In this document: positions 1 to 64,000 of the stretch, piece by piece | Position numbering within the stretch: the stretch's first letter is position 1 | Layout: each line of letters begins with the position of its first letter | Virus record (IMG/VR): IMGVR_UViG_3300036766_000416 | Span: 1-64,000 of that record | Length of the DNA stretch: 64,000 nucleotides | From: a virus | Strand: one strand, 5' to 3' | Translations under genes and position numbers: made by a program | Notes under the pieces: generated by a model | Database searches by the model: none | Told to the model about the DNA's origin: nothing | What the model saw: only the letters and a program-made list of their open reading frames with translations

Positions 1-16
1 TCCACGCCAAACATCA

Positions 17-232
17 ATGGCAACTCAAGGCCCATTTGAATTGAGGAGTCCGATGCAACACAAAAGCATTTGCTCAGAGTGTAATCGACCATGTACCATT
101 GAGTATGAAGAAAATGATGGTACTATTTTATTTTGTCCTTTTTGTGGATCTGACGATTTCGATGAGGATGGCGACCTCACCTACACCGATGACACTGATT
201 CATGGGATGACGACGAGGAGATACACTTGTGA
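17..232 (+). CDS. Small Zn-ribbon protein with acidic tail
   Basis: CSEC...CPFC motifs, Asp-rich C-terminus, overlaps next start. Confidence 0.6.
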   Translation: MATQGPFELRSPMQHKSICSECNRPCTIEYEENDGTILFCPFCGSDDFDEDGDLTYTDDTDSWDDDEEIHL

Positions 233-648
233 GTGAATGGACCTATCGCGGAGTACCATTTACAGACCCGGGCAAGGCATTAGGTTTTATCTACGAGATT
301 GTCTGTCTGTCGAATGGTAGGAGGTATATTGGTAGGAAACTTTTTACTTCTGCGGCACACAAACAAGTCAAAGGCAAAAAGAAACGTTACCGTAAAGATT
401 CTGGATGGCGAGATTATTGGTCAAGCTCGGACGATGTGAAAGCTGACATTGCTCGATACAGCACCTCGGTGTTTACCAGAGAAATTCTGCATCTCTGTGA
501 CACAAAATCAGAACTTACATACATGGAAAACTATTTCATATTTACCAATCATGCGTTGATTCGTCGAGAATTCTACAACAAATGGCTTGTGGCGCGTGTG
601 AGAAAAGAAAATCTGCTCAAAACAAAATTGGTCACATTATTCTCTTGA
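229..648 (+). CDS. GIY-YIG nuclease (endonuclease II/DenA-like)
   Basis: GFIY-x10-YIG-R, YWSSS and E motif typical of T4-like GIY-YIG nucleases. Confidence 0.75.
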   Translation: MSEWTYRGVPFTDPGKALGFIYEIVCLSNGRRYIGRKLFTSAAHKQVKGKKKRYRKDSGWRDYWSSSDDVKADIARYSTSVFTREILHLCDTKSELTYMENYFIFTNHALIRREFYNKWLVARVRKENLLKTKLVTLFS

Positions 649-696
649 CAAGTGCTCGAAACTGTGCCATCATTGATCATTGATCGAGGTCACTGT

Positions 697-876
697 ATGC
701 TCACGTTCTTAGTGTGGTCAGTCATTCTGTTAATAGCATTCATCACGGTCCCCATGCTCCTTGGGTTCTTCCTGTTGATTATGAGTATCCTATCAGTCAT
801 GTTGTTTGCCGCAGTGATTACAGTGGTCTCGCATGTTGTCCAGTTCCTTGAATGGTCCGCAAGGAAGCTTACATGA
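697..876 (+). CDS. Small membrane protein
   Basis: Long hydrophobic stretch, GAGG SD, downstream of TTGACA promoter near 643. Confidence 0.6.
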   Translation: MLTFLVWSVILLIAFITVPMLLGFFLLIMSILSVMLFAAVITVVSHVVQFLEWSARKLT

Positions 877-1313
877 TGCACCAGCATCCCCACGACCCTA
901 AATATCTTGAGACACCACCAGACATTTACGATGGGTTTGGTTTTTTTAAGGACCCATTGGATGGCCAGGTGAAATTTTATTACTTTGACGACCAGGTGAA
1001 GCTTCATGGGGAACCCCCAAAAGACCCCACAACACCAACAGATCGTGAAGCGTATCATGTGCTACTCCAATCGGTACGCAAAGCCATTGTCTATATGGAC
1101 GCGCCGTTTCTGTCCAATTTTATTGATCCCTTTGTATATGCTGCCGGACTCGCACACGCCGGATTCAGTGGCATCATGTATAAGAAAACTCCATGGTCCG
1201 CAGACGTCGTCGCACAGGCTGTAGCGTATCTCAGAATGCTCCATGCGAAAACCACAGGGTACATGTTTACCGATGAGTCTGGACATGAAACGTTCTATGG
1301 GGCCAATACATGA
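873..1313 (+). CDS. Hypothetical protein
   Basis: ATGA overlap with upstream stop, 146-codon ORF. Confidence 0.6.
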   Translation: MMHQHPHDPKYLETPPDIYDGFGFFKDPLDGQVKFYYFDDQVKLHGEPPKDPTTPTDREAYHVLLQSVRKAIVYMDAPFLSNFIDPFVYAAGLAHAGFSGIMYKKTPWSADVVAQAVAYLRMLHAKTTGYMFTDESGHETFYGANT

Positions 1314-1471
1314 TTCTGTTACTCGGACTGATGATGCTGCTTGTGAGTTGTATGCCCCTCGACACCAAACCCCTAGTGTACCAGTGTACCAAGGTCTGGA
1401 ACAAGCAAGACCAACGCGCAGTCTACGACTGTATAGATGCGAAACATTCAACCCTTGATGGACCACGATAG
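1310..1471 (+). CDS. Small lipoprotein (53 aa, below track cutoff)
   Basis: MILLLGLMMLLVSC lipobox-like signal, ATGA overlap with upstream gene. Confidence 0.55.
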   Translation: MILLLGLMMLLVSCMPLDTKPLVYQCTKVWNKQDQRAVYDCIDAKHSTLDGPR

Positions 1472-1481
1472 GAGCCTTATC

Positions 1482-1811
1482 ATGATCAGTGAGTTTCAAA
1501 TACGACGACAGCGACTCAGGAACCAATTACAAGAAGGTCCTGTGACCGTCACATTCATCAAGAAATCGACAGGTCTCTCACGGACTATGCGATGCACGAC
1601 CAACAAAGGCTTGATACCCACAGAGCATCACCCCAAGCCCCCAGTAGTGGTACATGTGGTACATGAATCCAATTTTGATACAATGGAGGTGCTAGAGTCG
1701 GAAATTATTATTACCGATGAGCACCTCGTCAAGGTCTATGACCTAGAGGCCAAAGGTTGGCGTAGCTTTCGATGGGAGACCATTACGAATGTAGATGCGG
1801 CTGGCTACTAA
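1482..1811 (+). CDS. SH3/WYL-like phage protein (DUF2693-like)
   Basis: VTVTFIKKSTG..RTMRCT and VYDLEAKGWRSFR motifs, AGGAG SD. Confidence 0.7.
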   Translation: MISEFQIRRQRLRNQLQEGPVTVTFIKKSTGLSRTMRCTTNKGLIPTEHHPKPPVVVHVVHESNFDTMEVLESEIIITDEHLVKVYDLEAKGWRSFRWETITNVDAAGY

Positions 1812-1920
1812 AGTAGTATTGACCAGAACCAAAGAATTGTGCTACAATAAGTATTAAGTCAATCTTCCTCAATCACGGGGTCGATCAGTGTGCCATTCAT
1901 TTTCACCAGGGAGTTATACA

Positions 1921-2520
1921 ATGAAATTCTTATCCATGTTCGTAACAGGAGCTTCATTGCTCGCACTGGTTGGCTGCTCCGGTCAATCCTTTGTGGTCAT
2001 TGAGGATGCCCCTCATGGCTTCGCAGCCACCCAAACACTGGGTATGCGTTCAGCCACAGACCTCGGTGCACTCGCCCCGACAACCAAGATGGCCTGGTTG
2101 GAAGTCTGTGATAAAGTTGTGACTAAGACTGGGAAGCAACCTGCCCCCGTTTATGAAACAACCAACTATGTGAATTGTGCCCCGGCCGACCATCTACAGG
2201 CGATTGCGGACAAGTCAACCAGCACGGGTTACATTGCTGGAGTTGCAGCACCAGTTATTCAGGGTGCAGCGATTGCGTATGCAGGACATGAGATTGGTCG
2301 AGGAATCGCTCAATCGGGTTCACGCACAACCAACAACGCGGCCAACGGTAACACTAACACAAACTCGAACGTCAACGGCAACAATGCCAATGGTGGTGCG
2401 GGTGGCAACGGGAACGGTGGCGTCGGCAACGGCGGACAAGGCGGAAACGGTGGTAATGGTGGCGTCGGCAACGGCGGCACTCCTCCAGGATGCAATAACA
2501 ACAACCCCAAGGGTTGCTAA
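1921..2520 (+). CDS. Lipoprotein with Gly/Asn-rich tail
   Basis: LLALVGC lipobox, C-terminal GGNGG repeats. Confidence 0.7.
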   Translation: MKFLSMFVTGASLLALVGCSGQSFVVIEDAPHGFAATQTLGMRSATDLGALAPTTKMAWLEVCDKVVTKTGKQPAPVYETTNYVNCAPADHLQAIADKSTSTGYIAGVAAPVIQGAAIAYAGHEIGRGIAQSGSRTTNNAANGNTNTNSNVNGNNANGGAGGNGNGGVGNGGQGGNGGNGGVGNGGTPPGCNNNNPKGC

Positions 2521-2636
2521 TTCCTGAAGCCCAAATAATACACTCTGGGCTTGACAACAGGCTCAGAGTGTGCTATCATCAGAGCACATTATGAACACAG
2601 ACCAATAGACCGTATGGATTCTGAGAGGAAGGTCTC

Positions 2637-2942
2637 ATGATACGATTGTTACCAGGATTGCTGATACTGACCGTGCTGCTGCTGGTCACCCATGCACACG
2701 CAGCCGGACTCAAGGAACCCGTCTATCCACCCTATTGCTGGGTACAACCAACCGGACAAGACCTCTGGTACACCTGTGATTCAGAAGAGGCCAAAGATAA
2801 AGCCTGCCTCAATCTTATGGAATCAGCCATGAAGGCCAGAGAACAAGAGCCGATCACAGAACAGACACAAAAACTGTGGGATCGTGCCAAGAACTTCTGT
2901 TGGTCAGACCTCAAAGATAAACAACCACAACATTACCACTAA
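2637..2942 (+). CDS. Secreted small Cys-containing protein
   Basis: Signal peptide ending HAHA-A, four Cys. Confidence 0.65.
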   Translation: MIRLLPGLLILTVLLLVTHAHAAGLKEPVYPPYCWVQPTGQDLWYTCDSEEAKDKACLNLMESAMKAREQEPITEQTQKLWDRAKNFCWSDLKDKQPQHYH

Positions 2943-2953
2943 GAGAAATAACC

Positions 2954-3127
2954 ATGAGCACCAAAGTTAAAGAGACTGTCAGACTCAAGCGCGAGCAAGC
3001 CGAGGATCGACAAAAACACCGAGCCACCCTGACACCACAACAGCAGCTAGATAGACTCACCACACGACCAGGGGAGAGTCTCAAGGAACGTGCTAGACTC
3101 AACAAACTAATAACATCCCATGAATGA
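2954..3127 (+). CDS. Small hypothetical protein (57 aa)
   Basis: Own translation: MSTKVKETVRLKREQAEDRQ...LTPQQQLDRL; fills gap between genes. Confidence 0.55.
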   Translation: MSTKVKETVRLKREQAEDRQKHRATLTPQQQLDRLTTRPGESLKERARLNKLITSHE

Positions 3128-3284
3128 CCAATATCGAATCGTGTGCCGCAACCAGGAAGATGAAGAAATCTTTACGATTCAAGACTATGAGACCGAACAC
3201 GAAGCCCAGACTATGGCCCAGGTCCTGAATGCCGTCAGTGCTTCGTGGAATAGATGGACGGTGGAACCCTTGGTGTTCAACTAA
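3120..3284 (+). CDS. Small hypothetical protein (54 aa)
   Basis: Own translation: MNDQYRIVCRNQEDEEIF...; overlaps upstream stop. Confidence 0.5.
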   Translation: MNDQYRIVCRNQEDEEIFTIQDYETEHEAQTMAQVLNAVSASWNRWTVEPLVFN

Positions 3285-3377
3285 ATACGTATAGTTACCG
3301 ATAAAGTAGATTTTGTATCCATTGGATACACGTTACCGTGATGCCCTACCAGTACCCTAGAATCCAGGAGTCCCCTG

Positions 3378-3668
3378 ATGTACCCTGAAGATGAGTACCT
3401 AGATCCAATCAACCCTGATAGACCCCTGCTAGACCCTAAAAGCTCTGAGGCACTCATGAGGATGCTTATAGGGGCCCTACTTTTTAGGTTGGGTGGGGAG
3501 GAATCGTTCACTGAGTCGGCACTCCAGGAGATCATGCTGGCCGTCGGTGGCGTGCAGATACTTTATGTGGCCTCTAAGGACCCCGGTAACCCTCAGGGTC
3601 GCTATGTGCTCCGAGTCAGAGACCCACAAAGGGCCGCTGAGATTGTCAAAAGGGGCATCACACTGTGA
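3378..3668 (+). CDS. Hypothetical protein
   Basis: AGGAG SD, coupled to next gene. Confidence 0.6.
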   Translation: MYPEDEYLDPINPDRPLLDPKSSEALMRMLIGALLFRLGGEESFTESALQEIMLAVGGVQILYVASKDPGNPQGRYVLRVRDPQRAAEIVKRGITL

Positions 3669-3889
3669 CCCCGGTCACTCAGGACTGTAGCACCGGTGAC
3701 CACCCAGACTCGCTGATTTACTTTGATAAGGTCTATGGTGCTCAGTGCTCCTGGGAAATCTGCCAGGTTTGCGGTGAGAAGCATCACCTGGTTGAACTGA
3801 AACCGGTTGATGAGGACCGTGACACGACCTGTGGGTACTACGACGACCGCGACGGCTATCATTACTATGCGAGTGGAGATGACCAATGA
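3665..3889 (+). CDS. Hypothetical Cys-containing protein
   Basis: GTGA overlap, CQVC motif. Confidence 0.5.
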   Translation: MTPVTQDCSTGDHPDSLIYFDKVYGAQCSWEICQVCGEKHHLVELKPVDEDRDTTCGYYDDRDGYHYYASGDDQ

Positions 3890-3907
3890 CGAGTCGTGGA
3901 GGTACCT

Positions 3908-4150
3908 ATGACAACTTGTGATATCAAACGGCCCTCCAAGCCTACAATGAAACATAGCGCACCGGCACTGTCGGTCTGGGTATCACAGTTCAACTGGCTG
4001 AACTTTATAGGGCTCGCTATGTTCCTGGCACCTATACTCTTCGGCTATGGAGCGGTGCACTACTGGCTCTTACAGCACGACACGCAGTTATACTATGGCT
4101 CGCTGTACGCGCAATTGGGTTTACTCTTGATGGCCTTTAGGCAGCTATGA
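3908..4150 (+). CDS. Small membrane protein
   Basis: GGAGG SD, two hydrophobic segments. Confidence 0.55.
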   Translation: MTTCDIKRPSKPTMKHSAPALSVWVSQFNWLNFIGLAMFLAPILFGYGAVHYWLLQHDTQLYYGSLYAQLGLLLMAFRQL

Positions 4151-4632
4151 GTTTCCTTGATGAATCATTGGCGATCGCCAAATTGGCGAGGTCTCTGGAG
4201 GCGATCAAGAGAGGCCTTGAAACTCCCCTAGAGAAATCTTTGAGAGCCGAGGTCTCAAAGCTCACTGAGAGACTAGAGGCACTGACCAAGGCCTATGACA
4301 CCGCGCGCCGAGATGCTGTTGGACTCCATGAGCAGATCCGTCATCGCCATCATTCCAACAAATTGCATCATGACGACGTCATGATACCACCGATGAATGC
4401 TACGGTCTCGATTGAACAGACACCTTTTGATAATCAACGACAGTACGTAGCCCGGGTCATGGTAAATACCGAAGCGTTACGCGGCGTGCCTGAACGAGCG
4501 GTTGTTGACTGTCTCGCCGAGCAACTCGTGCACGAATTCACAAGGGCTTGGCAAGAGGACCCGAAACAGGGGCCAGAACGAACAACGCGGGCTTCTGGGG
4601 GCACTTCAACCCTAACCGGGGTCACACTATAG
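4147..4632 (+). CDS. Coiled-coil hypothetical protein
   Basis: ATGA overlap, heptad-rich N-terminus. Confidence 0.55.
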   Translation: MSFLDESLAIAKLARSLEAIKRGLETPLEKSLRAEVSKLTERLEALTKAYDTARRDAVGLHEQIRHRHHSNKLHHDDVMIPPMNATVSIEQTPFDNQRQYVARVMVNTEALRGVPERAVVDCLAEQLVHEFTRAWQEDPKQGPERTTRASGGTSTLTGVTL

Positions 4633-4855
4633 GCCCTTTGTGTGGATGTCCGGCAACCACCCATAAACACAGGGAATTTTCATTAGCAACTTTTCTTTTC
4701 GAGCACCTTCGCAACCCGGCCCTCATCCTGCCCCCATTTCTCTAGCTCAGTACCCTTCGAATCATTGGGGTTTTGAGTTATATCTACCGATATAACAAAC
4801 TTTTTAATGAACTTGCCATACCGGTATGTGGACCTACTTGGTCAACAATCATTTT

Positions 4856-4954
4856 GAACACTGTCTCATAAATCACACACATTTTTAATATGCCAGGATA
4901 CTCTCAGCCACTTGACAAAGGGCCCTGGTTATGACATAATTAGATCATGGATAG
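4856..4954 (+). promoter_or_regulatory. Repeated early promoter cassette, copy 1
   Basis: GAACA(C/G)TGT...AAATCACACA...TTTAAT upstream block, TTGACA 4912, CATAAT 4935, TAGATCATGGATAG. Confidence 0.8.
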
Positions 4955-5038
4955 CAGCCAAAACAAAGAGGAACCCATGAAAACCATCTATCAATACAAC
5001 ATCGACCGCGGGATTGAACACCTGCCGGAGCCCAAGTC

Positions 5039-5296
5039 ATGACCGCGCTCAAGTGGACCACAGAGACACCAACGAAACCTGGATGGTACTGGGAGTATCA
5101 CTTTGGGTACGCGAGAGTCATTGAGGTTTACACCTGGACCTATATGCCGACGTATGATGACCCAACGTATCGTATGGGCTGGGCCAACGAACGCCTGTGG
5201 GTGACAAGGCCTCACACAAGAGAGCACCCCATTCCTGTAGGACAAGCCTTTGCGAAAGATACTCAATGGGCTGGACCTCTGGAGGCACCGTCATGA
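5039..5296 (+). CDS. Trp-rich hypothetical protein
   Basis: WTTETPTKPGWYW motif, ATGA overlap. Confidence 0.6.
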   Translation: MTALKWTTETPTKPGWYWEYHFGYARVIEVYTWTYMPTYDDPTYRMGWANERLWVTRPHTREHPIPVGQAFAKDTQWAGPLEAPS

Positions 5297-5536
5297 TGAA
5301 CTTTTTGAAACTTGAATGGACCTTGAACATGCTCTGGCTAGAGCTTTGGTGGCTCAACAGAACCTATAGTAAACGCTAACGCCCGGGGTTCGATATTCGC
5401 TGGTGCCTCTCTTCACCAGCGGCCTTCCTGTGGAAGTCCTGAGAACCCCAGTGGTGCCTTTCAGAAACACTCAATACCTACCCACATACTTCACTTTTCC
5501 CTTGACAATCCCCCTCGAAAGTGTTATGCTAGAGTT

Positions 5537-5797
5537 ATGCCTATATCTCATAGGTATTATATCAATGGAGGTTTCTCGATGACCTATATGACCGAACTCA
5601 GAGGATTAGTCGCCCGGGCATATGCCGTAGGGCTTCCTGTGAGTCTCTACATGAACCCTCAGGGTAGTCCTGATCAAGCCTATATTCCTGGAAAGGGTTT
5701 CTTGGACGCCTGGAGTACCACAGTGTACCTGAGACAATTTCTTCACACCAACAACGATTTCAAGCTTGAAATCCCCAACGAAAGTGATCCGTCATGA
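5537..5797 (+). CDS. Hypothetical protein (alternative start 5579)
   Basis: Downstream of TTGACA 5502/TATGCT 5525; internal ATG has GGAGG SD. Confidence 0.55.
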   Translation: MPISHRYYINGGFSMTYMTELRGLVARAYAVGLPVSLYMNPQGSPDQAYIPGKGFLDAWSTTVYLRQFLHTNNDFKLEIPNESDPS

Positions 5798-6264
5798 ATA
5801 ACCGCGACCGCATGAAAATCCTGAGTAGCCGGGCTCTCAAGTGTGCGATCAACCTAGGCCATAGTGTTCTGATGCTCGTGGTCCTCTGGGTGCTGATGGA
5901 CTTGCTGCAATCGTCTGTCAGAGACCCCGCTAAAGTGTTCTTGACCGCCAACAAAGCCCAACGGTCTCAAGTGGCTTCTGTGACCACTGCAATGAACAGT
6001 GAGATACCTGAGGTCCAGATGCATGGGTATGGCTATCACGCCAAGCAAGTTCGATTAAACCTTGATCCACCTACAGTGCCTAAGGTCGCCATGGTTCCTG
6101 TCAAGCACCTGACATGCCCTGTGCCTTCGAAGGTCGTCCTGGCGAAAGCGATTCCCAAGCCAGAGAAAGTCACCAAGATACCTGAGGTCATAGTGAAGCG
6201 TGTGGTGCCTCAGTGGCATGATGCCAGAGGTGTTCAGGCTGTCTATGCTCGTGCAGACCTATGA
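5794..6264 (+). CDS. Membrane-anchored hypothetical protein
   Basis: N-terminal hydrophobic helix, ATGA overlap. Confidence 0.55.
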   Translation: MNNRDRMKILSSRALKCAINLGHSVLMLVVLWVLMDLLQSSVRDPAKVFLTANKAQRSQVASVTTAMNSEIPEVQMHGYGYHAKQVRLNLDPPTVPKVAMVPVKHLTCPVPSKVVLAKAIPKPEKVTKIPEVIVKRVVPQWHDARGVQAVYARADL

Positions 6265-6346
6265 CCCTTGATGAAGTGTTGCTGGACTCTCACCGGAGGG
6301 TCCGGCCGCACTACTCACAGATACCCTGGGGTTGGTGTTCAAAAAT

Positions 6347-6444
6347 GAACAGTGTGTCCCAAATCACACACAAATTTAATGTGGCCAGACTCCTAGAGCC
6401 CTTGACACCGGCCCTAGAGTGTGACATAATTAGATCATGGATAG
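6347..6444 (+). promoter_or_regulatory. Repeated early promoter cassette, copy 2
   Basis: Same upstream block, TTGACA 6402, CATAAT 6425, TAGATCATGGATAG. Confidence 0.8.
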
Positions 6445-6709
6445 TAGAGAAAAACAGGAGATCCCAATGGAAACCGTGAAAGACCTGACCCCCACCGAAC
6501 AGACTGCTAAGTTGCTTACTCAGTTGCTTGTAGTGACCCCTGACGCGCAACGCGCCGTTACGACCTTAGAAAGTGTCGAATCGTTTTTGAAACGAGGAGG
6601 GGTTGCGACCGTAGCGAAGCCCCGTAACGCCTTTCAAGCTCAGAAACCCCAAACCATCAAGAAAGCCAAGCGCGTTCGTTCCTTCGCGTTCGTCTATGGA
6701 AACCGCTGA
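6437..6709 (+). CDS. Hypothetical protein (alternative start 6467)
   Basis: First gene after promoter copy 2; internal ATG has AGGAG SD. Confidence 0.55.
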   Translation: MDSREKQEIPMETVKDLTPTEQTAKLLTQLLVVTPDAQRAVTTLESVESFLKRGGVATVAKPRNAFQAQKPQTIKKAKRVRSFAFVYGNR

Positions 6710-6787
6710 CATGACACAGAAAGTACACATTCTCAACCTGCATAAGCGAATTGACCAACTCATTGAGGACCTCAGAGGTGAGGTGAG

Positions 6788-7084
6788 GTGAGTGTGCGCC
6801 ATGCAGTCAATACAGAGAACGAGGTTCTCTATGCCAAGATTGATCGCCTTCAAGATACCGTGATCAAGCTCAGACAAGACAATAAGACCATGCGAACCAG
6901 AACACCTTTATTGGATGTAACCATGATCTATAGAACCTTTGTGATGGCCGGCCGTATAATGTCCTTGGTGGTAGACCCAGACCATAACCAAGTCTCTGTG
7001 ATCGTTGGGCGACCTGCGACAAGCCAGGAAATCAATACCATTGAGTACCAACCATGCTACATACCCACTGGGGTGTTGGTATGA
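6788..7084 (+). CDS. Hypothetical protein
   Basis: GAGGT SD with GTG start, coupled to next ORF. Confidence 0.5.
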   Translation: MSVRHAVNTENEVLYAKIDRLQDTVIKLRQDNKTMRTRTPLLDVTMIYRTFVMAGRIMSLVVDPDHNQVSVIVGRPATSQEINTIEYQPCYIPTGVLV

Positions 7085-7245
7085 GCGAACCGATTGTCCT
7101 CTTCTACAAGATTCGGGGTGCCAGGGCCCAGCGACGTGTGGTATCTGCTGAGACCTTCCAGTCAACCTATACGAACCTAAAGGGACTGGGTGCCACGATT
7201 CTCATTGACGTCTCCGTGACCCCTATCAAGGAACAAGCGGCATGA
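7081..7245 (+). CDS. Small hypothetical protein
   Basis: ATGA overlap. Confidence 0.45.
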   Translation: MSEPIVLFYKIRGARAQRRVVSAETFQSTYTNLKGLGATILIDVSVTPIKEQAA

Positions 7246-7468
7246 CTATACTCTATGTGCTCGAAATGATCGAAGACCCTGCCACACAACGGTCGCCGGT
7301 CGACGAAGCGGAACTTGTACTTATAAAATTTTGAAAGGATTATGATGACCGAACAGACACCGGCGCGAAGTGCCTTTGACATTCCAGGCTTTGCAGAGTT
7401 TATTGCGGCTCTGGCACAGAAACTCGATGACAGCAAGAACAGTGAACAACCAACAGTAAAGGAACCCA

Positions 7469-7795
7469 ATGAGGACGCTTAAGCATACACCCAAGCACCT
7501 GAGACAGTATGAGTACAAACCGAGACCTGAGGCACCGGTGGTCCTTGCAGACCCACGGTTAATTCTCAGTGCCCTCTATGGTGATACCTATGTCGGACCC
7601 CATGGCCATGTGACACACAAGGAGGCCTTTGAGGCCCGGCGGGCCAAGCGAACCTTGGCGGGCAAACCAGAACCTGCGAGACGGAGCATGAAAAGGCAGG
7701 CGTGGCCGGTCTATGAGTCAGAGTCCACGATCACCACGAGGCTCGCTGCTCAAGAATCCTCGATTGATACCATCGAGTCATTGGAGACCGAGTAA
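7469..7795 (+). CDS. Hypothetical protein
   Basis: AAGGA SD, TAATG coupling with next gene. Confidence 0.5.
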   Translation: MRTLKHTPKHLRQYEYKPRPEAPVVLADPRLILSALYGDTYVGPHGHVTHKEAFEARRAKRTLAGKPEPARRSMKRQAWPVYESESTITTRLAAQESSIDTIESLETE

Positions 7796-8070
7796 TGAGG
7801 CGCCCAAAGTATTACAAGACGGGCATGAAGTTTACCGGTCGTGGTGTCGATGGTGAATTTCTGTTGGCTCAAGTGGACAGCGGTGCCATGAACCTCATTA
7901 GCCTGAAGAATGGTAATCGGTGGAACAATGTTCCCCTGAAAGCAGCCAATAGCCAGAAGATTTCTTCCAAATTGTTTCACGCGCACTTTGCTCCCCTGAC
8001 ACCCAATACCCCCAAGGATCGTTGGTCCTGGAAGTTGGTTGACAAACAGGCTGATAGTGTGCTATACTAG
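7795..8070 (+). CDS. Hypothetical protein
   Basis: TAATG coupling; LISLKNGNRW motif resembles 11561 ORF. Confidence 0.55.
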   Translation: MRRPKYYKTGMKFTGRGVDGEFLLAQVDSGAMNLISLKNGNRWNNVPLKAANSQKISSKLFHAHFAPLTPNTPKDRWSWKLVDKQADSVLY

Positions 8071-8075
8071 AACCC

Positions 8076-8360
8076 ATGATCACTACAAGTGATTCGCGCA
8101 ATCGCCTCAGGGTATCGTCACACAATCTCACGGATGGAATGGGGACCAGGATGGGACTGATACTGACACCAGGATCAAAGAAACAATTCCTGTCCAAACT
8201 TGTCGAATTGACTGAGTATGTCAATGAGGACATGGATCGTGAAACGATTATGTATTGGACCGCACACCTCATGCCCATTGTGGTGAATCAGTTTGCCTTC
8301 TATGACCCAGAGAAGCATGGGGTTCTGAGGCCAGCCAAGAAGAAACGTATCCGTTTGTAG
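8076..8360 (+). CDS. Hypothetical protein
   Basis: In-series ORF in early operon. Confidence 0.5.
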   Translation: MITTSDSRNRLRVSSHNLTDGMGTRMGLILTPGSKKQFLSKLVELTEYVNEDMDRETIMYWTAHLMPIVVNQFAFYDPEKHGVLRPAKKKRIRL

Positions 8361-8471
8361 CCATTTATTCGGGGTTATACTCGCTATGAGGTATAATGTC
8401 TTATAAACCATTGATATCCTGAATGGTTAACGTAGCAACGGTGGATACTGCGTATAACTCAAAGGTACTGG

Positions 8472-8500
8472 TTGACAATACCTGTGAAATGTGACATAAT
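8472..8500 (+). promoter_or_regulatory. Sigma70-type early promoter
   Basis: TTGACA-17nt-CATAAT, spacer similar to the 28510 copy. Confidence 0.75.
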
Positions 8501-8507
8501 GAGAGGC

Positions 8508-8708
8508 ATGAGAGTCAGACTGACAGGCAAGACGCGCAAAGGCAAAACCCGTATCGGCACCCATGGTGCGCTGTGGAACGTGGACCTCCGCGCTGCTGAA
8601 GCCTTGAGTCCGAGACCTACCAAGATTCTGATTCGCTCGTTGAATGGCACCGCGTGTCGCTGGGTGCATCCCACCAACGATCCCGATTTCACCGTAGAAG
8701 AAGCATGA
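8508..8708 (+). CDS. Small hypothetical phage protein
   Basis: First gene after promoter, RWVHPTNDPDF motif. Confidence 0.55.
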   Translation: MRVRLTGKTRKGKTRIGTHGALWNVDLRAAEALSPRPTKILIRSLNGTACRWVHPTNDPDFTVEEA

Positions 8709-8790
8709 CACTCCATCAACGTGCACAGTTTATGGCGGTCTCACTGATTATGTGGGGCTTCATTATTTACAGCATTATGAGGATACTCGC

Positions 8791-8967
8791 ATGACCCAAT
8801 ATCAAGTCTCCAAAACCATTACCTACACCCTCGTCGTGAACGCCCAGACACCTGCGGACGCCGCGATCATTGCGGATAGCCATGAGTTGTCCGACTGGGA
8901 AAAGTATGAGTTTAATGTGGATGTGGAATCACTCGGTCCAGAGAACGAGGAAATCGATGAGTATTAA
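8791..8967 (+). CDS. Small acidic hypothetical protein
   Basis: GAGG SD. Confidence 0.5.
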   Translation: MTQYQVSKTITYTLVVNAQTPADAAIIADSHELSDWEKYEFNVDVESLGPENEEIDEY

Positions 8968-9151
8968 AGGTGGGATACCCGCGCCGGAGTTGCCGTGGGA
9001 AATGAAAGTGTTTGTGTGGGGCTTGTCGGTGATCCTGACAGTGGCCGCACTGGTGTCGATGATGTGGATGATTGACCTTGCGTGTCAGGTCGGCACAGAC
9101 AGACTAGATGAGATTGCAAATTGTTGGTTCAACCTGAAGTGGGGTCGCTAG
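8957..9151 (+). CDS. Small membrane protein
   Basis: GAGG SD, hydrophobic helix. Confidence 0.5.
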   Translation: MSIKGGIPAPELPWEMKVFVWGLSVILTVAALVSMMWMIDLACQVGTDRLDEIANCWFNLKWGR

Positions 9152-9298
9152 TATGCGGTCGCGTAAATTGAATATTACCTTGAACTGGGTGCTGCTATTG
9201 GTGCCCCTGGGGTTTATCTGGTTCCTGTTGGCTCATCAGTACCCTCAGATGCGCCTGGACCTCCATGACTATCTCACGTTATTCCGTTGGGGGCACCT

Positions 9299-9487
9299 AT
9301 GAGTGAGCTAATGTGGTGGGGGTATCTCCATGCGAATGGCTCTGTGCAGTTGAAACGATGGTTTGGTGACCACAAAGATTACACGGACGACTGTGATGGT
9401 AATGATTGTGTAGTGCAGGTCGTTCGACCATTCGCCGCTGCGACCCGAGAGGATGCCATCGATGTCCTGAAAGCAAGGTTGCGATGA
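9299..9487 (+). CDS. Hypothetical protein
   Basis: WWGYLHANGSVQLKRWFGD, coupled to next gene. Confidence 0.55.
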   Translation: MSELMWWGYLHANGSVQLKRWFGDHKDYTDDCDGNDCVVQVVRPFAAATREDAIDVLKARLR

Positions 9488-9849
9488 AGTTTGAGAAGAC
9501 CTCCTGTTCTCAGTGTGGCCAAGAGTTTGGTCCCGGTGACCATGGGTTCTCGCATTGCTCTGACCACTTGAAGAATCCGGTGCGCTACACCGCCCTGACG
9601 AATGGGACTGCGTTTATGGGTATGGGTTCGAACACAGGTCTCAATGAGGGTCACGAGTATCCCTATGTGTTATGGACAGACTATGAGGCACTACAGTTTG
9701 CGCTGGCGCAAGAAAAAGAACACCGGCAAGCCGACAGTCTTTACTGGGAGTCTGTAGCAACTCCTGGATGCCTTTCAATTTCAGGGGTCTATGACAAAGG
9801 TCTTACTGGAAGAGACCGACGAGCAAAGGCTGACAATCAGAGAACTTGA
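9484..9849 (+). CDS. Hypothetical protein with Cys/His motif
   Basis: CSQCGQEFGPGDHGFSHCSDH putative metal site, ATGA overlap. Confidence 0.55.
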   Translation: MKFEKTSCSQCGQEFGPGDHGFSHCSDHLKNPVRYTALTNGTAFMGMGSNTGLNEGHEYPYVLWTDYEALQFALAQEKEHRQADSLYWESVATPGCLSISGVYDKGLTGRDRRAKADNQRT

Positions 9850-10019
9850 ACGACAACTCAGGGAGCCCCGATGAGCATGATTGATTTTCTCCGATCACCC
9901 GTCAAATTTCTCAAGTCTCGCCGGAAAGCGAAAAAGATTATGCAGCGAGCCGTTCGCTGTATGGTGGCCTCAGGTGTGTTACGGCGTATTCACATTATGT
10001 CACGAATAGGATAAATATT

Positions 10020-10211
10020 ATGAGGGCACAGATTGACAGCATTGAACGGTTGTTGAGTATTTTGGATACCCAGGAAACCCTGATTAAGGCCCAGAAAGAC
10101 CACATCTATGCGTTGCAGACAAAGCTGAAGAAGGTGGTGCTAGGGCAGCAACCTCTCAGCGATCACTCGACTCGTGCCGCGGCCCTAGAGTCCGAGTGTT
10201 GGGAACCATGA
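10020..10211 (+). CDS. Small coiled-coil protein
   Basis: AGGA SD, heptads, ATGA overlap with next ORF. Confidence 0.45.
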   Translation: MRAQIDSIERLLSILDTQETLIKAQKDHIYALQTKLKKVVLGQQPLSDHSTRAAALESECWEP

Positions 10212-10354
10212 ATTATTTTGTGATAGCCACCGGGTCTCTGTATCTCTGTGCTGCTGTGTATTCAGTATACCAGAGGCACTATGGTTGGGCGATGGTGTGG
10301 GGATGCTACGGTATTTCTGCGTTAGTCTTGAGTACCATGGAGGGCCGCGGATGA
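10208..10354 (+). CDS. Small membrane protein (48 aa)
   Basis: Own translation, two hydrophobic segments, overlaps both neighbours. Confidence 0.5.
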   Translation: MNYFVIATGSLYLCAAVYSVYQRHYGWAMVWGCYGISALVLSTMEGRG

Positions 10355-10485
10355 CTGATCGAGAATATTTTCAACGGTTACTGGAGCACTCAAAGGACCA
10401 TGAGATGCGGGCCTTCTATCTGGCGCAATTATCCGTGTTGAAAGACGTGGCGCCACACCAAGAATGTGCAGAAGGTGACCAATGA
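10351..10485 (+). CDS. Small hypothetical protein
   Basis: GGAGG SD, ATGA overlaps. Confidence 0.45.
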   Translation: MTDREYFQRLLEHSKDHEMRAFYLAQLSVLKDVAPHQECAEGDQ

Positions 10486-10697
10486 ATATGTCATTCAAGA
10501 AATCGGTCTGGCACAAACTTGACGAAATCGAGCAATGGATGTCTGCCTGCACCAAGTCCCTGAAACATACCCCGCGTTTCACCGCTGCTGAACGCCGGCA
10601 CCTCGCGGGCCTCGCTGACAGTATTGGTGGTTCCGCTGGCGTGTTGTCCCTGTATGCGGCCCTCACTCCACCAAAGAAGAAATCTGTTCAAAAATGA
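10482..10697 (+). CDS. Hypothetical protein
   Basis: AAGGTG SD, ATGA overlap. Confidence 0.5.
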   Translation: MNMSFKKSVWHKLDEIEQWMSACTKSLKHTPRFTAAERRHLAGLADSIGGSAGVLSLYAALTPPKKKSVQK

Positions 10698-10795
10698 ACA
10701 GTGTCTCCTAAATCACACAGAAATTTAATGTTGGTAACCCTGGCTCTCTCTCATGACTCTAGCCCCGGTATGTGACATAATTAGAACATGGATAG
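10696..10795 (+). promoter_or_regulatory. Repeated early promoter cassette, copy 3
   Basis: Same upstream block, degenerate -35, CATAAT 10776, TAGAACATGGATAG. Confidence 0.7.
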
Positions 10796-10997
10796 TAGAG
10801 AACCAGAAACTAAGGGCCTTGGGATTATGACACCAAAAACTAAAAAGTCAAAATTGCTTAGACTGTCACGGAAAGATTTGATGTTTATTATTCAAATGTT
10901 GGAATGGGAGAAGAGTTGTAATGCTTGAATTTGTTGTGACGGTGGTGATGATTCTGGTGACCATTGTGGTCCTAGATTATGTGAATGGAGCCCGAAA

Positions 10998-11450
10998 ATG
11001 ATTCGAGAAGTGATGAGTATGTGTTTGGCCCCTGTGGTGCTTGCGGGGTACCTCATGTCCACGGACGTCCACTTCCGCAAGGATGTGACGAATCCGCAGG
11101 GTGTCAATAACGCTGCGATGATCGAGGTCCAGACCTGTGAAACCGGATTAGGGTTTGACGCCAAAGCAGCCACTAATGGATTATACGGCGCGGGCCTTCA
11201 ATACGGATTCAGCAAGACCTTTGCCGACGACTATCGACTCACCTTCACACCGAAAGCGGGACTGAGTTATACGGACCATACGGTCTATGAGTTACCCCAG
11301 GACTTCCAATTCGGCATTGGAGCACAGGTTCTCTTTGGGTACAAACAGTTTCGAGTGGGTGCTGAGTTGTGGCACCTCAGTAATGCGGGGATGACCAGAC
11401 CGAACATCGGCCTCAATCTCCCGATTATTCAAGCCGGCTGGGCGTTCTGA
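10998..11450 (+). CDS. pagL: PagL-like outer-membrane lipid A 3-O-deacylase (acyloxyacyl hydrolase family)
   Basis: Signal-like N-terminus, alternating beta-strand pattern, EL..DFQFGIG, HLSNAG..PN.G.N motif, C-terminal Phe. Confidence 0.7.
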   Translation: MIREVMSMCLAPVVLAGYLMSTDVHFRKDVTNPQGVNNAAMIEVQTCETGLGFDAKAATNGLYGAGLQYGFSKTFADDYRLTFTPKAGLSYTDHTVYELPQDFQFGIGAQVLFGYKQFRVGAELWHLSNAGMTRPNIGLNLPIIQAGWAF

Positions 11451-11560
11451 GAAATATTTACAGAGCCCTCAGATGAGCATGTGAATCAATTGAAAGTGGA
11501 GCTACGCTAGCGAGCGACCGAGATCCGCAAACTCAAAGGTATCCCTGCACGGGAACGGAA

Positions 11561-11935
11561 ATGATGAGCACTCTATCCGAACGATTGCTGGAGATCCTTG
11601 AACGAGAACAGGGTGGACCGGTTGTGAAAAAGATTACTACTTCAATCCCTCTGGAAGGTGAGCCGAGGTACGAGATCGGCACGGTGTTTGTCCGGGCGGG
11701 TTCTTCGATCAATGCGGATAACCATACAGGTATTCTGGTGCGTACCGCGCGTGGTGAATGTAAATTGATATGCCTGCCTTCGGCGAACCGTTGGACTGAT
11801 GAAAATGCATTTTTGGTGCCAGACGGAAGACTCGGACCAACGATTCGAGAGTTTCACAGTGTTTTCGGTGGTATGTGGATTGTGAGCAAGCGTGGCACAG
11901 AGTCTCTCGCAGAATGGTCAAGGACCGACGTGTAA
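11561..11935 (+). CDS. Hypothetical protein
   Basis: 124-codon ORF; LICLPSANRW resembles 7795 ORF. Confidence 0.55.
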   Translation: MMSTLSERLLEILEREQGGPVVKKITTSIPLEGEPRYEIGTVFVRAGSSINADNHTGILVRTARGECKLICLPSANRWTDENAFLVPDGRLGPTIREFHSVFGGMWIVSKRGTESLAEWSRTDV

Positions 11936-11943
11936 AATAGGGC

Positions 11944-12041
11944 TTGACAAGGGCCCGGAAGTGTGATAGAGTATAAATACAAGGTCGAGCAGACAAAGTG
12001 TATAAATAGTTCTTGACAACGACCAAAAACTGTGCTATAGT
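11944..12041 (+). promoter_or_regulatory. Stacked promoters for tRNA array (2 sigma70-type, 2 T4 late-type)
   Basis: TTGACA 11944 and 12013 with -10-like hexamers; TATAAATA 11973 and 12001. Confidence 0.75.
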
Positions 12042-12062
12042 ATAGAGACAATCGAGACAACC

Positions 12063-12161
12063 ATGAGCCTTTATCAACGCGATAGAAAACTGAATACCAA
12101 CGAATGTCAAGGGACCCGGTCCTCGTGGCCAGCCCCCATACATTTTGGTACTATTATGTAA
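12063..12161 (+). CDS. Putative 32-aa leader peptide
   Basis: Own translation MSLYQRDRKLNTNECQGTRSSWPAPIHFGTIM, between promoter and terminator. Confidence 0.35.
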   Translation: MSLYQRDRKLNTNECQGTRSSWPAPIHFGTIM

Positions 12162-12206
12162 GCGACCTGTATTATACCACCCCGGGTATCATACAGGGGA
12201 TTCGAG

Positions 12207-12242
12207 AAGCCGGGGAAAATTTTCCCTGGCTTTTTTATTTTC
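12207..12242 (+). terminator. Intrinsic terminator just before first tRNA
   Basis: AGCCGGGG-AAAATTTT-CCCTGGCT hairpin plus TTTTTTATTTT. Confidence 0.7.
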
Positions 12243-12243
12243 A

Positions 12244-12319
12244 GGGGCTTTAGCTCAATCAGGAGAGCGTCTGCATGGCATGCAGAAGGCAGCGAGGGCG
12301 GAACTCGCAAGCTCCACCA
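12244..12319 (+). tRNA. trnA: tRNA-Ala(GGC)
   Basis: Cloverleaf, loop ATGGCAT, G3-U70, CCA. Confidence 0.9.
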
Positions 12320-12327
12320 AATAGTAT

Positions 12328-12401
12328 ACGCATTTCGTACAACAGCAGTACCTCCGCCCGATTAGCGGATGATCACAGTGCAATTCTGTGAATGCGTACC
12401 A
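12328..12401 (+). tRNA. trnI: tRNA-Ile(GAT), atypical loop
   Basis: Cloverleaf with CCA; anticodon loop CCGATTA (C33, U37). Confidence 0.7.
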
Positions 12402-12414
12402 AATAGAGGTATCA

Positions 12415-12981
12415 ATGCCGTGGCATCATATTATTCCAAAGCATAAGTGGAAGTTCAGGTTTGGCGATCTGGGTGGCGTGAATGCTCATGATAATTTGGT
12501 CAATTTGACTACGGAACAACATTCCCAGGTTCATAGGATGATGGGGGAGTGTGGGTCGCAATATGATTATATTGCCTATTTGGCTATTTCTCGTCAGATC
12601 GGGAAGGAAGAAATTCAAAAGCGAATATCTTCTCATGCGTCCTCTGTTGCCAATGCTGGAAATAAATACGCACTGGGAACTAAACGAACGGAAGAACAGA
12701 AGAATAGGATGGTAGAGTTGGCAAGAGGCCGAAGGCAGACTGGGAAGCAGAAATTAGAATCCGCTAAACGCATGATAGGAAATAAATACTCCCTCAATAA
12801 GAAGAACGGTTTGGGGTATAAACACACCGAGAAATATAAGAAAGAGGCTTCTGAAAGACTGATCGGTAATACAAATGCTTTAGGGGCTAAACATACCGAT
12901 GAAATGAATCGTCTCAAATCAGAAAGATTGATCGGAAAGAAACGCGGCCCATACCGTAGGATACATATACCTGTGGTGTAA
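12415..12981 (+). CDS. HNH homing endonuclease, family copy 1
   Basis: HHIIP...DNLVNLTTEQH...H, NUMOD3-like K-H-T repeats. Confidence 0.8.
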   Translation: MPWHHIIPKHKWKFRFGDLGGVNAHDNLVNLTTEQHSQVHRMMGECGSQYDYIAYLAISRQIGKEEIQKRISSHASSVANAGNKYALGTKRTEEQKNRMVELARGRRQTGKQKLESAKRMIGNKYSLNKKNGLGYKHTEKYKKEASERLIGNTNALGAKHTDEMNRLKSERLIGKKRGPYRRIHIPVV

Positions 12982-13040
12982 TAGCAACATATTCGTCTCC
13001 AAAACGAATGATCGGGGTGCAATTCCTCGTAGGTATGCCA
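12967..13040 (+). tRNA. trnW: tRNA-Trp(CCA)
   Basis: Loop CTCCAAA, CCA end. Confidence 0.9.
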
Positions 13041-13063
13041 TGTGCCTTACAAAGGAAGATATT

Positions 13064-13591
13064 ATGAGCGCATTCACATTAGTTCTGAATCACAGTTATG
13101 AACCCCTCCAGGTGGTTGGGTGGCAGCGAGCCGTGACCCTGTTGTTTCAGGGTAAGGCTGAAGTGATTGAGGAACACAATGAGGAGATCCACTCGATTTC
13201 CTTTAGCATGAAGATTCCTTCTGTGTTGCGTATGTTGAGTATGGTGCGCCTGAAGCGTAAGGTGCCTGTCAAGTTTACGCGACTGAACATCTTCACCCGT
13301 GATGGTTGGAAGTGTCAGTATTGTGGTGAAAAGTTCCCTAGTGAGAAATTGACGTTCGACCATGTGGTACCTGTGTCTCAGGGTGGCAAAAAACAATGGG
13401 AAAATATCGTGACCGCGTGTGTGGAGTGTAATTCGCACAAGGAAGGGCGCACGCCTCAGCAAGCTGGCATGAAGTTGCTCAAGAAGCCTAAACAGCCAAT
13501 CTGGGCGCAAGTAGTCACCGTGACCGTAGGGTTGCGAACGACACCAGATAGTTGGCGCGATTATTTATACTGGACTTGCGAGCTTGAGTGA
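13064..13591 (+). CDS. McrA-like HNH endonuclease
   Basis: LVLNHSYEPL, RDGWKCQYCG, LTFDHVVPVSQGG, NIVTACVECN. Confidence 0.9.
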   Translation: MSAFTLVLNHSYEPLQVVGWQRAVTLLFQGKAEVIEEHNEEIHSISFSMKIPSVLRMLSMVRLKRKVPVKFTRLNIFTRDGWKCQYCGEKFPSEKLTFDHVVPVSQGGKKQWENIVTACVECNSHKEGRTPQQAGMKLLKKPKQPIWAQVVTVTVGLRTTPDSWRDYLYWTCELE

Positions 13592-13634
13592 GTTGATATG
13601 ACCAGGGCATGGAAGGGAATACAGAAGAAAAAAC

Positions 13635-13708
13635 GCCGGAATAGTGTAATGGAAACATCATACACTTGTAACGTATGGATTCGGGTTCGATTCCCGATTT
13701 CGGCTCCA
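13635..13708 (+). tRNA. trnT: tRNA-Thr(TGT)
   Basis: Loop CTTGTAA, TTCGATT, CCA. Confidence 0.9.
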
Positions 13709-13785
13709 TAACAGTCCGCAGATGGGGGTAGCGGGATAAGAAATAATCCCCCTTAATTTCCTCAGAGAAAAACTGAGGATCGAAT

Positions 13786-13860
13786 GTGACCGTAGCACAA
13801 GCAGTAGTGCGCTGGTTTGTGGCACCAGCTAAGTGGGTGCAAGTCCCACCGGTCACCCCA
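13786..13860 (+). tRNA. trnH: tRNA-His(GTG)
   Basis: Loop TTGTGGC, C73, CCA. Confidence 0.9.
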
Positions 13861-13947
13861 AAGCCAATCGAGAAGGTTGGCACGAAGCATGATAGCATCC
13901 ACCTTAGACGTGGACTCTGAGCAAGGGTGAAAGTGCTATCGAAATAT

Positions 13948-14023
13948 GGGCCCTTAGTTCATTCAGGAGAACGTCGCACTTGCACTGCGAAGGTGGTCGG
14001 AGCAAAGCCGACAGGGTCCACCA
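13948..14023 (+). tRNA. trnA: tRNA-Ala(TGC)
   Basis: Loop CTTGCAC, G3-U70, CCA. Confidence 0.9.
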
Positions 14024-14094
14024 AATGGCGACTCGCCGCCCATAAGTGGTGCGCTACACATTGGTAGTGCTTAAAGAGTCGGTTGAAAATAATC

Positions 14095-14169
14095 GGGCCC
14101 TAGGTGTTGACAGGAGCACGCCTGCCTCGCACGTAGGAAGGGTCGGGGCAGTTCCGACAGGGTCCACCA
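14095..14169 (+). tRNA. trnA: tRNA-Ala(CGC)
   Basis: Loop CTCGCAC, G3-U70, CCA. Confidence 0.9.
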
Positions 14170-14175
14170 TAAGAA

Positions 14176-14253
14176 CAGGGTGTAGGAGAATCTGGTTACT
14201 CTACTCGCTTTGGAAGCGAGTGATTGTGGGTTCAAATCCCACCGCCCTGACCA
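14176..14253 (+). tRNA. trnP: tRNA-Pro(TGG)
   Basis: Loop TTTGGAA, CCA. Confidence 0.9.
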
Positions 14254-14257
14254 TGAC

Positions 14258-14332
14258 GCTCCCATAGACTACTGGCTAGGTCGCTTGCCTTTCAAGCAGG
14301 AAGAGAGAGATCGATACTCTCTGGGAGCACCA
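14258..14332 (+). tRNA. trnE: tRNA-Glu(TTC)
   Basis: Loop CTTTCAA, CCA. Confidence 0.9.
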
Positions 14333-14337
14333 CGAAC

Positions 14338-14415
14338 GCCATTGTGATGGGAAATGGCATACCTAGTGTGTCGAGAACGCACTGAATGGGAGTTCGAGTC
14401 TCCCCAATGGCACCA
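14338..14415 (+). tRNA. trnL: tRNA-Leu(GAG), short variable arm
   Basis: Loop TCGAGAA, Leu-type D loop, CCA. Confidence 0.85.
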
Positions 14416-14424
14416 TAGTATATT

Positions 14425-14781
14425 ATGTGTGAATCAGAGATTGAACAGATTGACCGGGGCTCAGAGAGAGCCAAGCGAATAATCGCCGAGGTGATTCAAA
14501 CAATCACCTACAAGCCTGGGTACACGTTCACCTGGGATCAGTGTGATGATGGAAGGTTTTTATTCTACCTTCATACTCCGGCGATACAAGACGCGAAGCA
14601 TGTTGATAGGAAATTTACGATCAGACGGTTCGAGTATTTCCTCATAGAGTCGTGTCAGACACAAGCCGATGTTCGTCAGTGTTTTATTGATTTGATTTTG
14701 GGGTGGGAAAAACACGAATTGTATGAGTGGTTGAAGTTTGATGGTAAACAGTTCAAGGACCCACACATAGAAGAATTATAG
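14425..14781 (+). CDS. Hypothetical protein in tRNA array
   Basis: 118-codon ORF, HELYEWLKFDGKQFKDPH C-terminus. Confidence 0.6.
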   Translation: MCESEIEQIDRGSERAKRIIAEVIQTITYKPGYTFTWDQCDDGRFLFYLHTPAIQDAKHVDRKFTIRRFEYFLIESCQTQADVRQCFIDLILGWEKHELYEWLKFDGKQFKDPHIEEL

Positions 14782-14853
14782 CGGGGTAGAGAAGAGGCCC
14801 ATCTCGTCAGGCTCATAACCTGGAGACCGCTGGTTCAAATCCAGCCCCCGCGA
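14780..14853 (+). tRNA. trnfM: Initiator-like tRNA-Met(CAT), no encoded CCA
   Basis: Loop CTCATAA, 1:72 mismatch, fMet-like acceptor GCGGGG. Confidence 0.8.
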
Positions 14854-14902
14854 CTTCCCTCTTGAGAGATAGAGGGAGTTCAATACCTCGGTGTTGAACT
14901 AT

Positions 14903-14910
14903 TATAAATA
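14903..14910 (+). promoter_or_regulatory. T4-type late promoter
   Basis: TATAAATA upstream of GIY-YIG gene. Confidence 0.7.
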
Positions 14911-14931
14911 GTGCATGGAGGGAGACTAACT

Positions 14932-15555
14932 ATGCACTATCTTGTATATTTGATTACGAATCTTGTCAATGGTAAACATTACATTGGATGCCACAAGACT
15001 AAAAATAAAGATGACGGCTACATGGGATCAGGTAAGTATTTGAAGAATGCTCAAAAGAAATATGGTCTAGAGATTTTCAAAAAAGACATTCTCTTTGAAG
15101 CATCTTCTTCCGAGGAGATGTTTGCAAAAGAAAAAGAATTGGTGATTTTGGGACCCCAGAGTTATAATCTTAATGAGGGTGGTCAAGGCGGATTCGATCA
15201 TATCAACAGAAACAGGACACCTGAGGAATGGCGTAGGCTTCATAGTTTGGGCGGAAAAGCAGCAAGACCTTTTTTGGGTAAAAGGCATACCCCCGAAACT
15301 ATAGAAATATGCAGACAAAAATCGAAAGATGCTTGGTCCAACGGATTGATGATAAATGGATTTACTGGAAAGCATCATACCAATGAATCCAAGGCAAAGA
15401 TCGCCGCAAGCAATTCCAAGACACACAAGGGGACAGGGAATCCGAATTTTGGTAAATGTTGGATTACGAATCTTCTTACTAAAGAAAATAGGTTGATTGA
15501 AAAGATTTCCGATATTCCAGATGGATGGGTAAGAGGACGAAGAATGGCTCATTGA
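14932..15555 (+). CDS. Seg-like GIY-YIG homing endonuclease with NUMOD3 repeats
   Basis: YLVYLITNLVNGKHYIG, YMGSG, YNL, GKHHT repeats. Confidence 0.85.
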   Translation: MHYLVYLITNLVNGKHYIGCHKTKNKDDGYMGSGKYLKNAQKKYGLEIFKKDILFEASSSEEMFAKEKELVILGPQSYNLNEGGQGGFDHINRNRTPEEWRRLHSLGGKAARPFLGKRHTPETIEICRQKSKDAWSNGLMINGFTGKHHTNESKAKIAASNSKTHKGTGNPNFGKCWITNLLTKENRLIEKISDIPDGWVRGRRMAH

Positions 15556-15623
15556 CTGAAGGAAGTTTCAGACTTCTCTCATAAGGAAGATTGAGGTTGG
15601 TGCAAGTCCAACATGAGCCACCA
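15546..15623 (+). tRNA. trnM: tRNA-Met(CAT) (elongator, or Ile2 if lysidinated)
   Basis: Loop CTCATAA, CCA. Confidence 0.8.
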
Positions 15624-15630
15624 ATAGAAC

Positions 15631-15708
15631 GCCGTTGTGACGGGAATTGGCATACCTACTTGGCTTAGAACCAAGTGTTTAGGAGTTCGACTCTCCTCAA
15701 CGGCACCA
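15631..15708 (+). tRNA. trnL: tRNA-Leu(TAG), short variable arm
   Basis: Loop CTTAGAA, CCA. Confidence 0.9.
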
Positions 15709-15794
15709 AAAATTATGCTAGGACCAACAATTGGTGAGACAGCGTTGGTTGCGAAGGAAGATGTAGTTACCAATCTTCCCCTAGTAGATTATAC

Positions 15795-15884
15795 GCTCCT
15801 GCGCCTTGATAGGCAGAGTGGCCTTATAAGCCAGTCGCTCTAGATGAGAGCCTTGACTGAGTTTGATTCTCAGCAGGAGTACCA
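15795..15884 (+). tRNA. Non-canonical tRNA with TAT anticodon and long variable arm
   Basis: 7-bp acceptor plus ACCA, 4-bp D stem with TGAT loop, loop CTTATAA, V-arm hairpin GCTCT-AGATG-AGAGC. Confidence 0.7.
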
Positions 15885-15890
15885 AAATAT

Positions 15891-15974
15891 GGGTGTGGAG
15901 CCTAACATGGGTGAAGGGGCCGGCTGTAACCCGGTCTAGCCATCAACAAGGTTCGATTCCTTGCACACCCACCA
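15891..15974 (+). tRNA. trnY: tRNA-Tyr(GTA)
   Basis: Loop CTGTAAC, extended V region, CCA. Confidence 0.9.
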
Positions 15975-15991
15975 TGTTGACAGGAGACTTG

Positions 15992-16129
15992 ATGAAAGTT
16001 TATCGAAGCAAACGGCGCTCTTGTCCGATGTGTAAACCGAACAAGATGGGTATTGAGCCCCGTTGGACACCAAAAGAGTTAGACAAGATTCGAAGGATGG
16101 AAAAGGAAGCGAGAGAAGAAAAGGAATAA
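15992..16129 (+). CDS. Small basic CxxC protein (45 aa)
   Basis: AGGAG SD, KRRSCPMCKPNKMG. Confidence 0.6.
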   Translation: MKVYRSKRRSCPMCKPNKMGIEPRWTPKELDKIRRMEKEAREEKE

Positions 16130-16130
16130 G

Positions 16131-16206
16131 GCACTCGGAGTCATTTGGCATAGACACTTCCCTGTCGAGGAAGCCCAAGCGAGTTCGATTCTCGTCGAGT
16201 GCGCCA
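16131..16206 (+). tRNA. trnD: tRNA-Asp(GTC)
   Basis: Loop CTGTCGA, CCA. Confidence 0.9.
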
Positions 16207-16215
16207 TAACTTATT

Positions 16216-16602
16216 ATGTTAAAAAGACAAATCAATACGAATATGAAGGGGAATGTTGGAGTAGGATCGGCTATTCAATATTTCACTTCTCAGGGGTGGG
16301 TTGTTGCTCTACCTATCAATGATAGTCAGCCGTATGATTTGATCGTCGATATAGATGGTACTTTGAAGAGGGTTCAGGTTAAAACAACGACAAGTAATGA
16401 TGGAGTTTCTTGGGAGGTTGGGCTAAGGATTTCTTCCACAAACACCAAGAGAAACAAGAGCAAGTTGTTTGATGGGTCTTTAGTTGATTTGTTATTTATT
16501 TTAACAGAAGATGGTTCGAGGTGGTTGATTCCAACGGAAAAAATACAAGGAAGTAGCACGATAAGTGTTGGTGGAAAATTATATCAGGAATTCAAGATTT
16601 GA
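16216..16602 (+). CDS. PD-(D/E)XK endonuclease, I-Ssp6803I-like family
   Basis: KGNVG...LP..D.QPYDLIVD...RVQVKT motif. Confidence 0.8.
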   Translation: MLKRQINTNMKGNVGVGSAIQYFTSQGWVVALPINDSQPYDLIVDIDGTLKRVQVKTTTSNDGVSWEVGLRISSTNTKRNKSKLFDGSLVDLLFILTEDGSRWLIPTEKIQGSSTISVGGKLYQEFKI

Positions 16603-16603
16603 C

Positions 16604-16678
16604 GTCGCCGTGACTGAATAGCGAAGTAGCTGGCTGCAAACCAGTTCCATGCAGGTGCAATTCCTGTCGGCGACTCCA
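16604..16678 (+). tRNA. trnC: tRNA-Cys(GCA)
   Basis: Loop CTGCAAA, U73, CCA. Confidence 0.9.
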
Positions 16679-16692
16679 TAAAGAGGTGTTGA

Positions 16693-16818
16693 ATGTCTGG
16701 CACCGAAAAGAGAAACGACATGCCGCACATCCCTGTCAATTGGGACGGCACCCATGAAGACGAAGTGCTTCATGACGGAGATTTTGAGAGTGAATGGAAG
16801 GTGGACAGTGCAGGGTAA
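16693..16818 (+). CDS. Small acidic ORF (41 aa)
   Basis: GAGGTG SD; own translation MSGTEKRNDMPHIPVNWDG...; stop lies in tRNA-Ser. Confidence 0.4.
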   Translation: MSGTEKRNDMPHIPVNWDGTHEDEVLHDGDFESEWKVDSAG

Positions 16819-16882
16819 CTGGACCGATTGCTAATCGGATCGAGGGTAACACCTTGGGGTTCGAGTCCTCCGCCTTCCGCCA
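16796..16882 (+). tRNA. trnS: tRNA-Ser(GCT)
   Basis: Loop TTGCTAA, long V arm, G73, CCA. Confidence 0.9.
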
Positions 16883-16891
16883 TGAGTGTTT

Positions 16892-16976
16892 GGAGAGGTA
16901 ACCAGTTAGGATGCTGGAACCGCCTCGAAAGCGGATTGACCGAAAGGTTGGGTTTCGATTACTCACCTCTCCGCCA
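16892..16976 (+). tRNA. trnS: tRNA-Ser(CGA)
   Basis: Loop CTCGAAA, long V arm, CCA. Confidence 0.9.
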
Positions 16977-16984
16977 TAATAAAT

Positions 16985-17069
16985 GGAGGGTAAACAGTAC
17001 AGGGTAGCTGGCCCGTCTGGAAAGCGGTGCGAACGAAAGTTTGTGTTTCGAGTACACTGCCCTCCGCCA
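16985..17069 (+). tRNA. trnS: tRNA-Ser(GGA)
   Basis: Loop CTGGAAA, long V arm, CCA. Confidence 0.9.
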
Positions 17070-17173
17070 TAAAGGAATTTGTGCAGAATTGGAAAGTGTT
17101 ATTGATGTTTTTGGAGCCGCTGTCGCAATGGGTATAGCGATTGCGTTGACCCAGATACTACAGATGCCATAAT

Positions 17174-17263
17174 GGAGAAATAACCAGGCAAGCGCACTGG
17201 GACTGTTTTGAACACAGATCGACGGTGAAAGCCGTTGGGGAGCATCTCCTCATTTCTCCGCCA
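17174..17263 (+). tRNA. trnS: tRNA-Ser(TGA)
   Basis: Loop TTTGAAC, long V arm, CCA. Confidence 0.85.
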
Positions 17264-17282
17264 TGTCAGTCAACAATATAAC

Positions 17283-17619
17283 GGGGGTGAGTTAGTCTCG
17301 ACTGAGACCACAGACAAAGAAACGAACATGCCGAGCACCAGGCGCTCGTAAAAACTTGGAAAACCAGAATTCTCGAACAAGAATTCGCAATGGCAGCTTA
17401 ATCAGTTGCCCGTTGAACCACCGATGCCTATGAGTGGGGAAACGCAATTATAGGTTAGCGGTGAATGCTATGGAGATCGAGGCTTCACAGGCGAAATTAT
17501 CGGCTCAACACTCAAGTCAGTGTCACTCTTGACTTTGAGATCACAATGAGTGACTAGCATGGACATTCGGCTTTGAAAGTATCCCAGGACCGGAGTTGCA
17601 ATACTCCGCACCTCCACCA
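17283..17619 (+). ncRNA. ssrA: tmRNA
   Basis: GGGGGTG/CACCTCC-ACCA acceptor with G3-U70, TCGAC and GGAC flanks, internal ORF ending GCA ATG GCA GCT TAA. Confidence 0.9.
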
Positions 17620-17637
17620 ATAGAATAGTATATAAGA

Positions 17638-18174
17638 ATGTGGCATCATGTGATTCCTAGACACGAATGGAGAAAACGATTTGGAAATTTGAATGGATTC
17701 AACCGTCTAGATAATCTTGTTGAATTGACCACAGAGCAGCATGCCCAGGTACATGAATTACTTTTTGAGTTGAATGGAAACCAATTTGACAAAATTGCTT
17801 TTCGGGCGATACGAGGAATGATAGGAAAAGAAGAGGCAAATAAGCAAGCATCTTCTGTTGCCAATAAAGGAAATAAATATAACATCGGTCATAAGAATGC
17901 GTTGGGGTCAAAGCGTGATGAAGAGTGGAAAGTAAAGTATGGAAAGAAAGTTGTTCCGCGTATTCCTAAACCTTATGTGAATCCATTTCAGGGAAAGACT
18001 CATACAGCAGAAGCAAGAGCAAAGACTGGTGCCGCGAATGCAAAAACTCATAGGGGATCGGGCAATCCGAATTATGGAAAGCGGTCTTCAGTGGAAAAGA
18101 GGCAGAAAATAAGTGAATCTTTGAAAGAGTATTTCAGAAAAAAGAAATTATCGCCTCCTGGCCGAGCAGCTTAG
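17638..18174 (+). CDS. HNH homing endonuclease, family copy 2
   Basis: HHVIPRHEW...DNLVELTTEQH...H, NUMOD3-like repeats. Confidence 0.8.
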   Translation: MWHHVIPRHEWRKRFGNLNGFNRLDNLVELTTEQHAQVHELLFELNGNQFDKIAFRAIRGMIGKEEANKQASSVANKGNKYNIGHKNALGSKRDEEWKVKYGKKVVPRIPKPYVNPFQGKTHTAEARAKTGAANAKTHRGSGNPNYGKRSSVEKRQKISESLKEYFRKKKLSPPGRAA

Positions 18175-18226
18175 GCATCCGGCTTTGACCCGGATTAGGT
18201 TGGTGCAACTCCAACGGAGGCCTCCA
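18152..18226 (+). tRNA. trnQ: tRNA-Gln(TTG)
   Basis: Loop CTTTGAC, CCA. Confidence 0.85.
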
Positions 18227-18234
18227 TGAGTTAT

Positions 18235-18308
18235 AGGGATGTGGCAGATCGGCGATGCACTGGTCTCTGACACCAGCCAGAAAGGTTCAACTCCTTTCAT
18301 CCCTGCCA
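18235..18308 (+). tRNA. trnQ: tRNA-Gln(CTG)
   Basis: Loop CTCTGAC, CCA. Confidence 0.9.
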
Positions 18309-18326
18309 TGAGTTTGTTGAGTAGAT

Positions 18327-18401
18327 TGGCGAGTACCCAAGTGGTATGGGACCTGGCCGTTAACCAGGAAGTCGCACGTTCGATCCGTGCCTCGCCAGCC
18401 A
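18327..18401 (+). tRNA. trnN: tRNA-Asn(GTT)
   Basis: Loop CCGTTAA, CCA. Confidence 0.9.
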
Positions 18402-18405
18402 AAAC

Positions 18406-18480
18406 CGAGCATTGGTGTAACGAGTAACACAACAGTTTGAAGAACTGTCCTACGGGGTGCAAGTCCTCGATGCTCGACCA
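18406..18480 (+). tRNA. trnF: tRNA-Phe(GAA)
   Basis: Loop TTGAAGA, CCA. Confidence 0.9.
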
Positions 18481-18487
18481 AAGATAT

Positions 18488-18562
18488 GCGGTGGTAGCCT
18501 AGTAGTCAGGCACCTCGTTGCCAACGAGGATCACGCCGGGGCAGATCCGGTCCACCGCTCCA
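18488..18562 (+). tRNA. trnG: tRNA-Gly(GCC)
   Basis: Loop TTGCCAA, U73, CCA. Confidence 0.9.
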
Positions 18563-18577
18563 TGTGCAGTAAAATAT

Positions 18578-18651
18578 GCGGTCATAGTATAGAAGAAATA
18601 CGGCTGGCTTCCAACCAGCAATCCCGGTGGCAGAATCCGGTGACCGCTCCA
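18578..18651 (+). tRNA. trnG: tRNA-Gly(TCC)
   Basis: Loop CTTCCAA, U73, CCA. Confidence 0.9.
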
Positions 18652-18656
18652 ATAAT

Positions 18657-18734
18657 CAGGGCGTAGGAGAATCTGGTTACTCTACTCGCTTCGGAGGCGA
18701 GTGATTGGTGGTTCAAATCCACCCGCCCTGACCA
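18657..18734 (+). tRNA. trnP: tRNA-Pro(CGG)
   Basis: Loop TTCGGAG, near-duplicate of Pro(TGG), CCA. Confidence 0.9.
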
Positions 18735-18738
18735 ACGT

Positions 18739-18813
18739 GCCCTCTAGGTGTAGATAGCGACACGCGACTTTCGTAAAGTTGAGAGATCGGCGCACGTCCG
18801 ATAGAGGGCTCCA
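18739..18813 (+). tRNA. trnT: tRNA-Thr(CGT)
   Basis: Loop TTCGTAA, CCA. Confidence 0.85.
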
Positions 18814-18817
18814 TTAT

Positions 18818-18894
18818 GCGCCTGTAGACCAGCGGCAGGAGTCGGCTGACTTAAAACCAGCACAGGGTGGGTTCGAATCCCACCAGGCGCACCA
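18818..18894 (+). tRNA. trnL: tRNA-Leu(TAA), short variable arm
   Basis: Loop CTTAAAA, CCA. Confidence 0.85.
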
Positions 18895-18907
18895 ACAAGA
18901 GGTACTG

Positions 18908-19156
18908 TTGCGAACGAAGAAGGATAAAGCGTATTCTTTTCGACATACGCAAGAACGATTGAAGGAACGGTACCAACTGGATATCACTCGACCAGAGTAT
19001 GATACGATTTGTCAGAACGCAAAAGCACTTAGGGGAGAATTGGAACGTAATGGAAAGCAGATGCAGAAAATTGTAAAAGCCCGATTCAAGGGAAAGTATG
19101 TCACCTTTGTCTATGGTCTTGGGTGTGATTATGTGACCACTGTATTGCCGGCGTGA
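18908..19156 (+). CDS. Small basic protein in tRNA array
   Basis: GAGGT SD with TTG start; H..ER..ERY and C-terminal VTTVLP. Confidence 0.55.
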   Translation: MRTKKDKAYSFRHTQERLKERYQLDITRPEYDTICQNAKALRGELERNGKQMQKIVKARFKGKYVTFVYGLGCDYVTTVLPA

Positions 19157-19221
19157 TGCAATGCAGACATAACTACCTCAAAAGTAGTTTCCTGGGAGTG
19201 CAAGTCTCCCCGCCGGCACCA
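19147..19221 (+). tRNA. trnL: tRNA-Leu(CAA), short variable arm
   Basis: Loop CTCAAAA, CCA. Confidence 0.85.
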
Positions 19222-19244
19222 ATTAGGTTGTGCGTAGAAAATAT

Positions 19245-19318
19245 GCTACGATATTTCAATAGGAGAAAACCGCATTGGTAATGCGGAAACCCGGGGGCAG
19301 TACCCGGTCGTAGCTCCA
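19245..19318 (+). tRNA. trnT: tRNA-Thr(GGT)
   Basis: Loop TTGGTAA, CCA. Confidence 0.9.
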
Positions 19319-19323
19319 GTTAT

Positions 19324-19398
19324 GCGTCCTGGGCAGGTTAGATATGCGCCTCCCCTACAAGGAGAACCAAGAAGGTGCAATTCCTTCAGGACGCACCA
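19324..19398 (+). tRNA. trnV: tRNA-Val(TAC)
   Basis: Loop CCTACAA, CCA. Confidence 0.8.
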
Positions 19399-19404
19399 AA
19401 ATAT

Positions 19405-19481
19405 GTCCTTGTAGTGAAGCCTGAACATCACACTGGCCTGCGAAGCCGGAGACGTGGGTTTGAATCCCACCGAGGACACCA
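19405..19481 (+). tRNA. trnR: tRNA-Arg(GCG)
   Basis: Loop CTGCGAA, CCA. Confidence 0.85.
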
Positions 19482-19485
19482 TAAC

Positions 19486-19560
19486 GGTCTGCAAGCTTTA
19501 GCAGATGAGCACCGGTCTCTTAAACCGGGGAACGGGGTGCAATTCCCTGGCGGACCACCA
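19486..19560 (+). tRNA. trnK: tRNA-Lys(CTT)
   Basis: Loop CTCTTAA, CCA. Confidence 0.9.
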
Positions 19561-19632
19561 ATTACGGCTCGCCTGCCATGTGTAGGAAATGAGCATACGG
19601 GGCCCTCAAGTTGGGGGTCCTAGCAAAAATAC

Positions 19633-19706
19633 GCTCCCATAGATTATCAGTAGATCGCTAGATTCTCAATCTAGAGAGCCGAGGGCAGCACTCGGTGGGA
19701 GCACCA
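19633..19706 (+). tRNA. trnE: tRNA-Glu(CTC)
   Basis: Loop TTCTCAA, CCA. Confidence 0.9.
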
Positions 19707-19711
19707 AATAC

Positions 19712-19787
19712 GTCCCCGTGGACCAACTGAAAGGTCACCTCTCTTCTAAAGAGGACTATGCGAGTTTGAGTCTCGCCGGGGACACCA
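19712..19787 (+). tRNA. trnR: tRNA-Arg(TCT)
   Basis: Loop CTTCTAA, CCA. Confidence 0.9.
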
Positions 19788-19791
19788 TGAC

Positions 19792-19868
19792 GCCGCTGTA
19801 GATCAACGGACGATCACCCCTCTCCTAAAGGGGTTATTCTGTGGGTTCGACTCCCATCAGCGGCACCA
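19792..19868 (+). tRNA. trnR: tRNA-Arg(CCT)
   Basis: Loop CTCCTAA, CCA. Confidence 0.9.
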
Positions 19869-19872
19869 ATAT

Positions 19873-19951
19873 CTCCCTGTGATGGCAATTGGACGCCGAC
19901 TTCGCTTCGAACGAAGGCTTGATGCAGGTTCGAATCCTGTCAGGGAGACCA
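19873..19951 (+). tRNA. trnR: tRNA-Arg(TCG)
   Basis: Loop CTTCGAA, CCA. Confidence 0.9.
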
Positions 19952-20049
19952 ATATCATGGAGGCACGATGAGATTCGCTGACAGTAAAGAAATCGTCGCT
20001 AATGAGACTGTTGAGCCGATAGACGAACAGTTTCAGAAATCGAAAATAC

Positions 20050-20123
20050 CGACCCTTAGCTCAAAAGAAGAGCACCACTTTGACACGGTGGGGACAGTGG
20101 AGCATTACCACTAGGGTTGACCA
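20050..20123 (+). tRNA. trnV: tRNA-Val(GAC)
   Basis: Loop TTGACAC, CCA. Confidence 0.85.
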
Positions 20124-20126
20124 TAC

Positions 20127-20201
20127 GGGCCGCAAAATTTAGTAGATGATTACCAGACTTTTAATCTGGGGAACCGGGTGCAATTCCTGGGCGGCCCACC
20201 A
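20127..20201 (+). tRNA. trnK: tRNA-Lys(TTT)
   Basis: Loop CTTTTAA, CCA. Confidence 0.9.
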
Positions 20202-20240
20202 AATCCCACTAAATCAACCACTTACACCCTCAAATAGCCC

Positions 20241-20269
20241 TTGACACCGACCACCCAATATGATAGACT
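20241..20269 (+). promoter_or_regulatory. Sigma70-type promoter
   Basis: TTGACA-17nt-TAGACT. Confidence 0.65.
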
Positions 20270-20302
20270 TTATATGTGAGTCGGACAAACAAGGAGTTCC
20301 CA

Positions 20303-20611
20303 ATGAAAGACCAGCAATTCACTCAAATGCACCTCGATGCGTATGCGAACTATATTGTTCAGGATTATAAGAAGATGTATGGTGGTGATTTACCAGCGCA
20401 TAGCACTGGATTCTCGGTCGAATTCGAACCGGGCTCCAAGTTTATTCGAGTGGTGACCAATACCGGCAATTCCCGCTCATCCCATTCCTTTCTTGATGCT
20501 CAGGGGAATATCTGGAAGTCTGCGTCCTGGAAAACACCCGCCAAGAATTTTATTCGTGGAAACATCGTAACTCAGGATTTTTCTCGTATCTCATGGACAG
20601 GAGCCCGCTAA
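20303..20611 (+). CDS. Conserved T4-like hypothetical protein (alternative GTG start 20276)
   Basis: AAGGAG SD; GNIWKSASWKTPAKNFIRGNI motif. Confidence 0.7.
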   Translation: MKDQQFTQMHLDAYANYIVQDYKKMYGGDLPAHSTGFSVEFEPGSKFIRVVTNTGNSRSSHSFLDAQGNIWKSASWKTPAKNFIRGNIVTQDFSRISWTGAR

Positions 20612-20838
20612 TGTTAGATAATAATGACGGCACACCCGAAGCTCGGTTCGAAGGTCTCATGACCGAACTTGGTAAGAGATTCCCACACCCCCACCCCTTC
20701 GATTCCTCTGTGATGCTCGAACTTTATTACATCGAAGAAATCGACAAGGTGATAAGGGATGCGAAGGAACTGAACGCGGCAAAGAGGACCATCGTCAACG
20801 TATTCACTAGAGGAGCCAACAGAGGAGCCAACAAGTGA
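20611..20838 (+). CDS. Hypothetical protein
   Basis: TAATG coupling to upstream gene and overlap with ligase start. Confidence 0.5.
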   Translation: MLDNNDGTPEARFEGLMTELGKRFPHPHPFDSSVMLELYYIEEIDKVIRDAKELNAAKRTIVNVFTRGANRGANK

Positions 20839-21983
20839 CCAAAACATTTCCTACATTATACGGGGTTTCCTCGAAGGGTGTCACGAAAGTCTGGAACATC
20901 CAGGTCACGGCTGGGTCGGATGTCTGTAAAGGTGATGCGGTGATTCTTGTTGAGCACGGACAGCTTGATGGGAAGATCCAATCTTCTCCTGAGATTATCC
21001 GCGAGGGTAAGAACGTTGGCAAAGCGAACGAGACAAGCCCCTATGAACAGGCTGTTCTTGAGGCCGAATCCAAGTGGAAGAAGAAGCACGACAGTAACTA
21101 TTCTGAACACCTCCCGAAAATTGACGCGGGGATGGGCAAGATCACACTCAAGATTCTCCCGATGCTCGCACAGAAGTTCAAAGAGCGCAAACAGCACCTC
21201 GTGTGGCCCGCCTATATCCAACCGAAACTCAATGGAGTTCGGTGTCTCGTGGAACGCAAAGGCAACAAAATTTTCTTTTGGTCTCGCAAAGCGAAACTCT
21301 ACAAGAACTTCAATCTCTACATGGAGCAGGATTTTTTGAGTTTTATGAAAGACGGTGAGATTCTTGATGGTGAGATGTATAACCATGGTGATATCACGTT
21401 TCAGGAATTGATGTCGCTGATCAAGGACGAAAAGACTCCAGACCTTGAGGGATTGAAAAAGTATGTGAAGTTCTGGTGCTATGATCGACCGACGACCGAG
21501 AAACTGGGATTTGAAGAACGGTATATCAAGTATCGCTATGATATTCCGAATGGCCTGAACTATCTCCGCTTGGTCGAGACAATCAAGTTGCCTTCTGACT
21601 CGCATCTTGCCAAAATTCACGCCGAATATACGCAGGCAGGTTACGAAGGTTCTATCATCCGCTCAGGTGGAAACGAACCCTACAATTTCCAGTATCGTGA
21701 CAACCAACTTCAAAAGCACAAGGACTTCCTGGATGACGAATTCGAGATCGTGGGTTGTGACCAAGGTGTTGGAAAGGACGAGGGTAAAGCGATTTTCGTC
21801 TGCAAGATCAAAGGTGGCCTAGAATTCAGTGTTCGCTGTAAAGGGGCCGATGCGGTCCGACAGGAACAATGGACGAACCGTAAGAAGTATATGGGTAAGG
21901 AATTGACTGTGCGCTACCAGACACTCAGCGACGACGGCATCCCGATTTTCCCTGTGGGTATCATTGTTCGTGACTACGAATGA
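20835..21983 (+). CDS. lig: ATP-dependent DNA ligase
   Basis: Motif I QPKLNGVRC, LDGEMY, GYEGSIIR, OB-fold GKELTVRYQTLSDDGIPIFP. Confidence 0.93.
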   Translation: MTKTFPTLYGVSSKGVTKVWNIQVTAGSDVCKGDAVILVEHGQLDGKIQSSPEIIREGKNVGKANETSPYEQAVLEAESKWKKKHDSNYSEHLPKIDAGMGKITLKILPMLAQKFKERKQHLVWPAYIQPKLNGVRCLVERKGNKIFFWSRKAKLYKNFNLYMEQDFLSFMKDGEILDGEMYNHGDITFQELMSLIKDEKTPDLEGLKKYVKFWCYDRPTTEKLGFEERYIKYRYDIPNGLNYLRLVETIKLPSDSHLAKIHAEYTQAGYEGSIIRSGGNEPYNFQYRDNQLQKHKDFLDDEFEIVGCDQGVGKDEGKAIFVCKIKGGLEFSVRCKGADAVRQEQWTNRKKYMGKELTVRYQTLSDDGIPIFPVGIIVRDYE

Positions 21984-22000
21984 GTGCTAAATAACAGATT

Positions 22001-22339
22001 ATGAATTGTAGCTGCACAGGTGCTTGTCGGAGAACGGGGAGATGCGACGGTGGGTCTGCCGGAGGTCCAGCTAGCTTTGGGGAACCTTGTGCCATATGGC
22101 CTCAAGGTGCCGGTGGTTGGTCTGTGTTTCCGTGGCCCTCTTACGACTCCCCAGGTAATTTCTGTGAGCAACGTATGTCTACAGGTCGAGAAGGCTGGCT
22201 CTGCCCAAGGTGTAATGCGGTTAACGCCCCACAGACCCTCCAGTGCCCCTGTAGCCCCGGTACCTTTACCGTGTATCCTCCAGTGATTGATGCACCCTGC
22301 GAAGCCAAAGACCCTCCATACCCCGAAATCCTCTCATAA
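22001..22339 (+). CDS. Cys-rich hypothetical protein
   Basis: GWLCPRCNAVNAP..QCPC zinc-ribbon-like motif. Confidence 0.5.
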   Translation: MNCSCTGACRRTGRCDGGSAGGPASFGEPCAIWPQGAGGWSVFPWPSYDSPGNFCEQRMSTGREGWLCPRCNAVNAPQTLQCPCSPGTFTVYPPVIDAPCEAKDPPYPEILS

Positions 22340-22395
22340 AATAATGCTTGACAATTGTTACCAACTGTGTTATCATAAACTGAATTGGAGAACCC

Positions 22396-22593
22396 ATGCC
22401 TACTGAAATCCCTGATATAGACCTGGTCCTTGAGTGGAACAGAACCAAGGAACACCTGAAGGTCTCAGTGCCCGTTGGTGGCCTGCTCTTTAACAGTGTG
22501 ACTGGATTTGCCTCACCAGTGCTCTCAGAGAGGCAAGTGAAGTGGATTACCGAGCACTATGAACAGAAAAGAAGGAAGTATGTCTTCGCTTAA
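22396..22593 (+). CDS. Hypothetical protein
   Basis: GGAG SD, downstream of TTGACA 22348/TATCAT. Confidence 0.55.
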   Translation: MPTEIPDIDLVLEWNRTKEHLKVSVPVGGLLFNSVTGFASPVLSERQVKWITEHYEQKRRKYVFA

Positions 22594-22891
22594 AATGTTT
22601 CAGGAATACGAGCCGATTCCCTTTCGCGTTTGGCACGAAGAGAACCGCGAGGACCTGGAAAAAGAATTCACGGTGTTGGATTTTGTTGCTGATGACCTGG
22701 ACTGTCCGAAGTGTGATGGATTTGGTGTTCTGGAGTGTGATTTGGACCATGATCATGAATGCTCTGACTGTGAAGGAACCGGAAAGAATGACCAGAGTTA
22801 TGATGAAGCCTTGAGCGACTATTCACACAACCAATATCACGAGCAAGTTAAGAAAGACAAAGAAAAATTGAAGGTGTATTGTGCCTCATAA
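22580..22891 (+). CDS. DnaJ-type zinc-finger-like protein
   Basis: CPKCDGFG...CSDCEGTG. Confidence 0.6.
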   Translation: MSSLKMFQEYEPIPFRVWHEENREDLEKEFTVLDFVADDLDCPKCDGFGVLECDLDHDHECSDCEGTGKNDQSYDEALSDYSHNQYHEQVKKDKEKLKVYCAS

Positions 22892-24062
22892 TGTTGTAAC
22901 GGGGGAGAACCGCAAGCCTATCAAGGTTTGGTCACCTATCCATGAAGTAGAATCTCAGGCTCTTGACCAACTCAAGAACACGGCTTCGCTTCCATTTATT
23001 TTCAAGCATGTCGCAGTCATGCCTGATGTTCACTATGGTATTGGTGCCACTGTGGGTTCTGTGGTGGCCACGAAGGGTGCTGTGGTTCCGGCGTGTGTCG
23101 GTGTCGATATTGGTTGTGGCATGATGGCTGCGAAGATGCCGTTCAAGTCCAACCGGCTACCTGACAATCTCCAAGCGTTATTTGATTCGATCAGCAAAGC
23201 GGTCCCTGTAGGTCAGGATATGCACCAACATGCCCCGCACGTCTGGCAGCAGTCTTGTAGTGTGGTGGATTTGCCAAAGAAACTTCAGGATGCTCCTGAG
23301 CGTGTGGCGAGACAGCTTGGCACTCTTGGTGGTGGAAACCACTTTATTGAGATTTGTCTGGACCTTGATGAGAATGTGTGGATCATGCTCCATTCGGGTT
23401 CTCGTGGCATCGGGAACAAAATTGGAAATTATTATATCGACCGAGCGAAAGAAATCATGTCTCAATACATGATCAAGTTGCTTGACCCGAACTTGGCGTA
23501 CCTTGTCGAGGATTCTCAATTGTTCAAAGATTATTGGCGTGACCTCCAGTGGGCACAGAACTACGCGATGAAGAACCGCGAGGTTATGATGGCCTTGGTG
23601 AAGCAGTCGGTGGCTGAAGTGATCTTTGGTGACAAGACCACGGTCATTGCTCCTGAGGTGACTATTTCATGTCATCATAATTATGCTGAGAAGGAAAACC
23701 ATTACGGTGAGAATGTCATAGTGACTCGGAAAGGTGCGATTAGGGCTCGTGTTGGTGATATGGGCATTATTCCTGGATCGATGGGCACCCGCTCGTATAT
23801 CGTCAAGGGATTGGGTTGCCAGGATTCTTTTTGTTCTGCTCCCCATGGTGCGGGTCGTGTCATGTCTCGTGGCAAGGCGAAGCAGATGGTGACCGCTGAG
23901 ATGTTTGACGAGCAGACCAAGGGGATATTATGCCGCAAGGATTCTGGTGTATATGATGAGGCTCCTATGGCTTATAAACCCATAGATCAGGTGATGTATA
24001 ATGCGAATGGTCTTGTTGAAGTTATGGCAGAACTACGCCAGGTTCTTTGTATCAAAGGATGA
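22881..24062 (+). CDS. rtcB: RNA-splicing/repair ligase RtcB
   Basis: MPDVH.GIG, VGVDIGCG, GGNHF, HSGSRG, HHNY, PGSMG, HGAGR. Confidence 0.95.
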   Translation: MPHNVVTGENRKPIKVWSPIHEVESQALDQLKNTASLPFIFKHVAVMPDVHYGIGATVGSVVATKGAVVPACVGVDIGCGMMAAKMPFKSNRLPDNLQALFDSISKAVPVGQDMHQHAPHVWQQSCSVVDLPKKLQDAPERVARQLGTLGGGNHFIEICLDLDENVWIMLHSGSRGIGNKIGNYYIDRAKEIMSQYMIKLLDPNLAYLVEDSQLFKDYWRDLQWAQNYAMKNREVMMALVKQSVAEVIFGDKTTVIAPEVTISCHHNYAEKENHYGENVIVTRKGAIRARVGDMGIIPGSMGTRSYIVKGLGCQDSFCSAPHGAGRVMSRGKAKQMVTAEMFDEQTKGILCRKDSGVYDEAPMAYKPIDQVMYNANGLVEVMAELRQVLCIKG

Positions 24063-24143
24063 TTACCAGTTTGTTTGCGGGCCTGTGAACGAGCATAAAT
24101 AACGCTGGACCTGGATGACCGCTAATTGTATAAAGGGATGCTG

Positions 24144-24896
24144 ATGATGCGAGTGAAAAATACCGCAACTACAACTGAGCGCGTGAACCAACTCATGAGC
24201 ACGGAGGAACCTACGTACCCAGGACTCCCTACGGAATTATCGTCACATGATATCGCCCTCGCGCTCAATTGGTACAGTTCAAACAGTGACAAAGAGCAAT
24301 CCCATAAATACCTCGCAGATTACTGCAAGACCAAAAAGATCAAAGTCTCCCAAAGGCAACTAGAGATGCAGGTACCTACCTTAGGTTTTGTGTGTAGGAT
24401 GCTCACCCGCGGCGCCATCCTCGATAAGAAGTCTCAAGATTGGCTCGATACGCGATTGAAAACGATGTCCTTGGTGCGAGAGTCCCTGTTCAATGAACAA
24501 CAAGAAACCCATGCACCAGAACCTGTTGTCAAACCTGTCAGTGTTCAGGACCGCATCAAAGCAAAATCTAGTCGGTGTATCGGGGCCCTTGAAGGTCTCG
24601 TCGATGAGTTTATCCTCTCCGAATTTAAGACCCAACCTAATATCCTCTCTGTGCTTCGGTCCCACGAAATTAAAGGGCCAACAGGTCCAGCGATTATCAA
24701 TTTTTTCAAGAAAAACCGCGATGAATTCAAGGTGGCCCATGAGGGCACCGATAAAGTCCTCAATGAGGGCTATAGCAACTACACGGTCCCTCAACTTAGA
24801 AAGATGGAACGGTTGTATGATGATATCATGTCGGATACCCTGACAGCCATGGGTGAATCCAAGGCATCGAAGAAAAAGAGTAAGAAGACAAAATGA
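24144..24896 (+). CDS. Conserved T4-like hypothetical protein upstream of RNase H
   Basis: LALNWYS, EGYSNY motifs; position before rnh. Confidence 0.65.
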   Translation: MMRVKNTATTTERVNQLMSTEEPTYPGLPTELSSHDIALALNWYSSNSDKEQSHKYLADYCKTKKIKVSQRQLEMQVPTLGFVCRMLTRGAILDKKSQDWLDTRLKTMSLVRESLFNEQQETHAPEPVVKPVSVQDRIKAKSSRCIGALEGLVDEFILSEFKTQPNILSVLRSHEIKGPTGPAIINFFKKNRDEFKVAHEGTDKVLNEGYSNYTVPQLRKMERLYDDIMSDTLTAMGESKASKKKSKKTK

Positions 24897-25744
24897 TTTT
24901 GGTTGATTGGGGACAGATTTTTTATGCGACCATGTTCGGTCACCTTGCACACACCAAGCAGACCGAACCGGACGTCGCCATGATTAGGCACCTGATGCTC
25001 AATAGTTTGAGGTCCACTGTGAAACGCTTCAAGGCAACCTATGGTGAGGTCGTCGTGATCTGTGATGACACCAACTACTGGCGCAAAGATGTGTTCCAAC
25101 ACTACAAGGCTCATCGAAAGAGTGATCGTGACAAGTCACCATTCAATTGGGTTGCGGTGTTCAACTGCATGGATACGCTGCGTGGTGAGATTCAGCAACA
25201 CCTGATGTATAAGGTCTTACAGGTACCTAGAGCGGAAGCCGATGATATTATCGGGGTGCTGGCCCCATTGGTTGCTGCGGAGCAATCCGTGATGATCGTC
25301 AGTGGTGACAAAGATTTTATTCAATGTCAGGCGTACCCAAATGTCCGACAGTATTCGCCGCAGCTTGAGAAGCAATTAGTGGAACAGAATCCCATGTCCA
25401 TTCTCAAGGAACATGTGATCCGCGGTGACTCTGGTGACGGGATACCCAACATACTCTCGGCCGATGATGTGTTTGTGTCGGGTGGACGCCAGACACCTAT
25501 ACAGTCGAAGAAAGTCGCCGTGTGGTTGACTCAGACACCAGAGGAATTCTGTACCTCGGGCGATATGTTGCGGAACTATAGAAGAAACGAGATGTTGATT
25601 GACCTGAGACAGATACCTACTCACATGAAGGTTGAGATCGTGCAGGCCTATGAATCAGCGACCCGTGCGAGCCGTAGCCAGTTTTTGACGTACCTGATGG
25701 TTTCGGGATTGAGAGAGTTGACGAGATCGATAGAAGATTTTTAA
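24893..25744 (+). CDS. rnh: T4-type RNase H (5'-3' exonuclease)
   Basis: ILVD, YWRKD.F..YKAHRK, EADDIIG, SGDKDF, GDSGDGIPN. Confidence 0.93.
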   Translation: MILVDWGQIFYATMFGHLAHTKQTEPDVAMIRHLMLNSLRSTVKRFKATYGEVVVICDDTNYWRKDVFQHYKAHRKSDRDKSPFNWVAVFNCMDTLRGEIQQHLMYKVLQVPRAEADDIIGVLAPLVAAEQSVMIVSGDKDFIQCQAYPNVRQYSPQLEKQLVEQNPMSILKEHVIRGDSGDGIPNILSADDVFVSGGRQTPIQSKKVAVWLTQTPEEFCTSGDMLRNYRRNEMLIDLRQIPTHMKVEIVQAYESATRASRSQFLTYLMVSGLRELTRSIEDF

Positions 25745-25758
25745 CAATTGGAGATTTT

Positions 25759-26304
25759 ATGAAGTATAGCAATGTTCTTTTCAGTGAGATAATGGCCGAA
25801 TTTGGAAAATGTAGGACGCGGGAGAAACGTATAGAAGTATTGCGAAAGTATGGGGATAACCGGTGGTTTTTAGAATTCTGCAACTACGCATTCAACCCTC
25901 GGATTCAATTCGACATCGACAATATTCCGAACTACAAGCCCGCGGTGGAACCCGCGGGTCTCAATTACGCCTCATTGACCAATGAGATTCGCCGGTTGTA
26001 TATTTTTATTACTGGCCACCCTAAGCGCACAGGAAAATTGGACCCGAAAAGAGAAGCGAGGATTCTCCATGCGTTGCTGAGTTCCCTCCACAGGGATGAA
26101 GCAGCGTTGTTGGTGAAGTTGTTCGTCAAGAAACTTGAGGTGCCCTATCTCTCAGCGCGATTAGTGAAAGAAGCGTTTCCTCAGTTGCCGTTTGAGGTCA
26201 ATGATCCTATTGTTGAGCCTCCATTGGAGCAAGGTGACCCAGTGGTTGAAACACCTGTGGTACTCACAGGACCCAAGAGAACAATCAAAACCAAAAAGGT
26301 GTGA
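25759..26304 (+). CDS. Conserved T4-like hypothetical protein
   Basis: E.RRLY.F, LL.SLH..EA.LL motif pattern after rnh. Confidence 0.65.
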   Translation: MKYSNVLFSEIMAEFGKCRTREKRIEVLRKYGDNRWFLEFCNYAFNPRIQFDIDNIPNYKPAVEPAGLNYASLTNEIRRLYIFITGHPKRTGKLDPKREARILHALLSSLHRDEAALLVKLFVKKLEVPYLSARLVKEAFPQLPFEVNDPIVEPPLEQGDPVVETPVVLTGPKRTIKTKKV

Positions 26305-26306
26305 TT

Positions 26307-26531
26307 ATGTATGCGTGGGTGATTGAAAAGAGTCACAAGGATCATTACTCTGGTCCCCTGTATTATGCGATGGGGGAGTTTCCTGGTGAAGCTGAATATT
26401 GGACGACTGACCCCTATAAGGCTGTGCGATTCTCACGACAGCAGGATGCCCAGGACGTGATGCGAGGATTCAACATTTCTCTCGCCTCAGCGGTCGAGCA
26501 CGAGTTTGATGAGCGATATAAGGTGAGATAG
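26307..26531 (+). CDS. Hypothetical protein
   Basis: In-series ORF. Confidence 0.5.
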   Translation: MYAWVIEKSHKDHYSGPLYYAMGEFPGEAEYWTTDPYKAVRFSRQQDAQDVMRGFNISLASAVEHEFDERYKVR

Positions 26532-27295
26532 TGAAAACCTTTGCGATTATCACCCCCACGATTGGGGGTCCTGAATTAGAACGGTGTATTCTCTCATTGC
26601 GCGGGCAGGACTGTAGGCATATCATCGTGGTTGATGGTTCAGTTTATAATGCGAAAGTCAATAATATACTGCTGAGGGTCGGTCTAACAAACCAAATTCG
26701 TTGTATTTGGTTAGAAGATAATATTGGTCGCACTGGTGGGAATTTTTATGGTCACCGAGCATTCGCAGCAGCGTCGTTCCTGGTCAATGAGGATGTGTTG
26801 TGCTACCTCGACCCAGACAATTGGGTGGAACCAGAGTATATTGAGTCGTTTCGTGAGGTCCTGAGTGATCCTAAATATCAGTGGGCTTACACCCTTCGCA
26901 GGGTTGTGGACCCTCAAGGGAACTACATTTGCCATGACGATTGTGAGAGCTTGGGTCACTGGCCTGTGATGGGAGACCCTAATAGGTATCACATTGATAC
27001 GGGGTGCTTTGCGGTACCACGAGAGATTGCGTTGAAGGTGGGTCATAATTGGCATGGACAATGGGGTGCTGACAGGCAGTTCTTTGGTGCACTGAAAGAC
27101 TTTGCGCCGATGTTTGGATGTACCAATCACTATACACTCAATTATCGGTTGGGTGGGGCCACGAACATGGCGACCCAAGAGATGTTTCTTCGTGGGAACA
27201 AGATCACATCCGACATGTATAAGGGAGAATTTCCTTGGCGAAACCTACGCGAACGCAAGAAGTTGATTCTGAATTATCAGACAACTCAGGAGTAA
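26531..27295 (+). CDS. Glycosyltransferase family 2
   Basis: AIITPTIG, IIVVDG, YLDPDN (DxD), IDTGCF, WGADR. Confidence 0.8.
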   Translation: MKTFAIITPTIGGPELERCILSLRGQDCRHIIVVDGSVYNAKVNNILLRVGLTNQIRCIWLEDNIGRTGGNFYGHRAFAAASFLVNEDVLCYLDPDNWVEPEYIESFREVLSDPKYQWAYTLRRVVDPQGNYICHDDCESLGHWPVMGDPNRYHIDTGCFAVPREIALKVGHNWHGQWGADRQFFGALKDFAPMFGCTNHYTLNYRLGGATNMATQEMFLRGNKITSDMYKGEFPWRNLRERKKLILNYQTTQE

Positions 27296-27300
27296 TCAAC

Positions 27301-27873
27301 GTGATCCCTGATGGGGCCATGTCGATTGAGGACGTCGTTCAACTGGGATTGTTGAATCACCACACCCATTTCCTCATTGGGGAAATTGACTATGTGAATG
27401 TGTCTCGGGCGATTCAGTGGATTCTGTATGAGAATCGGAATACTGAGCAACCAGATCACCTGACGTTGTATGTGAATTCTGGTGGTGGTGATTTGTATAA
27501 TTCCTTTGCGCTCATTGATATTATTTTGAATTCGAAGATTCCTGTGTGGACTGTGGGTGTAGGAAATGTCATGTCAGGGGCCGCATTGATTTTTGCGTGT
27601 GGGGCCAAAGGGCACCGATACCTGGGGAAGCACACAGGTATTATGATCCACCAGTTCACCACGAGCATTGAAGGTAAAGAGCACGAAATTACAGCTTCAA
27701 TGCGTGAAATGGATTTGTGCCGAGAGCGTGTGAATGACCTGCTTGTAAAGCAATGTAAGATTACTGACAAGACGGTGCGAGAAAAGCTCCTCAATCCATC
27801 AGACGTGTGGATGACAGCCCAAGAGGCGATTCAGTATCACCTGGCTGATAAATTACTGACCACCATTATTTGA
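27301..27873 (+). CDS. clpP: ClpP-like protease subunit
   Basis: YVNSGGG, VMSGAA (Ser), MIHQ (His), D.WMTAQEA; AGGAG SD before GTG. Confidence 0.88.
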   Translation: MIPDGAMSIEDVVQLGLLNHHTHFLIGEIDYVNVSRAIQWILYENRNTEQPDHLTLYVNSGGGDLYNSFALIDIILNSKIPVWTVGVGNVMSGAALIFACGAKGHRYLGKHTGIMIHQFTTSIEGKEHEITASMREMDLCRERVNDLLVKQCKITDKTVREKLLNPSDVWMTAQEAIQYHLADKLLTTII

Positions 27874-27893
27874 AAGGAACAGTGCCCGTGTTG

Positions 27894-28058
27894 ATGTCTA
27901 GAAACCTAGAAAAAACTCCCAAGACGAAGTTTAGAAAAACTCAGTCGGAAGAAAAGATTGTTGAAAAAGTTAAGAATCTCCCCAAGAATCCAGGTCGCGT
28001 AGAGCCCCGTGGTTTTGATATGTGGGAGGATGAGGAGGTATCAAGCGATGGGTGTTGA
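27894..28058 (+). CDS. Small hypothetical protein
   Basis: In-series ORF. Confidence 0.4.
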   Translation: MSRNLEKTPKTKFRKTQSEEKIVEKVKNLPKNPGRVEPRGFDMWEDEEVSSDGC

Positions 28059-28236
28059 TCTAGTCACCGAAATTGCGGTGGCTCAGTCGGACGTGCGTCG
28101 AGCCGAAGTTGCGTTGGCACAGGCCCAGTTAGAGTGCCATAGGGTCCAGAGGCACCTAGAGTCCCTGTTGCGCCAGGGTCGGGAGGGTGGTGTCTACGAG
28201 CAGACGCATGATGACCGCCGGTTGTTGAATGGCTAA
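28048..28236 (+). CDS. Small coiled-coil protein
   Basis: GGAGGT SD. Confidence 0.5.
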   Translation: MGVDLVTEIAVAQSDVRRAEVALAQAQLECHRVQRHLESLLRQGREGGVYEQTHDDRRLLNG

Positions 28237-28480
28237 CACAGTCACCGATGTCTCACATATTCCTCTGGTGGATTGCCGAGGGTTGTTGTGCCCTCTGCCT
28301 ATCGTCAAGGTTAGGCTGAAGCTCAACCTGCTCCAGAAGGGTGACGAGATATTGATACTCGCTGATGACCCTGTATTCGCCACTGATTTCAAGAGGTTCT
28401 GCTACCTTGCGAGTTTGTCTATCCTAGCATCAGAGAAAACCCCAGAATATCAAGCTTACCATGTCCAGGTGACCCTCTAA
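28229..28480 (+). CDS. tusA: TusA/SirA sulfur-carrier protein
   Basis: VDCRGLLCPLPIVK (CPxP), GDEILILADDP. Confidence 0.88.
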   Translation: MANTVTDVSHIPLVDCRGLLCPLPIVKVRLKLNLLQKGDEILILADDPVFATDFKRFCYLASLSILASEKTPEYQAYHVQVTL

Positions 28481-28509
28481 CCCCTTGATTTTATTGAGAA
28501 ACTTAACAC

Positions 28510-28547
28510 TTGACAATACCTGCCAAGTATGACATAATTAGATCATG
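28510..28547 (+). promoter_or_regulatory. Early promoter, short copy of repeated cassette
   Basis: TTGACA-17nt-CATAAT-TAGATCATG. Confidence 0.8.
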
Positions 28548-29075
28548 TATACTAATAAAACTACTGCCGATATGATTGAGAACGCCAGAGTGTTTGCTAC
28601 CGCGGCCCATGCCGCCGTTGGACAGAAGCGTAAGTATACCTTCGAGCCCTATGTTGTTCACCCCATCCAAGTCGCTGAAATTGTCAAGTCTGTTGGTGGA
28701 ACCCCCGCGATGATCTGTGCTGCGTTGCTCCATGATGTCCTTGAGGACACCAAGGTGCCCGAGTGGGTGCTGAGAGAGGAGTTTGGTGACCTTGTGACTG
28801 ATATGGTTGTGTGGCTCACCAAGGTTGAGGTTCCTGGAAACCGCAAAGTCTGTAAAGAGGCCGAGTTGAGACGATTGTATGGAGCCCCTGAAGAAGTTCA
28901 GACGATCAAGTTGGCCGACCTGATTGCGAATACCCCGTCGATTGTGTTTCACGACCCCAAGTTTGCGAAAACTTTCTTGCGCGAAAAACTAGAATTATTG
29001 GAAGTGCTCACCAAGGGTGACCGTACACTATTGGATCGGGCGCATAAGCAACTTACGGAAACGGAGAATGTATAA
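28545..29075 (+). CDS. HD-domain hydrolase, SpoT/Mesh1-like
   Basis: H..Q.RK...EPY..HP, AALLHDVLEDT, IKLAD..N. Confidence 0.85.
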   Translation: MYTNKTTADMIENARVFATAAHAAVGQKRKYTFEPYVVHPIQVAEIVKSVGGTPAMICAALLHDVLEDTKVPEWVLREEFGDLVTDMVVWLTKVEVPGNRKVCKEAELRRLYGAPEEVQTIKLADLIANTPSIVFHDPKFAKTFLREKLELLEVLTKGDRTLLDRAHKQLTETENV

Positions 29076-29308
29076 TGCCCAGGTTTGAAGTGAGATCGAC
29101 CACGGTCTATCAATATGATGCCGATTCGCAAGACCACGCGAAGTGGTTGATGGAGTATGGTGAAATTCCCTCCAAGGACAATGATCCATTGCGAGTATTT
29201 GTGTCCAGTGTTGAGCGTATTGTGACAGATGAAGAACGGGAGCAGGAACAAAAAATGATCGAACAATCTATTATGTTGTCTAAGGTGAAATCATGTCTAG
29301 ACCAGTGA
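29075..29308 (+). CDS. Hypothetical protein
   Basis: TAATG coupling, GGAG SD. Confidence 0.5.
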   Translation: MPRFEVRSTTVYQYDADSQDHAKWLMEYGEIPSKDNDPLRVFVSSVERIVTDEEREQEQKMIEQSIMLSKVKSCLDQ

Positions 29309-29493
29309 AACGAAAAGTTAGTAAAAAAATTCCCAAGGTCGCCAAGCGAAAAGCGAAGTTGGTCGTTCCTGAGACAATCGCTATCCTGGAGCAAGGTGAG
29401 GACCTGGATAATCTCTACTCGGTGTTCGGTGTGATCGATCAGAATGACATTGATCGGATTCTCGATGGTTCAGTGGGCGTCGATTCTGAATAG
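29293..29493 (+). CDS. Small hypothetical protein
   Basis: AAGGTG SD, basic N-terminus. Confidence 0.45.
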   Translation: MSRPVKRKVSKKIPKVAKRKAKLVVPETIAILEQGEDLDNLYSVFGVIDQNDIDRILDGSVGVDSE

Positions 29494-29505
29494 AAAGGAT
29501 AAATA

Positions 29506-29766
29506 ATGGTACAGCAGCAGAAGTCTCAACAGCAACAGGGTACCCGTGCGGTGTTTCGCTCGTGGTTGTCCACGGTCAAGAGTATGACCTATACCAAGTA
29601 TTCGCGCATGAATCCTGCTGAGAAGCTCGTGATCTACAAAGAATACGGGTCGCGCCAAGGTGTCGCTGGGTTAAAGAAAGCACAAGGTAAGGTCAATGAG
29701 TCTGGACAAAGCGATCAAGCACAAGAAGTCACGGAGGTCTCCGTATCGAAGGTCCAAGTCGTTTGA
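29506..29766 (+). CDS. Hypothetical protein
   Basis: AAGGA SD, Gln-rich N-terminus. Confidence 0.45.
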   Translation: MVQQQKSQQQQGTRAVFRSWLSTVKSMTYTKYSRMNPAEKLVIYKEYGSRQGVAGLKKAQGKVNESGQSDQAQEVTEVSVSKVQVV

Positions 29767-29875
29767 CCCGTCGTGCAGAAACCACAAAGGTTGTCCATGG
29801 TGTCGAGGTAATCGCACCCATCAATCACACAAGGCTGAAGAGTCAGCCGATAGCCGAGTTCAAGAGTCTGAGTAG
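29696..29875 (+). CDS. Small basic Cys/His protein (59 aa, not in track)
   Basis: AAGGT SD; MSLDKAIKHKK...FDPSCRNHKGCPWCRGNR. Confidence 0.65.
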   Translation: MSLDKAIKHKKSRRSPYRRSKSFDPSCRNHKGCPWCRGNRTHQSHKAEESADSRVQESE

Positions 29876-30316
29876 GCGTTGTTTTTTCTTAGAGGCTACC
29901 ATGTTAGCGATGCGGGTGGGGGTTTGAGGTCCGAGTTTTTTGGTTTTGTAGGGTGCTCGTTTTTTGCCAAGTTGACGAATCGAGCAGGCCTCTCGGTGTT
30001 CCTTGGATAATTTCTTTCCTGTCTGCATAATACGCAGTTTTTCTTTATGAGCTTGGGATAGATGTCTTCCCTTATTAGCAAAGAAGATGACTTGTCGAAT
30101 GAGTTCTTCTTTCCCTATTTGACCGGAAATGCTAAGGGACACTAAATGATCGTATTTTATTCCATTCAACTCATAGCATAGCTGATGGGCCTGAGAGTGT
30201 TGTTCTGTTGTAAGGTTTACCCGGTTATCAGGAGAATTGAACTCTTTATTCCAGCGAGTTGCTCTAGGATTTATTCTCTTTTTCCATTCATGAAGGGGAA
30301 TAATGTGATGTATCAT
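29843..30316 (-). CDS. HNH homing endonuclease, family copy 3
   Basis: MIHHIIPLHEWKKR...DNRVNLTTEQH...H; TATAAATA 5 nt upstream on minus strand. Confidence 0.8.
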   Translation of the reverse strand: MIHHIIPLHEWKKRINPRATRWNKEFNSPDNRVNLTTEQHSQAHQLCYELNGIKYDHLVSLSISGQIGKEELIRQVIFFANKGRHLSQAHKEKLRIMQTGKKLSKEHREACSIRQLGKKRAPYKTKKLGPQTPTRIANMVASKKKQRLLRLLNSAIG

Positions 30317-30351
30317 GTTTCTATTTATAATACAAGGAGGAATCATAGACA

Positions 30352-30600
30352 ATGGTGAATAAAGAATTGTTGGCTCCAAAGGAAATTACCCGCGCCGAAC
30401 TGAAAGCGTTGGTGGATGAGTGGACCGAAAAGGGCGGCAAGATCACACAATGCCCACCGGGTGTCGCACTGAATTTTAGGTCGGCTGAGTTGGAGAACAA
30501 TCCGGCTCAGGCAAAGCGTCGGTTTCCCAAGCCTGTCACCACAAAAAAGGCAGGGAAGGATGGGAAGGCCAAGGATAAGTCCAAGAAAAAGTGGAAGTAG
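30352..30600 (+). CDS. Small basic hypothetical protein
   Basis: AGGAGG SD, GGKITQCPPG motif. Confidence 0.6.
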   Translation: MVNKELLAPKEITRAELKALVDEWTEKGGKITQCPPGVALNFRSAELENNPAQAKRRFPKPVTTKKAGKDGKAKDKSKKKWK

Positions 30601-30652
30601 GCCTTGACAAGTGTGTGTAAGTGTGCTATAATATCATGGTTGGAGGTGTATA

Positions 30653-30973
30653 ATGTCAGTAGGACGTGGTCGAAGTAAGCAAGTTTCTCAGGCGGAAAAA
30701 ATTCTGTTGGTGCTCCTGGATGGCCATGAGGCTCCCATTGGTGAGATCGAAACTCTTCTGGGTGCCCAGATTGTCTTGGCTCGTTTCTCAGCGTACCTAT
30801 GGGACCTCAAGCAAGTGGGTGCCGTGGTCAAGCGGAACAAGGTTGGTCGCAAGGTGGTCTCGTTGCAGTTGATGAACATGGAGCCGATGGTAGAGTATAT
30901 GAGAGCCCGTGGTCTCATTGCTCCTCTCCCTGTAGTCCTCAAAGCTGAGGACCTGATGGTCGCTTCCGTTTAA
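30653..30973 (+). CDS. Winged-helix-like hypothetical protein
   Basis: GGAGGT SD, promoter TTGACA 30604/TATAAT. Confidence 0.55.
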   Translation: MSVGRGRSKQVSQAEKILLVLLDGHEAPIGEIETLLGAQIVLARFSAYLWDLKQVGAVVKRNKVGRKVVSLQLMNMEPMVEYMRARGLIAPLPVVLKAEDLMVASV

Positions 30974-31078
30974 TTGGGGTGGAGTTGAGTGAGATTCATA
31001 ACTCTTGGCGGCACCCGCTTTAAGGGTGTTTTGCTGGAAGTCGAATGCTCACTCAACGGTCCATCTCTCTAGGACATT

Positions 31079-31408
31079 ATGAGTTTTTTATCCGATAGCC
31101 TTGAAAGACACCTGAGGGAAATTCAAAACCCCTCCAAGGTGGTCGCTGCGAAACCAGAAGTTTCGTTTGAATACATTGTCGCAACCAAGTCGTTGTTTTT
31201 CAAAGAAGGAACCTCTGACAAAGAGTATCACGTTCAGGTCGTTCGGGTCAGTGCTAACAATCTTGATTGCCACGTTAGATTTCAGTATGGTCGACGAGGA
31301 AAAACTCTCATCGAAGGGTCGAAAACATCCGAGCCCGTTTCGATAGATGAGGCCAGAAGACTTTTCAATGAAGTGGTGAACTCAAAAATTGTCAAGGGGT
31401 ACAGATAG
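31079..31408 (+). CDS. WGR-domain protein
   Basis: SDKEY...YGRRG.......K...KGY pattern. Confidence 0.8.
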   Translation: MSFLSDSLERHLREIQNPSKVVAAKPEVSFEYIVATKSLFFKEGTSDKEYHVQVVRVSANNLDCHVRFQYGRRGKTLIEGSKTSEPVSIDEARRLFNEVVNSKIVKGYR

Positions 31409-32061
31409 TGCGAATCGTAGCAATGAGCGATACCCACGGGTACCACAAGCGTTTGACCATCCCTGATGGTGACCTGTTGATCCATTGTGGTGACTTTTCA
31501 ATGAGGGCCAAGCACCACGACCTCATTCAATTTGCACAGTGGTTCAAGGCACTCCCTCATAAGCACAAGATTTTCGTGCCGGGCAACCACGACATGATCT
31601 GTGAGACTGATCCGCATTGGGCTCGCCAAGAATTGGGTGGGGTGATCTATCTGGACCATAGCGTGACTGGAAGGGTTGAAGGTTATCGTATCTTTGGGTC
31701 CCCCTATACGCAAGCCATCTATGACCCGTCACCGTGGTTCTTTGACTATCAAAAAGGTCCTCGTTCAAGAGAACTGTGGGACCAGATTCCTGATGGCATA
31801 GACATTTTGATTACCCATGGGCCGCCTAAGGGCATCATGGATTTGGTACCCTCTCCTATGCCCGGGGAATCACCGAACGTGGGTGATGTGAACCTTTTGA
31901 CTCGCGTGATGGACGTCAAACCGGCATTGATGTTTTTTGGTCATATTCACGAGGGCTACGGGTCTTATATTCGTGAATATTGGGATACCAAGTTCTATAA
32001 TGTGGCAATTTGCGATGGTCAGTATCAACCAGTGAACCCTGTAACTGTGATGGACATCTGA
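31408..32061 (+). CDS. Metallophosphoesterase
   Basis: SDTHG, HCGDF, GNHD, THGPP, GHIHE. Confidence 0.9.
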   Translation: MRIVAMSDTHGYHKRLTIPDGDLLIHCGDFSMRAKHHDLIQFAQWFKALPHKHKIFVPGNHDMICETDPHWARQELGGVIYLDHSVTGRVEGYRIFGSPYTQAIYDPSPWFFDYQKGPRSRELWDQIPDGIDILITHGPPKGIMDLVPSPMPGESPNVGDVNLLTRVMDVKPALMFFGHIHEGYGSYIREYWDTKFYNVAICDGQYQPVNPVTVMDI

Positions 32062-32073
32062 TAGGAGAACGAT

Positions 32074-32220
32074 ATGCCCCAGTACCTCGTCAAGAATATC
32101 GAGACCCAAGTGGTCTCAGAGTTGCCCCTGATGTCATGGGAACAGTTTCAGAAATTCCTTAGTGACAATTCAAACTACGAGCAGGTACTCACAAGACCTG
32201 CGTTCGTCAAGGTGAACTGA
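32074..32220 (+). CDS. Small protein resembling the next gene (48 aa)
   Basis: AGGAG SD; MPQYLVKNIETQVVSE...FL..N.NYEQV. Confidence 0.55.
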   Translation: MPQYLVKNIETQVVSELPLMSWEQFQKFLSDNSNYEQVLTRPAFVKVN

Positions 32221-32480
32221 TGCCACGCTACGACTTCAAAAACAAAGAGACCGGTGAGGTGTCTGAACACGCCATGACGATTTCTGGACTGGAGACCTTT
32301 GTCAAGGAACACCCAGAGCTTGAACAAGTCTTTCTGTCCCTGAACGTAGGGGACCCTGTGTTGCTGGGTGTCAAGAAGGTGCCTAGCGATTTCACGAATT
32401 ATATCATTTCTCCCATAGAAAAACATTATTTCAAGAAACGTCGAGAGACCCGTTTCGGAACTAGCAAGCAGCAAGTATGA
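32220..32480 (+). CDS. FmdB-like regulatory protein
   Basis: MPRYDFKNKETGEVSE...HPELEQV. Confidence 0.7.
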   Translation: MPRYDFKNKETGEVSEHAMTISGLETFVKEHPELEQVFLSLNVGDPVLLGVKKVPSDFTNYIISPIEKHYFKKRRETRFGTSKQQV

Positions 32481-33166
32481 TCTTCGAGCGAACCACAATA
32501 CCCGGTCTCCAGTTTGAGCTTCCTGTGTTGACCCGTGCGGGAGCTAGGTACTATGTGACACCTGAGGGTGCCAAGTACCCGTCAGCTTCAACGGTCGCTG
32601 GGCTCCTGACTCGTGATGGTATCAACGCCTGGAGGGCTCGTGTAGGCACCGAAGAGGCTGATCGAATCTCCAAGCGTGGTGCTGACCGTGGGACCAATGT
32701 CCATGCAGTCTGTGAGAGGTACCTCGATGGTACTCTGACGACACTTCAGCGACTTGGTATCATGCCGACGATTAAAGAGATGTTCCTGTCACTGCAGCAC
32801 AAATTTGACGCGAATATTTCGATGGTCTATGCGATTGAGCAACCTCTGTATTCTGACCGACTCAAGATTGCTGGACGCACCGACGCAGTGGTACGCTGGG
32901 CTGGGGAGACGGTGATTCTTGACGTCAAGACCGCGAATCGCCACAAGCCCGATGAGTGGATACTGAACTACTTTGTGCAGACCTCCGCCTATGCGGAGAT
33001 GTTTGAAGAGCGCACAGGTATGCCCATTGATCGTATTGTGCTCTCAACGGCCATTGAGGGTGAGACCCACGCGGTGATCCACAACAAACCAAAAGCAGAG
33101 TATCTGCCTATTCTTCGTCGGTGTATCGACCAATACTACAAGGAAAACGGTTCACAGTTCGTCTAG
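32477..33166 (+). CDS. PD-(D/E)XK exonuclease (Cas4/RecB-like)
   Basis: YPSASTV, RGT.VH, E..LYS..L..AGRTD, ILDVKT, Q...YA. Confidence 0.85.
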   Translation: MIFERTTIPGLQFELPVLTRAGARYYVTPEGAKYPSASTVAGLLTRDGINAWRARVGTEEADRISKRGADRGTNVHAVCERYLDGTLTTLQRLGIMPTIKEMFLSLQHKFDANISMVYAIEQPLYSDRLKIAGRTDAVVRWAGETVILDVKTANRHKPDEWILNYFVQTSAYAEMFEERTGMPIDRIVLSTAIEGETHAVIHNKPKAEYLPILRRCIDQYYKENGSQFV

Positions 33167-33177
33167 GAGGTCACTCC

Positions 33178-33720
33178 ATGCGACACGAAATCCTACATTT
33201 GGTTCGAGTGGTGTTCGCCCTTGTGTTGATCGTGTACCCTCTTGCCGAGGTCTCCACGTTCGATACAGCGGACTCTCCGTACCGTGAGAAGCCTCAAACG
33301 ACCCCATACACCCCCACTTCCCAGGATGAGTATTGCCTGACGCAGGCCATCTACTATGAAGCAGGTAACCAAACGGTCATGGGCAAGGAAGCGGTCGCCT
33401 GGGTTGTGGTGAATCGTGTGGGTCGCCGTGGGTACCCTAAGAGTGTCTGTGGGGTCATTGCTCAGTCTCGCAGGGTGGAAGAGGTCAAAGTCTGCCAGTT
33501 CTCGTTCTGGTGCGAGGCTCGCTACAAGCCCAATAGGGTGATCTGGAAAGAATCAAAAGAAATCGCTCACCGGGTCTTGCAAAATGTCGGGATTCATGCT
33601 ATAATAGATCAATATGGTGAAGCGACCTATTTCCATGCGGATTATGTCAGACCGAAGTGGCGCAAGTCCAAAGAGTTTTTGGGGAAGATTGACAACCATT
33701 TATTCTATAAGGAACCATGA
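33178..33720 (+). CDS. SleB-like cell wall hydrolase
   Basis: CLTQAIYYEA, VVVNRV, CQFSFWC, ATYFHADYV.P.W, HLFY. Confidence 0.9.
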   Translation: MRHEILHLVRVVFALVLIVYPLAEVSTFDTADSPYREKPQTTPYTPTSQDEYCLTQAIYYEAGNQTVMGKEAVAWVVVNRVGRRGYPKSVCGVIAQSRRVEEVKVCQFSFWCEARYKPNRVIWKESKEIAHRVLQNVGIHAIIDQYGEATYFHADYVRPKWRKSKEFLGKIDNHLFYKEP

Positions 33721-33818
33721 TGAGAATTGAGAGTTGGCTGTTTGCAGTGTCACTGATGATTTTGGTGATCGTGTTCTCGTTGGCGATAGTGGGTCTAGTG
33801 AAATACTTTTTTGAGTGA
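33717..33818 (+). CDS. Small membrane peptide (33 aa)
   Basis: AAGGA SD, single hydrophobic helix, ATGA overlap. Confidence 0.45.
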   Translation: MMRIESWLFAVSLMILVIVFSLAIVGLVKYFFE

Positions 33819-33977
33819 TGGAGATTCGATGAGCACAAAGCAGCAGTGGTTATACTGGGGCCCAGTGGCGGTTATGTTGTCATTGATAGCGGTTGTGATG
33901 TTCCATTTGCAGTTGTGGGCGTTCGCGGTGTTGTATCGGTTGGCTTTATATTTTCATTATTTACCATAGGGGGTATC

Positions 33978-34244
33978 ATGTCATTGACAGCAGTTGTAAG
34001 AAGTTTATCACAGGAAGAAAAGGATCGTTTGCTGAAGGCGATCAAGGAAATGTCGAACTCTCTGGCACGTGCCGAAGGTGAAGCCGAGTATGTTCGAGAG
34101 GCTACAAAGAAAATATCCGATGATGTGAAACTCGATAAGAAGTTGGTGACTAAATTGGTTCGAGCCCACCACAAACAAAATTTTGATGAGCTTGTGGCTA
34201 TTCAAGATCAATTCGAGGACCTCTATAAGGCGGTCGTAAAATAG
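33978..34244 (+). CDS. dsbA: dsDNA-binding protein (T4 DsbA-like)
   Basis: IKEMSNSLARAEGE...K....HHKQNF, position before gp33. Confidence 0.75.
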   Translation: MSLTAVVRSLSQEEKDRLLKAIKEMSNSLARAEGEAEYVREATKKISDDVKLDKKLVTKLVRAHHKQNFDELVAIQDQFEDLYKAVVK

Positions 34245-34831
34245 TGTTTACGATTTATCAGGTTACTAACACGCTCAACGGGCACTCATACATCGGATTT
34301 ACTTCTGGACCCGTAGAGGACCGATGGATGGCACATAAAGCTGCGGCACGTAAAGGCGCTCGATGGTCTCTTTCGCGTGCTATTCGGATGTATGGATCGG
34401 ATGTATTTTTGGTGGAAAAACTCGAAGAAGGTTGGGACCCTGAAATTGGTAAGAACATTCGAGAGCCATATTGGATTTCCGTCTTGAATCCAGAATATAA
34501 TATGACTCCAGGAGGTGAAGGGGTTAGGGCTGGAACGAAGCACACTGAGGAACAAAACAAGGAAAAGTCGTTGAGAATGAAGGGGAAGGGATTGGGGAAC
34601 AAGAATTGTATTGGAAAACAAAATTTCAAAGGTAAGAAGCACACGGAGCAGTGGAAAAAGGATAAATCTGCAATGATGATGGGTAGGCGACACACTTTAG
34701 GACGTAGATTTACAACAGAGCAGCTATTAGCACATTCGTTGTTACGCCTGGGGAAAAAACACAAGCCTCATAGAAAAGAAATCAAACCAAGAAAACCTTA
34801 TAAGAAAAGAAATAACAATGCCGACTCGTGA
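34244..34831 (+). CDS. GIY-YIG homing endonuclease with NUMOD3 repeats
   Basis: TIYQVTNTLNGHSYIGFT, YNMTPGGEG, KHTEEQ repeats. Confidence 0.85.
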   Translation: MFTIYQVTNTLNGHSYIGFTSGPVEDRWMAHKAAARKGARWSLSRAIRMYGSDVFLVEKLEEGWDPEIGKNIREPYWISVLNPEYNMTPGGEGVRAGTKHTEEQNKEKSLRMKGKGLGNKNCIGKQNFKGKKHTEQWKKDKSAMMMGRRHTLGRRFTTEQLLAHSLLRLGKKHKPHRKEIKPRKPYKKRNNNADS

Positions 34832-35051
34832 GGAAATTCAGAATTTTTCCCTTATGCTTCGTGAGATGGCCGCGCACCAACACATGAGTCTTTGGGATAC
34901 TTTGCTCCATTACTGTGAAAAGACGGGCATGGAGTCTGAGGTCGCTGCTTCGTTGCTCACCAGGGCTGTTCGTGCTGACCTGACGATTGAGATTCAGGAC
35001 CTCAATTTGCTCAAGCGGCGCGGGAAGAAAGATGGCCGACTGCCTCTATGA
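34818..35051 (+). CDS. gp33: Late-transcription coactivator gp33
   Basis: D.LLHYCE..G.E.EV.A.LL...LP. pattern, synteny dsbA-33-59-32. Confidence 0.8.
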   Translation: MPTREEIQNFSLMLREMAAHQHMSLWDTLLHYCEKTGMESEVAASLLTRAVRADLTIEIQDLNLLKRRGKKDGRLPL

Positions 35052-35659
35052 GTGCGACGGGTTTCGAAGCCTTCAAGTTGTATCAATCTCTTCACCTCCA
35101 TTTCACAGACCCTAGGTACGATTTCTTTCGTTACAAGGGGTCTGTGAAACATTGTACCCCCGAAAAGTTTGAGATCCGCCGGGACAAGTTTTTCTTCCAT
35201 CGGTTAGCCAAAAGGTATCCGAACACCGAGGACCTTGTGTTCTTCCTGGCGGCCAACTTCTTCTCACAGAAGGTTGATTGGGTGCGCGATGTCACCTCTG
35301 ATGAGTCCGAGGACGTCTACATGCGCTGTCTGCGTATAAAAGAGTCCCTGGAGTATGTGGTGAACGGTGACCTCAGAGAGCAGGGGTATACCATAGATAC
35401 CCTCCAAGCAGCCATCAGGGTGACCAATGGACAGTACCCACCTTTGTTGACCAAGGCTCTGGAGCATGACATACACGAAGAGACCGTGATCGTGCTGAAT
35501 ACCCTGATAGAATTTCTGCCGTCCTGGGGTAAGCTGGTCACTGATACCATCCTATTTCCACCAATCAAACTTCGCTATGAACGCTATGCGCCGTTTTTAG
35601 AAATAAACCTGAACAAGTTCAGAGGATCACTACGAACACAATTGATGCAGAATAAATAA
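35048..35659 (+). CDS. gp59: Helicase loader gp59
   Basis: YQSLHLHFT...YDFFRYKG, RRDKFFF. Confidence 0.88.
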   Translation: MSATGFEAFKLYQSLHLHFTDPRYDFFRYKGSVKHCTPEKFEIRRDKFFFHRLAKRYPNTEDLVFFLAANFFSQKVDWVRDVTSDESEDVYMRCLRIKESLEYVVNGDLREQGYTIDTLQAAIRVTNGQYPPLLTKALEHDIHEETVIVLNTLIEFLPSWGKLVTDTILFPPIKLRYERYAPFLEINLNKFRGSLRTQLMQNK

Positions 35660-35663
35660 ATTT

Positions 35664-36221
35664 ATGGCATATAATTATTCCTACGAACACCACATCATTC
35701 CTCTCCATGAGTGGAAGCGACGAATCAATCCAAAAGCCACCAGGCGTGATAAGGATTTTAATGCCCCCAATAATATTGTGTGGCTAACCTCGGAGCAGCA
35801 TATTCAGGTTCACCAGTTACTTTGGGAATTAAATAATTCGAAGTTCGACTTAATGGCGGCGCGCCTGATGTCTAAGCAAATTACAGACGAAGAGTCTTTT
35901 ATGGAACTCTGCCGAATTGGTGGTGTAATGAGTGGTTTGGCAAATAGAGGAAAGAAATATGCCGCGTGGACAAGAGAACGCCGCCATAGTCAGTCCGAAC
36001 GTATGGTTGGTAATCAGAACACTCTGGGTTATAAACACACAGAGGAATGGAAACAGGAGAAGTCTGCCAGCACGGTGGGTAACCAATATGCTAAAGGTAG
36101 CAAGCGAACTTTAGAACAAAGCATGGCACGAAAAGTCGCCAGACCTAGAAAGGAGCGAGAACCTCACATTTACAAACGTGGCCCTTACAAAAAGAAAAAT
36201 CTTGACAAGCTAACTAAATAG
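35664..36221 (+). CDS. HNH homing endonuclease, family copy 4
   Basis: HHIIPLHEWKRR...NNIVWLTSEQH...H. Confidence 0.8.
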   Translation: MAYNYSYEHHIIPLHEWKRRINPKATRRDKDFNAPNNIVWLTSEQHIQVHQLLWELNNSKFDLMAARLMSKQITDEESFMELCRIGGVMSGLANRGKKYAAWTRERRHSQSERMVGNQNTLGYKHTEEWKQEKSASTVGNQYAKGSKRTLEQSMARKVARPRKEREPHIYKRGPYKKKNLDKLTK

Positions 36222-36286
36222 TGTTATACTTGCATCCACATACGGGTTTTCAATAACCATATACTATCACCAATAGGAGGTTTCTT

Positions 36287-37198
36287 ATGTCTACGCCAAC
36301 ATCGTTTTCGGCATTAAAAAGGTCTAGGGGTAGTGTTGAAAAACTTACCCAGGCCATCCAGAGTCTCAATACAAAAAACGACAAGAAAGAGGACGAACGG
36401 TTTTGGGAACCTACAGTCGATAAGGCTGGTAACGGTATCGCCGTTCTTCGGTTCCTTCCAGCACCACAGCAAGACGGTGAGGATGGGTTGCCATGGGTTC
36501 GGACCTTCTCACATGGATTCAAGGGTCCAGGTGGATGGTTGATCGACTTGTGCTTGACCACAGTAGACCAGAAGTGCCCTGTCTGTGAACACAACACCGC
36601 ACTCTGGAATTCTGGAGTTGAGGCGAACAAGACCATTGCGAGAGACCGAAAACGCAAGCTGTCGTATTTTGCGAACATCTTGGTGGTGTCTGATCCAGCC
36701 AAGCCAGAGTTTGATGGTAAGGTGAAGTTGTTCAGATTTGGCAGCAAGATTTTCGACAAGATTTCCGAAAAGATGCATCCAGAATTTGCCGATGAAAAGG
36801 CATTCAGCCCATTCGATTTGTGGGATGGTGCGAACTTCAAGCTCAAGATTCGCCAGGTCGAGGGGTACCGCAACTACGACAAGAGCGAGTTCACCACACA
36901 GGCCCCAGTCTCTACAGACGACGCCGTGCTCGAAAAGCTTTGGCAACAGGAGTTCTCACTGAGGGAGTTTGTATCCCCTAAGCACTTCAAGACCTATGAG
37001 CAGATTGCTGCTCGTATGACCCTGGTGCTTGGGAGTGTCACGGTCAACACCTCAGCGGAAAAGTCTGTGTCAGCAGCTCTCACGGATGACACCGATATGG
37101 GAGTGGTCTCACCTGTCAGTCACCCGGGGTTGCCAACTTCCGCACCGCCGGATGAGGACGATATGAGTTTTTTCCAGAACTTGGCGGAGTCTGAGTAA
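36287..37198 (+). CDS. gp32: Single-stranded DNA-binding protein gp32
   Basis: DERFW, G.AVLRFLP, H.FKGPGGW...C.T, CPVC, acidic tail. Confidence 0.95.
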   Translation: MSTPTSFSALKRSRGSVEKLTQAIQSLNTKNDKKEDERFWEPTVDKAGNGIAVLRFLPAPQQDGEDGLPWVRTFSHGFKGPGGWLIDLCLTTVDQKCPVCEHNTALWNSGVEANKTIARDRKRKLSYFANILVVSDPAKPEFDGKVKLFRFGSKIFDKISEKMHPEFADEKAFSPFDLWDGANFKLKIRQVEGYRNYDKSEFTTQAPVSTDDAVLEKLWQQEFSLREFVSPKHFKTYEQIAARMTLVLGSVTVNTSAEKSVSAALTDDTDMGVVSPVSHPGLPTSAPPDEDDMSFFQNLAESE

Positions 37199-37228
37199 CC
37201 GAATCGGGGTAATCATAGAGACATAGGA

Positions 37229-37262
37229 TGCCACCGGGTCTCATGATCTGGTGGCATTTGTG
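37229..37262. terminator. Hairpin between convergent gp32 and late gene
   Basis: ATGCCACC...GGTGGCAT stem followed by TTGT. Confidence 0.5.
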
Positions 37263-37349
37263 GGTCTAAATGAACCCCGTGAGGGGCCAGAAAGGGCTCA
37301 GGAGGGCACTTGAGGTAGGTACCTATGGCAAGCTATAGATATCAATGGG

Positions 37350-39257
37350 TTACGCAGGAGCAAAGCCCCTGTCCAGAGACCGCAAATAGCTCGATTCGCC
37401 GCTCCTGGCTGGGGGCATATTTTGATGTGTGGTAGTAGAGTTTGTGGTCTGGTTTTTCACATTATTGATGATTGTTGGTGCCACGATACCCTGTGTCGCG
37501 GGTGTCATAGCTGCATTTCTTTGAAGATCATTCGCTTGCGTGAGGGTTTGTCCTGTCTGTGGAGTCGCCGCCGGAAGTTCGGTGGGTGACGATGACATGA
37601 GGGTTTGAGGTACACTGCTATTCTCATAGGAATTTTCACCACCCATAGATGCAGGTGTTACAGACGAACCAGTTTGGCCTACGATAGCATCCAACCTCGC
37701 TGCGTCATCCCCAACAGCAGTCGGTGATTCGGACTTTGTTTTAGCTTCACCCATGAGCCAATCAGAGACAGACTCTTTGGCCATGGTCATCAGGCTGGGC
37801 AACCTTTCGGCGATCAGAGGATCGGTGAATGGATCAGCGTTGTAGATTTCCATATACGCATCACGTACCAGTGAGGCCACCAGTGACGGGATAGCCGCGC
37901 CAGGAATTGGAAGTGCTCCAGCGGCGTCGATGCCCGCACCCACCAGATCACCTTGAAGTAAGCGTGATGCAGCGAACGCAAGACCTACTGCGGACCCCAC
38001 TACAGGGATCAAAGTTGCAGCTTTCGACCCCAGAATCTTCGGAGCGATTCTTCCGAGGACCCCGGCAATTTTACTCTTGGGGGCAATCTTAGCCACCCCC
38101 TCAACGGCGACACCCACACCTTTGGTGATCTTGGAGGCGCTGCTGAGTTCTTTTGCTGCAATTTTTCCGGCAGCTTTTTCTCCGGCTTCTCCAACAACCT
38201 TCGCACCAGTTCCCAGGATTTTACCTGCGAGATCCTTGACACCACCTATAATGGCTTTTCCACCTTTGAGAATGGCTGAGCCTCCTTTGGTGACCGCACC
38301 TATTGCACCCTTACCTAAGGATTTCAAGGCACCGGTGATGGAGGGAAGAAGTCTGGTCAATGCTCCACCGAGAAGTGATAGTGGATTGAGGAGTTTACCC
38401 AGTGAAGCTGCGAATTCTAAAGCTGCGGCACCAAGTATCTTGAACCACCCCATGAGCGTTTCGAGCCAGGAGGGACCTTCTTTTTTCTCCTCGCCTTTGA
38501 TAATTTGTTTGGGTGTAACCTTTTTGAATTTTGCGCTTTCAGCAGCTTCTTTGTCCCTGATGCGTTCTGCTTCTGCCTTGGCTAATCCAACTCCCTGCTC
38601 CTCAAATTTTTCTATGTTATGGAGCGACAACACCATTTTTTCTAATAGATTGAGAACCTTTGTTGAAGAGACTGGCGAGGCACCACCTTCCGTGCCCTCG
38701 TTTGCTGGGCTTGGGCTTCCGGCTGCCCCTGCAGCACCATCCAGACCTGGAGGAAGGACACCTTGTAAACCCGCTGCACTGCGTATTGATTGCTCAGAGC
38801 GACCCATGATGCGGCCAGCCAAGACAGTAGCGAGCTTTGAGCCACCGGTGAGTCTGTGAACGATGTTGAGAGGATCGAACCGTTTCTTGATTGATGTTTT
38901 GATTTTTCGAGTTTTGAATCCTGCAGCAGCGCCAATTGCACCCTTGACGGAACCTCCACCCGCGAGGTGTTCGGCTGCTACATCAGCCATTGTGTTTTCA
39001 CGTTGCTGACTTTCGACTATTCGGCTTCTAATATTTCTGAGGGCTGCAAGGATTTCTTTTTTTGTTTCTTTTCCAAGTTCTACTTTAGGAGGTTTGGGAT
39101 CTTTAGGAGCGCGAGGGGTTGGACGGTGCTCGTGTTTGATGTTCGCCTTGGCCACTTCTTCCACGGGCTTTGTTTGCGAGGCAATTTTCTCAAGGCTCTC
39201 GCGCATGTCAGCAAACTGATCTTTCATATCTTTGAATGGGTCTTTTTCTTCAGCCAT
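37350..39257 (-). CDS. Baseplate hub/tape-measure-like protein (gp29-like)
   Basis: 635 aa, Gly/Ala/Lys-rich helical repeats, C-terminal APTIINN motif, late promoter upstream. Confidence 0.7.
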   Translation of the reverse strand: MAEEKDPFKDMKDQFADMRESLEKIASQTKPVEEVAKANIKHEHRPTPRAPKDPKPPKVELGKETKKEILAALRNIRSRIVESQQRENTMADVAAEHLAGGGSVKGAIGAAAGFKTRKIKTSIKKRFDPLNIVHRLTGGSKLATVLAGRIMGRSEQSIRSAAGLQGVLPPGLDGAAGAAGSPSPANEGTEGGASPVSSTKVLNLLEKMVLSLHNIEKFEEQGVGLAKAEAERIRDKEAAESAKFKKVTPKQIIKGEEKKEGPSWLETLMGWFKILGAAALEFAASLGKLLNPLSLLGGALTRLLPSITGALKSLGKGAIGAVTKGGSAILKGGKAIIGGVKDLAGKILGTGAKVVGEAGEKAAGKIAAKELSSASKITKGVGVAVEGVAKIAPKSKIAGVLGRIAPKILGSKAATLIPVVGSAVGLAFAASRLLQGDLVGAGIDAAGALPIPGAAIPSLVASLVRDAYMEIYNADPFTDPLIAERLPSLMTMAKESVSDWLMGEAKTKSESPTAVGDDAARLDAIVGQTGSSVTPASMGGENSYENSSVPQTLMSSSPTELPAATPQTGQTLTQANDLQRNAAMTPATQGIVAPTIINNVKNQTTNSTTTHQNMPPARSGESSYLRSLDRGFAPA

Positions 39258-39262
39258 GGTAG

Positions 39263-39270
39263 TATTTATA
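39263..39270 (-). promoter_or_regulatory. T4-type late promoter
   Basis: TATAAATA on minus strand 5 nt before ATG 39257. Confidence 0.75.
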
Positions 39271-40152
39271 TCACAGAAACGGAAGGTCTCTTTCGGTGAG
39301 CACTAGGAATTCCCAACCCTGGTCTTTGGCGAATATTGTGGCCGCGGCAAACTTTGCTTGATTGGTGGCTACAATTGCAGCCTCTTGTAGCAGTTTTTGC
39401 GACCTTCGTTTTGATTGACGTAGCACCGTATCATTAAAAGGTTTTATTTCGATGATAAAGACCTTGATACCTGTCTTTGTTTGAACCTTGGTTAGAAAAT
39501 CTGGATAGTATGTTCGTTGTTTCTGTTTGACGGGGTCAAAGTAAGGTATTTTTAATTCTTCGCTAGACCAAGAGATCGTGGCCGGAGATTCGTCGATCCA
39601 ATACATCACCCTTTTCTCCCACATAGAACGATACACGATTGTCTTGATATTCCCAACGTATTTTGTTGGGTTACGTGGGGTAAAAAACCCTTTGTAGGTC
39701 ATTCTTCCGTTATTCATTCTAAACGCTCCTCTTGTTGCCATAGATAGGGCAATTTTCTTGTATCGAGCATCGTAAAATTGCTGTAAAATCTCAGGAGACG
39801 ATTCTTTATGCCAACGATGGATGCTATTACGGGCAAGTTCTTGTCTTTGTTCTAGGGTCAATCTATTAGTATTCTTCTTTATTAGTTGTTCTTTTGACAT
39901 CAGACTATTTTGTAACCTTATAGTTTGTCCTATCTTTGTTCTTATATTAGCCCCCTCTACTGTCTCTTCCCTCTCTTTCCACAGTCGTTCCATGTTACCT
40001 CGAACCTTTTCTACAAATTGGGAATGCCGTATGGGGTCATTTTTGAGTTTGAGTCTATACAGCTTGGCCGCACAGGACCTAGAGCAACATGGTTGTTTGG
40101 TGGTAGGGATGTGGCAGAATTGGCACTGACCGAGGGTATAAATATCCGACAT
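39271..40152 (-). CDS. gp4: Head-completion nuclease gp4 with about 150-aa N-terminal extension
   Basis: MTYKGFFTPRNPTKY.G, YRSMWE, WSSEE, YYPDF, EIKP; GGAGG SD before 40152. Confidence 0.85.
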   Translation of the reverse strand: MSDIYTLGQCQFCHIPTTKQPCCSRSCAAKLYRLKLKNDPIRHSQFVEKVRGNMERLWKEREETVEGANIRTKIGQTIRLQNSLMSKEQLIKKNTNRLTLEQRQELARNSIHRWHKESSPEILQQFYDARYKKIALSMATRGAFRMNNGRMTYKGFFTPRNPTKYVGNIKTIVYRSMWEKRVMYWIDESPATISWSSEELKIPYFDPVKQKQRTYYPDFLTKVQTKTGIKVFIIEIKPFNDTVLRQSKRRSQKLLQEAAIVATNQAKFAAATIFAKDQGWEFLVLTERDLPFL

Positions 40153-40213
40153 AGCTGGACCTCCCGAAAGGTTTAGAGTGTCTGGGGTGGCGAAACCCGC
40201 GAGGCACATCTTC

Positions 40214-40232
40214 TATTTATGTCACATAAATA
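40214..40232. promoter_or_regulatory. Divergent late promoters
   Basis: CATAAATA on minus (40214-40221) and plus (40225-40232) strands. Confidence 0.65.
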
Positions 40233-40259
40233 CACTGATGCAGTCCATTGGAGGTATTT

Positions 40260-41339
40260 ATGGCGGACGAGAGTCTCGTTGGTGATATACAAAACTATGT
40301 GGTAGATAAGTTCAAACAGTTGGTGAATAGCGAGACAGCACGAAACGCTGCATTCGTTACCAGGGATGCGATCAATAGCATTACGGCTGAGGAGACGCAG
40401 GAGCAACGTGGTAAGAATGTAAAAGAACAAAAACTTTACCAATACAAGTATCACCAGTATCCCCTCGATTTAGCAAAAGGCGGCCGCCATCCATACTATA
40501 TGACATTTTTTATTGCGACTCAAGACTTGTCCCAATTCAAGCGCCCAAAGTCAAAAGGTCCGGCTCCTCTGTCTACCGTTGATATCAACGCCAGGGCTAC
40601 TAAGACTTTAGCTAAAAATTATAAGGACAGCAATATAGGTTTCGGTAGAAAAACCCATCGCACAACCAATGCGATCCGGTTATACATGCCCGATAGCTTG
40701 AGTTGGAATTTCCGCAACCAATTTGGTGACGTGAGTTTATCGGGGATTCCTGGTACGGCCCTAGCTCAGGCTATCGCCTCGGGTCCTGCTTTAGCCAATT
40801 CTCTTATCGAAGGCTACCAAAAGAGCGGTATTACTGGACTCCTGGCCAGTCTCAATTCCAAGGAAGCGCGCGCCGCGGCCGCTCCACTCGCCGAGGTTAT
40901 TGGAGATAAAATTCCAGGAGTTGGTTCTGGATTACTAACCTCGGCCCTAGGTGTGGCGGTAAATCCACAGATCGATGTCATTTATCAATCTCCATCTCTA
41001 CGAGAATTTATATTTGACTACCTTTTTGCCCCTCGTAATGCTCAAGAATCGGCTATGGTGTCCGATATTATCAAATTATTCAAATTTCATGCATCCCCCG
41101 AAATTCTTAGCACGGGGTTTGGTCGATATTTCATTCCACCATCGGAATTTGATATTGAATTTTCAGTAAATACCATGGGAAAGATTTCAACATGTGTGCT
41201 TGAGGAGGTGACCGTTGATTATGCACCATCAGGAGCCTCGTTTTACAGAAGCGATGATCAACCCGTCAATACGCATATGACCTTGAGATTCAAGGAACTC
41301 GAATTTATGACAAAGGAACTCATAGAAAGAGGATACTGA
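40260..41339 (+). CDS. gp48: Baseplate tail-tube cap gp48
   Basis: YPLD, IRLYMP, REFIFDY.FAPRN..ES, IPPSEFDIEF, F.E.E. Confidence 0.8.
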   Translation: MADESLVGDIQNYVVDKFKQLVNSETARNAAFVTRDAINSITAEETQEQRGKNVKEQKLYQYKYHQYPLDLAKGGRHPYYMTFFIATQDLSQFKRPKSKGPAPLSTVDINARATKTLAKNYKDSNIGFGRKTHRTTNAIRLYMPDSLSWNFRNQFGDVSLSGIPGTALAQAIASGPALANSLIEGYQKSGITGLLASLNSKEARAAAAPLAEVIGDKIPGVGSGLLTSALGVAVNPQIDVIYQSPSLREFIFDYLFAPRNAQESAMVSDIIKLFKFHASPEILSTGFGRYFIPPSEFDIEFSVNTMGKISTCVLEEVTVDYAPSGASFYRSDDQPVNTHMTLRFKELEFMTKELIERGY

Positions 41340-41341
41340 AA

Positions 41342-41983
41342 GTGGCTGGACAATATTCCGAATTTCTTTCTTACATCAGTAGGTATGGGGTCGCTAAAAC
41401 CTCACACTTTCGATTATCCATACCCGCGGTGTTTAAGTTAGACAAAAAAAATAAATTCTCTGATATGGATAAACTACTGGGGCTAAGATGCGAAGCCACA
41501 GAATTACCTGGGCGGCAGATCATCTCCAATGATTCAAAGGTCTACGGTCCCACATATAAAACACCTTATCAGTCGCTCTATCAGGAAATTACATTGAATT
41601 TTATCGAAACTAGCTCATTCCTCATTCGTGATTTTTTTGAACAGTGGTTGAGCAACATCTTCAATCCAACCACAAACATGCTCGCTTATCCAGATGATTA
41701 TAGGTTTGAAGTGTCACTCAAACAATATGAAACATTTTTGGATGATGTAAATAATCCTAGTGCCAGCCTTGTAGCTACAGCAAAATGGAGACTCTATAAT
41801 TCGTTCCCCACTGCTGTCAACCAAATGCCAGTCGCATGGGCCGAAGATGGACTCCATCGAGTCACTGTCACCCTGGCCTATGAGTGGTACACACTCTCAA
41901 CAGGTGGTGATTCTCTGAGTGATGAAAGCCGAGAACGTCTCAAGTCTCCACAACAACCTCCAAAAGGAAGTGCTCGTCCATAA
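41342..41983 (+). CDS. gp54: Tail-tube initiator gp54 (tube-protein fold)
   Basis: C.A.ELPGR, ITL.F, FFEQW, Y.L..FP, VT..YE. Confidence 0.7.
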   Translation: MAGQYSEFLSYISRYGVAKTSHFRLSIPAVFKLDKKNKFSDMDKLLGLRCEATELPGRQIISNDSKVYGPTYKTPYQSLYQEITLNFIETSSFLIRDFFEQWLSNIFNPTTNMLAYPDDYRFEVSLKQYETFLDDVNNPSASLVATAKWRLYNSFPTAVNQMPVAWAEDGLHRVTVTLAYEWYTLSTGGDSLSDESRERLKSPQQPPKGSARP

Positions 41984-42006
41984 TCATTCTAGAAAGGTGA
42001 ATTGTC

Positions 42007-42756
42007 ATGGCGTTACCCAAATTAACAGTGCCTCTGTATAATATCATGTGTCCGTCAGGATTGAAAGTCTCATTTAGACCATTCCTTGTCAAAGAAGAGA
42101 AACTTTTGATGATTGCCATGCAGTCAAGTGAAACAGAGACTATCATCAACACTGCTAAACAGATTCTTGAAAATTGTATTGGTAGTGTTTCGGGCATCGA
42201 TATTGATAAATTGCCCCTCTTCGATGTTGAGTTTTTGTTCCTGAATCTCCGGGCCCGTAGCATCGGTGAGCAAGTGACCTTGAGGTATAAGTGTAATCAA
42301 TCTGTGATTGATGCGAACACTGGTAATACAGAAATTTGTAATACCGTATCAGAATATCCCGTTGACTTACTGAGCATCCACCCGACGTTTGGTGTAGATC
42401 ACAACAAGTATATCCAATTGACAGAGAAGGTGGGCATCACCTTGAGATACCCTACATTCAAGGCATTTCGCAATATTGCTCGTCGAGACCTCCCAACCGA
42501 TGAGGCGTTTGCGTTTCTTGTGGAGTGTATTGAATCGATCAATGATAGCAATAGTGTAATTTTCACCAAGGACGTACCGGAATCCGAGGTGATCGAATTT
42601 ATCAATGATTTAAGTCATGCACAAGTCGAGAAGATGGATCATTTTTTCGACACGATGCCAAAGATTGAATTGACACTGCATTTCAAGTGCCCGAAGTGTC
42701 AGCACACAGAGGAAATTGTGGTGTCGGGGCTAGACAGTTTTTTCGTCTCATACTGA
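42007..42756 (+). CDS. gp26: Baseplate hub subunit gp26
   Basis: MALPKL, FRPFLVKEEK.L, LRARSIGE, CPKC, GLDSFF. Confidence 0.85.
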   Translation: MALPKLTVPLYNIMCPSGLKVSFRPFLVKEEKLLMIAMQSSETETIINTAKQILENCIGSVSGIDIDKLPLFDVEFLFLNLRARSIGEQVTLRYKCNQSVIDANTGNTEICNTVSEYPVDLLSIHPTFGVDHNKYIQLTEKVGITLRYPTFKAFRNIARRDLPTDEAFAFLVECIESINDSNSVIFTKDVPESEVIEFINDLSHAQVEKMDHFFDTMPKIELTLHFKCPKCQHTEEIVVSGLDSFFVSY

Positions 42757-42941
42757 ACCATGATAATCTAGCGAACTACTACACCACAACGTTCGCTTTG
42801 GTTCAGGATCATAAATTTTCAATATCGGAACTTGAGAACCTCATGCCGTGGGAACGATTGGTGTATTTGACATTGGTGCAGCAACGTGTTGAAAAAGAGA
42901 ACGAACGAATCAGAGCCCTTAACGTACAAAGGAAACGATAA
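42738..42941 (+). CDS. gp51: gp51-like hub assembly segment, no own start; probably reached by -1 frameshift
   Basis: HDNLANYY...F.L.Q.HKFS.SELENLMPWER; T-TTT-TTC at 42738. Confidence 0.7.
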   Translation, partial: FFRLILNHDNLANYYTTTFALVQDHKFSISELENLMPWERLVYLTLVQQRVEKENERIRALNVQRKR

Positions 42942-42949
42942 ATACTCTT

Positions 42950-43546
42950 ATGAGCACAATTATCCAACGTATCAATGAACAAGCTGTCACCAAAAAGGTG
43001 GATACCTCGACAGCCTTCGGTCGGTCTTGGCTTCTCCAAAAAATGGCGAAGCTGACACCATCGGCCAAAGACCGTATGGAGATTCTCCGTGACCGTGAAG
43101 CTCAACGCACTCGAACCATGGTGGGGAGATTCTATTTTTTCTTTTACTCACCCAAAGGGCACGAAACCCTCCCCTACTGGGACCGGTTTCCAATGGTGAT
43201 TCCTTTGATGAGGTACCATGACGGGTTCCTTGGCCTCAACCTTCATTACATTCCGCCAAAGGACCGATTGATACTCTTGACACAACTCAGGCGGTTCGCC
43301 ACGGGTCCGCTGACGGACGAACGCACTAGATTGCGATTATCGTATCCTATTTTGAAAGCCGCGCACCAAGCGTACCGCGCGACCCCCTGTATCAAGAGGT
43401 ACCTCGCGGGGCATGTACGTTCGAGGTTTATTGAGATACCCACAACCGAATGGGATATTGCAGCGTCCTTGCCAGTTCAAAGTTTTACCAGCAAAACTCG
43501 TATTCGCAAAGAAGAAGTATGGCAAGAGTCAAAGGAGCAATACTAA
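42950..43546 (+). CDS. gp2: DNA end protector gp2
   Basis: G..Y.F.Y.PK...LPYWD.FP, GLNLHY.PP, IKRYL. Confidence 0.88.
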   Translation: MSTIIQRINEQAVTKKVDTSTAFGRSWLLQKMAKLTPSAKDRMEILRDREAQRTRTMVGRFYFFFYSPKGHETLPYWDRFPMVIPLMRYHDGFLGLNLHYIPPKDRLILLTQLRRFATGPLTDERTRLRLSYPILKAAHQAYRATPCIKRYLAGHVRSRFIEIPTTEWDIAASLPVQSFTSKTRIRKEEVWQESKEQY

Positions 43547-44167
43547 GTGTCATCTGAATATTTTTCTGCATTTCCATACATAGGTTATTCCCTCAATGAG
43601 ACATCTCAACCAGGCGAGTTGATGTGGGTTACAGATATTTTTCGGCGTACCGCCCCCATTACGAATCTATTGAAGAATAGGCAATTATTTTATCGTTACC
43701 AGATTGTTGATGGCGAGACTCCAGAAATGATTGCCGGGCGAGTCTATGGTTCAACAAAGTATCACTGGGTTATCAATATTTTGAATAATATTACTGATCC
43801 GTTGCTTGATTGGCCCAAGGATTATTCTAACCTTGTGGCCTATATCAATGAGACATATGGTTCCATAGCAAGTGCTGCGGGTTCCATTCACCACTATACA
43901 ATGACATTGAGCAAGGTCGATTCTCTAGGTAACTCCAGTGAAGAAACTTTTATCATTGACCAGACGAAGTATGATACGCTCACCGGCCTCGTTCCTGTGG
44001 TGGTGACATTCAGTGATGGGGCGACAGTGACCACGACGACGACGCGTTCTACTGTAGATAATTACACTTACGAAATTGATAGAAATGAAGCGAAACGCAT
44101 TATTTTATTACTGAAAGAAGATTACCTTTCGCAAATCTCCTCAGAACTCGAAGGCCTATTGACATAA
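43547..44167 (+). CDS. gp53: Baseplate wedge gp53
   Basis: YFSAFP, Y.I.DGETPE.IA...YG...HWVI, DWP, NE.KR.I. Confidence 0.88.
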   Translation: MSSEYFSAFPYIGYSLNETSQPGELMWVTDIFRRTAPITNLLKNRQLFYRYQIVDGETPEMIAGRVYGSTKYHWVINILNNITDPLLDWPKDYSNLVAYINETYGSIASAAGSIHHYTMTLSKVDSLGNSSEETFIIDQTKYDTLTGLVPVVVTFSDGATVTTTTTRSTVDNYTYEIDRNEAKRIILLLKEDYLSQISSELEGLLT

Positions 44168-44168
44168 C

Positions 44169-45482
44169 ATGCCTACACAAGATGGAATACAATACGCCAG
44201 CGAGTTTCAGCTTGACGCCCTCACCATTGTCAGTGCGAGTGGTGGTGTGGTGGACCTTCGTGAGGTCATGCGGGAATTGAACCTCTTTGAGGATTTGTTC
44301 AGTAATACCATGACGGGGAGCTTGTTCATTGCAGACACCCAAAATTTGATCAACATCCTTCCGATTGTGGGAGTTGAGCACTTGATTGTGACATTGATCA
44401 AACCTTCATCGCCATGGAAAATCAGTAAGACATTTCGTATTTATAAAATTACAGATCGTCGCAAAAGCGGCGCCGCCTCCGAAGATTATATCCTTCATTT
44501 TTGCTCCGAGGAATTGATTCTGAGTGAATCATTGAAAATATCAAAATCCTACAAGGGAATGACTGTCTCATCGATCATTAGTGACATCACCACAAATTAT
44601 CTCAAGATTGATTCACTCAAATTTCCCTTATCAGCACTCACTGCGACTGTCGGAAACTTTGATGTGGTGATACCTTATTGGACGCCATTTCAAGCCATCA
44701 ATTGGTTGTCGCGTATGGCACATACAGGTACGACCACTGGCTGTTCGTTCGTCTTTTTTGAAGATGGACTGGGGTATCACTTCAATGCGATTGAAACTAT
44801 GTCGCAACAAGAACCACTCCAGATTGTAAATTTTATGCCCATGAATCTCGCTGGAGAGACCAGTGAGAAGGGTGATAAATCCGACACACAAACACGATTG
44901 GAATCTGCAGAGGAGTATGAACTGAATCAGGCGCCAGATTTGCTCAAATCAATTTCTGGTGGTATGTATGCGAGTAAACTCAGACGAGTGAACACACTTG
45001 ACCAGCAAATCAAGACGACAACACAAAATGGAATAGAATTTTTTGGAAGAACCAAGCACCCCAACAAAAACACCTTCATGCAGACTGGGCAAGATAGAAC
45101 CCGCGTGATACAACCCGAGCATTTTGATGCGTTTCATCGTTCAGTTGTTGATAATTTGAGAGTTGAGACATGGTTATTGCAGCGTAATGCGTATATGGCA
45201 GCCCTACACGGATTTCAGGTGAAGGTTTCGCTACCCGGGAACATGAACTTGCGCGTGGGCCAAGTGGTGGTGCTGAACTTGCCTTCGGCTTCTATTGGTC
45301 TCAAGGATCAGAAACCTATGGATACTTTATTTTCTGGTAGATATATAATTACAGCGATTCGACATAAAGTAGATCGAACGAAGTATGCCTGTGTCCTCGA
45401 ATTGTCAAAGGATTCGCTCGAAGTAGCTTTGCCTGGACCTCTTGAGGGGAGTTCAGCTATGAAAACGATAAGGCAGGCATAA
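44169..45482 (+). CDS. Baseplate hub protein (gp27/VgrG-like)
   Basis: EDLFSN...G, FFE..GY.F, GN....G.V, SG.Y.I..I.H; precedes gp5. Confidence 0.6.
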   Translation: MPTQDGIQYASEFQLDALTIVSASGGVVDLREVMRELNLFEDLFSNTMTGSLFIADTQNLINILPIVGVEHLIVTLIKPSSPWKISKTFRIYKITDRRKSGAASEDYILHFCSEELILSESLKISKSYKGMTVSSIISDITTNYLKIDSLKFPLSALTATVGNFDVVIPYWTPFQAINWLSRMAHTGTTTGCSFVFFEDGLGYHFNAIETMSQQEPLQIVNFMPMNLAGETSEKGDKSDTQTRLESAEEYELNQAPDLLKSISGGMYASKLRRVNTLDQQIKTTTQNGIEFFGRTKHPNKNTFMQTGQDRTRVIQPEHFDAFHRSVVDNLRVETWLLQRNAYMAALHGFQVKVSLPGNMNLRVGQVVVLNLPSASIGLKDQKPMDTLFSGRYIITAIRHKVDRTKYACVLELSKDSLEVALPGPLEGSSAMKTIRQA

Positions 45483-46399
45483 TGGATACGAACATTGGTT
45501 CGCACTTTGTTTGGTGGGTAGGAGTCGTCGAGAGTCGCCAGGACCCTAAGAAAGTGGGTCGATGTCAGGTGCGTATTCTTGGTTCTCATACTGATTTGAA
45601 GTCTGTCATCCCCACAGAAAATCTTCCGTGGGCACAACCCTTGATTCCCCTCAATGACAATGCCTCACTGCAAATCAAAGAAGGTGATTATGTCGTAGGT
45701 TTCTATCTTGACGGACACGATTCTCAGGTACCCATCATCATGGGAATCCTTCCAGGTATTCCTGTGTCGCTTCCTGCTCCGACAGAAGGATTTGCAGACC
45801 CTAGAACAGGAAGGGAGCTATCCAGCGCACCTAGACAGCCAGGCGCTTCTACTGGAGTTCGGTATCCTTCGCGCCTGAACGAGTCCACATTGTCTCGTTT
45901 GGCGCGCAACGAAAAAATTAGTGATACCCCCATTCAATCGAAGAAAAGTAGCGTGTCCACAGTTTCTATCGCTGGTGGAGGTTCTTGGAGTGAGCCTCCG
46001 ACGCCATACGCTACAGTTTATCCTTACAATCGTGTCATGGAAACTGAATCGGGGCATATCCTGGAGTTTGACGAAACACCTGGGGCCGAGCGTGTCCATA
46101 TTTATCACCGTTCGGGAACGTTTGACGAGTATCATCCCGATGGCTCGAAGGTTACTAGAATCAATAAAGATGCCTATGAGATAGTGCTTTCAGATAAAAA
46201 TATCTATGTAAAGGGGTCCCTCAACATAACTGCGGACAAAGATGTTACGATCAAAGCTGGTCAGGATGTTACAATCGAAGCGGGCGGCAGTTTCAAAGTC
46301 AAAGCCGGAGTTTCGATTGAACAGGTTTCTGGAGCAGACACGAAACACACTGCTGGAGCCGGAATGTCCCTCAAGGGCGTTCCGATGAATTGGAACTAA
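45482..46399 (+). CDS. gp5: Baseplate spike gp5 (OB-fold plus beta-helix, no lysozyme domain)
   Basis: WWVGVVE...DP..GR..VR, LPWA, YPYNRV.ETESGH..EFD.TP..ER. Confidence 0.88.
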   Translation: MDTNIGSHFVWWVGVVESRQDPKKVGRCQVRILGSHTDLKSVIPTENLPWAQPLIPLNDNASLQIKEGDYVVGFYLDGHDSQVPIIMGILPGIPVSLPAPTEGFADPRTGRELSSAPRQPGASTGVRYPSRLNESTLSRLARNEKISDTPIQSKKSSVSTVSIAGGGSWSEPPTPYATVYPYNRVMETESGHILEFDETPGAERVHIYHRSGTFDEYHPDGSKVTRINKDAYEIVLSDKNIYVKGSLNITADKDVTIKAGQDVTIEAGGSFKVKAGVSIEQVSGADTKHTAGAGMSLKGVPMNWN

Positions 46400-46400
46400 T

Positions 46401-46703
46401 ATGGGATTACCTGTTGTCAGAATGGGAATTGACATGTGCAGCGGGCATCCTGCTGGGCCGACGTATTTTCCTCCACGACCTGCAATTCAGGGGTCCACTG
46501 ATGTATTTGTTGATGGTCTTCCTGTTGTGCGTGTAGGGGATGTTTGGGCGATGCACACCGATATCATTAGTGTCCATTCAGGTCATGGTGTCTTGGGTTC
46601 TTTCACGGTCTTCTGTAATGGGCGGCCTGTTATGCGTATTTCGGACCCACTGGACTGTGGTTCGGTGTGCGCGATGGGTTCTTCGACTGTGTTTTGTGGA
46701 TAA
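46401..46703 (+). CDS. PAAR spike-tip protein (gp5.4-like)
   Basis: C.GH...PP......GS..VFV.G.P..R.GD...H...CG. Confidence 0.9.
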   Translation: MGLPVVRMGIDMCSGHPAGPTYFPPRPAIQGSTDVFVDGLPVVRVGDVWAMHTDIISVHSGHGVLGSFTVFCNGRPVMRISDPLDCGSVCAMGSSTVFCG

Positions 46704-46712
46704 GGAGGTAGC

Positions 46713-47495
46713 ATGGCGTTTTCATTAGACTTTGCTCACATACCTTCAGGGCTCGCTTTGCCGACCTTCCCGACCACCTCGTCTGGTATTAGCGATGTGT
46801 CAAAGAGTGTCATGGACAAAATCACGACCGATCCTGGAAGCCTCTTTACAAACCCCATGATTGGCTCGGTGAACTTTCTAGGTGATAGCACCACCAGATT
46901 GGAAACGACCCTTCAGAGTATTGCTTCAGGTGACCTGGTCAATGGGGGTATCTCCCAGTCTGAGGCCTCGAATTACCTGTCTCTGGACCCCCTCCAGGAC
47001 GTGCGAACCTCGATGGGAAATTTTATGATGCATACAGACCGACTGTCTGGATTGCTCAGGAGCCAGGGTATTCAGGCACCCGGGCTGCAGCAGGTGCTTT
47101 CTATTGGGGTGCAGATGCAAAATATGATGACCATACTTCAAGCAGGTTCTGGGTGCCTCCCGGTCATAGGTGGCTGCACCGGACTGTTCTCGGAGGAGGA
47201 TTTTCTAGGGTTCACCAATCAACTCAATAACATCCTGACCAGCCTAGAACGGGGGGCCGCAACGATTGCTAACATTACGGACACTGTGGCTACGGTGTCA
47301 AATTTTATTCGAGGCATCATGGACAAGGATAGTCAATTCTTGCAGAATTGCGTGAACCAGTTGCAGGCCGCGGGTGTTGGGTTGGTCTTGGAGGCCCTCG
47401 ATTCTAACCCGTGCGCCCATTTTTTATTTGATACAATTTCCAATAAAAACCCCGGTGGGTTGCTCAACGTCCTTTCGAAGCCCATCATCGGATAA
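46713..47495 (+). CDS. Hypothetical virion protein
   Basis: AGGAGG SD, helical, within baseplate operon. Confidence 0.65.
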   Translation: MAFSLDFAHIPSGLALPTFPTTSSGISDVSKSVMDKITTDPGSLFTNPMIGSVNFLGDSTTRLETTLQSIASGDLVNGGISQSEASNYLSLDPLQDVRTSMGNFMMHTDRLSGLLRSQGIQAPGLQQVLSIGVQMQNMMTILQAGSGCLPVIGGCTGLFSEEDFLGFTNQLNNILTSLERGAATIANITDTVATVSNFIRGIMDKDSQFLQNCVNQLQAAGVGLVLEALDSNPCAHFLFDTISNKNPGGLLNVLSKPIIG

Positions 47496-47497
47496 CA

Positions 47498-47505
47498 TAT
47501 AAATA
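47498..47505 (+). promoter_or_regulatory. T4-type late promoter
   Basis: TATAAATA 6 nt before gp25 ATG. Confidence 0.75.
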
Positions 47506-47511
47506 AGTAAC

Positions 47512-47901
47512 ATGGCCACACCTATCATTTACCAGGATTTTACGTTAGATTTTTCTATCCACCCGATCAGGAAAGACCTGGTTCTCAAGAGCAATGAGGA
47601 TGTGGTCATAAGGGCGATTATGAACCTCTTGAGGACGAACCATTACGAAGTTCCCTTCCACCCCGAAATCGGGTGTAACATTAGAAAGCTGTTGTTTGAG
47701 AATGTCTCTGAATTCACGGCCCGTGATATTTCTCGATTTATCCAAGAATGTATAGAAAATTTTGAACCGAGGGCCACTATCCAATCGTTGGCGGTGTCAC
47801 CCAATGAAGATTTGAATGCCTATGAAGTGAGGTTGCGGGTGTTCGTAAACACGTTCGCTAACCCATTGACTGTGGATTTTATCCTGGAGAGAGTGAGATA
47901 A
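47512..47901 (+). CDS. gp25: Baseplate wedge gp25
   Basis: NLL.T...E.PF.PE.GC....LLFE, I..FEPR. Confidence 0.92.
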   Translation: MATPIIYQDFTLDFSIHPIRKDLVLKSNEDVVIRAIMNLLRTNHYEVPFHPEIGCNIRKLLFENVSEFTARDISRFIQECIENFEPRATIQSLAVSPNEDLNAYEVRLRVFVNTFANPLTVDFILERVR

Positions 47902-48452
47902 TGCCCTGGCACCACGTGATACCGAAACATGAATGGAAAAGACGCTTTGGGAATCTTAATGGGTTCAATGCACATGATAATCAGATAAACCTGAGCCACG
48001 AGAATCATACTCAACTTCATGTAAGGTATGGAGAAGAAGGTTCTGGGCCAGATATGATTGCTGGAAAAGCCATGAGTGGGCGGATAGGAAAGGAAGAGGC
48101 TCAGAGGCAAGCAACTATATTGGCCAATACAGGAAAGAAGTATGCTCTCGGTCATAGATTCACTCGCCCAAAGGAGTGGAAACTTCAGAAATCAAAAGAT
48201 ATGGTGGGTAATAGGAATGCCTCGGGGCGCAGAACAGAAGCACAGAATTTAGTTAATTCAATTAGTCACATTGGGAAGAAACAGTCTCCCGAAACTGTTG
48301 CTAAGAGAGTTGCAAAACTGATAGGAAAGCAACCAACTTTAGGAAAAACATGGCAGCAACTTAAAGTTGGTTGCCCCCATTGTCCAAAGATTGGTGGAGC
48401 AGGTATAATGAAACGGTGGCACTTCAATAATTGTAAGAAGAGGATGAAGTAA
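47901..48452 (+). CDS. HNH homing endonuclease, family copy 5
   Basis: MPWHHVIPKHEWKRR...DNQINL..E.H...H; C-terminal CPHC..GG...MKRWHF.NC. Confidence 0.8.
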   Translation: MPWHHVIPKHEWKRRFGNLNGFNAHDNQINLSHENHTQLHVRYGEEGSGPDMIAGKAMSGRIGKEEAQRQATILANTGKKYALGHRFTRPKEWKLQKSKDMVGNRNASGRRTEAQNLVNSISHIGKKQSPETVAKRVAKLIGKQPTLGKTWQQLKVGCPHCPKIGGAGIMKRWHFNNCKKRMK

Positions 48453-48453
48453 A

Positions 48454-50493
48454 ATGTCCGAAAAACTTATCATCACAGATTTAGACTTCGAGACGATAAA
48501 GACAAATTTGAAGGAATTCCTCAGTTCTCAAACAACCTTCTTGGACTATAATTTCGAGGGTTCCGCTTTATCTATTCTAATAAATTTATTAAGTTATAAC
48601 ACTTATTATTCGGCTTATTATACCAACATGGTGGCCAATGAATTGTTCATCGATTCTGCCCAGGTTCGCAACTCGCTCTTATCTCATTCAAAGTCATTGA
48701 ATTATACCCCCGTATCTCGCCGGGCAGCCACTGCAATTGTTGATATCATGGTGACCCCTCCTGGTGGAAACTTACAGTCGGTGTTGACATTAGATCGGTT
48801 CACTGAATTTCAATCGCAAGCCATCGATGGGGTGAACTACACGTTCGTTCCAGTGGGTTCACAATCTGTGTATAAAGAAAATGGCGTGTTCACGTTTCAG
48901 GACGTGGAAATCAAATCGGGAACCCCTCAACTCGCCACACTCACCTATGATTCATCGAGCAACCCTGCTTCGCGGTTTGAACTCCCTAATGATGACATCG
49001 ACACCGACACCTTGTTGGTGACCGTTCAGGTATCGGACATCAATACGTCCTCTGAGGTCTTTCAACTTTCCTCTGATGTCACAGAGGTCGAATCAACATC
49101 AGCGGTTTATTACTTGAGCACCTCAACCAACAACAAGTACCAGCTAACATTTGGTGACGATGCCATTTCAAAGGCGCTGTCCAACGGAAACATTGTTATT
49201 GCGAGCTATCTGTCCACTCCTGGGGCCGCTGCGAACAAAGCGAATTCGTTTGCGACGGGGTCGATAGGTGGTTTTTCGAATGTCATCATTACTCCAGTTT
49301 CATCGGCCTCCGCTGGTGCTGAACGAGAGTCTGATGATTCAATCCGTCGCAACGCACCCCTGGCATATACTTCCCAAAACCGTGCAGTAACACAGAAAGA
49401 CTATGAATCACTACTCAAGTCCCTGTACCCCAATATTCAGAGTATCTTTGTGTGGGGCGGAGAGGACAATATTCCACCAGTCTATGGTAAGGTGTTTATC
49501 TCGATTGCTCCCAAGGAAGGTGTCATCATCAATGATGCCGAGAAAGTTCGGATTGCTTCTGAGATTCTTGGTCCCATTTCTATTCTCACCATCACACCCG
49601 AACTTGTGGACCCAGACTATGTATATCTCAAATTTGAAACGACCGTGGAAGTGGATGGCAAAAAGACCACGTTGACGGCTCCTCAGATTGTGACGACCGT
49701 GATGTCCTCTATTGTTGATTACTCCGAGGACACGTTCAATCAATTTGGTGCTATTTTCGTCATTTCAAAGTTCAGCCGTGCTATCGACGATTCCCTGACC
49801 GCGATCATCGGGTCTGATACCACGGTGCGATTGGAGAAACGCTTCACACCTACTCTCAACACACGTTCAACCTATACGGTGAGTTTTGCGACACCACTGC
49901 ACCATGCTCCGATTCAGACCGCCCTCAAGTCAACGGCGTTTACGGTGTTTGACGGAACAGACATTCTACGTACTGCATACCTAGAGGAGATGTTCAATTC
50001 TTCTACTGGGGTTGATTCGATTATGATTACTAACCCAGGATTCAATTATGTCGATCCACCAACAATCACGATCACTGGAGATGGAACGGGTGCGTTAGCT
50101 GAAGCGACGATTGTGAATGGACGCATTGAAACGATTACGGTGACGAAACGTGGGACTTCCTATACTTCAGCCATCGTAACAATTTCTGGAGGTGTTGGTG
50201 AGGGTGGGGAGGCCTCGGCAGTCGTCCAATCAAAATATGGGACCTTGCGGTTGTTCTACTACAACAGCAATTCAGAAAAAGTTGATATCGACCCAGAAAT
50301 TGGGACGATTGATTATTTCAAGGGTGAGATTGTGATTTCGGATTTGCGTGTTGTGGAGTCATTGACAGACACAGAGGATATTCGAATCAGCGTGGAGCCC
50401 GAAGAGTCGATCATTGAAACCCAGCAGAACCAATTGCTGCTACTTGACTCCAATGATCCAACTGCTATCAACATCTCTGTGGTTGTGCGGTAA
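48454..50493 (+). CDS. gp6: Baseplate wedge gp6
   Basis: LDF..IK..LK.FL, DYNFEGS, E.F.DSA, RAVT..DY. Confidence 0.92.
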   Translation: MSEKLIITDLDFETIKTNLKEFLSSQTTFLDYNFEGSALSILINLLSYNTYYSAYYTNMVANELFIDSAQVRNSLLSHSKSLNYTPVSRRAATAIVDIMVTPPGGNLQSVLTLDRFTEFQSQAIDGVNYTFVPVGSQSVYKENGVFTFQDVEIKSGTPQLATLTYDSSSNPASRFELPNDDIDTDTLLVTVQVSDINTSSEVFQLSSDVTEVESTSAVYYLSTSTNNKYQLTFGDDAISKALSNGNIVIASYLSTPGAAANKANSFATGSIGGFSNVIITPVSSASAGAERESDDSIRRNAPLAYTSQNRAVTQKDYESLLKSLYPNIQSIFVWGGEDNIPPVYGKVFISIAPKEGVIINDAEKVRIASEILGPISILTITPELVDPDYVYLKFETTVEVDGKKTTLTAPQIVTTVMSSIVDYSEDTFNQFGAIFVISKFSRAIDDSLTAIIGSDTTVRLEKRFTPTLNTRSTYTVSFATPLHHAPIQTALKSTAFTVFDGTDILRTAYLEEMFNSSTGVDSIMITNPGFNYVDPPTITITGDGTGALAEATIVNGRIETITVTKRGTSYTSAIVTISGGVGEGGEASAVVQSKYGTLRLFYYNSNSEKVDIDPEIGTIDYFKGEIVISDLRVVESLTDTEDIRISVEPEESIIETQQNQLLLLDSNDPTAINISVVVR

Positions 50494-50498
50494 ATTTT

Positions 50499-52847
50499 AT
50501 GGCTAATACAATTTCCCTACTGATTCGCCAACAGTTACCTGAATACATAAGATCAGATTATGATACATTTGTAGAGTTCGTAGAAAGTTATTACGAGTGG
50601 ATGGATTTGCAAGGCAATACCATTGATCTCAGCAAAAACATTCCCGCCTACATGGACCTCGACACAAGCCTCAATGCGTTTATTGAGTTTTTCACGAAGC
50701 AATTTTTGCCGCTGTTCCCACCAGATTTATTGACGAACCCCACATTCTTTATTCAGCACGCCAAAGAATTTTATCGCACCAAAGGTACCGCCAAAGCAGT
50801 GAGGTTGCTTTTTCGGTTACTTTACAACCAAGATATTGATATTTTCTATCCAAAAGAGAGTGTGCTGAGAGCATCATCAAGCGGTTGGACCAATACCCCT
50901 TCACTGAGGATGGACCCCACCATGTGGACCATCCAATATGGTGACGGGGCTAACACTCGGTTCAGGGCATTGGACACCTCTATTGGAACAACTGTAGTGG
51001 TCTATCTCAATTCGGTGTTGCAGACCTCTGGGTACAATCACAGCCCCAATGAACCCTATATTATTTTCACTGTTGCTCCAGGTGATGGTGTCGAAGTCAA
51101 AGTTGAATACATCGGAGAAGAACTGATCGATTTATTTGACACCAATGAAATTGTGGTGCGCTGGGTGGGTCAATCTTCGGGTGCTAGTGGAATCTCAGAA
51201 ACACTTCAAGAAGTTGTTGATAGTGGTATTACACAAATGGACATGCGTATATCTAAACCTCTGGGCACCCTAACACAATATGAGGTCGTGAAGGGCCGTT
51301 GGGTATACGATATAGATACGGGTGCGTATGTCGATATCTATGGTCGCCTCGTGTCGTACCTTATTGATATTCAAATCGTTGAAGGGGGATTGAGTTACAA
51401 TGTGGGGGACCCCGTGATTGTGACGGGTGGATTCCCTGCAAATAATGCCACAGCGGTCGTGGACTCTATTTTCTCGGCTCTTATTTCCAACATCACGGTT
51501 CTGAAAGGTGGAGCGGGGTATCAACCAGGCCAAGCAGCCTACATCACCTCCACACCTAACACGGGCTTGAATGCCTTTGTGCTTTCCGTTGATACCTCTG
51601 GAAATGTTCACCCCAATTCCTATCCAATCAATCAAGACGTGATCAATCTCTGGGCCAATGTGGCGATGTCGGACTCGGATTTCTATTTTACTCCGGGTGT
51701 GTCAGAGAATGTCAATACGCTTATGTCCGTTGCGTTCACGGATATGATCTTTGGTGAACAAGGTCCTGAGAGACTTGGACCTATCACCGCTATGACCATT
51801 ACGAGCAGCACACAGGTTTTTAATCCAGCACCAACGCTGAATGTCGATTCTCCTATTGTGGTTGTGACAGGTATCAATGCGAATGGAAATGTTGCGGTTG
51901 CCAATGTCCCGTTATCTTATTTTGGGATATTGGGTCGCATGAATGTTGTTCATGGAGGTAGCGGATATGTCGGAGGAGATGAGGTTTCGTTCGAGAATAT
52001 ACCAGGCATAGGTCTTGGTATTGGTGCAGCAGCAGAGGTTATTTCAACACACTCTGCGAATTCGGGAATCAAGGAGGTTCGTTTTAGGCCCTCGCGTGTT
52101 ACAGGAAATGTCAACGTCAATATTTCCGTTTCGAATACACAGGTTGTGGGTACAGGAACATTCTTTACAACAGAATTATTTGCGAACGACCGTATTGAAA
52201 TCAACAGCGAATCGACCTATGCGACCACGATTATCAACAACACTCACCTGACCGTGAATACTGCGTTTACCAAGAATTCCACTTCAAGAAAGCTGGGTGT
52301 CTATGGACGATATTTTATTGGTGGCATGAATTATCGTCAGGACAAACGCCCCATTGTTCATGTCAGTTCGATCAATCCAGCGGCGTCTGATGCGAACCTT
52401 GAGGTTGAAGTGGTTATTTCAAATGGTGCGTCTTTCTTGCTGGAGCCCCAGACCGAGGAACCGTTTGGAAAGATCAAAACCATCAGAATCACCAACCATG
52501 GTTATGGGTACCAAACCGCTCCAACGATTGATCTTAGTGGGAGTGGCAACGGAAGGGCCAACGCAGTTGCGGTTATGTTGAGCAATCTATTCTCTGCACC
52601 CGGCCGGTTCCAAACTACAGAGGGGTTTTTGAGTTCAGATCAAAAGCTCCAGAATGCAGATTACTATATGACGTTCTCCTATGTGGTGAGGTCTCAGACA
52701 GAACTTGGAAAATATAAGTCTATTCTCAAGGACCTCGTACACCCTGCTGGTGTAAAGTTGTGGGGGGAATATCTCATCGACTCGGTGCTTCCGGGCGATT
52801 TGGGGTTGTCAGCAAATATTGCTAATACATACCAAACGTCCAGCTAG
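50499..52847 (+). CDS. Baseplate wedge gp7-like
   Basis: QLPEYI, FY..KGT, QN..YY..FSY, VHPAG; follows gp6. Confidence 0.7.
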   Translation: MANTISLLIRQQLPEYIRSDYDTFVEFVESYYEWMDLQGNTIDLSKNIPAYMDLDTSLNAFIEFFTKQFLPLFPPDLLTNPTFFIQHAKEFYRTKGTAKAVRLLFRLLYNQDIDIFYPKESVLRASSSGWTNTPSLRMDPTMWTIQYGDGANTRFRALDTSIGTTVVVYLNSVLQTSGYNHSPNEPYIIFTVAPGDGVEVKVEYIGEELIDLFDTNEIVVRWVGQSSGASGISETLQEVVDSGITQMDMRISKPLGTLTQYEVVKGRWVYDIDTGAYVDIYGRLVSYLIDIQIVEGGLSYNVGDPVIVTGGFPANNATAVVDSIFSALISNITVLKGGAGYQPGQAAYITSTPNTGLNAFVLSVDTSGNVHPNSYPINQDVINLWANVAMSDSDFYFTPGVSENVNTLMSVAFTDMIFGEQGPERLGPITAMTITSSTQVFNPAPTLNVDSPIVVVTGINANGNVAVANVPLSYFGILGRMNVVHGGSGYVGGDEVSFENIPGIGLGIGAAAEVISTHSANSGIKEVRFRPSRVTGNVNVNISVSNTQVVGTGTFFTTELFANDRIEINSESTYATTIINNTHLTVNTAFTKNSTSRKLGVYGRYFIGGMNYRQDKRPIVHVSSINPAASDANLEVEVVISNGASFLLEPQTEEPFGKIKTIRITNHGYGYQTAPTIDLSGSGNGRANAVAVMLSNLFSAPGRFQTTEGFLSSDQKLQNADYYMTFSYVVRSQTELGKYKSILKDLVHPAGVKLWGEYLIDSVLPGDLGLSANIANTYQTSS

Positions 52848-52881
52848 ATCACATAAATAGGACAATTAGACAAGGAATTCT

Positions 52882-54222
52882 ATGGCGAACAATTTCTCAA
52901 ATGTTTCCAGACGCCTCGGGTATGAGCGAGCTTTCACCTTCTATGATAGCTTTGTCACTACTGCGAACGATGCTGCAGTTGGTTACATAATGCTCGGAAG
53001 GAACATTTCTTGGAATGCGAATGACGAACCTATAGCCATCTACGATACTGAAAACACCTTATTCGATACCTATAACAATTTCCTAGGTGGAAAGAAAATC
53101 ACGGGTAATGACGTATTTCCCGTTATCCCCAGGGTCAATTGGGTGGCGAATACTGTCTGGACTCAATATGATGATGATAGCAATACCCTATTTACCTCAA
53201 CCAATTCCATGTATGTGTATGCTTCGGGCGGTAATGTCTACAAGTGTCTAAATAACGCTAATGGTGCTTACTCGACTATCGAACCCGCTAATAACTATTC
53301 AAGCGCAAATGGGTTCACATCACCAGGCGACGGGTACCTTTGGAAATATATGTATAAGGTGCCCAGTTCTAGTAAATTTCTTACGTCCGACTGGATACCA
53401 GTTCCATTAACCCAAACGGGGGCCTATTTCGGGTTTGCCAACAACCTTGTGGTTGGAGCCATCTCTCGCATTATCCTGACAAATGGTGGCGCCGGGTATT
53501 CAAACACCAACACCACGGTTTCTGTTACGGGTTCTGGGACCTCTGGGAATGTCACAGCCAACGTCAACGCAAACGGCAACGTGATTGCCGTGACACTCAA
53601 TAACAGGGGCGTAGGCTACTTGAGAAATAACACTCGAATCAGAGTAGTGGGTTCTGGGGCAAGTGCCGTTATCAGGTATATCTTGTCACCTTATGGTGGA
53701 CATGGGTACAACCCAGCCCGTGAATTGGGGTCCAATTCGGTGATGCTTTCGGTGAAAGTAGGAGAGGTTGATTCTACTGAAGGTCTCAAGATTACAGCCA
53801 ATAATGACTTCAGACAGATTGGGCTCCTTATGCGCCCTAATCGCTATGGTGAAAACACCACAGTTACCACGGCTAATGCTAACATTGCGGTGACCATGGT
53901 CACCCAGATCATCTTGACTTCTGGTCCATCATATCTTCAGGATGAGTTGGTGTATCAGGGTGCTAATGTGGCGTATTCCACCTTCTCAGCAAATGTATCT
54001 GACGTGTTCACCAACGCAGTTGAAACGACGCATCGGCGCGGAACTCCTATTCCAGGGGACCTGTTGATTGGGCAGACCTCGGGTATTTCACGCACATTGG
54101 TTGCTTTTACCAACCCCGACCTGGATGAGGAGTCTGGTGACCTGGTCTATGCAGAGAACCGATCCCTGGTCTTGCGTTCAGCGGGTCAGTCTGAGTGGGT
54201 GAAAATAGTCTTGAACTTCTAA
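52882..54222 (+). CDS. gp8: Baseplate wedge gp8
   Basis: IPRVNW, YVY...VYKCL.N, DGYLWKYMY, FRQIGL, SGDLVY.ENR. Confidence 0.85.
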   Translation: MANNFSNVSRRLGYERAFTFYDSFVTTANDAAVGYIMLGRNISWNANDEPIAIYDTENTLFDTYNNFLGGKKITGNDVFPVIPRVNWVANTVWTQYDDDSNTLFTSTNSMYVYASGGNVYKCLNNANGAYSTIEPANNYSSANGFTSPGDGYLWKYMYKVPSSSKFLTSDWIPVPLTQTGAYFGFANNLVVGAISRIILTNGGAGYSNTNTTVSVTGSGTSGNVTANVNANGNVIAVTLNNRGVGYLRNNTRIRVVGSGASAVIRYILSPYGGHGYNPARELGSNSVMLSVKVGEVDSTEGLKITANNDFRQIGLLMRPNRYGENTTVTTANANIAVTMVTQIILTSGPSYLQDELVYQGANVAYSTFSANVSDVFTNAVETTHRRGTPIPGDLLIGQTSGISRTLVAFTNPDLDEESGDLVYAENRSLVLRSAGQSEWVKIVLNF

Positions 54223-54231
54223 CACAGAGCA

Positions 54232-54239
54232 TATAAATA
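54232..54239 (+). promoter_or_regulatory. T4-type late promoter
   Basis: TATAAATA upstream of 54268. Confidence 0.75.
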
Positions 54240-54267
54240 CTTTTATTCAAAGGCTGGGAGCAATTTC

Positions 54268-57200
54268 ATGGCTATCGACTTGACGCAGAATCCATATTTC
54301 GACGATTTTGACGAAACCAAGAATTATCACAAGATATTGTATCGTCCAAGTTTTGCCGTTCAGTCCCGTGAACTCACTCAATCTCAGACCATTCTCCAAG
54401 ACCAAATCAAGAAATTTGGTAACCACATCTTCCAAAATGGTTCTATTGTCTCTGGTGGGCAGTCGATGCTTGAAACCACCGCAACGAAATATGCGTGTAT
54501 TGAAGATACGGACCCCACGGGCAACGAAATTGACGTAGACAATTTTATTGGTCAGTTTATTGTTGACTCAGCTAACACCGGTGTCCGAGCTTATGTTATT
54601 GCCGGCGCCGCGGCCACTTTGACCTCCCCAACAGTCCTTATTCTCAAATACACCTCCGGTCAAACACTCAATGTCGCTAATACAATGCCTATTAGGACAG
54701 AAGATGGCTTATATTCAGCCAACCTGTTGTCCAACGTGGTTAGCTTTACAGATGTCACAAGTGGTAACACGCTCGGTAATGCGTCCGTCTGCAGCGTTGA
54801 TGAAGGGGTGTTCTTTGTTGATGGGTACTTTGTCCAGGTATCACCGCAAACTGTTATTCTCAATGCGTTTGATAATACCCCCACCTATCGTATCGGATTA
54901 CAGATTGATGAGGCTATTGTTGATGCGACCGAGGATGCATCGCTACTCGACCCAGCGCAAGAAGCGACAAATTTTCAGGCACCTGGCGCGGACCGCTATC
55001 AAATAAATTTGACCCTGGTCAAACGATCCTTGACGTCCACAGACGACACCAAGTTTATTGAGTTGATTCGCGTGTCGAATGGAACTCTCACCAAGAAAGT
55101 TGTCTATCCAGTCTACTCCGCATTAGAGGAAACCCTCGCCCGTCGAACAAACGACCAATCGGGTTCTTTCACTGTTCGTCCATTCAAGATTGCGACCGTC
55201 TCTCATCCAACGTATGCGAATGCGTATAACATTGTTGTGGAACCAGGTAAGGCCTATGTGCAGGGTTACGAATTTGAAACCATCGGACCAACAGTGATCA
55301 AGTCTGAACGAGCAAGAACCGCAGCGAATGTTACAAACTATAACACCACGATTGATTATCAGAACTGGTTAGAAGTCACTCGACTTGCTGGCCCCATCCC
55401 ATTCAAAACACTTCAGGCCGGAGTCATTCATTGCGTCAGCACTGCCAACATTGCAGTTTCCAATGCTGCTGTGGCATCAAATACAGTTATAGGAACACTT
55501 CGTATCCGTGCGTTGGATTTTCAAAGTGGTGCGAACGCTTCATCGATCATCAACTCAGTTTGGCGCGCCTACACATTTGATGTTGATGTGGGTGAGAGTG
55601 CGACGTGTAATTGTGGCGCAACAGGTTCCGCAAACACCATGTATCTTGCTCCAAATTTCTCGTCTATTGCCAATGCGTATGTAGGTGTCAAATTCACTGT
55701 CACAAATCATGCTGGAGCGGCGCTTGATGAAACACATACAATTGGACAGTATGACGGGGCCAACAATTTGGCAACTCTACAGGGCACGGAGACGTTCGCG
55801 TTTGGCACTCCTACGACCGCAACTCAATTCAGACTCAACTTCGAATTCAAAGACGCAGAGTGTGTTGTGTATGCGAACACCACCACAAACCAGCATATCT
55901 TTTCAACAACAATGGACGTCAGTTCTTCGAGCAAAGAAGCATTTTTGATTGACCGGTATGAGGGAGCATTCCTTACTGACACTGGATTCAACCGTTCGAT
56001 TCTTGAACTACCCTACCCGACTATTGCTGATCAAACTGTGGTGGGTGGTCTGCCGTTGACCAATACCGAGTACTTCGGACGTAAATCCTACACTGGGCAG
56101 AGTTTCACAGCGAATGTCACCACGATCACCAGTGCCGCAGGTATTACTTCCGCAGTCAATGGGTCACTATCGGGTTCTGATGCTGTAGACAATATTCTCG
56201 TGGTTGTGAAGAACAACACAGGTTCCCCTCTGGGTAATAACCAAGTTATCAATTTTTCATCTGGCAACCCAGACGGCAATACGGTTTCTGTCACCACCGT
56301 TAGCAATACCTCTACGTGGATTATTACGGTGCCTAATATGAACAGCGCGGCATCGGCCGATGTGTATGTGAAGGTCAAATTGCCCTATTCGCACGTCATT
56401 GGAAGTCTGCTTCGCAGCAAAACTGCGAGAATTGCGAACGTGGCCAGTGGGTTGAATTCTGGTGGTGTTCAGATACCTGATACGACTGGATTGGTTCAGT
56501 GGTTCTCACAAGGTTCCGGTACCCTAGGTGCTCAAATCACCATTTACGCGAACTCTGCAGCATGGCTCAATCTCAAGGACCCATCGAAGGCACAATCCCT
56601 CTTTACAGCAGACGTATCCTCGCTTCGCAAAGTCATTGATGTTGGAACGAATGTTATTGAAGATGGCAACGTCGCTATCGCCGCAGATATCACCAATCGC
56701 TATACCCTCGACAATGGACAACGCGACAATTCCTATGACCATGCCTCCATCACCTTGAAACCACAATCTCAGGGGCCAACAGGTAATGTGGTCATTTATG
56801 TGGATTACTTCGCACACTCTGGATTGGGATACCTCACGGTTGATTCGTATATTTCGGGAAACGTGAGCTATGCGAATATCCCATCATATACATCAGCCAC
56901 CACAGGGCAGGTGTTCTTGTTGCGCGATTGTATCGATTTCCGCCCTCGTCGCCAGGATGCCGATTTCCTAGGTATCTTTGATGAAGAGTTGTTTGGAATA
57001 TCTGGTCTCACATTTGAGACCGATTTTTCCTACTACCTAGCCCGCATTGACAAAATCATGTTGACAAAAGATCGGGTGTTTGAAGTGTTGTCTGGTGTTC
57101 CGTCCCTGTTCCCGGTATCTCCGGCGGACAAAGACAACGCGATGACGTTATACACCCTCGTATTGCCTCCATTTACTGCGACGACCAAAGAAATCCGACA

Positions 57201-60200
57201 ACGCTATAACGATAACCGGCGCTATACCATGCGCGACATTGGTACATTGGAAAAGCGTATTTCAAACTTGGAATACTACACCTCCTTGAACTTGCTTGAA
57301 CAAACCGCAAAGAACCAGGAAATCACGGATGATGTGGGTGGCAATCGTTTCAAGAATGGTATTCTTGTAGACCCATTCAAAGGACACTCGATTGGTGATG
57401 TGCTTAACGTGGATCACATTTGCTCTGTTGATCCGCAGAACGGTGAATTACGTCCACCATTCGTTCCACGTAGTTTGTTTCTTTCTTTAGTACCGACTAA
57501 CTCAACAAATTATGCGCGTAAGGGGGCATTCCTCACGCTACCCTATACCGTTCGAACCCTTATTGATCAATCATTCTCCTCACAGGCGATCAATGTCAAT
57601 CCATTCAATACGGTTTCGTTTATTGGCCAACTACAGCTTGATCCAACATCGGACATCTGGGTGGACCGAGACCAAGCACCCGATGTGAATGTGAACCTTG
57701 AGGGTGACGCCGATGCTTGGGAAGCTCTGGCATTTACTGTCAATAAATCGGCAGCCAATGGCACCTTTGGAGAAACTACATTCGGGACTATCTGGAATGA
57801 TTGGAACACATCATTCTATGGTGAAAATAAATTATCTGATAGGAAGATTGTTCCTAAAAACCGCGGTTGGTTGGGGCCATTGGGGCACTATGTTCCTGTA
57901 TATGGCAATGTTCTCAACCGTAGCACAACCGAGATCACTCAAACGCGGGCCCGCTCGGGCGTCACCTCCAAATTTTCAACTGAGGTGATCACCGAATCCA
58001 TTGGCAACAAGGTCAAAGATGTATCGGTCATCCCGTATATTCGTTCAAGGGGGGTGTTGTTTGTTGGAAAAATGTTCGCACCCAACACAAACCTCTATGC
58101 GTTCTTTGATGAAACGGCGGTGACGAATTATTGCAACAGACCGAACATTGTCAAGGTAGCCGATAATGATGTGGATTACCAAGACGATTACCAAGACACC
58201 GAAACAGTTCGTGTGTGGGACCCCGCAAGAGGCCAGAACACCGCCTTTGGTGTTGTCGCATTGAGCCGTAATGAGCCCGATTACAGCAACGTCAGTGTCA
58301 TCAATGTAACTGGGGGCGATGACGCGAACATTGCGAATGCGTATTTTGTTCACTCAACGAATTCGACGTTCTTGATTGGAGAAACCAGTGGAGCAAATTC
58401 GCGCATCTCTGGGTACTATCATAATGCAGGATTTGTTACGAATCCCAATGTGTCGAGCATTCTCTTGTCGCATGACATTGCCAATTCCAATAATGGCATC
58501 TCCAATACAACAATCGTGGGACAGACTATCTATTTCACTGCTGGTGAGGGTCTCGGTCAATCCTCAGTGATTACTTCATACAATTACATTACGCGTAACG
58601 CGTCGTTCAGTCCAGCGGTAACGGTAACACCAAACACCGAAACTGCCTATTCAATTGGACAATTCCAAAGTGATTATCGTGGTGAATTCTCGGGTATCTT
58701 TGTCATTCCATCCAATGATAACACAAGATTTCGCACCGGGGATAGACAATTCACATTCGTCGATTCCTTCTCTGGAAACCTAGAAGGTTCGGGAACCAAC
58801 GGTTCAGTCACCTATCAAGCTTCGGGTCTCTTGGAGACGTTGGAAAATACGATTATCTCGACGCGTGTTCCTGTTGTTCAGCGCACCGTGTTGAATCAAG
58901 CCAAAACCACTGTTACCTCAAAAATTACTGATACTGTTGTTGGGAAAATCCAAGTCGGCTATTGGGACCCTCTCGCCCAAACATTCCTGGTCGATCAGAC
59001 ATTCCATCCATCTGGTGTCATGATTACGGGTATTCGTTTGCTCATTAAGAGTACGGACCCTAATATCCCAATGGAAATACAGTTACGCCCTGTGGTCAAT
59101 GGATTCCCACATTCCTCTCAGGTTATACCTGGTTCTGATGTTGTGCTCAACGCCAGTGATATCAACCTTTGCTCTGAGGAATCCCTCGCTGCGGTGAACG
59201 CCGCGGGAGAGAATCCTTTGGATGATGGCACACTCTATACACAAATCGACTTTAGCGGACCTGTGTTCCTGCAGCAAGGGGCCGAGTATTGCGTGGTCCT
59301 AATGGCGAATTCTGTGAAGTACCAAGTCTACGTCTCACGAATGGGTGACAAGTTACTGGGCACAGAACGACTCATCTCTTCGCAACCATACCTGGGAGTC
59401 TTGTTCAAGTCACAGAACTCAACCACATGGAACCCAATTCAGGAAGAGGACTTGACGTTCCGCTTGCTGTATGCGGAGTTTGATACCAGCGTGCAGTCGA
59501 ACATCGAATTTCAATTGTCCTCTTCGAATGCTATTAGCGCCAATGTGCCACTGGATACGTTCTATATTTCATCAGGTAACCTCTTGTTGCCAAATACCAG
59601 TATCAATGCGTTGTTTGCTTCCACGACTTCTACAGGCGTCAAGGAAGAAAATAGGATCATTCCGTTGGATGAGAATATTTATTTCGATGATACAATCGGG
59701 CGCCGGGTGGCCACGAGCACTGCAACTTCTTTCAAGTTGCGCCTGCTCTTGTCGTCGTTAAATGAGGATATTTCACCTATTGTGGATATGGACCGGCTCT
59801 CATTGTTGGCTATTGAGAACCTTGTCAATAACTTGCCACTGACTAACAATTCATTGGTGGTGATCAGTTCAAGCAACAATTGGATCACTGCGGCAAACCT
59901 CACTGTCACGATTTCGGGTGGAGGTGGCAGCGGGGCTAATGCGTATATTGCCAACACACAAATCGATAGCAATAATAGAGTCCTCGCCAACGTAGTGGTC
60001 GATCTCTCAGGAAGCGGATATACCACCACTCCGACAGTGACCATCACGGGCAATAACACCATTACTGCGAACGTGCAGGTAGTTGGTGAGGATCGTTCAT
60101 CGGGTGGTCCGGCATACGCTCGTTACATTACACGAAAGGTCACCCTTGCTGATGGTCTGGACGCCGGAGATTTCCGTGTATTCTTTGAGGCCTATAAGCC

Positions 60201-60507
60201 GACTAATGCGGGTATCTATGTTTACTATAAGATTCTCTCGTCTGACGACGTCGATGTATTTGACAATAAAGGTTATCAACTGATGACCGTTATTCGGGGT
60301 GCCACCAACGTATCCTTGAACCAAGATGACTGGAAGGATTTTGTTCATGCCCCAGGCTCCGATAACATCGCTGCGGACCGTGTTCAATATGGGTCATTCG
60401 TGAGCTTCAAATATTTTGCGATAAAAATTGTAATGACTTCAACGGACACCACGAAGGTGCCTCGCATCAGAGATTTCCGAGTTGTGGCGTTGCCTTCTCT
60501 CTCATAA
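54268..60507 (+). CDS. Large virion structural protein (VrlC/DUF4815-like)
   Basis: NPYFDDF, VQSRELTQ.Q, DNRRYTMRDIG.LE.RI..LEYYTSL, DPLAQTF, EDL.F. Confidence 0.82.
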   Translation: MAIDLTQNPYFDDFDETKNYHKILYRPSFAVQSRELTQSQTILQDQIKKFGNHIFQNGSIVSGGQSMLETTATKYACIEDTDPTGNEIDVDNFIGQFIVDSANTGVRAYVIAGAAATLTSPTVLILKYTSGQTLNVANTMPIRTEDGLYSANLLSNVVSFTDVTSGNTLGNASVCSVDEGVFFVDGYFVQVSPQTVILNAFDNTPTYRIGLQIDEAIVDATEDASLLDPAQEATNFQAPGADRYQINLTLVKRSLTSTDDTKFIELIRVSNGTLTKKVVYPVYSALEETLARRTNDQSGSFTVRPFKIATVSHPTYANAYNIVVEPGKAYVQGYEFETIGPTVIKSERARTAANVTNYNTTIDYQNWLEVTRLAGPIPFKTLQAGVIHCVSTANIAVSNAAVASNTVIGTLRIRALDFQSGANASSIINSVWRAYTFDVDVGESATCNCGATGSANTMYLAPNFSSIANAYVGVKFTVTNHAGAALDETHTIGQYDGANNLATLQGTETFAFGTPTTATQFRLNFEFKDAECVVYANTTTNQHIFSTTMDVSSSSKEAFLIDRYEGAFLTDTGFNRSILELPYPTIADQTVVGGLPLTNTEYFGRKSYTGQSFTANVTTITSAAGITSAVNGSLSGSDAVDNILVVVKNNTGSPLGNNQVINFSSGNPDGNTVSVTTVSNTSTWIITVPNMNSAASADVYVKVKLPYSHVIGSLLRSKTARIANVASGLNSGGVQIPDTTGLVQWFSQGSGTLGAQITIYANSAAWLNLKDPSKAQSLFTADVSSLRKVIDVGTNVIEDGNVAIAADITNRYTLDNGQRDNSYDHASITLKPQSQGPTGNVVIYVDYFAHSGLGYLTVDSYISGNVSYANIPSYTSATTGQVFLLRDCIDFRPRRQDADFLGIFDEELFGISGLTFETDFSYYLARIDKIMLTKDRVFEVLSGVPSLFPVSPADKDNAMTLYTLVLPPFTATTKEIRQRYNDNRRYTMRDIGTLEKRISNLEYYTSLNLLEQTAKNQEITDDVGGNRFKNGILVDPFKGHSIGDVLNVDHICSVDPQNGELRPPFVPRSLFLSLVPTNSTNYARKGAFLTLPYTVRTLIDQSFSSQAINVNPFNTVSFIGQLQLDPTSDIWVDRDQAPDVNVNLEGDADAWEALAFTVNKSAANGTFGETTFGTIWNDWNTSFYGENKLSDRKIVPKNRGWLGPLGHYVPVYGNVLNRSTTEITQTRARSGVTSKFSTEVITESIGNKVKDVSVIPYIRSRGVLFVGKMFAPNTNLYAFFDETAVTNYCNRPNIVKVADNDVDYQDDYQDTETVRVWDPARGQNTAFGVVALSRNEPDYSNVSVINVTGGDDANIANAYFVHSTNSTFLIGETSGANSRISGYYHNAGFVTNPNVSSILLSHDIANSNNGISNTTIVGQTIYFTAGEGLGQSSVITSYNYITRNASFSPAVTVTPNTETAYSIGQFQSDYRGEFSGIFVIPSNDNTRFRTGDRQFTFVDSFSGNLEGSGTNGSVTYQASGLLETLENTIISTRVPVVQRTVLNQAKTTVTSKITDTVVGKIQVGYWDPLAQTFLVDQTFHPSGVMITGIRLLIKSTDPNIPMEIQLRPVVNGFPHSSQVIPGSDVVLNASDINLCSEESLAAVNAAGENPLDDGTLYTQIDFSGPVFLQQGAEYCVVLMANSVKYQVYVSRMGDKLLGTERLISSQPYLGVLFKSQNSTTWNPIQEEDLTFRLLYAEFDTSVQSNIEFQLSSSNAISANVPLDTFYISSGNLLLPNTSINALFASTTSTGVKEENRIIPLDENIYFDDTIGRRVATSTATSFKLRLLLSSLNEDISPIVDMDRLSLLAIENLVNNLPLTNNSLVVISSSNNWITAANLTVTISGGGGSGANAYIANTQIDSNNRVLANVVVDLSGSGYTTTPTVTITGNNTITANVQVVGEDRSSGGPAYARYITRKVTLADGLDAGDFRVFFEAYKPTNAGIYVYYKILSSDDVDVFDNKGYQLMTVIRGATNVSLNQDDWKDFVHAPGSDNIAADRVQYGSFVSFKYFAIKIVMTSTDTTKVPRIRDFRVVALPSLS

Positions 60508-60520
60508 GGATTTGAGGACC

Positions 60521-60760
60521 ATGCTAAATAATATTGTTCAGATTGAAAATAATCCCGATTTAGTGAGGGACATAGAATCGAAAGCGGTGTTGAGTGTCGA
60601 TGTATCGGGGTTATCGAGATACAAGGAAGCTCGCCGGCGCACACTTATGTCAAAACAAGAGATGATGGAGACGAAAATTCGTCTAGAACAAATAGAGCAA
60701 GAAATGACCTCATTGAAACGAATTGTGAATGAATTGTCGGTGTTGAGGAACGGGGTATAG
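60521..60760 (+). CDS. Small conserved protein after VrlC-like gene
   Basis: GAGG SD, LVRD..SKA.L motif and coiled coil. Confidence 0.65.
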   Translation: MLNNIVQIENNPDLVRDIESKAVLSVDVSGLSRYKEARRRTLMSKQEMMETKIRLEQIEQEMTSLKRIVNELSVLRNGV

Positions 60761-60761
60761 T

Positions 60762-61481
60762 ATGGAAGAATCTTTTGTGTATTGTTGGACCGATCATATT
60801 AAAAATATGAAATATATTGGATACCATAAAGGTTCACCAGACGATGGTTATGTGTGTTCCTCTAATCCAATGACACTAGAATATGAGAAAAGACCTGAGG
60901 ATTTTACACGGAAGGTTCTGCGTAGTGGTCCGGCAAAAGATATGTATATTTTTGAAACTTGGATTCTGGGGGCCGTGGATGCACGAAACAACCCAGAGTA
61001 TTATAACATGCACAATAACGAGGCGCCTTTCTGGAACCAAGGTTCGGAAAAATATTCGTTAGCGCTAAGTATGGGACTCAAGAGACGATGGTCTAGTGAA
61101 GCGGCACGGATTGAGCAAGGAGAAAAAGCAAAAAATGGATGGGCCGACCCTGAAGTGAGGTCAAGACGTATGATGGGAATAAAGAAGCATTGTGATAACC
61201 CAGTTGTGCGAGCCCATAGGAGTGCGATTGCTAAGTCCTCTCCTAAATCTATACTTCAACGAGAACGAAATCATAGTGATCCCAGTCGTATAGCAAAACA
61301 TGCAGCGGCAATGGCAAGAACGTACCGTGTTAGGTGGCCTGATGGCAAGCAAGAAGTTGTTACGAATATGAGGGAATTCTGTAGAACACATGAACTCAAT
61401 GCGGGTAATATGATCCAGGTGTCCAAAGGACGCTACGCACATTCTAAAGGCCTTAAGGTTATAAAAGTGGAGACACTATGA
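60762..61481 (+). CDS. Seg-like GIY-YIG homing endonuclease
   Basis: FVYCWTD....KYIGYHKG..DDGY.CSS, YYN..N. Confidence 0.8.
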   Translation: MEESFVYCWTDHIKNMKYIGYHKGSPDDGYVCSSNPMTLEYEKRPEDFTRKVLRSGPAKDMYIFETWILGAVDARNNPEYYNMHNNEAPFWNQGSEKYSLALSMGLKRRWSSEAARIEQGEKAKNGWADPEVRSRRMMGIKKHCDNPVVRAHRSAIAKSSPKSILQRERNHSDPSRIAKHAAAMARTYRVRWPDGKQEVVTNMREFCRTHELNAGNMIQVSKGRYAHSKGLKVIKVETL

Positions 61482-63784
61482 GCATTTCACAAATAACAAC
61501 TGCGAACACTTTCGGAATGTTGATTTCTGCTGTATCTGCCCTCATTAGTGTGAGTAATAATTTTACAGACGGACCACAATCTCAAACGGGTTCAACGTGG
61601 ACCTTCACCAATGCTAATGTCGGTGTCAATGTCATTGGCACATTATTGTCAACGAATGCCAACGTCGGTATCTTGAATTGCTCCAATGCCAATGTCACCA
61701 ATGAGACCATTGGTCGCTCGAATATCTCCACTGCGAACGTGACCGTAGCGAACGTGGTAGCTGCAACGATCACCGACCTCAATGCGACCCGTATCACCAC
61801 AGCCAATGCGAACGTCACCTTACTGTTACAAGTGGATGACAGAGCGAATATTTTCTCAGCCAATATTCAATCTGCGAACATCACAACCTTGGGTGTATCG
61901 TTTCTGTCAGCTTCGGAACTAACTCTAGCGGTCCTGAACGCCTCGTTTGCGAATATCACGACCTTGTCGGTCACCGGAACTTCTCAACACCAGGCTCTGG
62001 TAGCCACCCTAGTCACCACAGACAACTGCAATGTGAGAATTTTGAACGCGTCCACTGCGAATATTTCCAACCTCACGGCACCCACTGTCAATGCTTCATT
62101 TGCAAACCTCACAACGGCCTCTATAGGAACCTTAACAATCACCACTACAGCAGTGGGTACGGTGACCACCGGAATCTTGAATGCTTCATTTGCGAACATC
62201 ACCAGTGCGAACATTGTTGCTGCGAACATTGGGCAGGCAAATATCACACAGATGACAGGCACCACAATTACAACTCTCAATGTTTCCTCGTTGAATGTTA
62301 CGGCAATCACCAGCGCACCAACGATGGCCGGCAACCCTACTGCGAACCTGCATATTGCAACCAAGAATTATGCGGATACGGGCGCTGGTGGTAACGTGGT
62401 CTGGAAGAATACATTCTCCGCGAAGGGGGATCTTCCTGTTGGTAACGGGGTCAATACGTTCACGAACATTCAATCCGGTGTCAATGGGCAATCACTCATC
62501 GTTGATACTCAAACATCTTCTGGGTTGCGCTGGTCAAACACTGCACCTTCACAGAGCTTTCGTGGTCTTTCCTTACAGACGTCTGTCACCGATTTCAAAA
62601 ATTCTAACGCCAATAATATCATTCTTGAACATGTTGATGAAATTACAATGGACGATGGAGAACTCGTTAGAGGTTGGACAGACAAGAGTGTGATTATCAA
62701 TACAGCAAACTCCGGCGTGGGTGGCCTAGACACCGGCACAATGTTAGCGAACACCTGGTATGAAATCTATGCGATTCGTAAACGTTCAGATGGCACAAAG
62801 GGGTTCATCATTCATCGTGCCTTGGATCGTTATGTTGATCAGAATACTGCTGGTGTCGCACAGTTCGCGCACAACGCCACAGTGCAGGTCAATCGAGTCA
62901 CCGCCCCAAATGTCAGAGTGGCACAGAGTTTTGTAGCGAACGTATCAGGTCCCTTGACAAGTTTTGAAATGAGAATGTTCAAGACTGGAACTCCAACCGG
63001 CAATGTGTGGATACAACTTCATGCTAATACCGCAGGAGACCCCGGGGCAAGTGCCCTTGCGATCAGTCGAAAATATGATGTGGCACGTATGGTAATCACA
63101 ACTCATTATCCAATACGATTTGTGTTTGATGTAACAGCCAACGTGGTCGCAACAACGAGCTATTTTGCTGTTGCTCAAACTGACTTTACAGCCAGTGACA
63201 CAAATCATATAACTTTGGAAGCCTCCTCAACTGACTATTTCAACGGAGTGGTGAAGGGGAATACGGGGGCATCGTGGGTCGATCTCTCACCTGGTATAGG
63301 TACTTTGATTTTCAAGGAGTACGTTGAAGCCAATAGCACTTCGTTGACATTCCCTGCTGGGTATGACCAGAAGTGTTTGGTTGGATATACTGCCACTGAT
63401 CAGGCCGGAAAACTTCGAGAATTTACGCAACGAGATAGGAAAATTATGTGCCCCCTCACTGCTCAATGGATGGGTTTTGCATCTATAGGTACTGAGAAGG
63501 AAGTGTCGGACCTTACGACTGTCCTGCCTCCGACTACTGCTGAAGTTATGTTTATGATAGTTGGTGGAACAGCAAGTCCTCAGGCTATGTCATTGGGAAG
63601 GCTTCATGCTATCGATCTGACTGCTGTTACCATAGCAGACACCTTGGGAGGTATCGTGTGGTGTCAGGCTAGTGGAGGCACAACCATATCACCCACACCT
63701 CCAATATGGGTTGAGCATCAGGCTCTCAATATGCGTGTTCAGACCGCTGCTGGTAAGCTCTATCCAGTATCGATCACATTCTAA
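61478..63784 (+). CDS. Tail fibre-like structural protein
   Basis: N-terminal ANV/ANI/NAS beta-helix-like repeats, HIATKNYAD motif, distal beta-rich domains. Confidence 0.6.
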   Translation: MSISQITTANTFGMLISAVSALISVSNNFTDGPQSQTGSTWTFTNANVGVNVIGTLLSTNANVGILNCSNANVTNETIGRSNISTANVTVANVVAATITDLNATRITTANANVTLLLQVDDRANIFSANIQSANITTLGVSFLSASELTLAVLNASFANITTLSVTGTSQHQALVATLVTTDNCNVRILNASTANISNLTAPTVNASFANLTTASIGTLTITTTAVGTVTTGILNASFANITSANIVAANIGQANITQMTGTTITTLNVSSLNVTAITSAPTMAGNPTANLHIATKNYADTGAGGNVVWKNTFSAKGDLPVGNGVNTFTNIQSGVNGQSLIVDTQTSSGLRWSNTAPSQSFRGLSLQTSVTDFKNSNANNIILEHVDEITMDDGELVRGWTDKSVIINTANSGVGGLDTGTMLANTWYEIYAIRKRSDGTKGFIIHRALDRYVDQNTAGVAQFAHNATVQVNRVTAPNVRVAQSFVANVSGPLTSFEMRMFKTGTPTGNVWIQLHANTAGDPGASALAISRKYDVARMVITTHYPIRFVFDVTANVVATTSYFAVAQTDFTASDTNHITLEASSTDYFNGVVKGNTGASWVDLSPGIGTLIFKEYVEANSTSLTFPAGYDQKCLVGYTATDQAGKLREFTQRDRKIMCPLTAQWMGFASIGTEKEVSDLTTVLPPTTAEVMFMIVGGTASPQAMSLGRLHAIDLTAVTIADTLGGIVWCQASGGTTISPTPPIWVEHQALNMRVQTAAGKLYPVSITF

Positions 63785-63792
63785 ATGTGACT

Positions 63793-63800
63793 TATAAATA
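63793..63800 (+). promoter_or_regulatory. T4-type late promoter
   Basis: TATAAATA. Confidence 0.7.
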
Positions 63801-63809
63801 CCTTTCACT

Positions 63810-64000
63810 ATGTTTATATGGAATTCCAACCCAAATCCTCCTCCAGTTGTACCCGCACCGGTCATTGGCCCGGATGAGGTTTCCTTTGATGTTCATGTAG
63901 TCGCCAATACTGTCAATGTCCATGGTCTAGTCATTGGTACTCTTTCCTATAATACTGCAAACGAGGGGTATGATGTTATCTATGAACTCCCCTCACTGAA
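63810..64000 (+). CDS. Partial late gene, truncated by window end
   Basis: ATG 63810, frame open to the end (MFIWNSNPNPPPVVP...). Confidence 0.45.
   Translation, partial: MFIWNSNPNPPPVVPAPVIGPDEVSFDVHVVANTVNVHGLVIGTLSYNTANEGYDVIYELPSL

What the first reader, a model, noticed from the sequence alone, without database searches (positions are those of the whole stretch)
12244..20201. Concerted re-coding of the tRNA elbow: A18/G55 and A19-U56 covariation
Seen: 21 tRNAs have G at position 55 of the T-loop (TGCAATT, TGCAAGT, GGCAG.., AGCA..., CGCACGT) instead of TTC. In 19 of them the D-loop GG is clearly AG (e.g. Trp, His, Cys, Phe, both Gly, three Ala, both Lys, both Val, Glu-CTC, Thr-CGT/GGT, Ser-TGA); Met and Leu-CAA are ambiguous. 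The 17 tRNAs with U55 keep GG. Three (Arg-GCG, Arg-TCT, TAT tRNA) have D-loop GA with T-loop TTT, i.e. A19-U56. The tmRNA follows the same rule (TTAGTC with TGCAAT). Established: G18-psi55 and G19-C56 form the elbow read by RNase P, the ribosome, TruB/TrmA and T-boxes. Inference: a family-wide alternative elbow that keeps the L-shape but escapes a host factor recognising the canonical elbow (nuclease, sensor or modification dependency). Isolated precedents in other phage tRNAs may exist, so novelty needs checking.
Basis: partly seen in the sequence, partly recalled or inferred. Interest (0 to 1): 0.85.

Follow-up and report, generated by a model that had tools for sequence, protein, structure and literature searches.

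The report
Phage tRNAs with a rewired elbow
About half of the 41 transfer-RNA genes (and the tmRNA) of this uncultured T4-like phage build the corner of the L-shaped molecule from a different, mutually matching set of bases (A18 with G55 instead of G18 with U55). They look like working tRNAs that lack the "universal" U54-U55-C56 site used by tRNA-modifying enzymes and by at least one published anti-phage nuclease.

Summary
The array at 12244-20201 holds 41 tRNA genes and a tmRNA. Twenty-one tRNAs have G55-C56 T-loops and an AG (17 with no GG at all) where G18-G19 should be. Seventeen keep U55-C56 with GG. Three have G18-A19 with U55-U56 (Fisher p = 2e-7).

In 120 tRNAs from this phage and six related records, A18 and G55 co-occur 69 times and A18 never occurs without G55. 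All 15 tRNAs without C56 carry the Watson-Crick partner at position 19 (A:U, U:A, C:G). Positions 54/58 co-vary too. Twenty of 39 anticodon families switch elbow type between relatives, and the tmRNA follows the same rule.

The G55 loops (UGCAA-UU, CGCAA, GGCAG) match the T-loop class of riboswitches and rRNA, where an adenine intercalates and bonds to G at loop position 2. This is therefore an isosteric second way to build the elbow.

It is not unique to this phage. It recurs in many unrelated uncultured phages, in accessory arrays that are almost entirely G55, in a few CPR bacterial tRNAs and rarely in cultured Pseudomonas phages. Several cultured phage arrays and the chromosomal tRNAs of a candidate host are canonical.

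I found no paper describing it. This scan has flagged the same design before in other genomes. The selective reason is unproven; escape from T-loop-cutting nucleases is plausible.

The parts
12244..12319 (+). tRNA-Ala(GGC), G55 class: D-loop AATCAGGA, T-loop GGCGGAA; G3:U70 kept
12328..12401 (+). tRNA-Ile(GAT), G55 class: AACAGCA / TGCAATT
12967..13040 (+). tRNA-Trp(CCA), G55 class: AATAGCA / TGCAATT
13635..13708 (+). tRNA-Thr(TGT), canonical: AATGGAA / TTCGATT
13786..13860 (+). tRNA-His(GTG), G55 class: AAGCAGTA / TGCAAGT
13948..14023 (+). tRNA-Ala(TGC), G55 class: ATTCAGGA / AGCAAAG (A54-A58)
14095..14169 (+). tRNA-Ala(CGC), G55 class: TGACAGGA / GGCAGTT (G54-G58); missed by ARAGORN and Rfam
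14176..14253 (+). tRNA-Pro(TGG), canonical: AATCTGGTTA / TTCAAAT
14258..14332 (+). tRNA-Glu(TTC), U55 with A54 and A60: ACTGGCTA / ATCGATA
14338..14415 (+). tRNA-Leu(GAG), canonical elbow (TGG / TTCGAGT); short variable loop; C33
14780..14853 (+). tRNA-Met(CAT), canonical: AGAGGCCCA / TTCAAAT; the only tRNA without an encoded CCA
15546..15623 (+). tRNA(CAT), G55 class: AGGAAGTT / TGCAAGT (position 18 ambiguous)
15631..15708 (+). tRNA-Leu(TAG), canonical elbow (TTGG / TTCGACT); short variable loop
15795..15884 (+). tRNA-like with anticodon TAT: 4-nt D-loop TGAT (G18-A19), T-loop TTTGATT (U55-U56), long variable arm
   Evidence: fold z = -4.5
15891..15974 (+). tRNA-Tyr(GTA), canonical: GGG / TTCGATT
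16131..16206 (+). tRNA-Asp(GTC), canonical: TTTGGCAT / TTCGATT
16604..16678 (+). tRNA-Cys(GCA), G55 class: AATAGCG / TGCAATT
16796..16882 (+). tRNA-Ser(GCT), canonical: GGG / TTCGAGT
16892..16976 (+). tRNA-Ser(CGA), canonical: TTAGGATG / TTCGATT
16985..17069 (+). tRNA-Ser(GGA), canonical: GGG / TTCGAGT (hand-parsed)
17174..17263 (+). tRNA-Ser(TGA), G55 class: GCAAGCGCA / AGCATCT (A54-U58)
17283..17619 (+). tmRNA: 5' GGGGGTG-AGTTAG-TCTCGAC (AG, no GG); T-arm CGGAG-TTGCAATA-CTCCG (G55-type loop)
18152..18226 (+). tRNA-Gln(TTG), G55 class: AGCAGCTT / TGCAACT
18235..18308 (+). tRNA-Gln(CTG), canonical: ATCGGCG / TTCAACT
18327..18401 (+). tRNA-Asn(GTT), canonical: AGTGGTA / TTCGATC
18406..18480 (+). 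tRNA-Phe(GAA), G55 class: AACGAGTA / TGCAAGT
18488..18562 (+). tRNA-Gly(GCC), G55 class: AGTAGTC / GGCAGAT
18578..18651 (+). tRNA-Gly(TCC), G55 class: AGAAGAA / GGCAGAA
18657..18734 (+). tRNA-Pro(CGG), canonical: AATCTGGTTA / TTCAAAT
18739..18813 (+). tRNA-Thr(CGT), G55 class: AGATAGCG / CGCACGT (C54-C58); missed by ARAGORN and Rfam
18818..18894 (+). tRNA-Leu(TAA), canonical elbow: GCGGCAGG / TTCGAAT; short variable loop
19147..19221 (+). tRNA-Leu(CAA), G55 class: AATGCAG / TGCAAGT (position 18 ambiguous); short variable loop
19245..19318 (+). tRNA-Thr(GGT), G55 class: AATAGGA / GGCAGTA
19324..19398 (+). tRNA-Val(TAC), G55 class: GTTAGAT / TGCAATT; C33; ARAGORN miscalls it Cys(ACA)
19405..19481 (+). 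tRNA-Arg(GCG), A19:U56: AGCCTGAACA / TTTGAAT
19486..19560 (+). tRNA-Lys(CTT), G55 class: TAGCAGAT / TGCAATT
19633..19706 (+). tRNA-Glu(CTC), G55 class: ATCAGTA / GGCAGCA
19712..19787 (+). tRNA-Arg(TCT), A19:U56: AACTGAAA / TTTGAGT
19792..19868 (+). tRNA-Arg(CCT), canonical: AACGGAC / TTCGACT
19873..19951 (+). tRNA-Arg(TCG), canonical: AATTGGAC / TTCGAAT
20050..20123 (+). tRNA-Val(GAC), G55 class: AAAAGAA / AGCATTA (A54-U58)
20127..20201 (+). tRNA-Lys(TTT), G55 class: TAGTAGAT / TGCAATT
20835..21983 (+). Context: ATP-dependent ligase just downstream of the array
   Evidence: PF01068, PF14743
22881..24062 (+). Context: RtcB RNA ligase (a tRNA-repair enzyme), used here to fetch related phages
   Evidence: PF01139, E = 2.5e-126

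Best explanation
These are working phage tRNAs (and a tmRNA) in which the D-loop/T-loop corner is built in a second, isosteric way.

In the canonical elbow, G18 slides between bases 57 and 58 and bonds to U/Psi55, G19 pairs with C56, and U54 pairs with A58. In the rewired class the T-loop has the sequence of the generic T-loop motif of riboswitches and rRNA: (U/C)-G-N-R-A, most often UGCAA-UU, or the rRNA-like GGCAG. The D-loop supplies an adenine (A18), which by analogy intercalates and hydrogen-bonds to the sugar edge of G55. G19:C56 is kept, or is replaced by another Watson-Crick pair.

Shown: the covariation, its recurrence, the intact cloverleafs and identity elements, and the sequence match to the known T-loop class.

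Inferred: the three-dimensional geometry and the function in translation.

Consequence that follows from chemistry: such tRNAs cannot carry Psi55, and those with G/A/C54 cannot carry m5U54. They no longer display the U54-U55-C56 motif.

Most likely benefit (inference): insensitivity to factors that read that motif. These include T-loop-cutting defence or toxin nucleases such as the type III CRISPR-associated Schlafen nuclease Cash, and the host modification enzymes TruB and TrmA. The phage would then bring a partly nuclease-proof decoding set. The RtcB and ligase genes next to the array fit a lineage that lives under tRNA-cleavage pressure.
For: Covariation:
- Window Fisher p = 2.2e-7. 35 of 36 parsed tRNAs obey the rule, against 18.7 +/- 2.8 when T-loops are shuffled.
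- In an unbiased MAFFT alignment of 120 tRNAs from the clade, the A18 x G55 table is 69/0/5/46 (p = 6e-28).
- 15 of 15 tRNAs without C56 have the Watson-Crick partner at position 19.
- Pairs 54/58, 18/55 and 19/56 rank among the top 21 of 2,926 column pairs by mutual information, next to the stem pairs.

Functionality:
- Helices are 92-99% paired and every helix pair shows double changes.
- G3:U70 is present in all three Ala tRNAs and CCA is encoded in 40 of 41.

Repeated in-place switching:
- 20 of 39 anticodon families change elbow state among seven related records.
- Gly-GCC reads GAACGGCTA/TTCGACC in one relative and GAATAGCTA/CGCAAGT in another.
- Arg-GCG reads ..CTGAACA/TTTGAAT in one and ..CTGCAAA/TTGAAAT in another.

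tmRNA: four of five relatives have a G55 loop with AG. The one with TTCAATT has GG.

Structural precedent (bioRxiv 10.1101/2022.12.26.521914):
- Riboswitch T-loops are YGNRA, mostly UGNAA, with (UGHAA)UU favoured.
- The intercalating base is almost always A, with two hydrogen bonds to the sugar edge of G at position 2.
- tRNA is described there as the U-at-position-2 exception, and GGAAG as an rRNA T-loop.
- A57 dominates in the G55 class (65 A, 17 G) and G57 in the U55 class.

Single changes are not tolerated: in yeast SUP4, G18, U55, G19, C56, U54 and A58 accept no single mutation (PMC4117946).

Nuclease precedent:
- CbCash cuts 5' of U55 at the UUC motif, and a single U54 or U55 substitution abolishes cleavage (PMC13462974).
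- CdiA-CT E479 cuts the T-loop between T and Psi (PMC9086364).

Not a host trait: 24 of 24 dispersed tRNAs of an Opitutus MAG are canonical, while the accessory array binned with it is 20 of 20 G55.

Not general to phage arrays: ValKK3 25/25, Comrade 18/18 and Sixama 24/24 are canonical.
Against: - No structure, expression, aminoacylation or cleavage data exist for any of these tRNAs.
- Sixteen of 41 tRNAs in this phage still carry intact UUC, so protection would be incomplete. Pro, Asp, Asn and Tyr have only canonical tRNAs.
- Elbow types flip in both directions between close relatives, which is also what near-neutral exchange between two equivalent designs would give.
- The host is unknown, and so is whether it has any T-loop nuclease.
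- Some CPR bacteria use the same elbow in what look like their only tRNA-Cys and a CAU tRNA, so a phage-defence reason is not required for the design to exist.
- The geometry of the G54-G58, A54-U58 and C54-C58 variants is not covered by the cited precedent.
Confidence: 0.6

Rival explanations
1. Near-neutral drift between two structurally equivalent elbows. Phage tRNAs are short-lived and free of the constraints that freeze the elbow in cells (modification enzymes, T-box leaders, long-term stability). Compensated double changes at 18/55, 19/56 and 54/58 would then simply accumulate, with no benefit of their own.
For: - Twenty of 39 anticodon families switch state among seven related records, in both directions.
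- Canonical and rewired tRNAs are mixed within one array.
- Amino-acid identity sets no limit: in L160 all 20 tRNAs, of every class, are rewired.
- The partners that read the elbow (RNase P, the L1 stalk, T-box) mainly stack on the flat 19-56 face (PMC4810234 and PMC3664808, listed).
Against: - Other phages with equally large arrays are fully canonical: 25/25, 24/24 and 18/18.
- Some arrays are converted almost completely: 20/20, 18/19 and 18/19.
- The tmRNA is converted as well.
- All the variable positions fall on the U54-U55-C56 motif and its partners.
- Uncompensated intermediates are almost absent, at most 5 of 120, so each switch has to cross a deleterious state, which argues for a pay-off.
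Confidence: 0.25
2. Self/non-self marking for the phage's own benefit. The phage, or a partner element, destroys or disables host tRNAs through their canonical T-loop during takeover, and its own rewired tRNAs and tmRNA are spared.
For: - The rewired set covers 15 amino acids plus the tmRNA.
- The logic is the same as for nuclease escape.
- Many ORFs around the array have no recognisable family.
Against: - No Schlafen-type domain is found in the genome.
- The nuclease-like ORFs inside the array look like homing endonucleases: HNH, GIY-YIG/NUMOD3 and PD-(D/E)XK.
- Sixteen of the phage's own tRNAs would be hit as well.
Confidence: 0.07
3. The G55 genes are decayed copies or decoys (tRNA-like RNAs that are not used for decoding).
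For: ARAGORN misses 13 of the 21, and several score low or fall below threshold with the Rfam tRNA model.
Against: - Cloverleafs are intact and show compensatory changes.
- Anticodon loops are normal and identity elements are kept.
- CCA is encoded.
- For 12 amino acids the rewired tRNAs are the only ones the phage has (Ala, Ile, Trp, His, Cys, Phe, Gly, Val, Lys among them).
- The same design is conserved across distant phages and appears in apparently sole-copy CPR tRNAs.
Confidence: 0.03

Closest known systems
Canonical bacterial and phage elongator tRNA elbow (G18-Psi55, G19-C56, T54-A58; Rfam RF00005)
   Same: Same cloverleaf, the same loop sizes (7-nt T-loop closed by G53-C61), the same place for the D-loop dinucleotide, C56 and R57 usually kept, and the 19-56 pair kept as Watson-Crick.
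   Different: U55 becomes G and G18 becomes A in 21 of 41 tRNAs. Position 54 is often G, A or C, with a matching base at 58. The 19-56 pair is A:U in three tRNAs here, and U:A or C:G in relatives. Psi55 is impossible.
Generic T-loop / T-loop-receptor modules of FMN and cobalamin riboswitches, rRNA and RNase P (YGNRA loop plus an intercalating adenine; bioRxiv 10.1101/2022.12.26.521914)
   Same: Loop sequence (UGCAA)UU, or CGCAA, or rRNA-like GGNAG. There is a preference for A at loop position 4, and the partner loop donates an adenine.
   Different: There the receptor is a dedicated loop or internal loop of a large RNA. Here the receptor is the tRNA D-loop, and a neighbouring Watson-Crick pair (19-56) is retained. 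The cited work describes tRNA as always belonging to the other (U at position 2) class.
Phage tRNAs that evade anticodon nucleases through anticodon-loop changes (eLife 2023, PMC10264068; T5 tRNA-Lys against PARIS, PMC11464382)
   Same: Phage-encoded tRNA sets whose deviations from host tRNAs sit at sites read by defence nucleases. Repair enzymes are encoded nearby.
   Different: Those changes are in the anticodon stem-loop and were tested experimentally. Here the change is in the elbow, needs two co-ordinated substitutions in different loops, and is untested.
Eukaryotic initiator tRNA-Met and tRNA-Ala(AGC) with A54-A58 and a purine at position 60 (PMC7566577)
   Same: A natural replacement of the U54-A58 T-loop pair. 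The phage Glu tRNAs (ATCGATA) have exactly A54, A58 and A60.
   Different: Those tRNAs keep U55 and G18. The phage G55 class also uses G-G, A-U and C-C at 54/58.
Animal mitochondrial tRNAs and tRNA-Pyl with non-canonical elbows
   Same: They lack G18-G19 and the T-Psi-C sequence yet function.
   Different: Those have reduced or loosened elbows and variable loop sizes. Here the loop sizes are standard and the contacts are replaced one for one.

Membership tests
tRNA (Rfam RF00005) | Cloverleaf with a 7-bp acceptor stem, D, anticodon and T arms, and a 7-nt anticodon loop | tested here: met
   Own parser. Helices are 92-99% paired with double changes in every pair across 120 clade tRNAs. Twenty-nine reach the Rfam gathering score when the region is searched alone.
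tRNA (Rfam RF00005) | Conserved G18-G19 and T54-Psi55-C56 elbow nucleotides | tested here: not met
   Twenty-one of 41 have A18/G55, 3 have A19/U56 and 1 has A54. They remain tRNAs by every other feature, so this concerns the conserved-nucleotide signature and not membership itself.
tRNA (Rfam RF00005) | Aminoacylation and use on the ribosome | not testable with these tools
   Only indirect evidence: G3:U70 in the three Ala tRNAs, plausible discriminator bases, encoded CCA, and a complete anticodon repertoire.
YGNRA T-loop with intercalating adenine (riboswitch/rRNA class) | Loop positions 1-5 read Y-G-N-R-A, with positions 1 and 5 able to pair | tested here: met
   TGCAA 11 times in the window. 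In the clade G55 class, 54/58 is U-A 35 times and C-A 5 times. GGCAG matches the rRNA GGAAG type named in the preprint. The A54-U58 and C54-C58 variants fall outside the described consensus.
YGNRA T-loop with intercalating adenine (riboswitch/rRNA class) | The partner strand donates an adenine that intercalates between positions 4 and 5 and bonds to G2 | tested here: inconclusive
   Sequence covariation fits: A18 occurs with G55 69 times and never without it. The geometry cannot be tested without a structure.
Substrates of the T-loop nuclease CbCash (PMC13462974) | U54-U55-C56 motif in the T-loop; a single U54 or U55 change abolishes cleavage | tested here: not met
   Twenty-five of 41 tRNAs and the tmRNA lack the motif, while 16 keep it. 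Resistance itself was not tested.
Substrates of TruB (Psi55) and TrmA (m5U54) | U55, or U54 respectively, in a canonical T-loop | tested here: not met
   G55 in 21 tRNAs, and a non-U54 in 11 of them plus Glu-TTC. The phage encodes no TruB.

The most novel reading that the evidence does not exclude
Phages and other mobile elements carry an orthogonal tRNA design. Its elbow is rebuilt on the riboswitch-type T-loop (A18 intercalating on G55, a free choice of Watson-Crick pair at 19-56, and alternative 54-58 pairs). It has been selected because it is invisible to T-loop-directed immune or toxin nucleases (Cash/Schlafen-type, CdiA-E479-type) and independent of host TruB and TrmA. On this reading the elbow, and not only the anticodon loop, is a front line of the tRNA arms race, and the supposedly universal Psi55 is dispensable for translation.
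Probability: 0.35. Interest if true: 0.9.

Novelty: new variant of a known kind. Interest (0 to 1): 0.78.

Why it matters
[quoted passage not shown] Natural, apparently functional tRNA sets that replace them one for one would have several consequences.

- The invariance would reflect the partners that read the elbow (modification enzymes, nucleases), not a requirement of the fold or the ribosome.
- They provide a ready-made natural mutagenesis series (A:G, all four 19-56 pairs, five kinds of 54-58 pair) for studying how RNase P, the ribosome, EF-Tu, synthetases and T-loop nucleases read the elbow.
- They suggest a second route, besides anticodon-loop changes, by which phage tRNAs could escape tRNA-directed immunity.
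- They matter for annotation. ARAGORN missed 13 of the 21 rewired tRNAs here and mis-assigned one, so phage tRNA repertoires are under-counted.
- Such elbows could serve as orthogonal scaffolds in synthetic biology.

Tried and rejected
- Megablast and blastn of the array against GenBank phages. There were no close relatives, and only canonical tRNAs (Leu, Pro) found weak matches. Arrays L217 and L160 gave only short, mostly uninformative matches. The one I followed (Vibrio phage ValKK3) turned out fully canonical.
- A first rule for assigning position 19 (any Watson-Crick partner of 56 in the D-loop) was too loose, because GG always gives two candidates. I replaced it with fixed-column tests, a permutation test and the MAFFT columns.
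- A phage-encoded RNase P RNA as the reason for the tolerance. Relatives have one, but this complete genome has none, neither by covariance model at E <= 1 nor by conserved motifs.
- A phage-encoded Schlafen nuclease or TruB: none found.
- Pfam scans of 30 ORFs around the array found homing endonucleases, a ligase, RtcB, RNase H, ClpP, an HD hydrolase and a PagL-like protein, but nothing that reads tRNA elbows.
- Host's own tRNAs. The host is unknown. As a proxy I used the Opitutus MAG that carries an all-G55 array, and its chromosomal tRNAs are canonical.
- Nine literature searches for A18/G55, U55G/G18A, phage tRNA elbows, tRNA arrays and phage RNase P found no description of this design. 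The library does not hold most subscription-journal papers, so absence there is not proof.
- Decay or pseudogenes were rejected on the helix covariation and the conservation across distant phages.

Full report
**What is there**

The window is the first 64 kb of a complete 178,609-bp virus record with direct terminal repeats and 48% G+C. Earlier notes of this scan call it an uncultured T4-like phage; I did not test that myself. Between 12244 and 20201 on the plus strand lies a dense tRNA array, interrupted by small genes for homing-type endonucleases: HNH, GIY-YIG/NUMOD3 and PD-(D/E)XK. It is followed by an ATP-dependent ligase (20835-21983) and an RtcB RNA ligase (22881-24062).

ARAGORN reports 25 tRNAs. 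Rfam reports 24 at its gathering score on the whole window, and 29 plus a tmRNA when the region is searched alone. Both tools lean on the conserved T-loop, so I wrote a cloverleaf parser that ignores loop sequence and parsed the remaining type II tRNAs by hand.

- Twenty-one tRNAs have N54-G55-C56 T-loops: TGCAATT, TGCAAGT or TGCAACT 11 times, GGCAGnn 5 times, and GGCGGAA, AGCAAAG, AGCATTA, AGCATCT and CGCACGT once each.
- Seventeen have U55-C56.
- Three have U55-U56: Arg-GCG, Arg-TCT and a TAT tRNA-like gene with a 4-nt D-loop.

Every G55 tRNA has AG at the place of G18-G19, and 17 of the 21 have no GG in the D-loop at all. Every U55-C56 tRNA has GG (Fisher p = 2.2e-7). The three U56 tRNAs have GA, that is A19:U56.

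Of 36 machine-parsed tRNAs, 35 obey the rule "18:55 is G:U or A:G, and 19:56 is Watson-Crick". When T-loops are shuffled among tRNAs the figure is 18.7 +/- 2.8 (z = 5.9).

**Relatives turn the pattern into real covariation**

Using RtcB as bait I fetched 23 IMG/VR loci and extended the arrays of two long records. Seven related records together give 155 distinct tRNAs, of which 149 obey the rule (z = 13.9).

A plain MAFFT alignment of the 120 type I tRNAs (A1) puts positions 18-19 in fixed columns without any help from me. On those columns:

- A18 x G55 is 69/0/5/46 (p = 6e-28).
- All 15 tRNAs without C56 carry the complementary base at 19: 7 A:U, 7 U:A and 1 C:G.
- By mutual information, 54/58 (1.0 bit), 18/55 (0.82) and 19/56 (0.67) rank among the top 21 of 2,926 column pairs. 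Apart from one further T-loop pair (54/60), every other pair in that top set is a stem pair.

The pair-counting tool gives 94% Watson-Crick at 19-56 with 15 double changes. It gives 92-99% pairing in the four helices, with double changes in every one of their 21 pairs. That is the signature of RNAs under selection for the tRNA fold.

Twenty of 39 anticodon families show more than one elbow type among these few phages. Some switches are visibly in place:

- Gly-GCC reads GAACGGCTA/TTCGACC in L001 and GAATAGCTA/CGCAAGT in L024, with the same acceptor stem.
- Arg-GCG reads AGCCTGAACA/TTTGAAT here and AGCCTGCAAA/TTGAAAT in L024.

The tmRNA follows the rule as well. The copies in the window and L024 have a TGCAAT loop with AG and no GG. 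L012 and L004 have a G55 loop with AGG. The one relative with TTCAATT (L025) has GG.

**What the alternative elbow is**

Within the G55 class, positions 54/58 are U-A (35), G-G (29), A-U (9), C-A (5), A-A (2) and C-C (2). Position 57 is mostly A (65 of 82). In the U55 class 54/58 is U-A (65) or A-A (7), and 57 is mostly G.

These are the features of the generic T-loop motif outside tRNA. A study of FMN and cobalamin riboswitch T-loops (bioRxiv 10.1101/2022.12.26.521914) reports the following:

- The consensus is YGNRA, about 80% UGNAA, with (UGHAA)UU functionally favoured.
- The base that intercalates between loop positions 4 and 5 is almost exclusively adenine, making two hydrogen bonds to the sugar edge of the G at position 2.
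- GGAAG is an rRNA T-loop.
- tRNA is the class with U at position 2.

The phage loops (UGCAA)UU, CGCAA and GGCAG with A18 are therefore best read as that design moved into tRNA. A18 takes the place of G18 as the intercalator, G55 takes the place of U/Psi55 as its partner, and the neighbouring 19-56 Watson-Crick pair is kept. This is inference from sequence; no structure exists.

In a yeast suppressor tRNA, single changes at G18, U55, G19, C56, U54 or A58 are not tolerated (PMC4117946). This explains why only matched pairs are seen.

**How widespread it is**

In 40 of them the match lies in a proper cloverleaf. These loci hold 458 further distinct tRNAs, and 450 obey the rule (z = 22.8). Of 114 G55 tRNAs, 104 have AG and no GG. 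The share of rewired tRNAs per array runs from 1 in 25 to 18 in 19. The rich arrays share only homing-endonuclease-like proteins with this phage, so they are not close kin.

In 18 of them the match lies in a proper cloverleaf:

- Arrays that are almost wholly G55 sit on contigs binned with Verrucomicrobia MAGs: 20/20, 18/19, 12/14 and 13/16.
- Single tRNA-Cys and CAU tRNAs with AG/TGCAATT occur in Saccharibacteria, Parcubacteria and other MAGs.

In the Opitutus MAG that carries the 20/20 array, 24 of 24 dispersed chromosomal tRNAs are canonical. The rewired set is therefore accessory there, not the host's style.

Cultured phages with large arrays are canonical: Vibrio phage ValKK3 25/25, Streptomyces phage Comrade 18/18 and Gordonia phage Sixama 24/24. 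Cultured Pseudomonas phages show isolated cases:

- Ep020 has Pro(UGG) with AATAGTA/AGCGTAA, plus Ala and Cys with A19:U56.
- Its relative vB_PseuGesM_254 has the orthologous Cys with C19:G56, and GenBank annotates it as an ordinary tRNA.

**Why**

What follows directly from chemistry is that G55 cannot become pseudouridine and that G, A or C at 54 cannot become ribothymidine. In this phage 25 of 41 tRNAs and the tmRNA lack the U54-U55-C56 motif.

Two published enzymes cut exactly there:

- The type III CRISPR-associated Schlafen nuclease CbCash cleaves most E. coli tRNAs 5' of U55 at the UUC motif and is blocked by a single U54 or U55 substitution (PMC13462974). I reached this paper through my own search, after earlier notes of this scan mentioned "a published anti-phage nuclease".
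- The contact-dependent inhibition toxin CdiA-CT E479 cuts between T and Psi (PMC9086364).

Three things point to selection by something that reads the T-loop as such: the RtcB and ligase genes beside the array, the near-complete conversion of some arrays, and the conversion of the tmRNA. Against this, 16 tRNAs here remain canonical, elbow types flip both ways among relatives, and CPR bacteria use the design without any obvious phage context.

I therefore put the structural reading at about 0.85. The full statement, including the nuclease or modification-escape benefit, I put at about 0.6. Near-neutral exchange between equivalent designs is the main rival at 0.25.

The genome encodes no Schlafen domain, no TruB and no RNase P RNA. 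Its rewired precursors must therefore be handled by host RNase P.

**Novelty**

Nine full-text searches found no description of natural A18/G55 tRNAs, of 19-56 swaps in phage tRNAs, or of array-wide elbow rewiring. Reviews treat G18, U55 and C56 as universal (PMC7912444). Many subscription journals are not in the library, so this is not proof.

This scan has flagged the same design before in more than ten other genomes. My tests agree with those notes and add four things for this locus: the unbiased-alignment statistics, all four Watson-Crick pairs at 19-56, the tmRNA switch, and the match to the YGNRA T-loop class. I class it as a new variant of a known kind: a tRNA with an alternative elbow.

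Noticed in passing
L012:763-1048 (+) and L024:8996-9298 (+): Two related phage records carry a slimmed-down bacterial class A RNase P RNA (RF00010; 191 and 177 bits; about 290-300 nt, with P12 shortened and a 43-nt block deleted) inside the tRNA array. The window's own complete genome has none. Earlier scan notes report similar phage RNase P RNAs elsewhere, and I found no paper on them.
   Followed up: partly
window 14338-14415, 15631-15708, 18818-18894, 19147-19221: All four tRNAs with Leu anticodons lack the long variable arm (74-78 nt, type I-like). The same short Leu tRNAs occur in cultured phages (ValKK3, Sixama, Comrade), so this is a general phage feature.
   Followed up: partly
window 19324-19398 and 14338-14415: The anticodon loops CCTACAA (Val-UAC) and TCGAGAA (Leu-GAG) put C at position 33, where U is nearly universal. 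Relatives share this (L001, L004, L010, L024; L160 and L241 for Leu-GAG), while L025 has U33.
   Followed up: no
window 15795-15884: A tRNA-like gene with anticodon TAT, a 4-nt D-loop (TGAT), a 6-7-bp anticodon stem with a G-G mismatch and a 5-bp long variable arm. It folds well (z = -4.5), but neither ARAGORN nor Rfam finds it.
   Followed up: partly
window 14780-14853; 13786-13860: Met(CAT) at 14780 is the only tRNA of the 41 without an encoded CCA. The His tRNA has C73 but no encoded G-1 (the base before G1 is T).
   Followed up: no
window 12388-12981, 13040-13591, 14911-15555, 16216-16602, 17638-18174, 229-648: Homing-endonuclease-type genes are scattered through and near the array: HNH, GIY-YIG/SegE, NUMOD3 and PD-(D/E)XK PF11645. 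HNH and PD-(D/E)XK homologues (38-44% identity) also sit in unrelated G55-rich arrays (L030, L074, L080, L217).
   Followed up: partly
window 17590-17609: The tmRNA T-arm has an 8-nt loop (TTGCAATA) whose outer bases could pair, giving a 6-bp stem and a 6-nt TGCAAT loop. L024 and L004 share this form.
   Followed up: no
L160, L217, L198, L222, L235, L241 (GTDB MAG contigs): Accessory tRNA arrays in which nearly every tRNA has the A18/G55 elbow (20/20, 18/19, 12/14, 13/16), binned with Verrucomicrobia MAGs. The L217 Cys tRNA has the same T-arm as the window's. The Opitutus MAG's chromosomal tRNAs are canonical.
   Followed up: partly
L191, L197, L239, L242, L248 (CAT tRNA); L190, L213, L219, L232, L264 (Cys-GCA): Single tRNAs with AG/TGCAATT elbows in Saccharibacteria, Parcubacteria and other MAGs. 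They are possibly the sole copies of those tRNAs, so the design is not confined to phages.
   Followed up: partly
window 28545-29075, 27235-27873, 10998-11450: A RelA/SpoT-type HD hydrolase domain (PF13328), a ClpP protease and a PagL-like lipid A deacylase are encoded near the array.
   Followed up: no
window 12244-20201: Annotation bias: ARAGORN finds 8 of 21 rewired tRNAs against 17 of 20 others, and calls Val(TAC) at 19324 a Cys(ACA).
   Followed up: yes

Follow-up and report, generated by a model that had tools for sequence, protein, structure and literature searches.

Bacteria normally need an essential enzyme, TilS, for a tRNA that reads AUA as isoleucine instead of methionine. The locus analysed here displays the anticodon UAU in a non-canonical fold, and the question it raises is whether it is a genuine tRNA gene and, if so, which amino acid it would deliver to AUA codons. 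It lies in a 64-kb stretch of DNA (the window), which is the first part of the complete 178.6-kb genome of an uncultured virus with direct terminal repeats. The window phage (G000) has about 47% G + C and carries T4-type baseplate and tail genes; psbA is absent from it. On the + strand of the window a tRNA array extends from 12.9 to 20.2 kb, with 25 tRNAs called by ARAGORN at its default threshold. Rfam contributes seven more tRNAs in a scan at the gathering threshold, a tmRNA and, when the region is scanned more closely, a tRNA-Tyr; the tRNA count rises further with relaxed ARAGORN settings. The array is interrupted by genes for HNH, GIY-YIG and PD-(D/E)XK endonucleases, and downstream of it lie genes for two ligases, a DNA ligase and the RNA ligase RtcB.

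The region 15795–15884 escapes the standard searches. ARAGORN at its default threshold makes no call over it, and neither RF00005 (tRNA) nor RF01852 (tRNA-Sec) of Rfam matches there even at E ≤ 10, the gene falling below the 29-bit gathering threshold of RF00005. Run at -ps80, ARAGORN calls the same segment tRNA-Leu(taa) by forcing it into a poor canonical register. We rejected that call, as the covarying pairs described below back another register, in which UAU stands in a proper 7-nt loop. The minimum free energy (MFE) fold of the single sequence is a cloverleaf with z = -3.4, and none of 200 shuffled sequences equalled it.

A tRNA gene of five helices

The tRNA(UAU) gene occupies 15795–15884 on the + strand and specifies a 90-nt RNA of five helices with an encoded CCA end. 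Its parts are as follows.

15795–15801 (+): 5′ strand of the acceptor stem, pairing with 15874–15880 through G1-U72 and then six Watson-Crick pairs
15802 (+): linker of one nucleotide (C), which is C, A, U or G across homologues
15803–15814 (+): D arm, with a 4-bp stem (GCCU/AGGC) and the tetraloop UGAU, which contains G18 and A19
15815 (+): A26, invariant in homologues
15816–15836 (+): anticodon arm, with the loop CUUAUAA and the anticodon UAU at 15825–15827
15837–15851 (+): extra hairpin, GCUCU-AGAUG-AGAGC, with GAU at 15843–15845
15852–15856 (+): connector, a 5-nt single strand (CUUGA) that matches a class I variable loop in length and position
15857–15873 (+): T arm, with a 5-bp stem and the loop UUUGAUU, in which U56 pairs with A19
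[quoted passage not shown]

An earlier note, made from the sequence alone, had described this segment as a non-canonical tRNA with a UAU anticodon, and the fold together with covariation in 22 homologues bears this out. The acceptor, A73-CCA, linker, D tetraloop, anticodon loop, hairpin and T loop all lie where that note had placed them. The mismatch that it saw in a 6-bp anticodon stem is also present, although the stem is more precisely one of seven layers, comprising six pairs and a single G-G mismatch, and the mismatched position is G-U or A-U in 16 of the 22 sequences.

Homologues and covariation

Viral, metagenome and genome collections were scanned for the pattern and then searched with a covariance model (R1), which yielded 22 distinct homologues in four subfamilies, all of them within phage tRNA arrays and at differing positions in those arrays. 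Two relatives of the window phage, one complete (G001, 176 kb) and one of 89 kb (G002), carry a copy at the same place as the window phage, and in all close relatives the gene is flanked by tRNA-Leu(UAG) and tRNA-Tyr, the next tRNA being 6–7 nt away. R1 scores the window copy at 109.9 bits and the family at 66.8–112.7 bits; a degenerate relative (L101) reaches 49 bits and ordinary tRNAs at most 40 bits. Among cultured phages, the gene is carried by Sinorhizobium phage Phosso, whose copy GenBank labels tRNA-Ile(tat), and by Synechococcus phage S-SRM01, whose copy is unannotated and missing from the published tRNAscan-SE 2.0 list (PMC8557907). A 5-kb contig binned as Cryomorphaceae has a copy as well; the contig consists of a tRNA array only and is probably phage DNA. 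The loci retrieved via RtcB covered the 3′ half of the arrays only, and no match was obtained when a phage collection was queried with the 431-bp region or when viral contigs were searched with an exact 17-mer.

When the 22 sequences are aligned with MAFFT, 95.8% of the cells are paired and 21 of 29 pairs have changed on both sides, with compensatory changes backing all five helices. None of 500 shuffles reached any of the five measures used, and slid registers were 41–49% paired. The acceptor stem is paired throughout at all seven positions, six of them with double changes, and position 1:72 is G-U in 20 of 22 sequences. The D stem (4/4 pairs always formed, three with double changes) and the T stem (5/5 always formed, four with double changes) behave similarly, while double changes are found in four of the seven pairs of the anticodon stem and in three of the five pairs of the extra-arm stem. 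The elbow pair 19:56 covaries too (G-C in 13 sequences, A-U in 8 and G-U in 1), indicating that the tiny D loop still takes part in the elbow contact and that the RNA should remain L-shaped. A D loop of 3–5 nt, a single linker nucleotide and a 7-layer anticodon stem recur across the 22 sequences. U33-U34-A35-U36-A37, A73 and AGAU in the extra loop are invariant in 22/22. The connector is CUUGA or CUCGA in 20 of 22, its last two bases, G and A, being invariant, and CCA is encoded in 21 of 22, the exception being S-SRM01, which has UUA.

The comparative data also settle how the acceptor branch is divided. The MFE fold of the single sequence points to an 8/4 branch, which the alignment rejects: the eighth pair that it would need fails to form in 3 of 9 sequences, and position 8 is A in subfamily D, whereas the T stem's fifth pair covaries and is intact throughout. 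The branch is thus 7/5. An alternative pairing of GUC (15834–15836) with GAC (15855–15857) finds no support in subfamily B and was discarded. We likewise dropped C4-G69 as a possible IleRS mark; this pair is invariant in subfamilies A–C but is A-U in subfamily D. Taken with the homologues, these data identify the locus as a real, strongly conserved phage tRNA gene of odd fold.

Two further RNAs lie next to the gene. A tRNA-Tyr(GUA) at 15891–15975, 6–7 nt downstream, is missed by default ARAGORN and was recovered by Rfam only on closer scanning, at 35.9 bits; no clear stem is seen in its variable region. The spacer directly upstream holds a second conserved structured RNA at 15718–15784 (+), which occurs in subfamily A and B phages and is lacking in subfamily C and D arrays. 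It forms two hairpins with compensatory changes in 14/14 pairs and a loop-loop pairing that covaries between UUGG/CCAA and UUAC/GUAA (4 vs 4), and it is flanked by a weaker closing stem. Here 92% of the cells pair, none of 500 shuffles match and Rfam gives no family.

Several further loci were noted. On a 1-kb metagenome contig, L101:683–763 (-) has lost the D arm and CCA and carries the loop GGUGUAA in place of CUUAUAA, with the CAGAUUA extra arm and the connector kept; it is probably a decaying family copy. A 1.3-kb metagenome contig bears tandem canonical class I tRNAs (L081:47–121 and 143–216), both with UAU, whose acceptor, D-stem and T-arm sequences resemble a subfamily C member, a resemblance that hints at an origin of the family from an ordinary tRNA(UAU). 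Descent from a class II tRNA-Leu was considered and set aside; R1 gives such tRNAs 33–40 bits, but inspection by eye shows no more than general tRNA features in common. In a phage of subfamily C, the gene next to it on the downstream side (L064:1755–1843) specifies an 89-nt tRNA-like RNA with a likely GCU anticodon, G73, a 6-bp D stem with a tetraloop, and an extra hairpin with a 7-nt loop, and may belong to the 8/4 phage tRNA-Ser species that Mukai et al. described. Two 52-kb viral contigs (L047:6370–6470 (-) and L050:9339–9440 (-)) contain a tRNA-like 3′ half after a long, poorly folding 5′ part; the 3′ half has a UAU-type loop, a canonical T arm and ...GGGGGUACCA.

Comparison with known tRNAs

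Canonical tRNAs have two linker nucleotides, at positions 8 and 9. The phage tRNA(UAU) has in common with them the 7-bp acceptor and 5-bp T stem, the 7-nt loop with U33, a purine at position 37, the discriminator and CCA, but it has one linker nucleotide instead of two, a D loop shorter than the canonical 7–11 nt and a 7-layer anticodon stem instead of one of 5 bp. TilS-independent bacterial tRNA-Ile2(UAU), such as that of Mycoplasma mobile, has UAU, A37, A73 and a presumed reading of AUA as isoleucine in the absence of lysidine in common with the phage tRNA; however, the bacterial tRNA-Ile2(UAU) is an ordinary class I cloverleaf, unlike the five-helix phage RNA, and works with an adapted IleRS, in which Arg replaces Trp, and an adapted ribosome (PMC3575796). 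Unlike the M. mobile tRNA, the phage tRNA(UAU) must work with any IleRS that its host has. The tRNA-Ile of T4 is likewise brought by the phage as its own AUA decoder, in a cluster broken by homing endonuclease genes such as those of the T4-like window phage, but it has a CAT anticodon and the normal 74-nt class I shape. A CAU tRNA-Ile needs the host TilS to become an AUA reader.

Other tRNAs with extra arms resemble the phage family in part. The 8/4 allo-tRNA(UAU) of Acidobacteria combines UAU, an extra arm, a D tetraloop and a long anticodon stem, was drawn with five stems, comes from metagenomes and is missed by standard finders (PMC5389517; PMC7609411). As described, however, allo-tRNAs have an 8/4 or 9/3 branch and mostly G73 or U73, which sets them apart from the 7/5, A73 phage family, whose D stem, at only 4 bp, is also not long. 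Genes for allo-tRNA(UAU) are found in soil bacteria close to toxin-antitoxin or transposon genes, and their stems are often broken, in contrast to the intact stems and tRNA arrays of the phage family, and the allo-tRNA(UAU) was inactive in translation tests (PMC5389517). tRNA-Sec has a 13-bp branch (8/5 or 9/4), UCA and a 6-bp D stem, compared with the 7/5 branch, UAU and 4-bp stem seen here. With its 7/5 branch and A73, the phage tRNA is thus neither an allo-tRNA nor a tRNA-Sec, and the likeness to both that the earlier note had drawn fails on the defining feature, as the branch is not 8/4, 9/3 or 13 bp.

[quoted passage not shown] The phage family differs in having no Leu-type D arm and in its anticodon-arm-sized extra arm with GAU. 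It also lacks the 3-bp D stem, the large D loop with A14 and G18G19 and the short V loop of class II tRNA-Leu; its extra-arm loop is of 7 nt (5 nt in subfamily A), versus mostly 3–4 nt in the Leu tRNAs of the arrays. Finally, mammalian mt-tRNA-Ser(UCN) and tRNA-Pyl provide precedents for an L-shaped RNA with a one-nucleotide linker between acceptor and D stem, a small D loop and a long anticodon stem (PMC7609411), but in these the variable loop is of 3 nt and the anticodon stem of 6 bp, compared with the 7-layer stem, extra hairpin and 5-nt connector of the phage tRNA. Our literature search found no paper on a five-helix UAU/GAU tRNA architecture. The phage family is a widespread, structurally new tRNA variant.

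An extra arm that displays GAU

The earlier note had taken the extra hairpin for a long V-arm. The hairpin itself is present, but it is better described as a second anticodon-type arm, which is then followed by a 5-nt variable loop. In the 22-sequence alignment the GAU of this arm is invariant. Sixteen of the sequences have a stem of 4–5 bp and the 7-nt loop CAGAUUA, in which GAU takes the central positions 3–5, and the other six, of the type found in the window, have a loop of AGAU followed by G or C and closed by a U-A pair. By comparison, the V loops of ordinary class II tRNAs in the same arrays are mostly of 3–4 nt, and only 9 of 48 such tRNAs contain GAT at any point of the V region. Given the size of an anticodon arm, the central GAU and the 5-nt connector, the RNA is best read as a class I tRNA with tandem anticodon-type arms and not as a class II tRNA.

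GAU is the ordinary isoleucine anticodon. The extra loop is nevertheless only a partial copy of a tRNA-Ile anticodon loop, since it has A at the site of U33 and U, G or C at the site of A37. A tentative proposal, which we consider possible but rather doubtful, is that the extra arm serves as a second anticodon arm, with its GAU, the triplet best recognized by ordinary IleRS, used for charging and the separate UAU arm for decoding on the ribosome.

AUA codons and the phage tRNA set

The meaning of AUA in these phages was assessed from 206 conserved ORF pairs of G000 and G001, which provide 41,802 aligned codons at 62% identity. The 395 ATA codons of G000 face ATT 67 times, ATA 64 times and ATC 62 times in G001. 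By residue, ATA is matched to Ile in 49% of cases, to Val in 14%, to Leu in 10% and to Met in 7%, the same profile as that of ATT (59%, 15%, 9% and 3% in this order), and 61% of the CTA partners are Leu. ATA thus swaps freely with ATT and ATC, which indicates that AUA is an ordinary isoleucine codon in these phages. It is used 9.4 times per 1000 codons in the phage and makes up 15% of the Ile codons.

The tRNAs of the window phage cover all amino acids and nearly all codon boxes. We found no other AUA-cognate tRNA in this phage and no credible tRNAs beyond the array, and the phage encodes neither an IleRS-type (class Ia) synthetase nor TilS. The set includes Ile(GAU) at 12328–12401, an initiator-like CAU tRNA at 14780–14854 and a second CAU tRNA at 15546–15623. 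The last has an acceptor resembling that of the E. coli elongator tRNA-Met, but it could still be a lysidine-type tRNA-Ile2.

Several tRNAs of the phage are themselves unusual. The second CAU tRNA (78 nt) escapes ARAGORN unless the threshold is low, has the T loop UGCAAGU and seems to have either a lengthened anticodon stem or additional nucleotides separating that stem from the D arm; its start is overlapped by the end of a GIY-YIG endonuclease ORF (14911–15555). C33 is very unusual in a tRNA. It is present in the anticodon loop of tRNA-Ile(GAU), CCGAUUA, which also has U37 (CCGAUGA and CCGAUAA in relatives), and in the loop CCUACAA of the tRNA at 19324–19398, which ARAGORN calls Cys(aca) and which is better read as Val(UAC). 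Bacterial tRNA-Leu is class II. All four Leu-anticodon tRNAs of the window phage (14338–14415, 15631–15708, 18818–18894 and 19147–19221) are only 75–78 nt long including CCA, a length that implies a short variable loop, and related phages have both short and long (83–90 nt) Leu tRNAs.

Proposed function and amino-acid identity

The earlier note had left two options, either a TilS-independent AUA decoder or a tRNA charged with serine or leucine that mistranslates AUA. The first is the one favoured by the data, as ATA stands for isoleucine, the gene is the only AUA-cognate tRNA of the phage and its anticodon is fixed. We regard it as probable, with clear reservations, that the RNA is an isoleucine-charged AUA decoder that would not need TilS. 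The AUA-cognate UAU, A37 and A73 are invariant in all 22 sequences, and with UAU as anticodon no lysidine, and hence no TilS, would be required. Serine identity is unlikely, since of the 23 Ser tRNAs in these arrays 22 carry G73 whereas the tRNA(UAU) family has A73 in 22 of 22. Tyrosine identity needs G34 and U35.

Processing of the RNA, its charging with isoleucine, its use by the ribosome and the role of the GAU arm are inferred. The gene would be transcribed with the rest of the 12.9–20.2 kb array and the transcript trimmed to the 90-nt RNA, its CCA already present. The 7-bp acceptor and 5-bp T stem would stack into the normal 12-bp branch for EF-Tu, and the minimal D arm would dock on the T loop through 19:56 to give an L-shaped elbow. 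The 7-layer arm would then present UAU and the second, anticodon-sized arm GAU. The host IleRS is predicted to attach isoleucine, reading A73 and the A35-U36-A37 loop, with the GAU loop of the extra arm possibly standing in for the anticodon favoured by IleRS. So charged, the tRNA would close the single gap in the phage set and allow AUA to be translated without reliance on the scarce host tRNA-Ile2.

Several considerations temper the isoleucine reading, among them the incomplete likeness of the extra loop to a tRNA-Ile anticodon loop and the chance that the second CAU tRNA is a tRNA-Ile2. E. coli IleRS charges UAU tRNA poorly, and on E. coli ribosomes UAU tRNA reads AUG as well (PMC3575796), suggesting that an ordinary host may cope badly with the phage tRNA unless its odd build compensates; the GAU arm could be the answer to poor charging of UAU by IleRS. 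The 7-layer anticodon stem and one-base linker put the arm two layers beyond the canonical one, and its fit to the ribosome is putative. By analogy, moreover, the two class II-like UAU precedents would speak against an isoleucine decoder, as neither is one (PMC3333845, PMC5389517).

Alternative explanations

Some of the same features would suit a tRNA-like RNA that does not decode, for instance a decoy or antidote for a host toxin or anticodon nuclease that targets tRNAs, or a regulatory RNA. The allo-tRNA(UAU) found near toxin-antitoxin genes and inactive as a translator is a precedent (PMC5389517), and the RtcB and ligase genes just past the array, together with re-coded elbows (T loops) in many tRNAs of this phage, which suggest conflict over tRNAs, fit such a role, as does an anticodon stem so lengthened that it may misfit the ribosome. 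However, all that an elongator needs has been kept, including the 7/5 12-bp branch, A73-CCA, the elbow pair and the 7-nt loop with U33 and A37; the gene fits the one empty slot of a complete decoding set; and no protein gene travels with it across four subfamilies that differ in array layout. We consider a non-decoding role unlikely.

A somewhat smaller chance is given to mischarging, in which a synthetase that ignores the anticodon, most likely LeuRS, would place leucine or another residue at AUA codons. Like tRNA-Leu, the phage tRNA has an extra arm and A73, 9 of 42 Leu tRNAs in the same arrays have G1-U72 with A73, and the top R1 matches outside the family are the class II Leu tRNAs mentioned above (33–40 bits). 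The poor handling of UAU by E. coli IleRS (PMC3575796) would favour such an outcome, for which the Leu-charged nev-tRNA(UAU) (PMC3333845) and the Ser-charged allo-tRNAs (PMC5389517) are precedents. Against this, the D loop has 4 nt, whereas all phage Leu tRNAs compared keep the large Leu-type D loop. E. coli LeuRS reads D-loop and tertiary features and not the V arm, which argues against charging with leucine. The Leu tRNAs of the window phage have no long V arm, so the extra arm would be no leucine mark for its host, and this arm is in any case sized like an anticodon arm and unlike a V arm. The anticodon is fixed in 22/22, whereas anticodon-blind families drift, the allo-tRNAs across 35 codons; Leu partners are not in excess at ATA sites (10% vs 9% for ATT); and for a serine version G73 is absent. 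Chance hairpins or a decaying pseudogene, as the silence of standard finders and the loss of the D arm and CCA in L101 might suggest, are refuted by compensatory changes in five helices and a tertiary pair and by homologues in phages of cyanobacteria and rhizobia, leaving this explanation extremely improbable.

Implications

Because default ARAGORN, Rfam and the tRNAscan-SE 2.0 list for S-SRM01 miss these genes, phage tRNA inventories and codon-usage studies undercount AUA decoders. If the isoleucine reading is correct, the family would show that a five-helix tRNA found in nature is accepted by the bacterial translation machinery, and would offer genetic-code engineers a natural scaffold. If the extra arm indeed serves as a second anticodon arm, the identity anticodon and the decoding anticodon of one tRNA would reside on two different hairpins, and AUA could be read without TilS even where the host IleRS rejects UAU. 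This could be the first separation of a loop read by the synthetase from one read by the ribosome, and would bear on the evolution of tRNA identity. If the family works as proposed, many phages of cyanobacteria, rhizobia and other aquatic and soil hosts would have swapped the need for an enzyme, TilS, for a redesigned tRNA.
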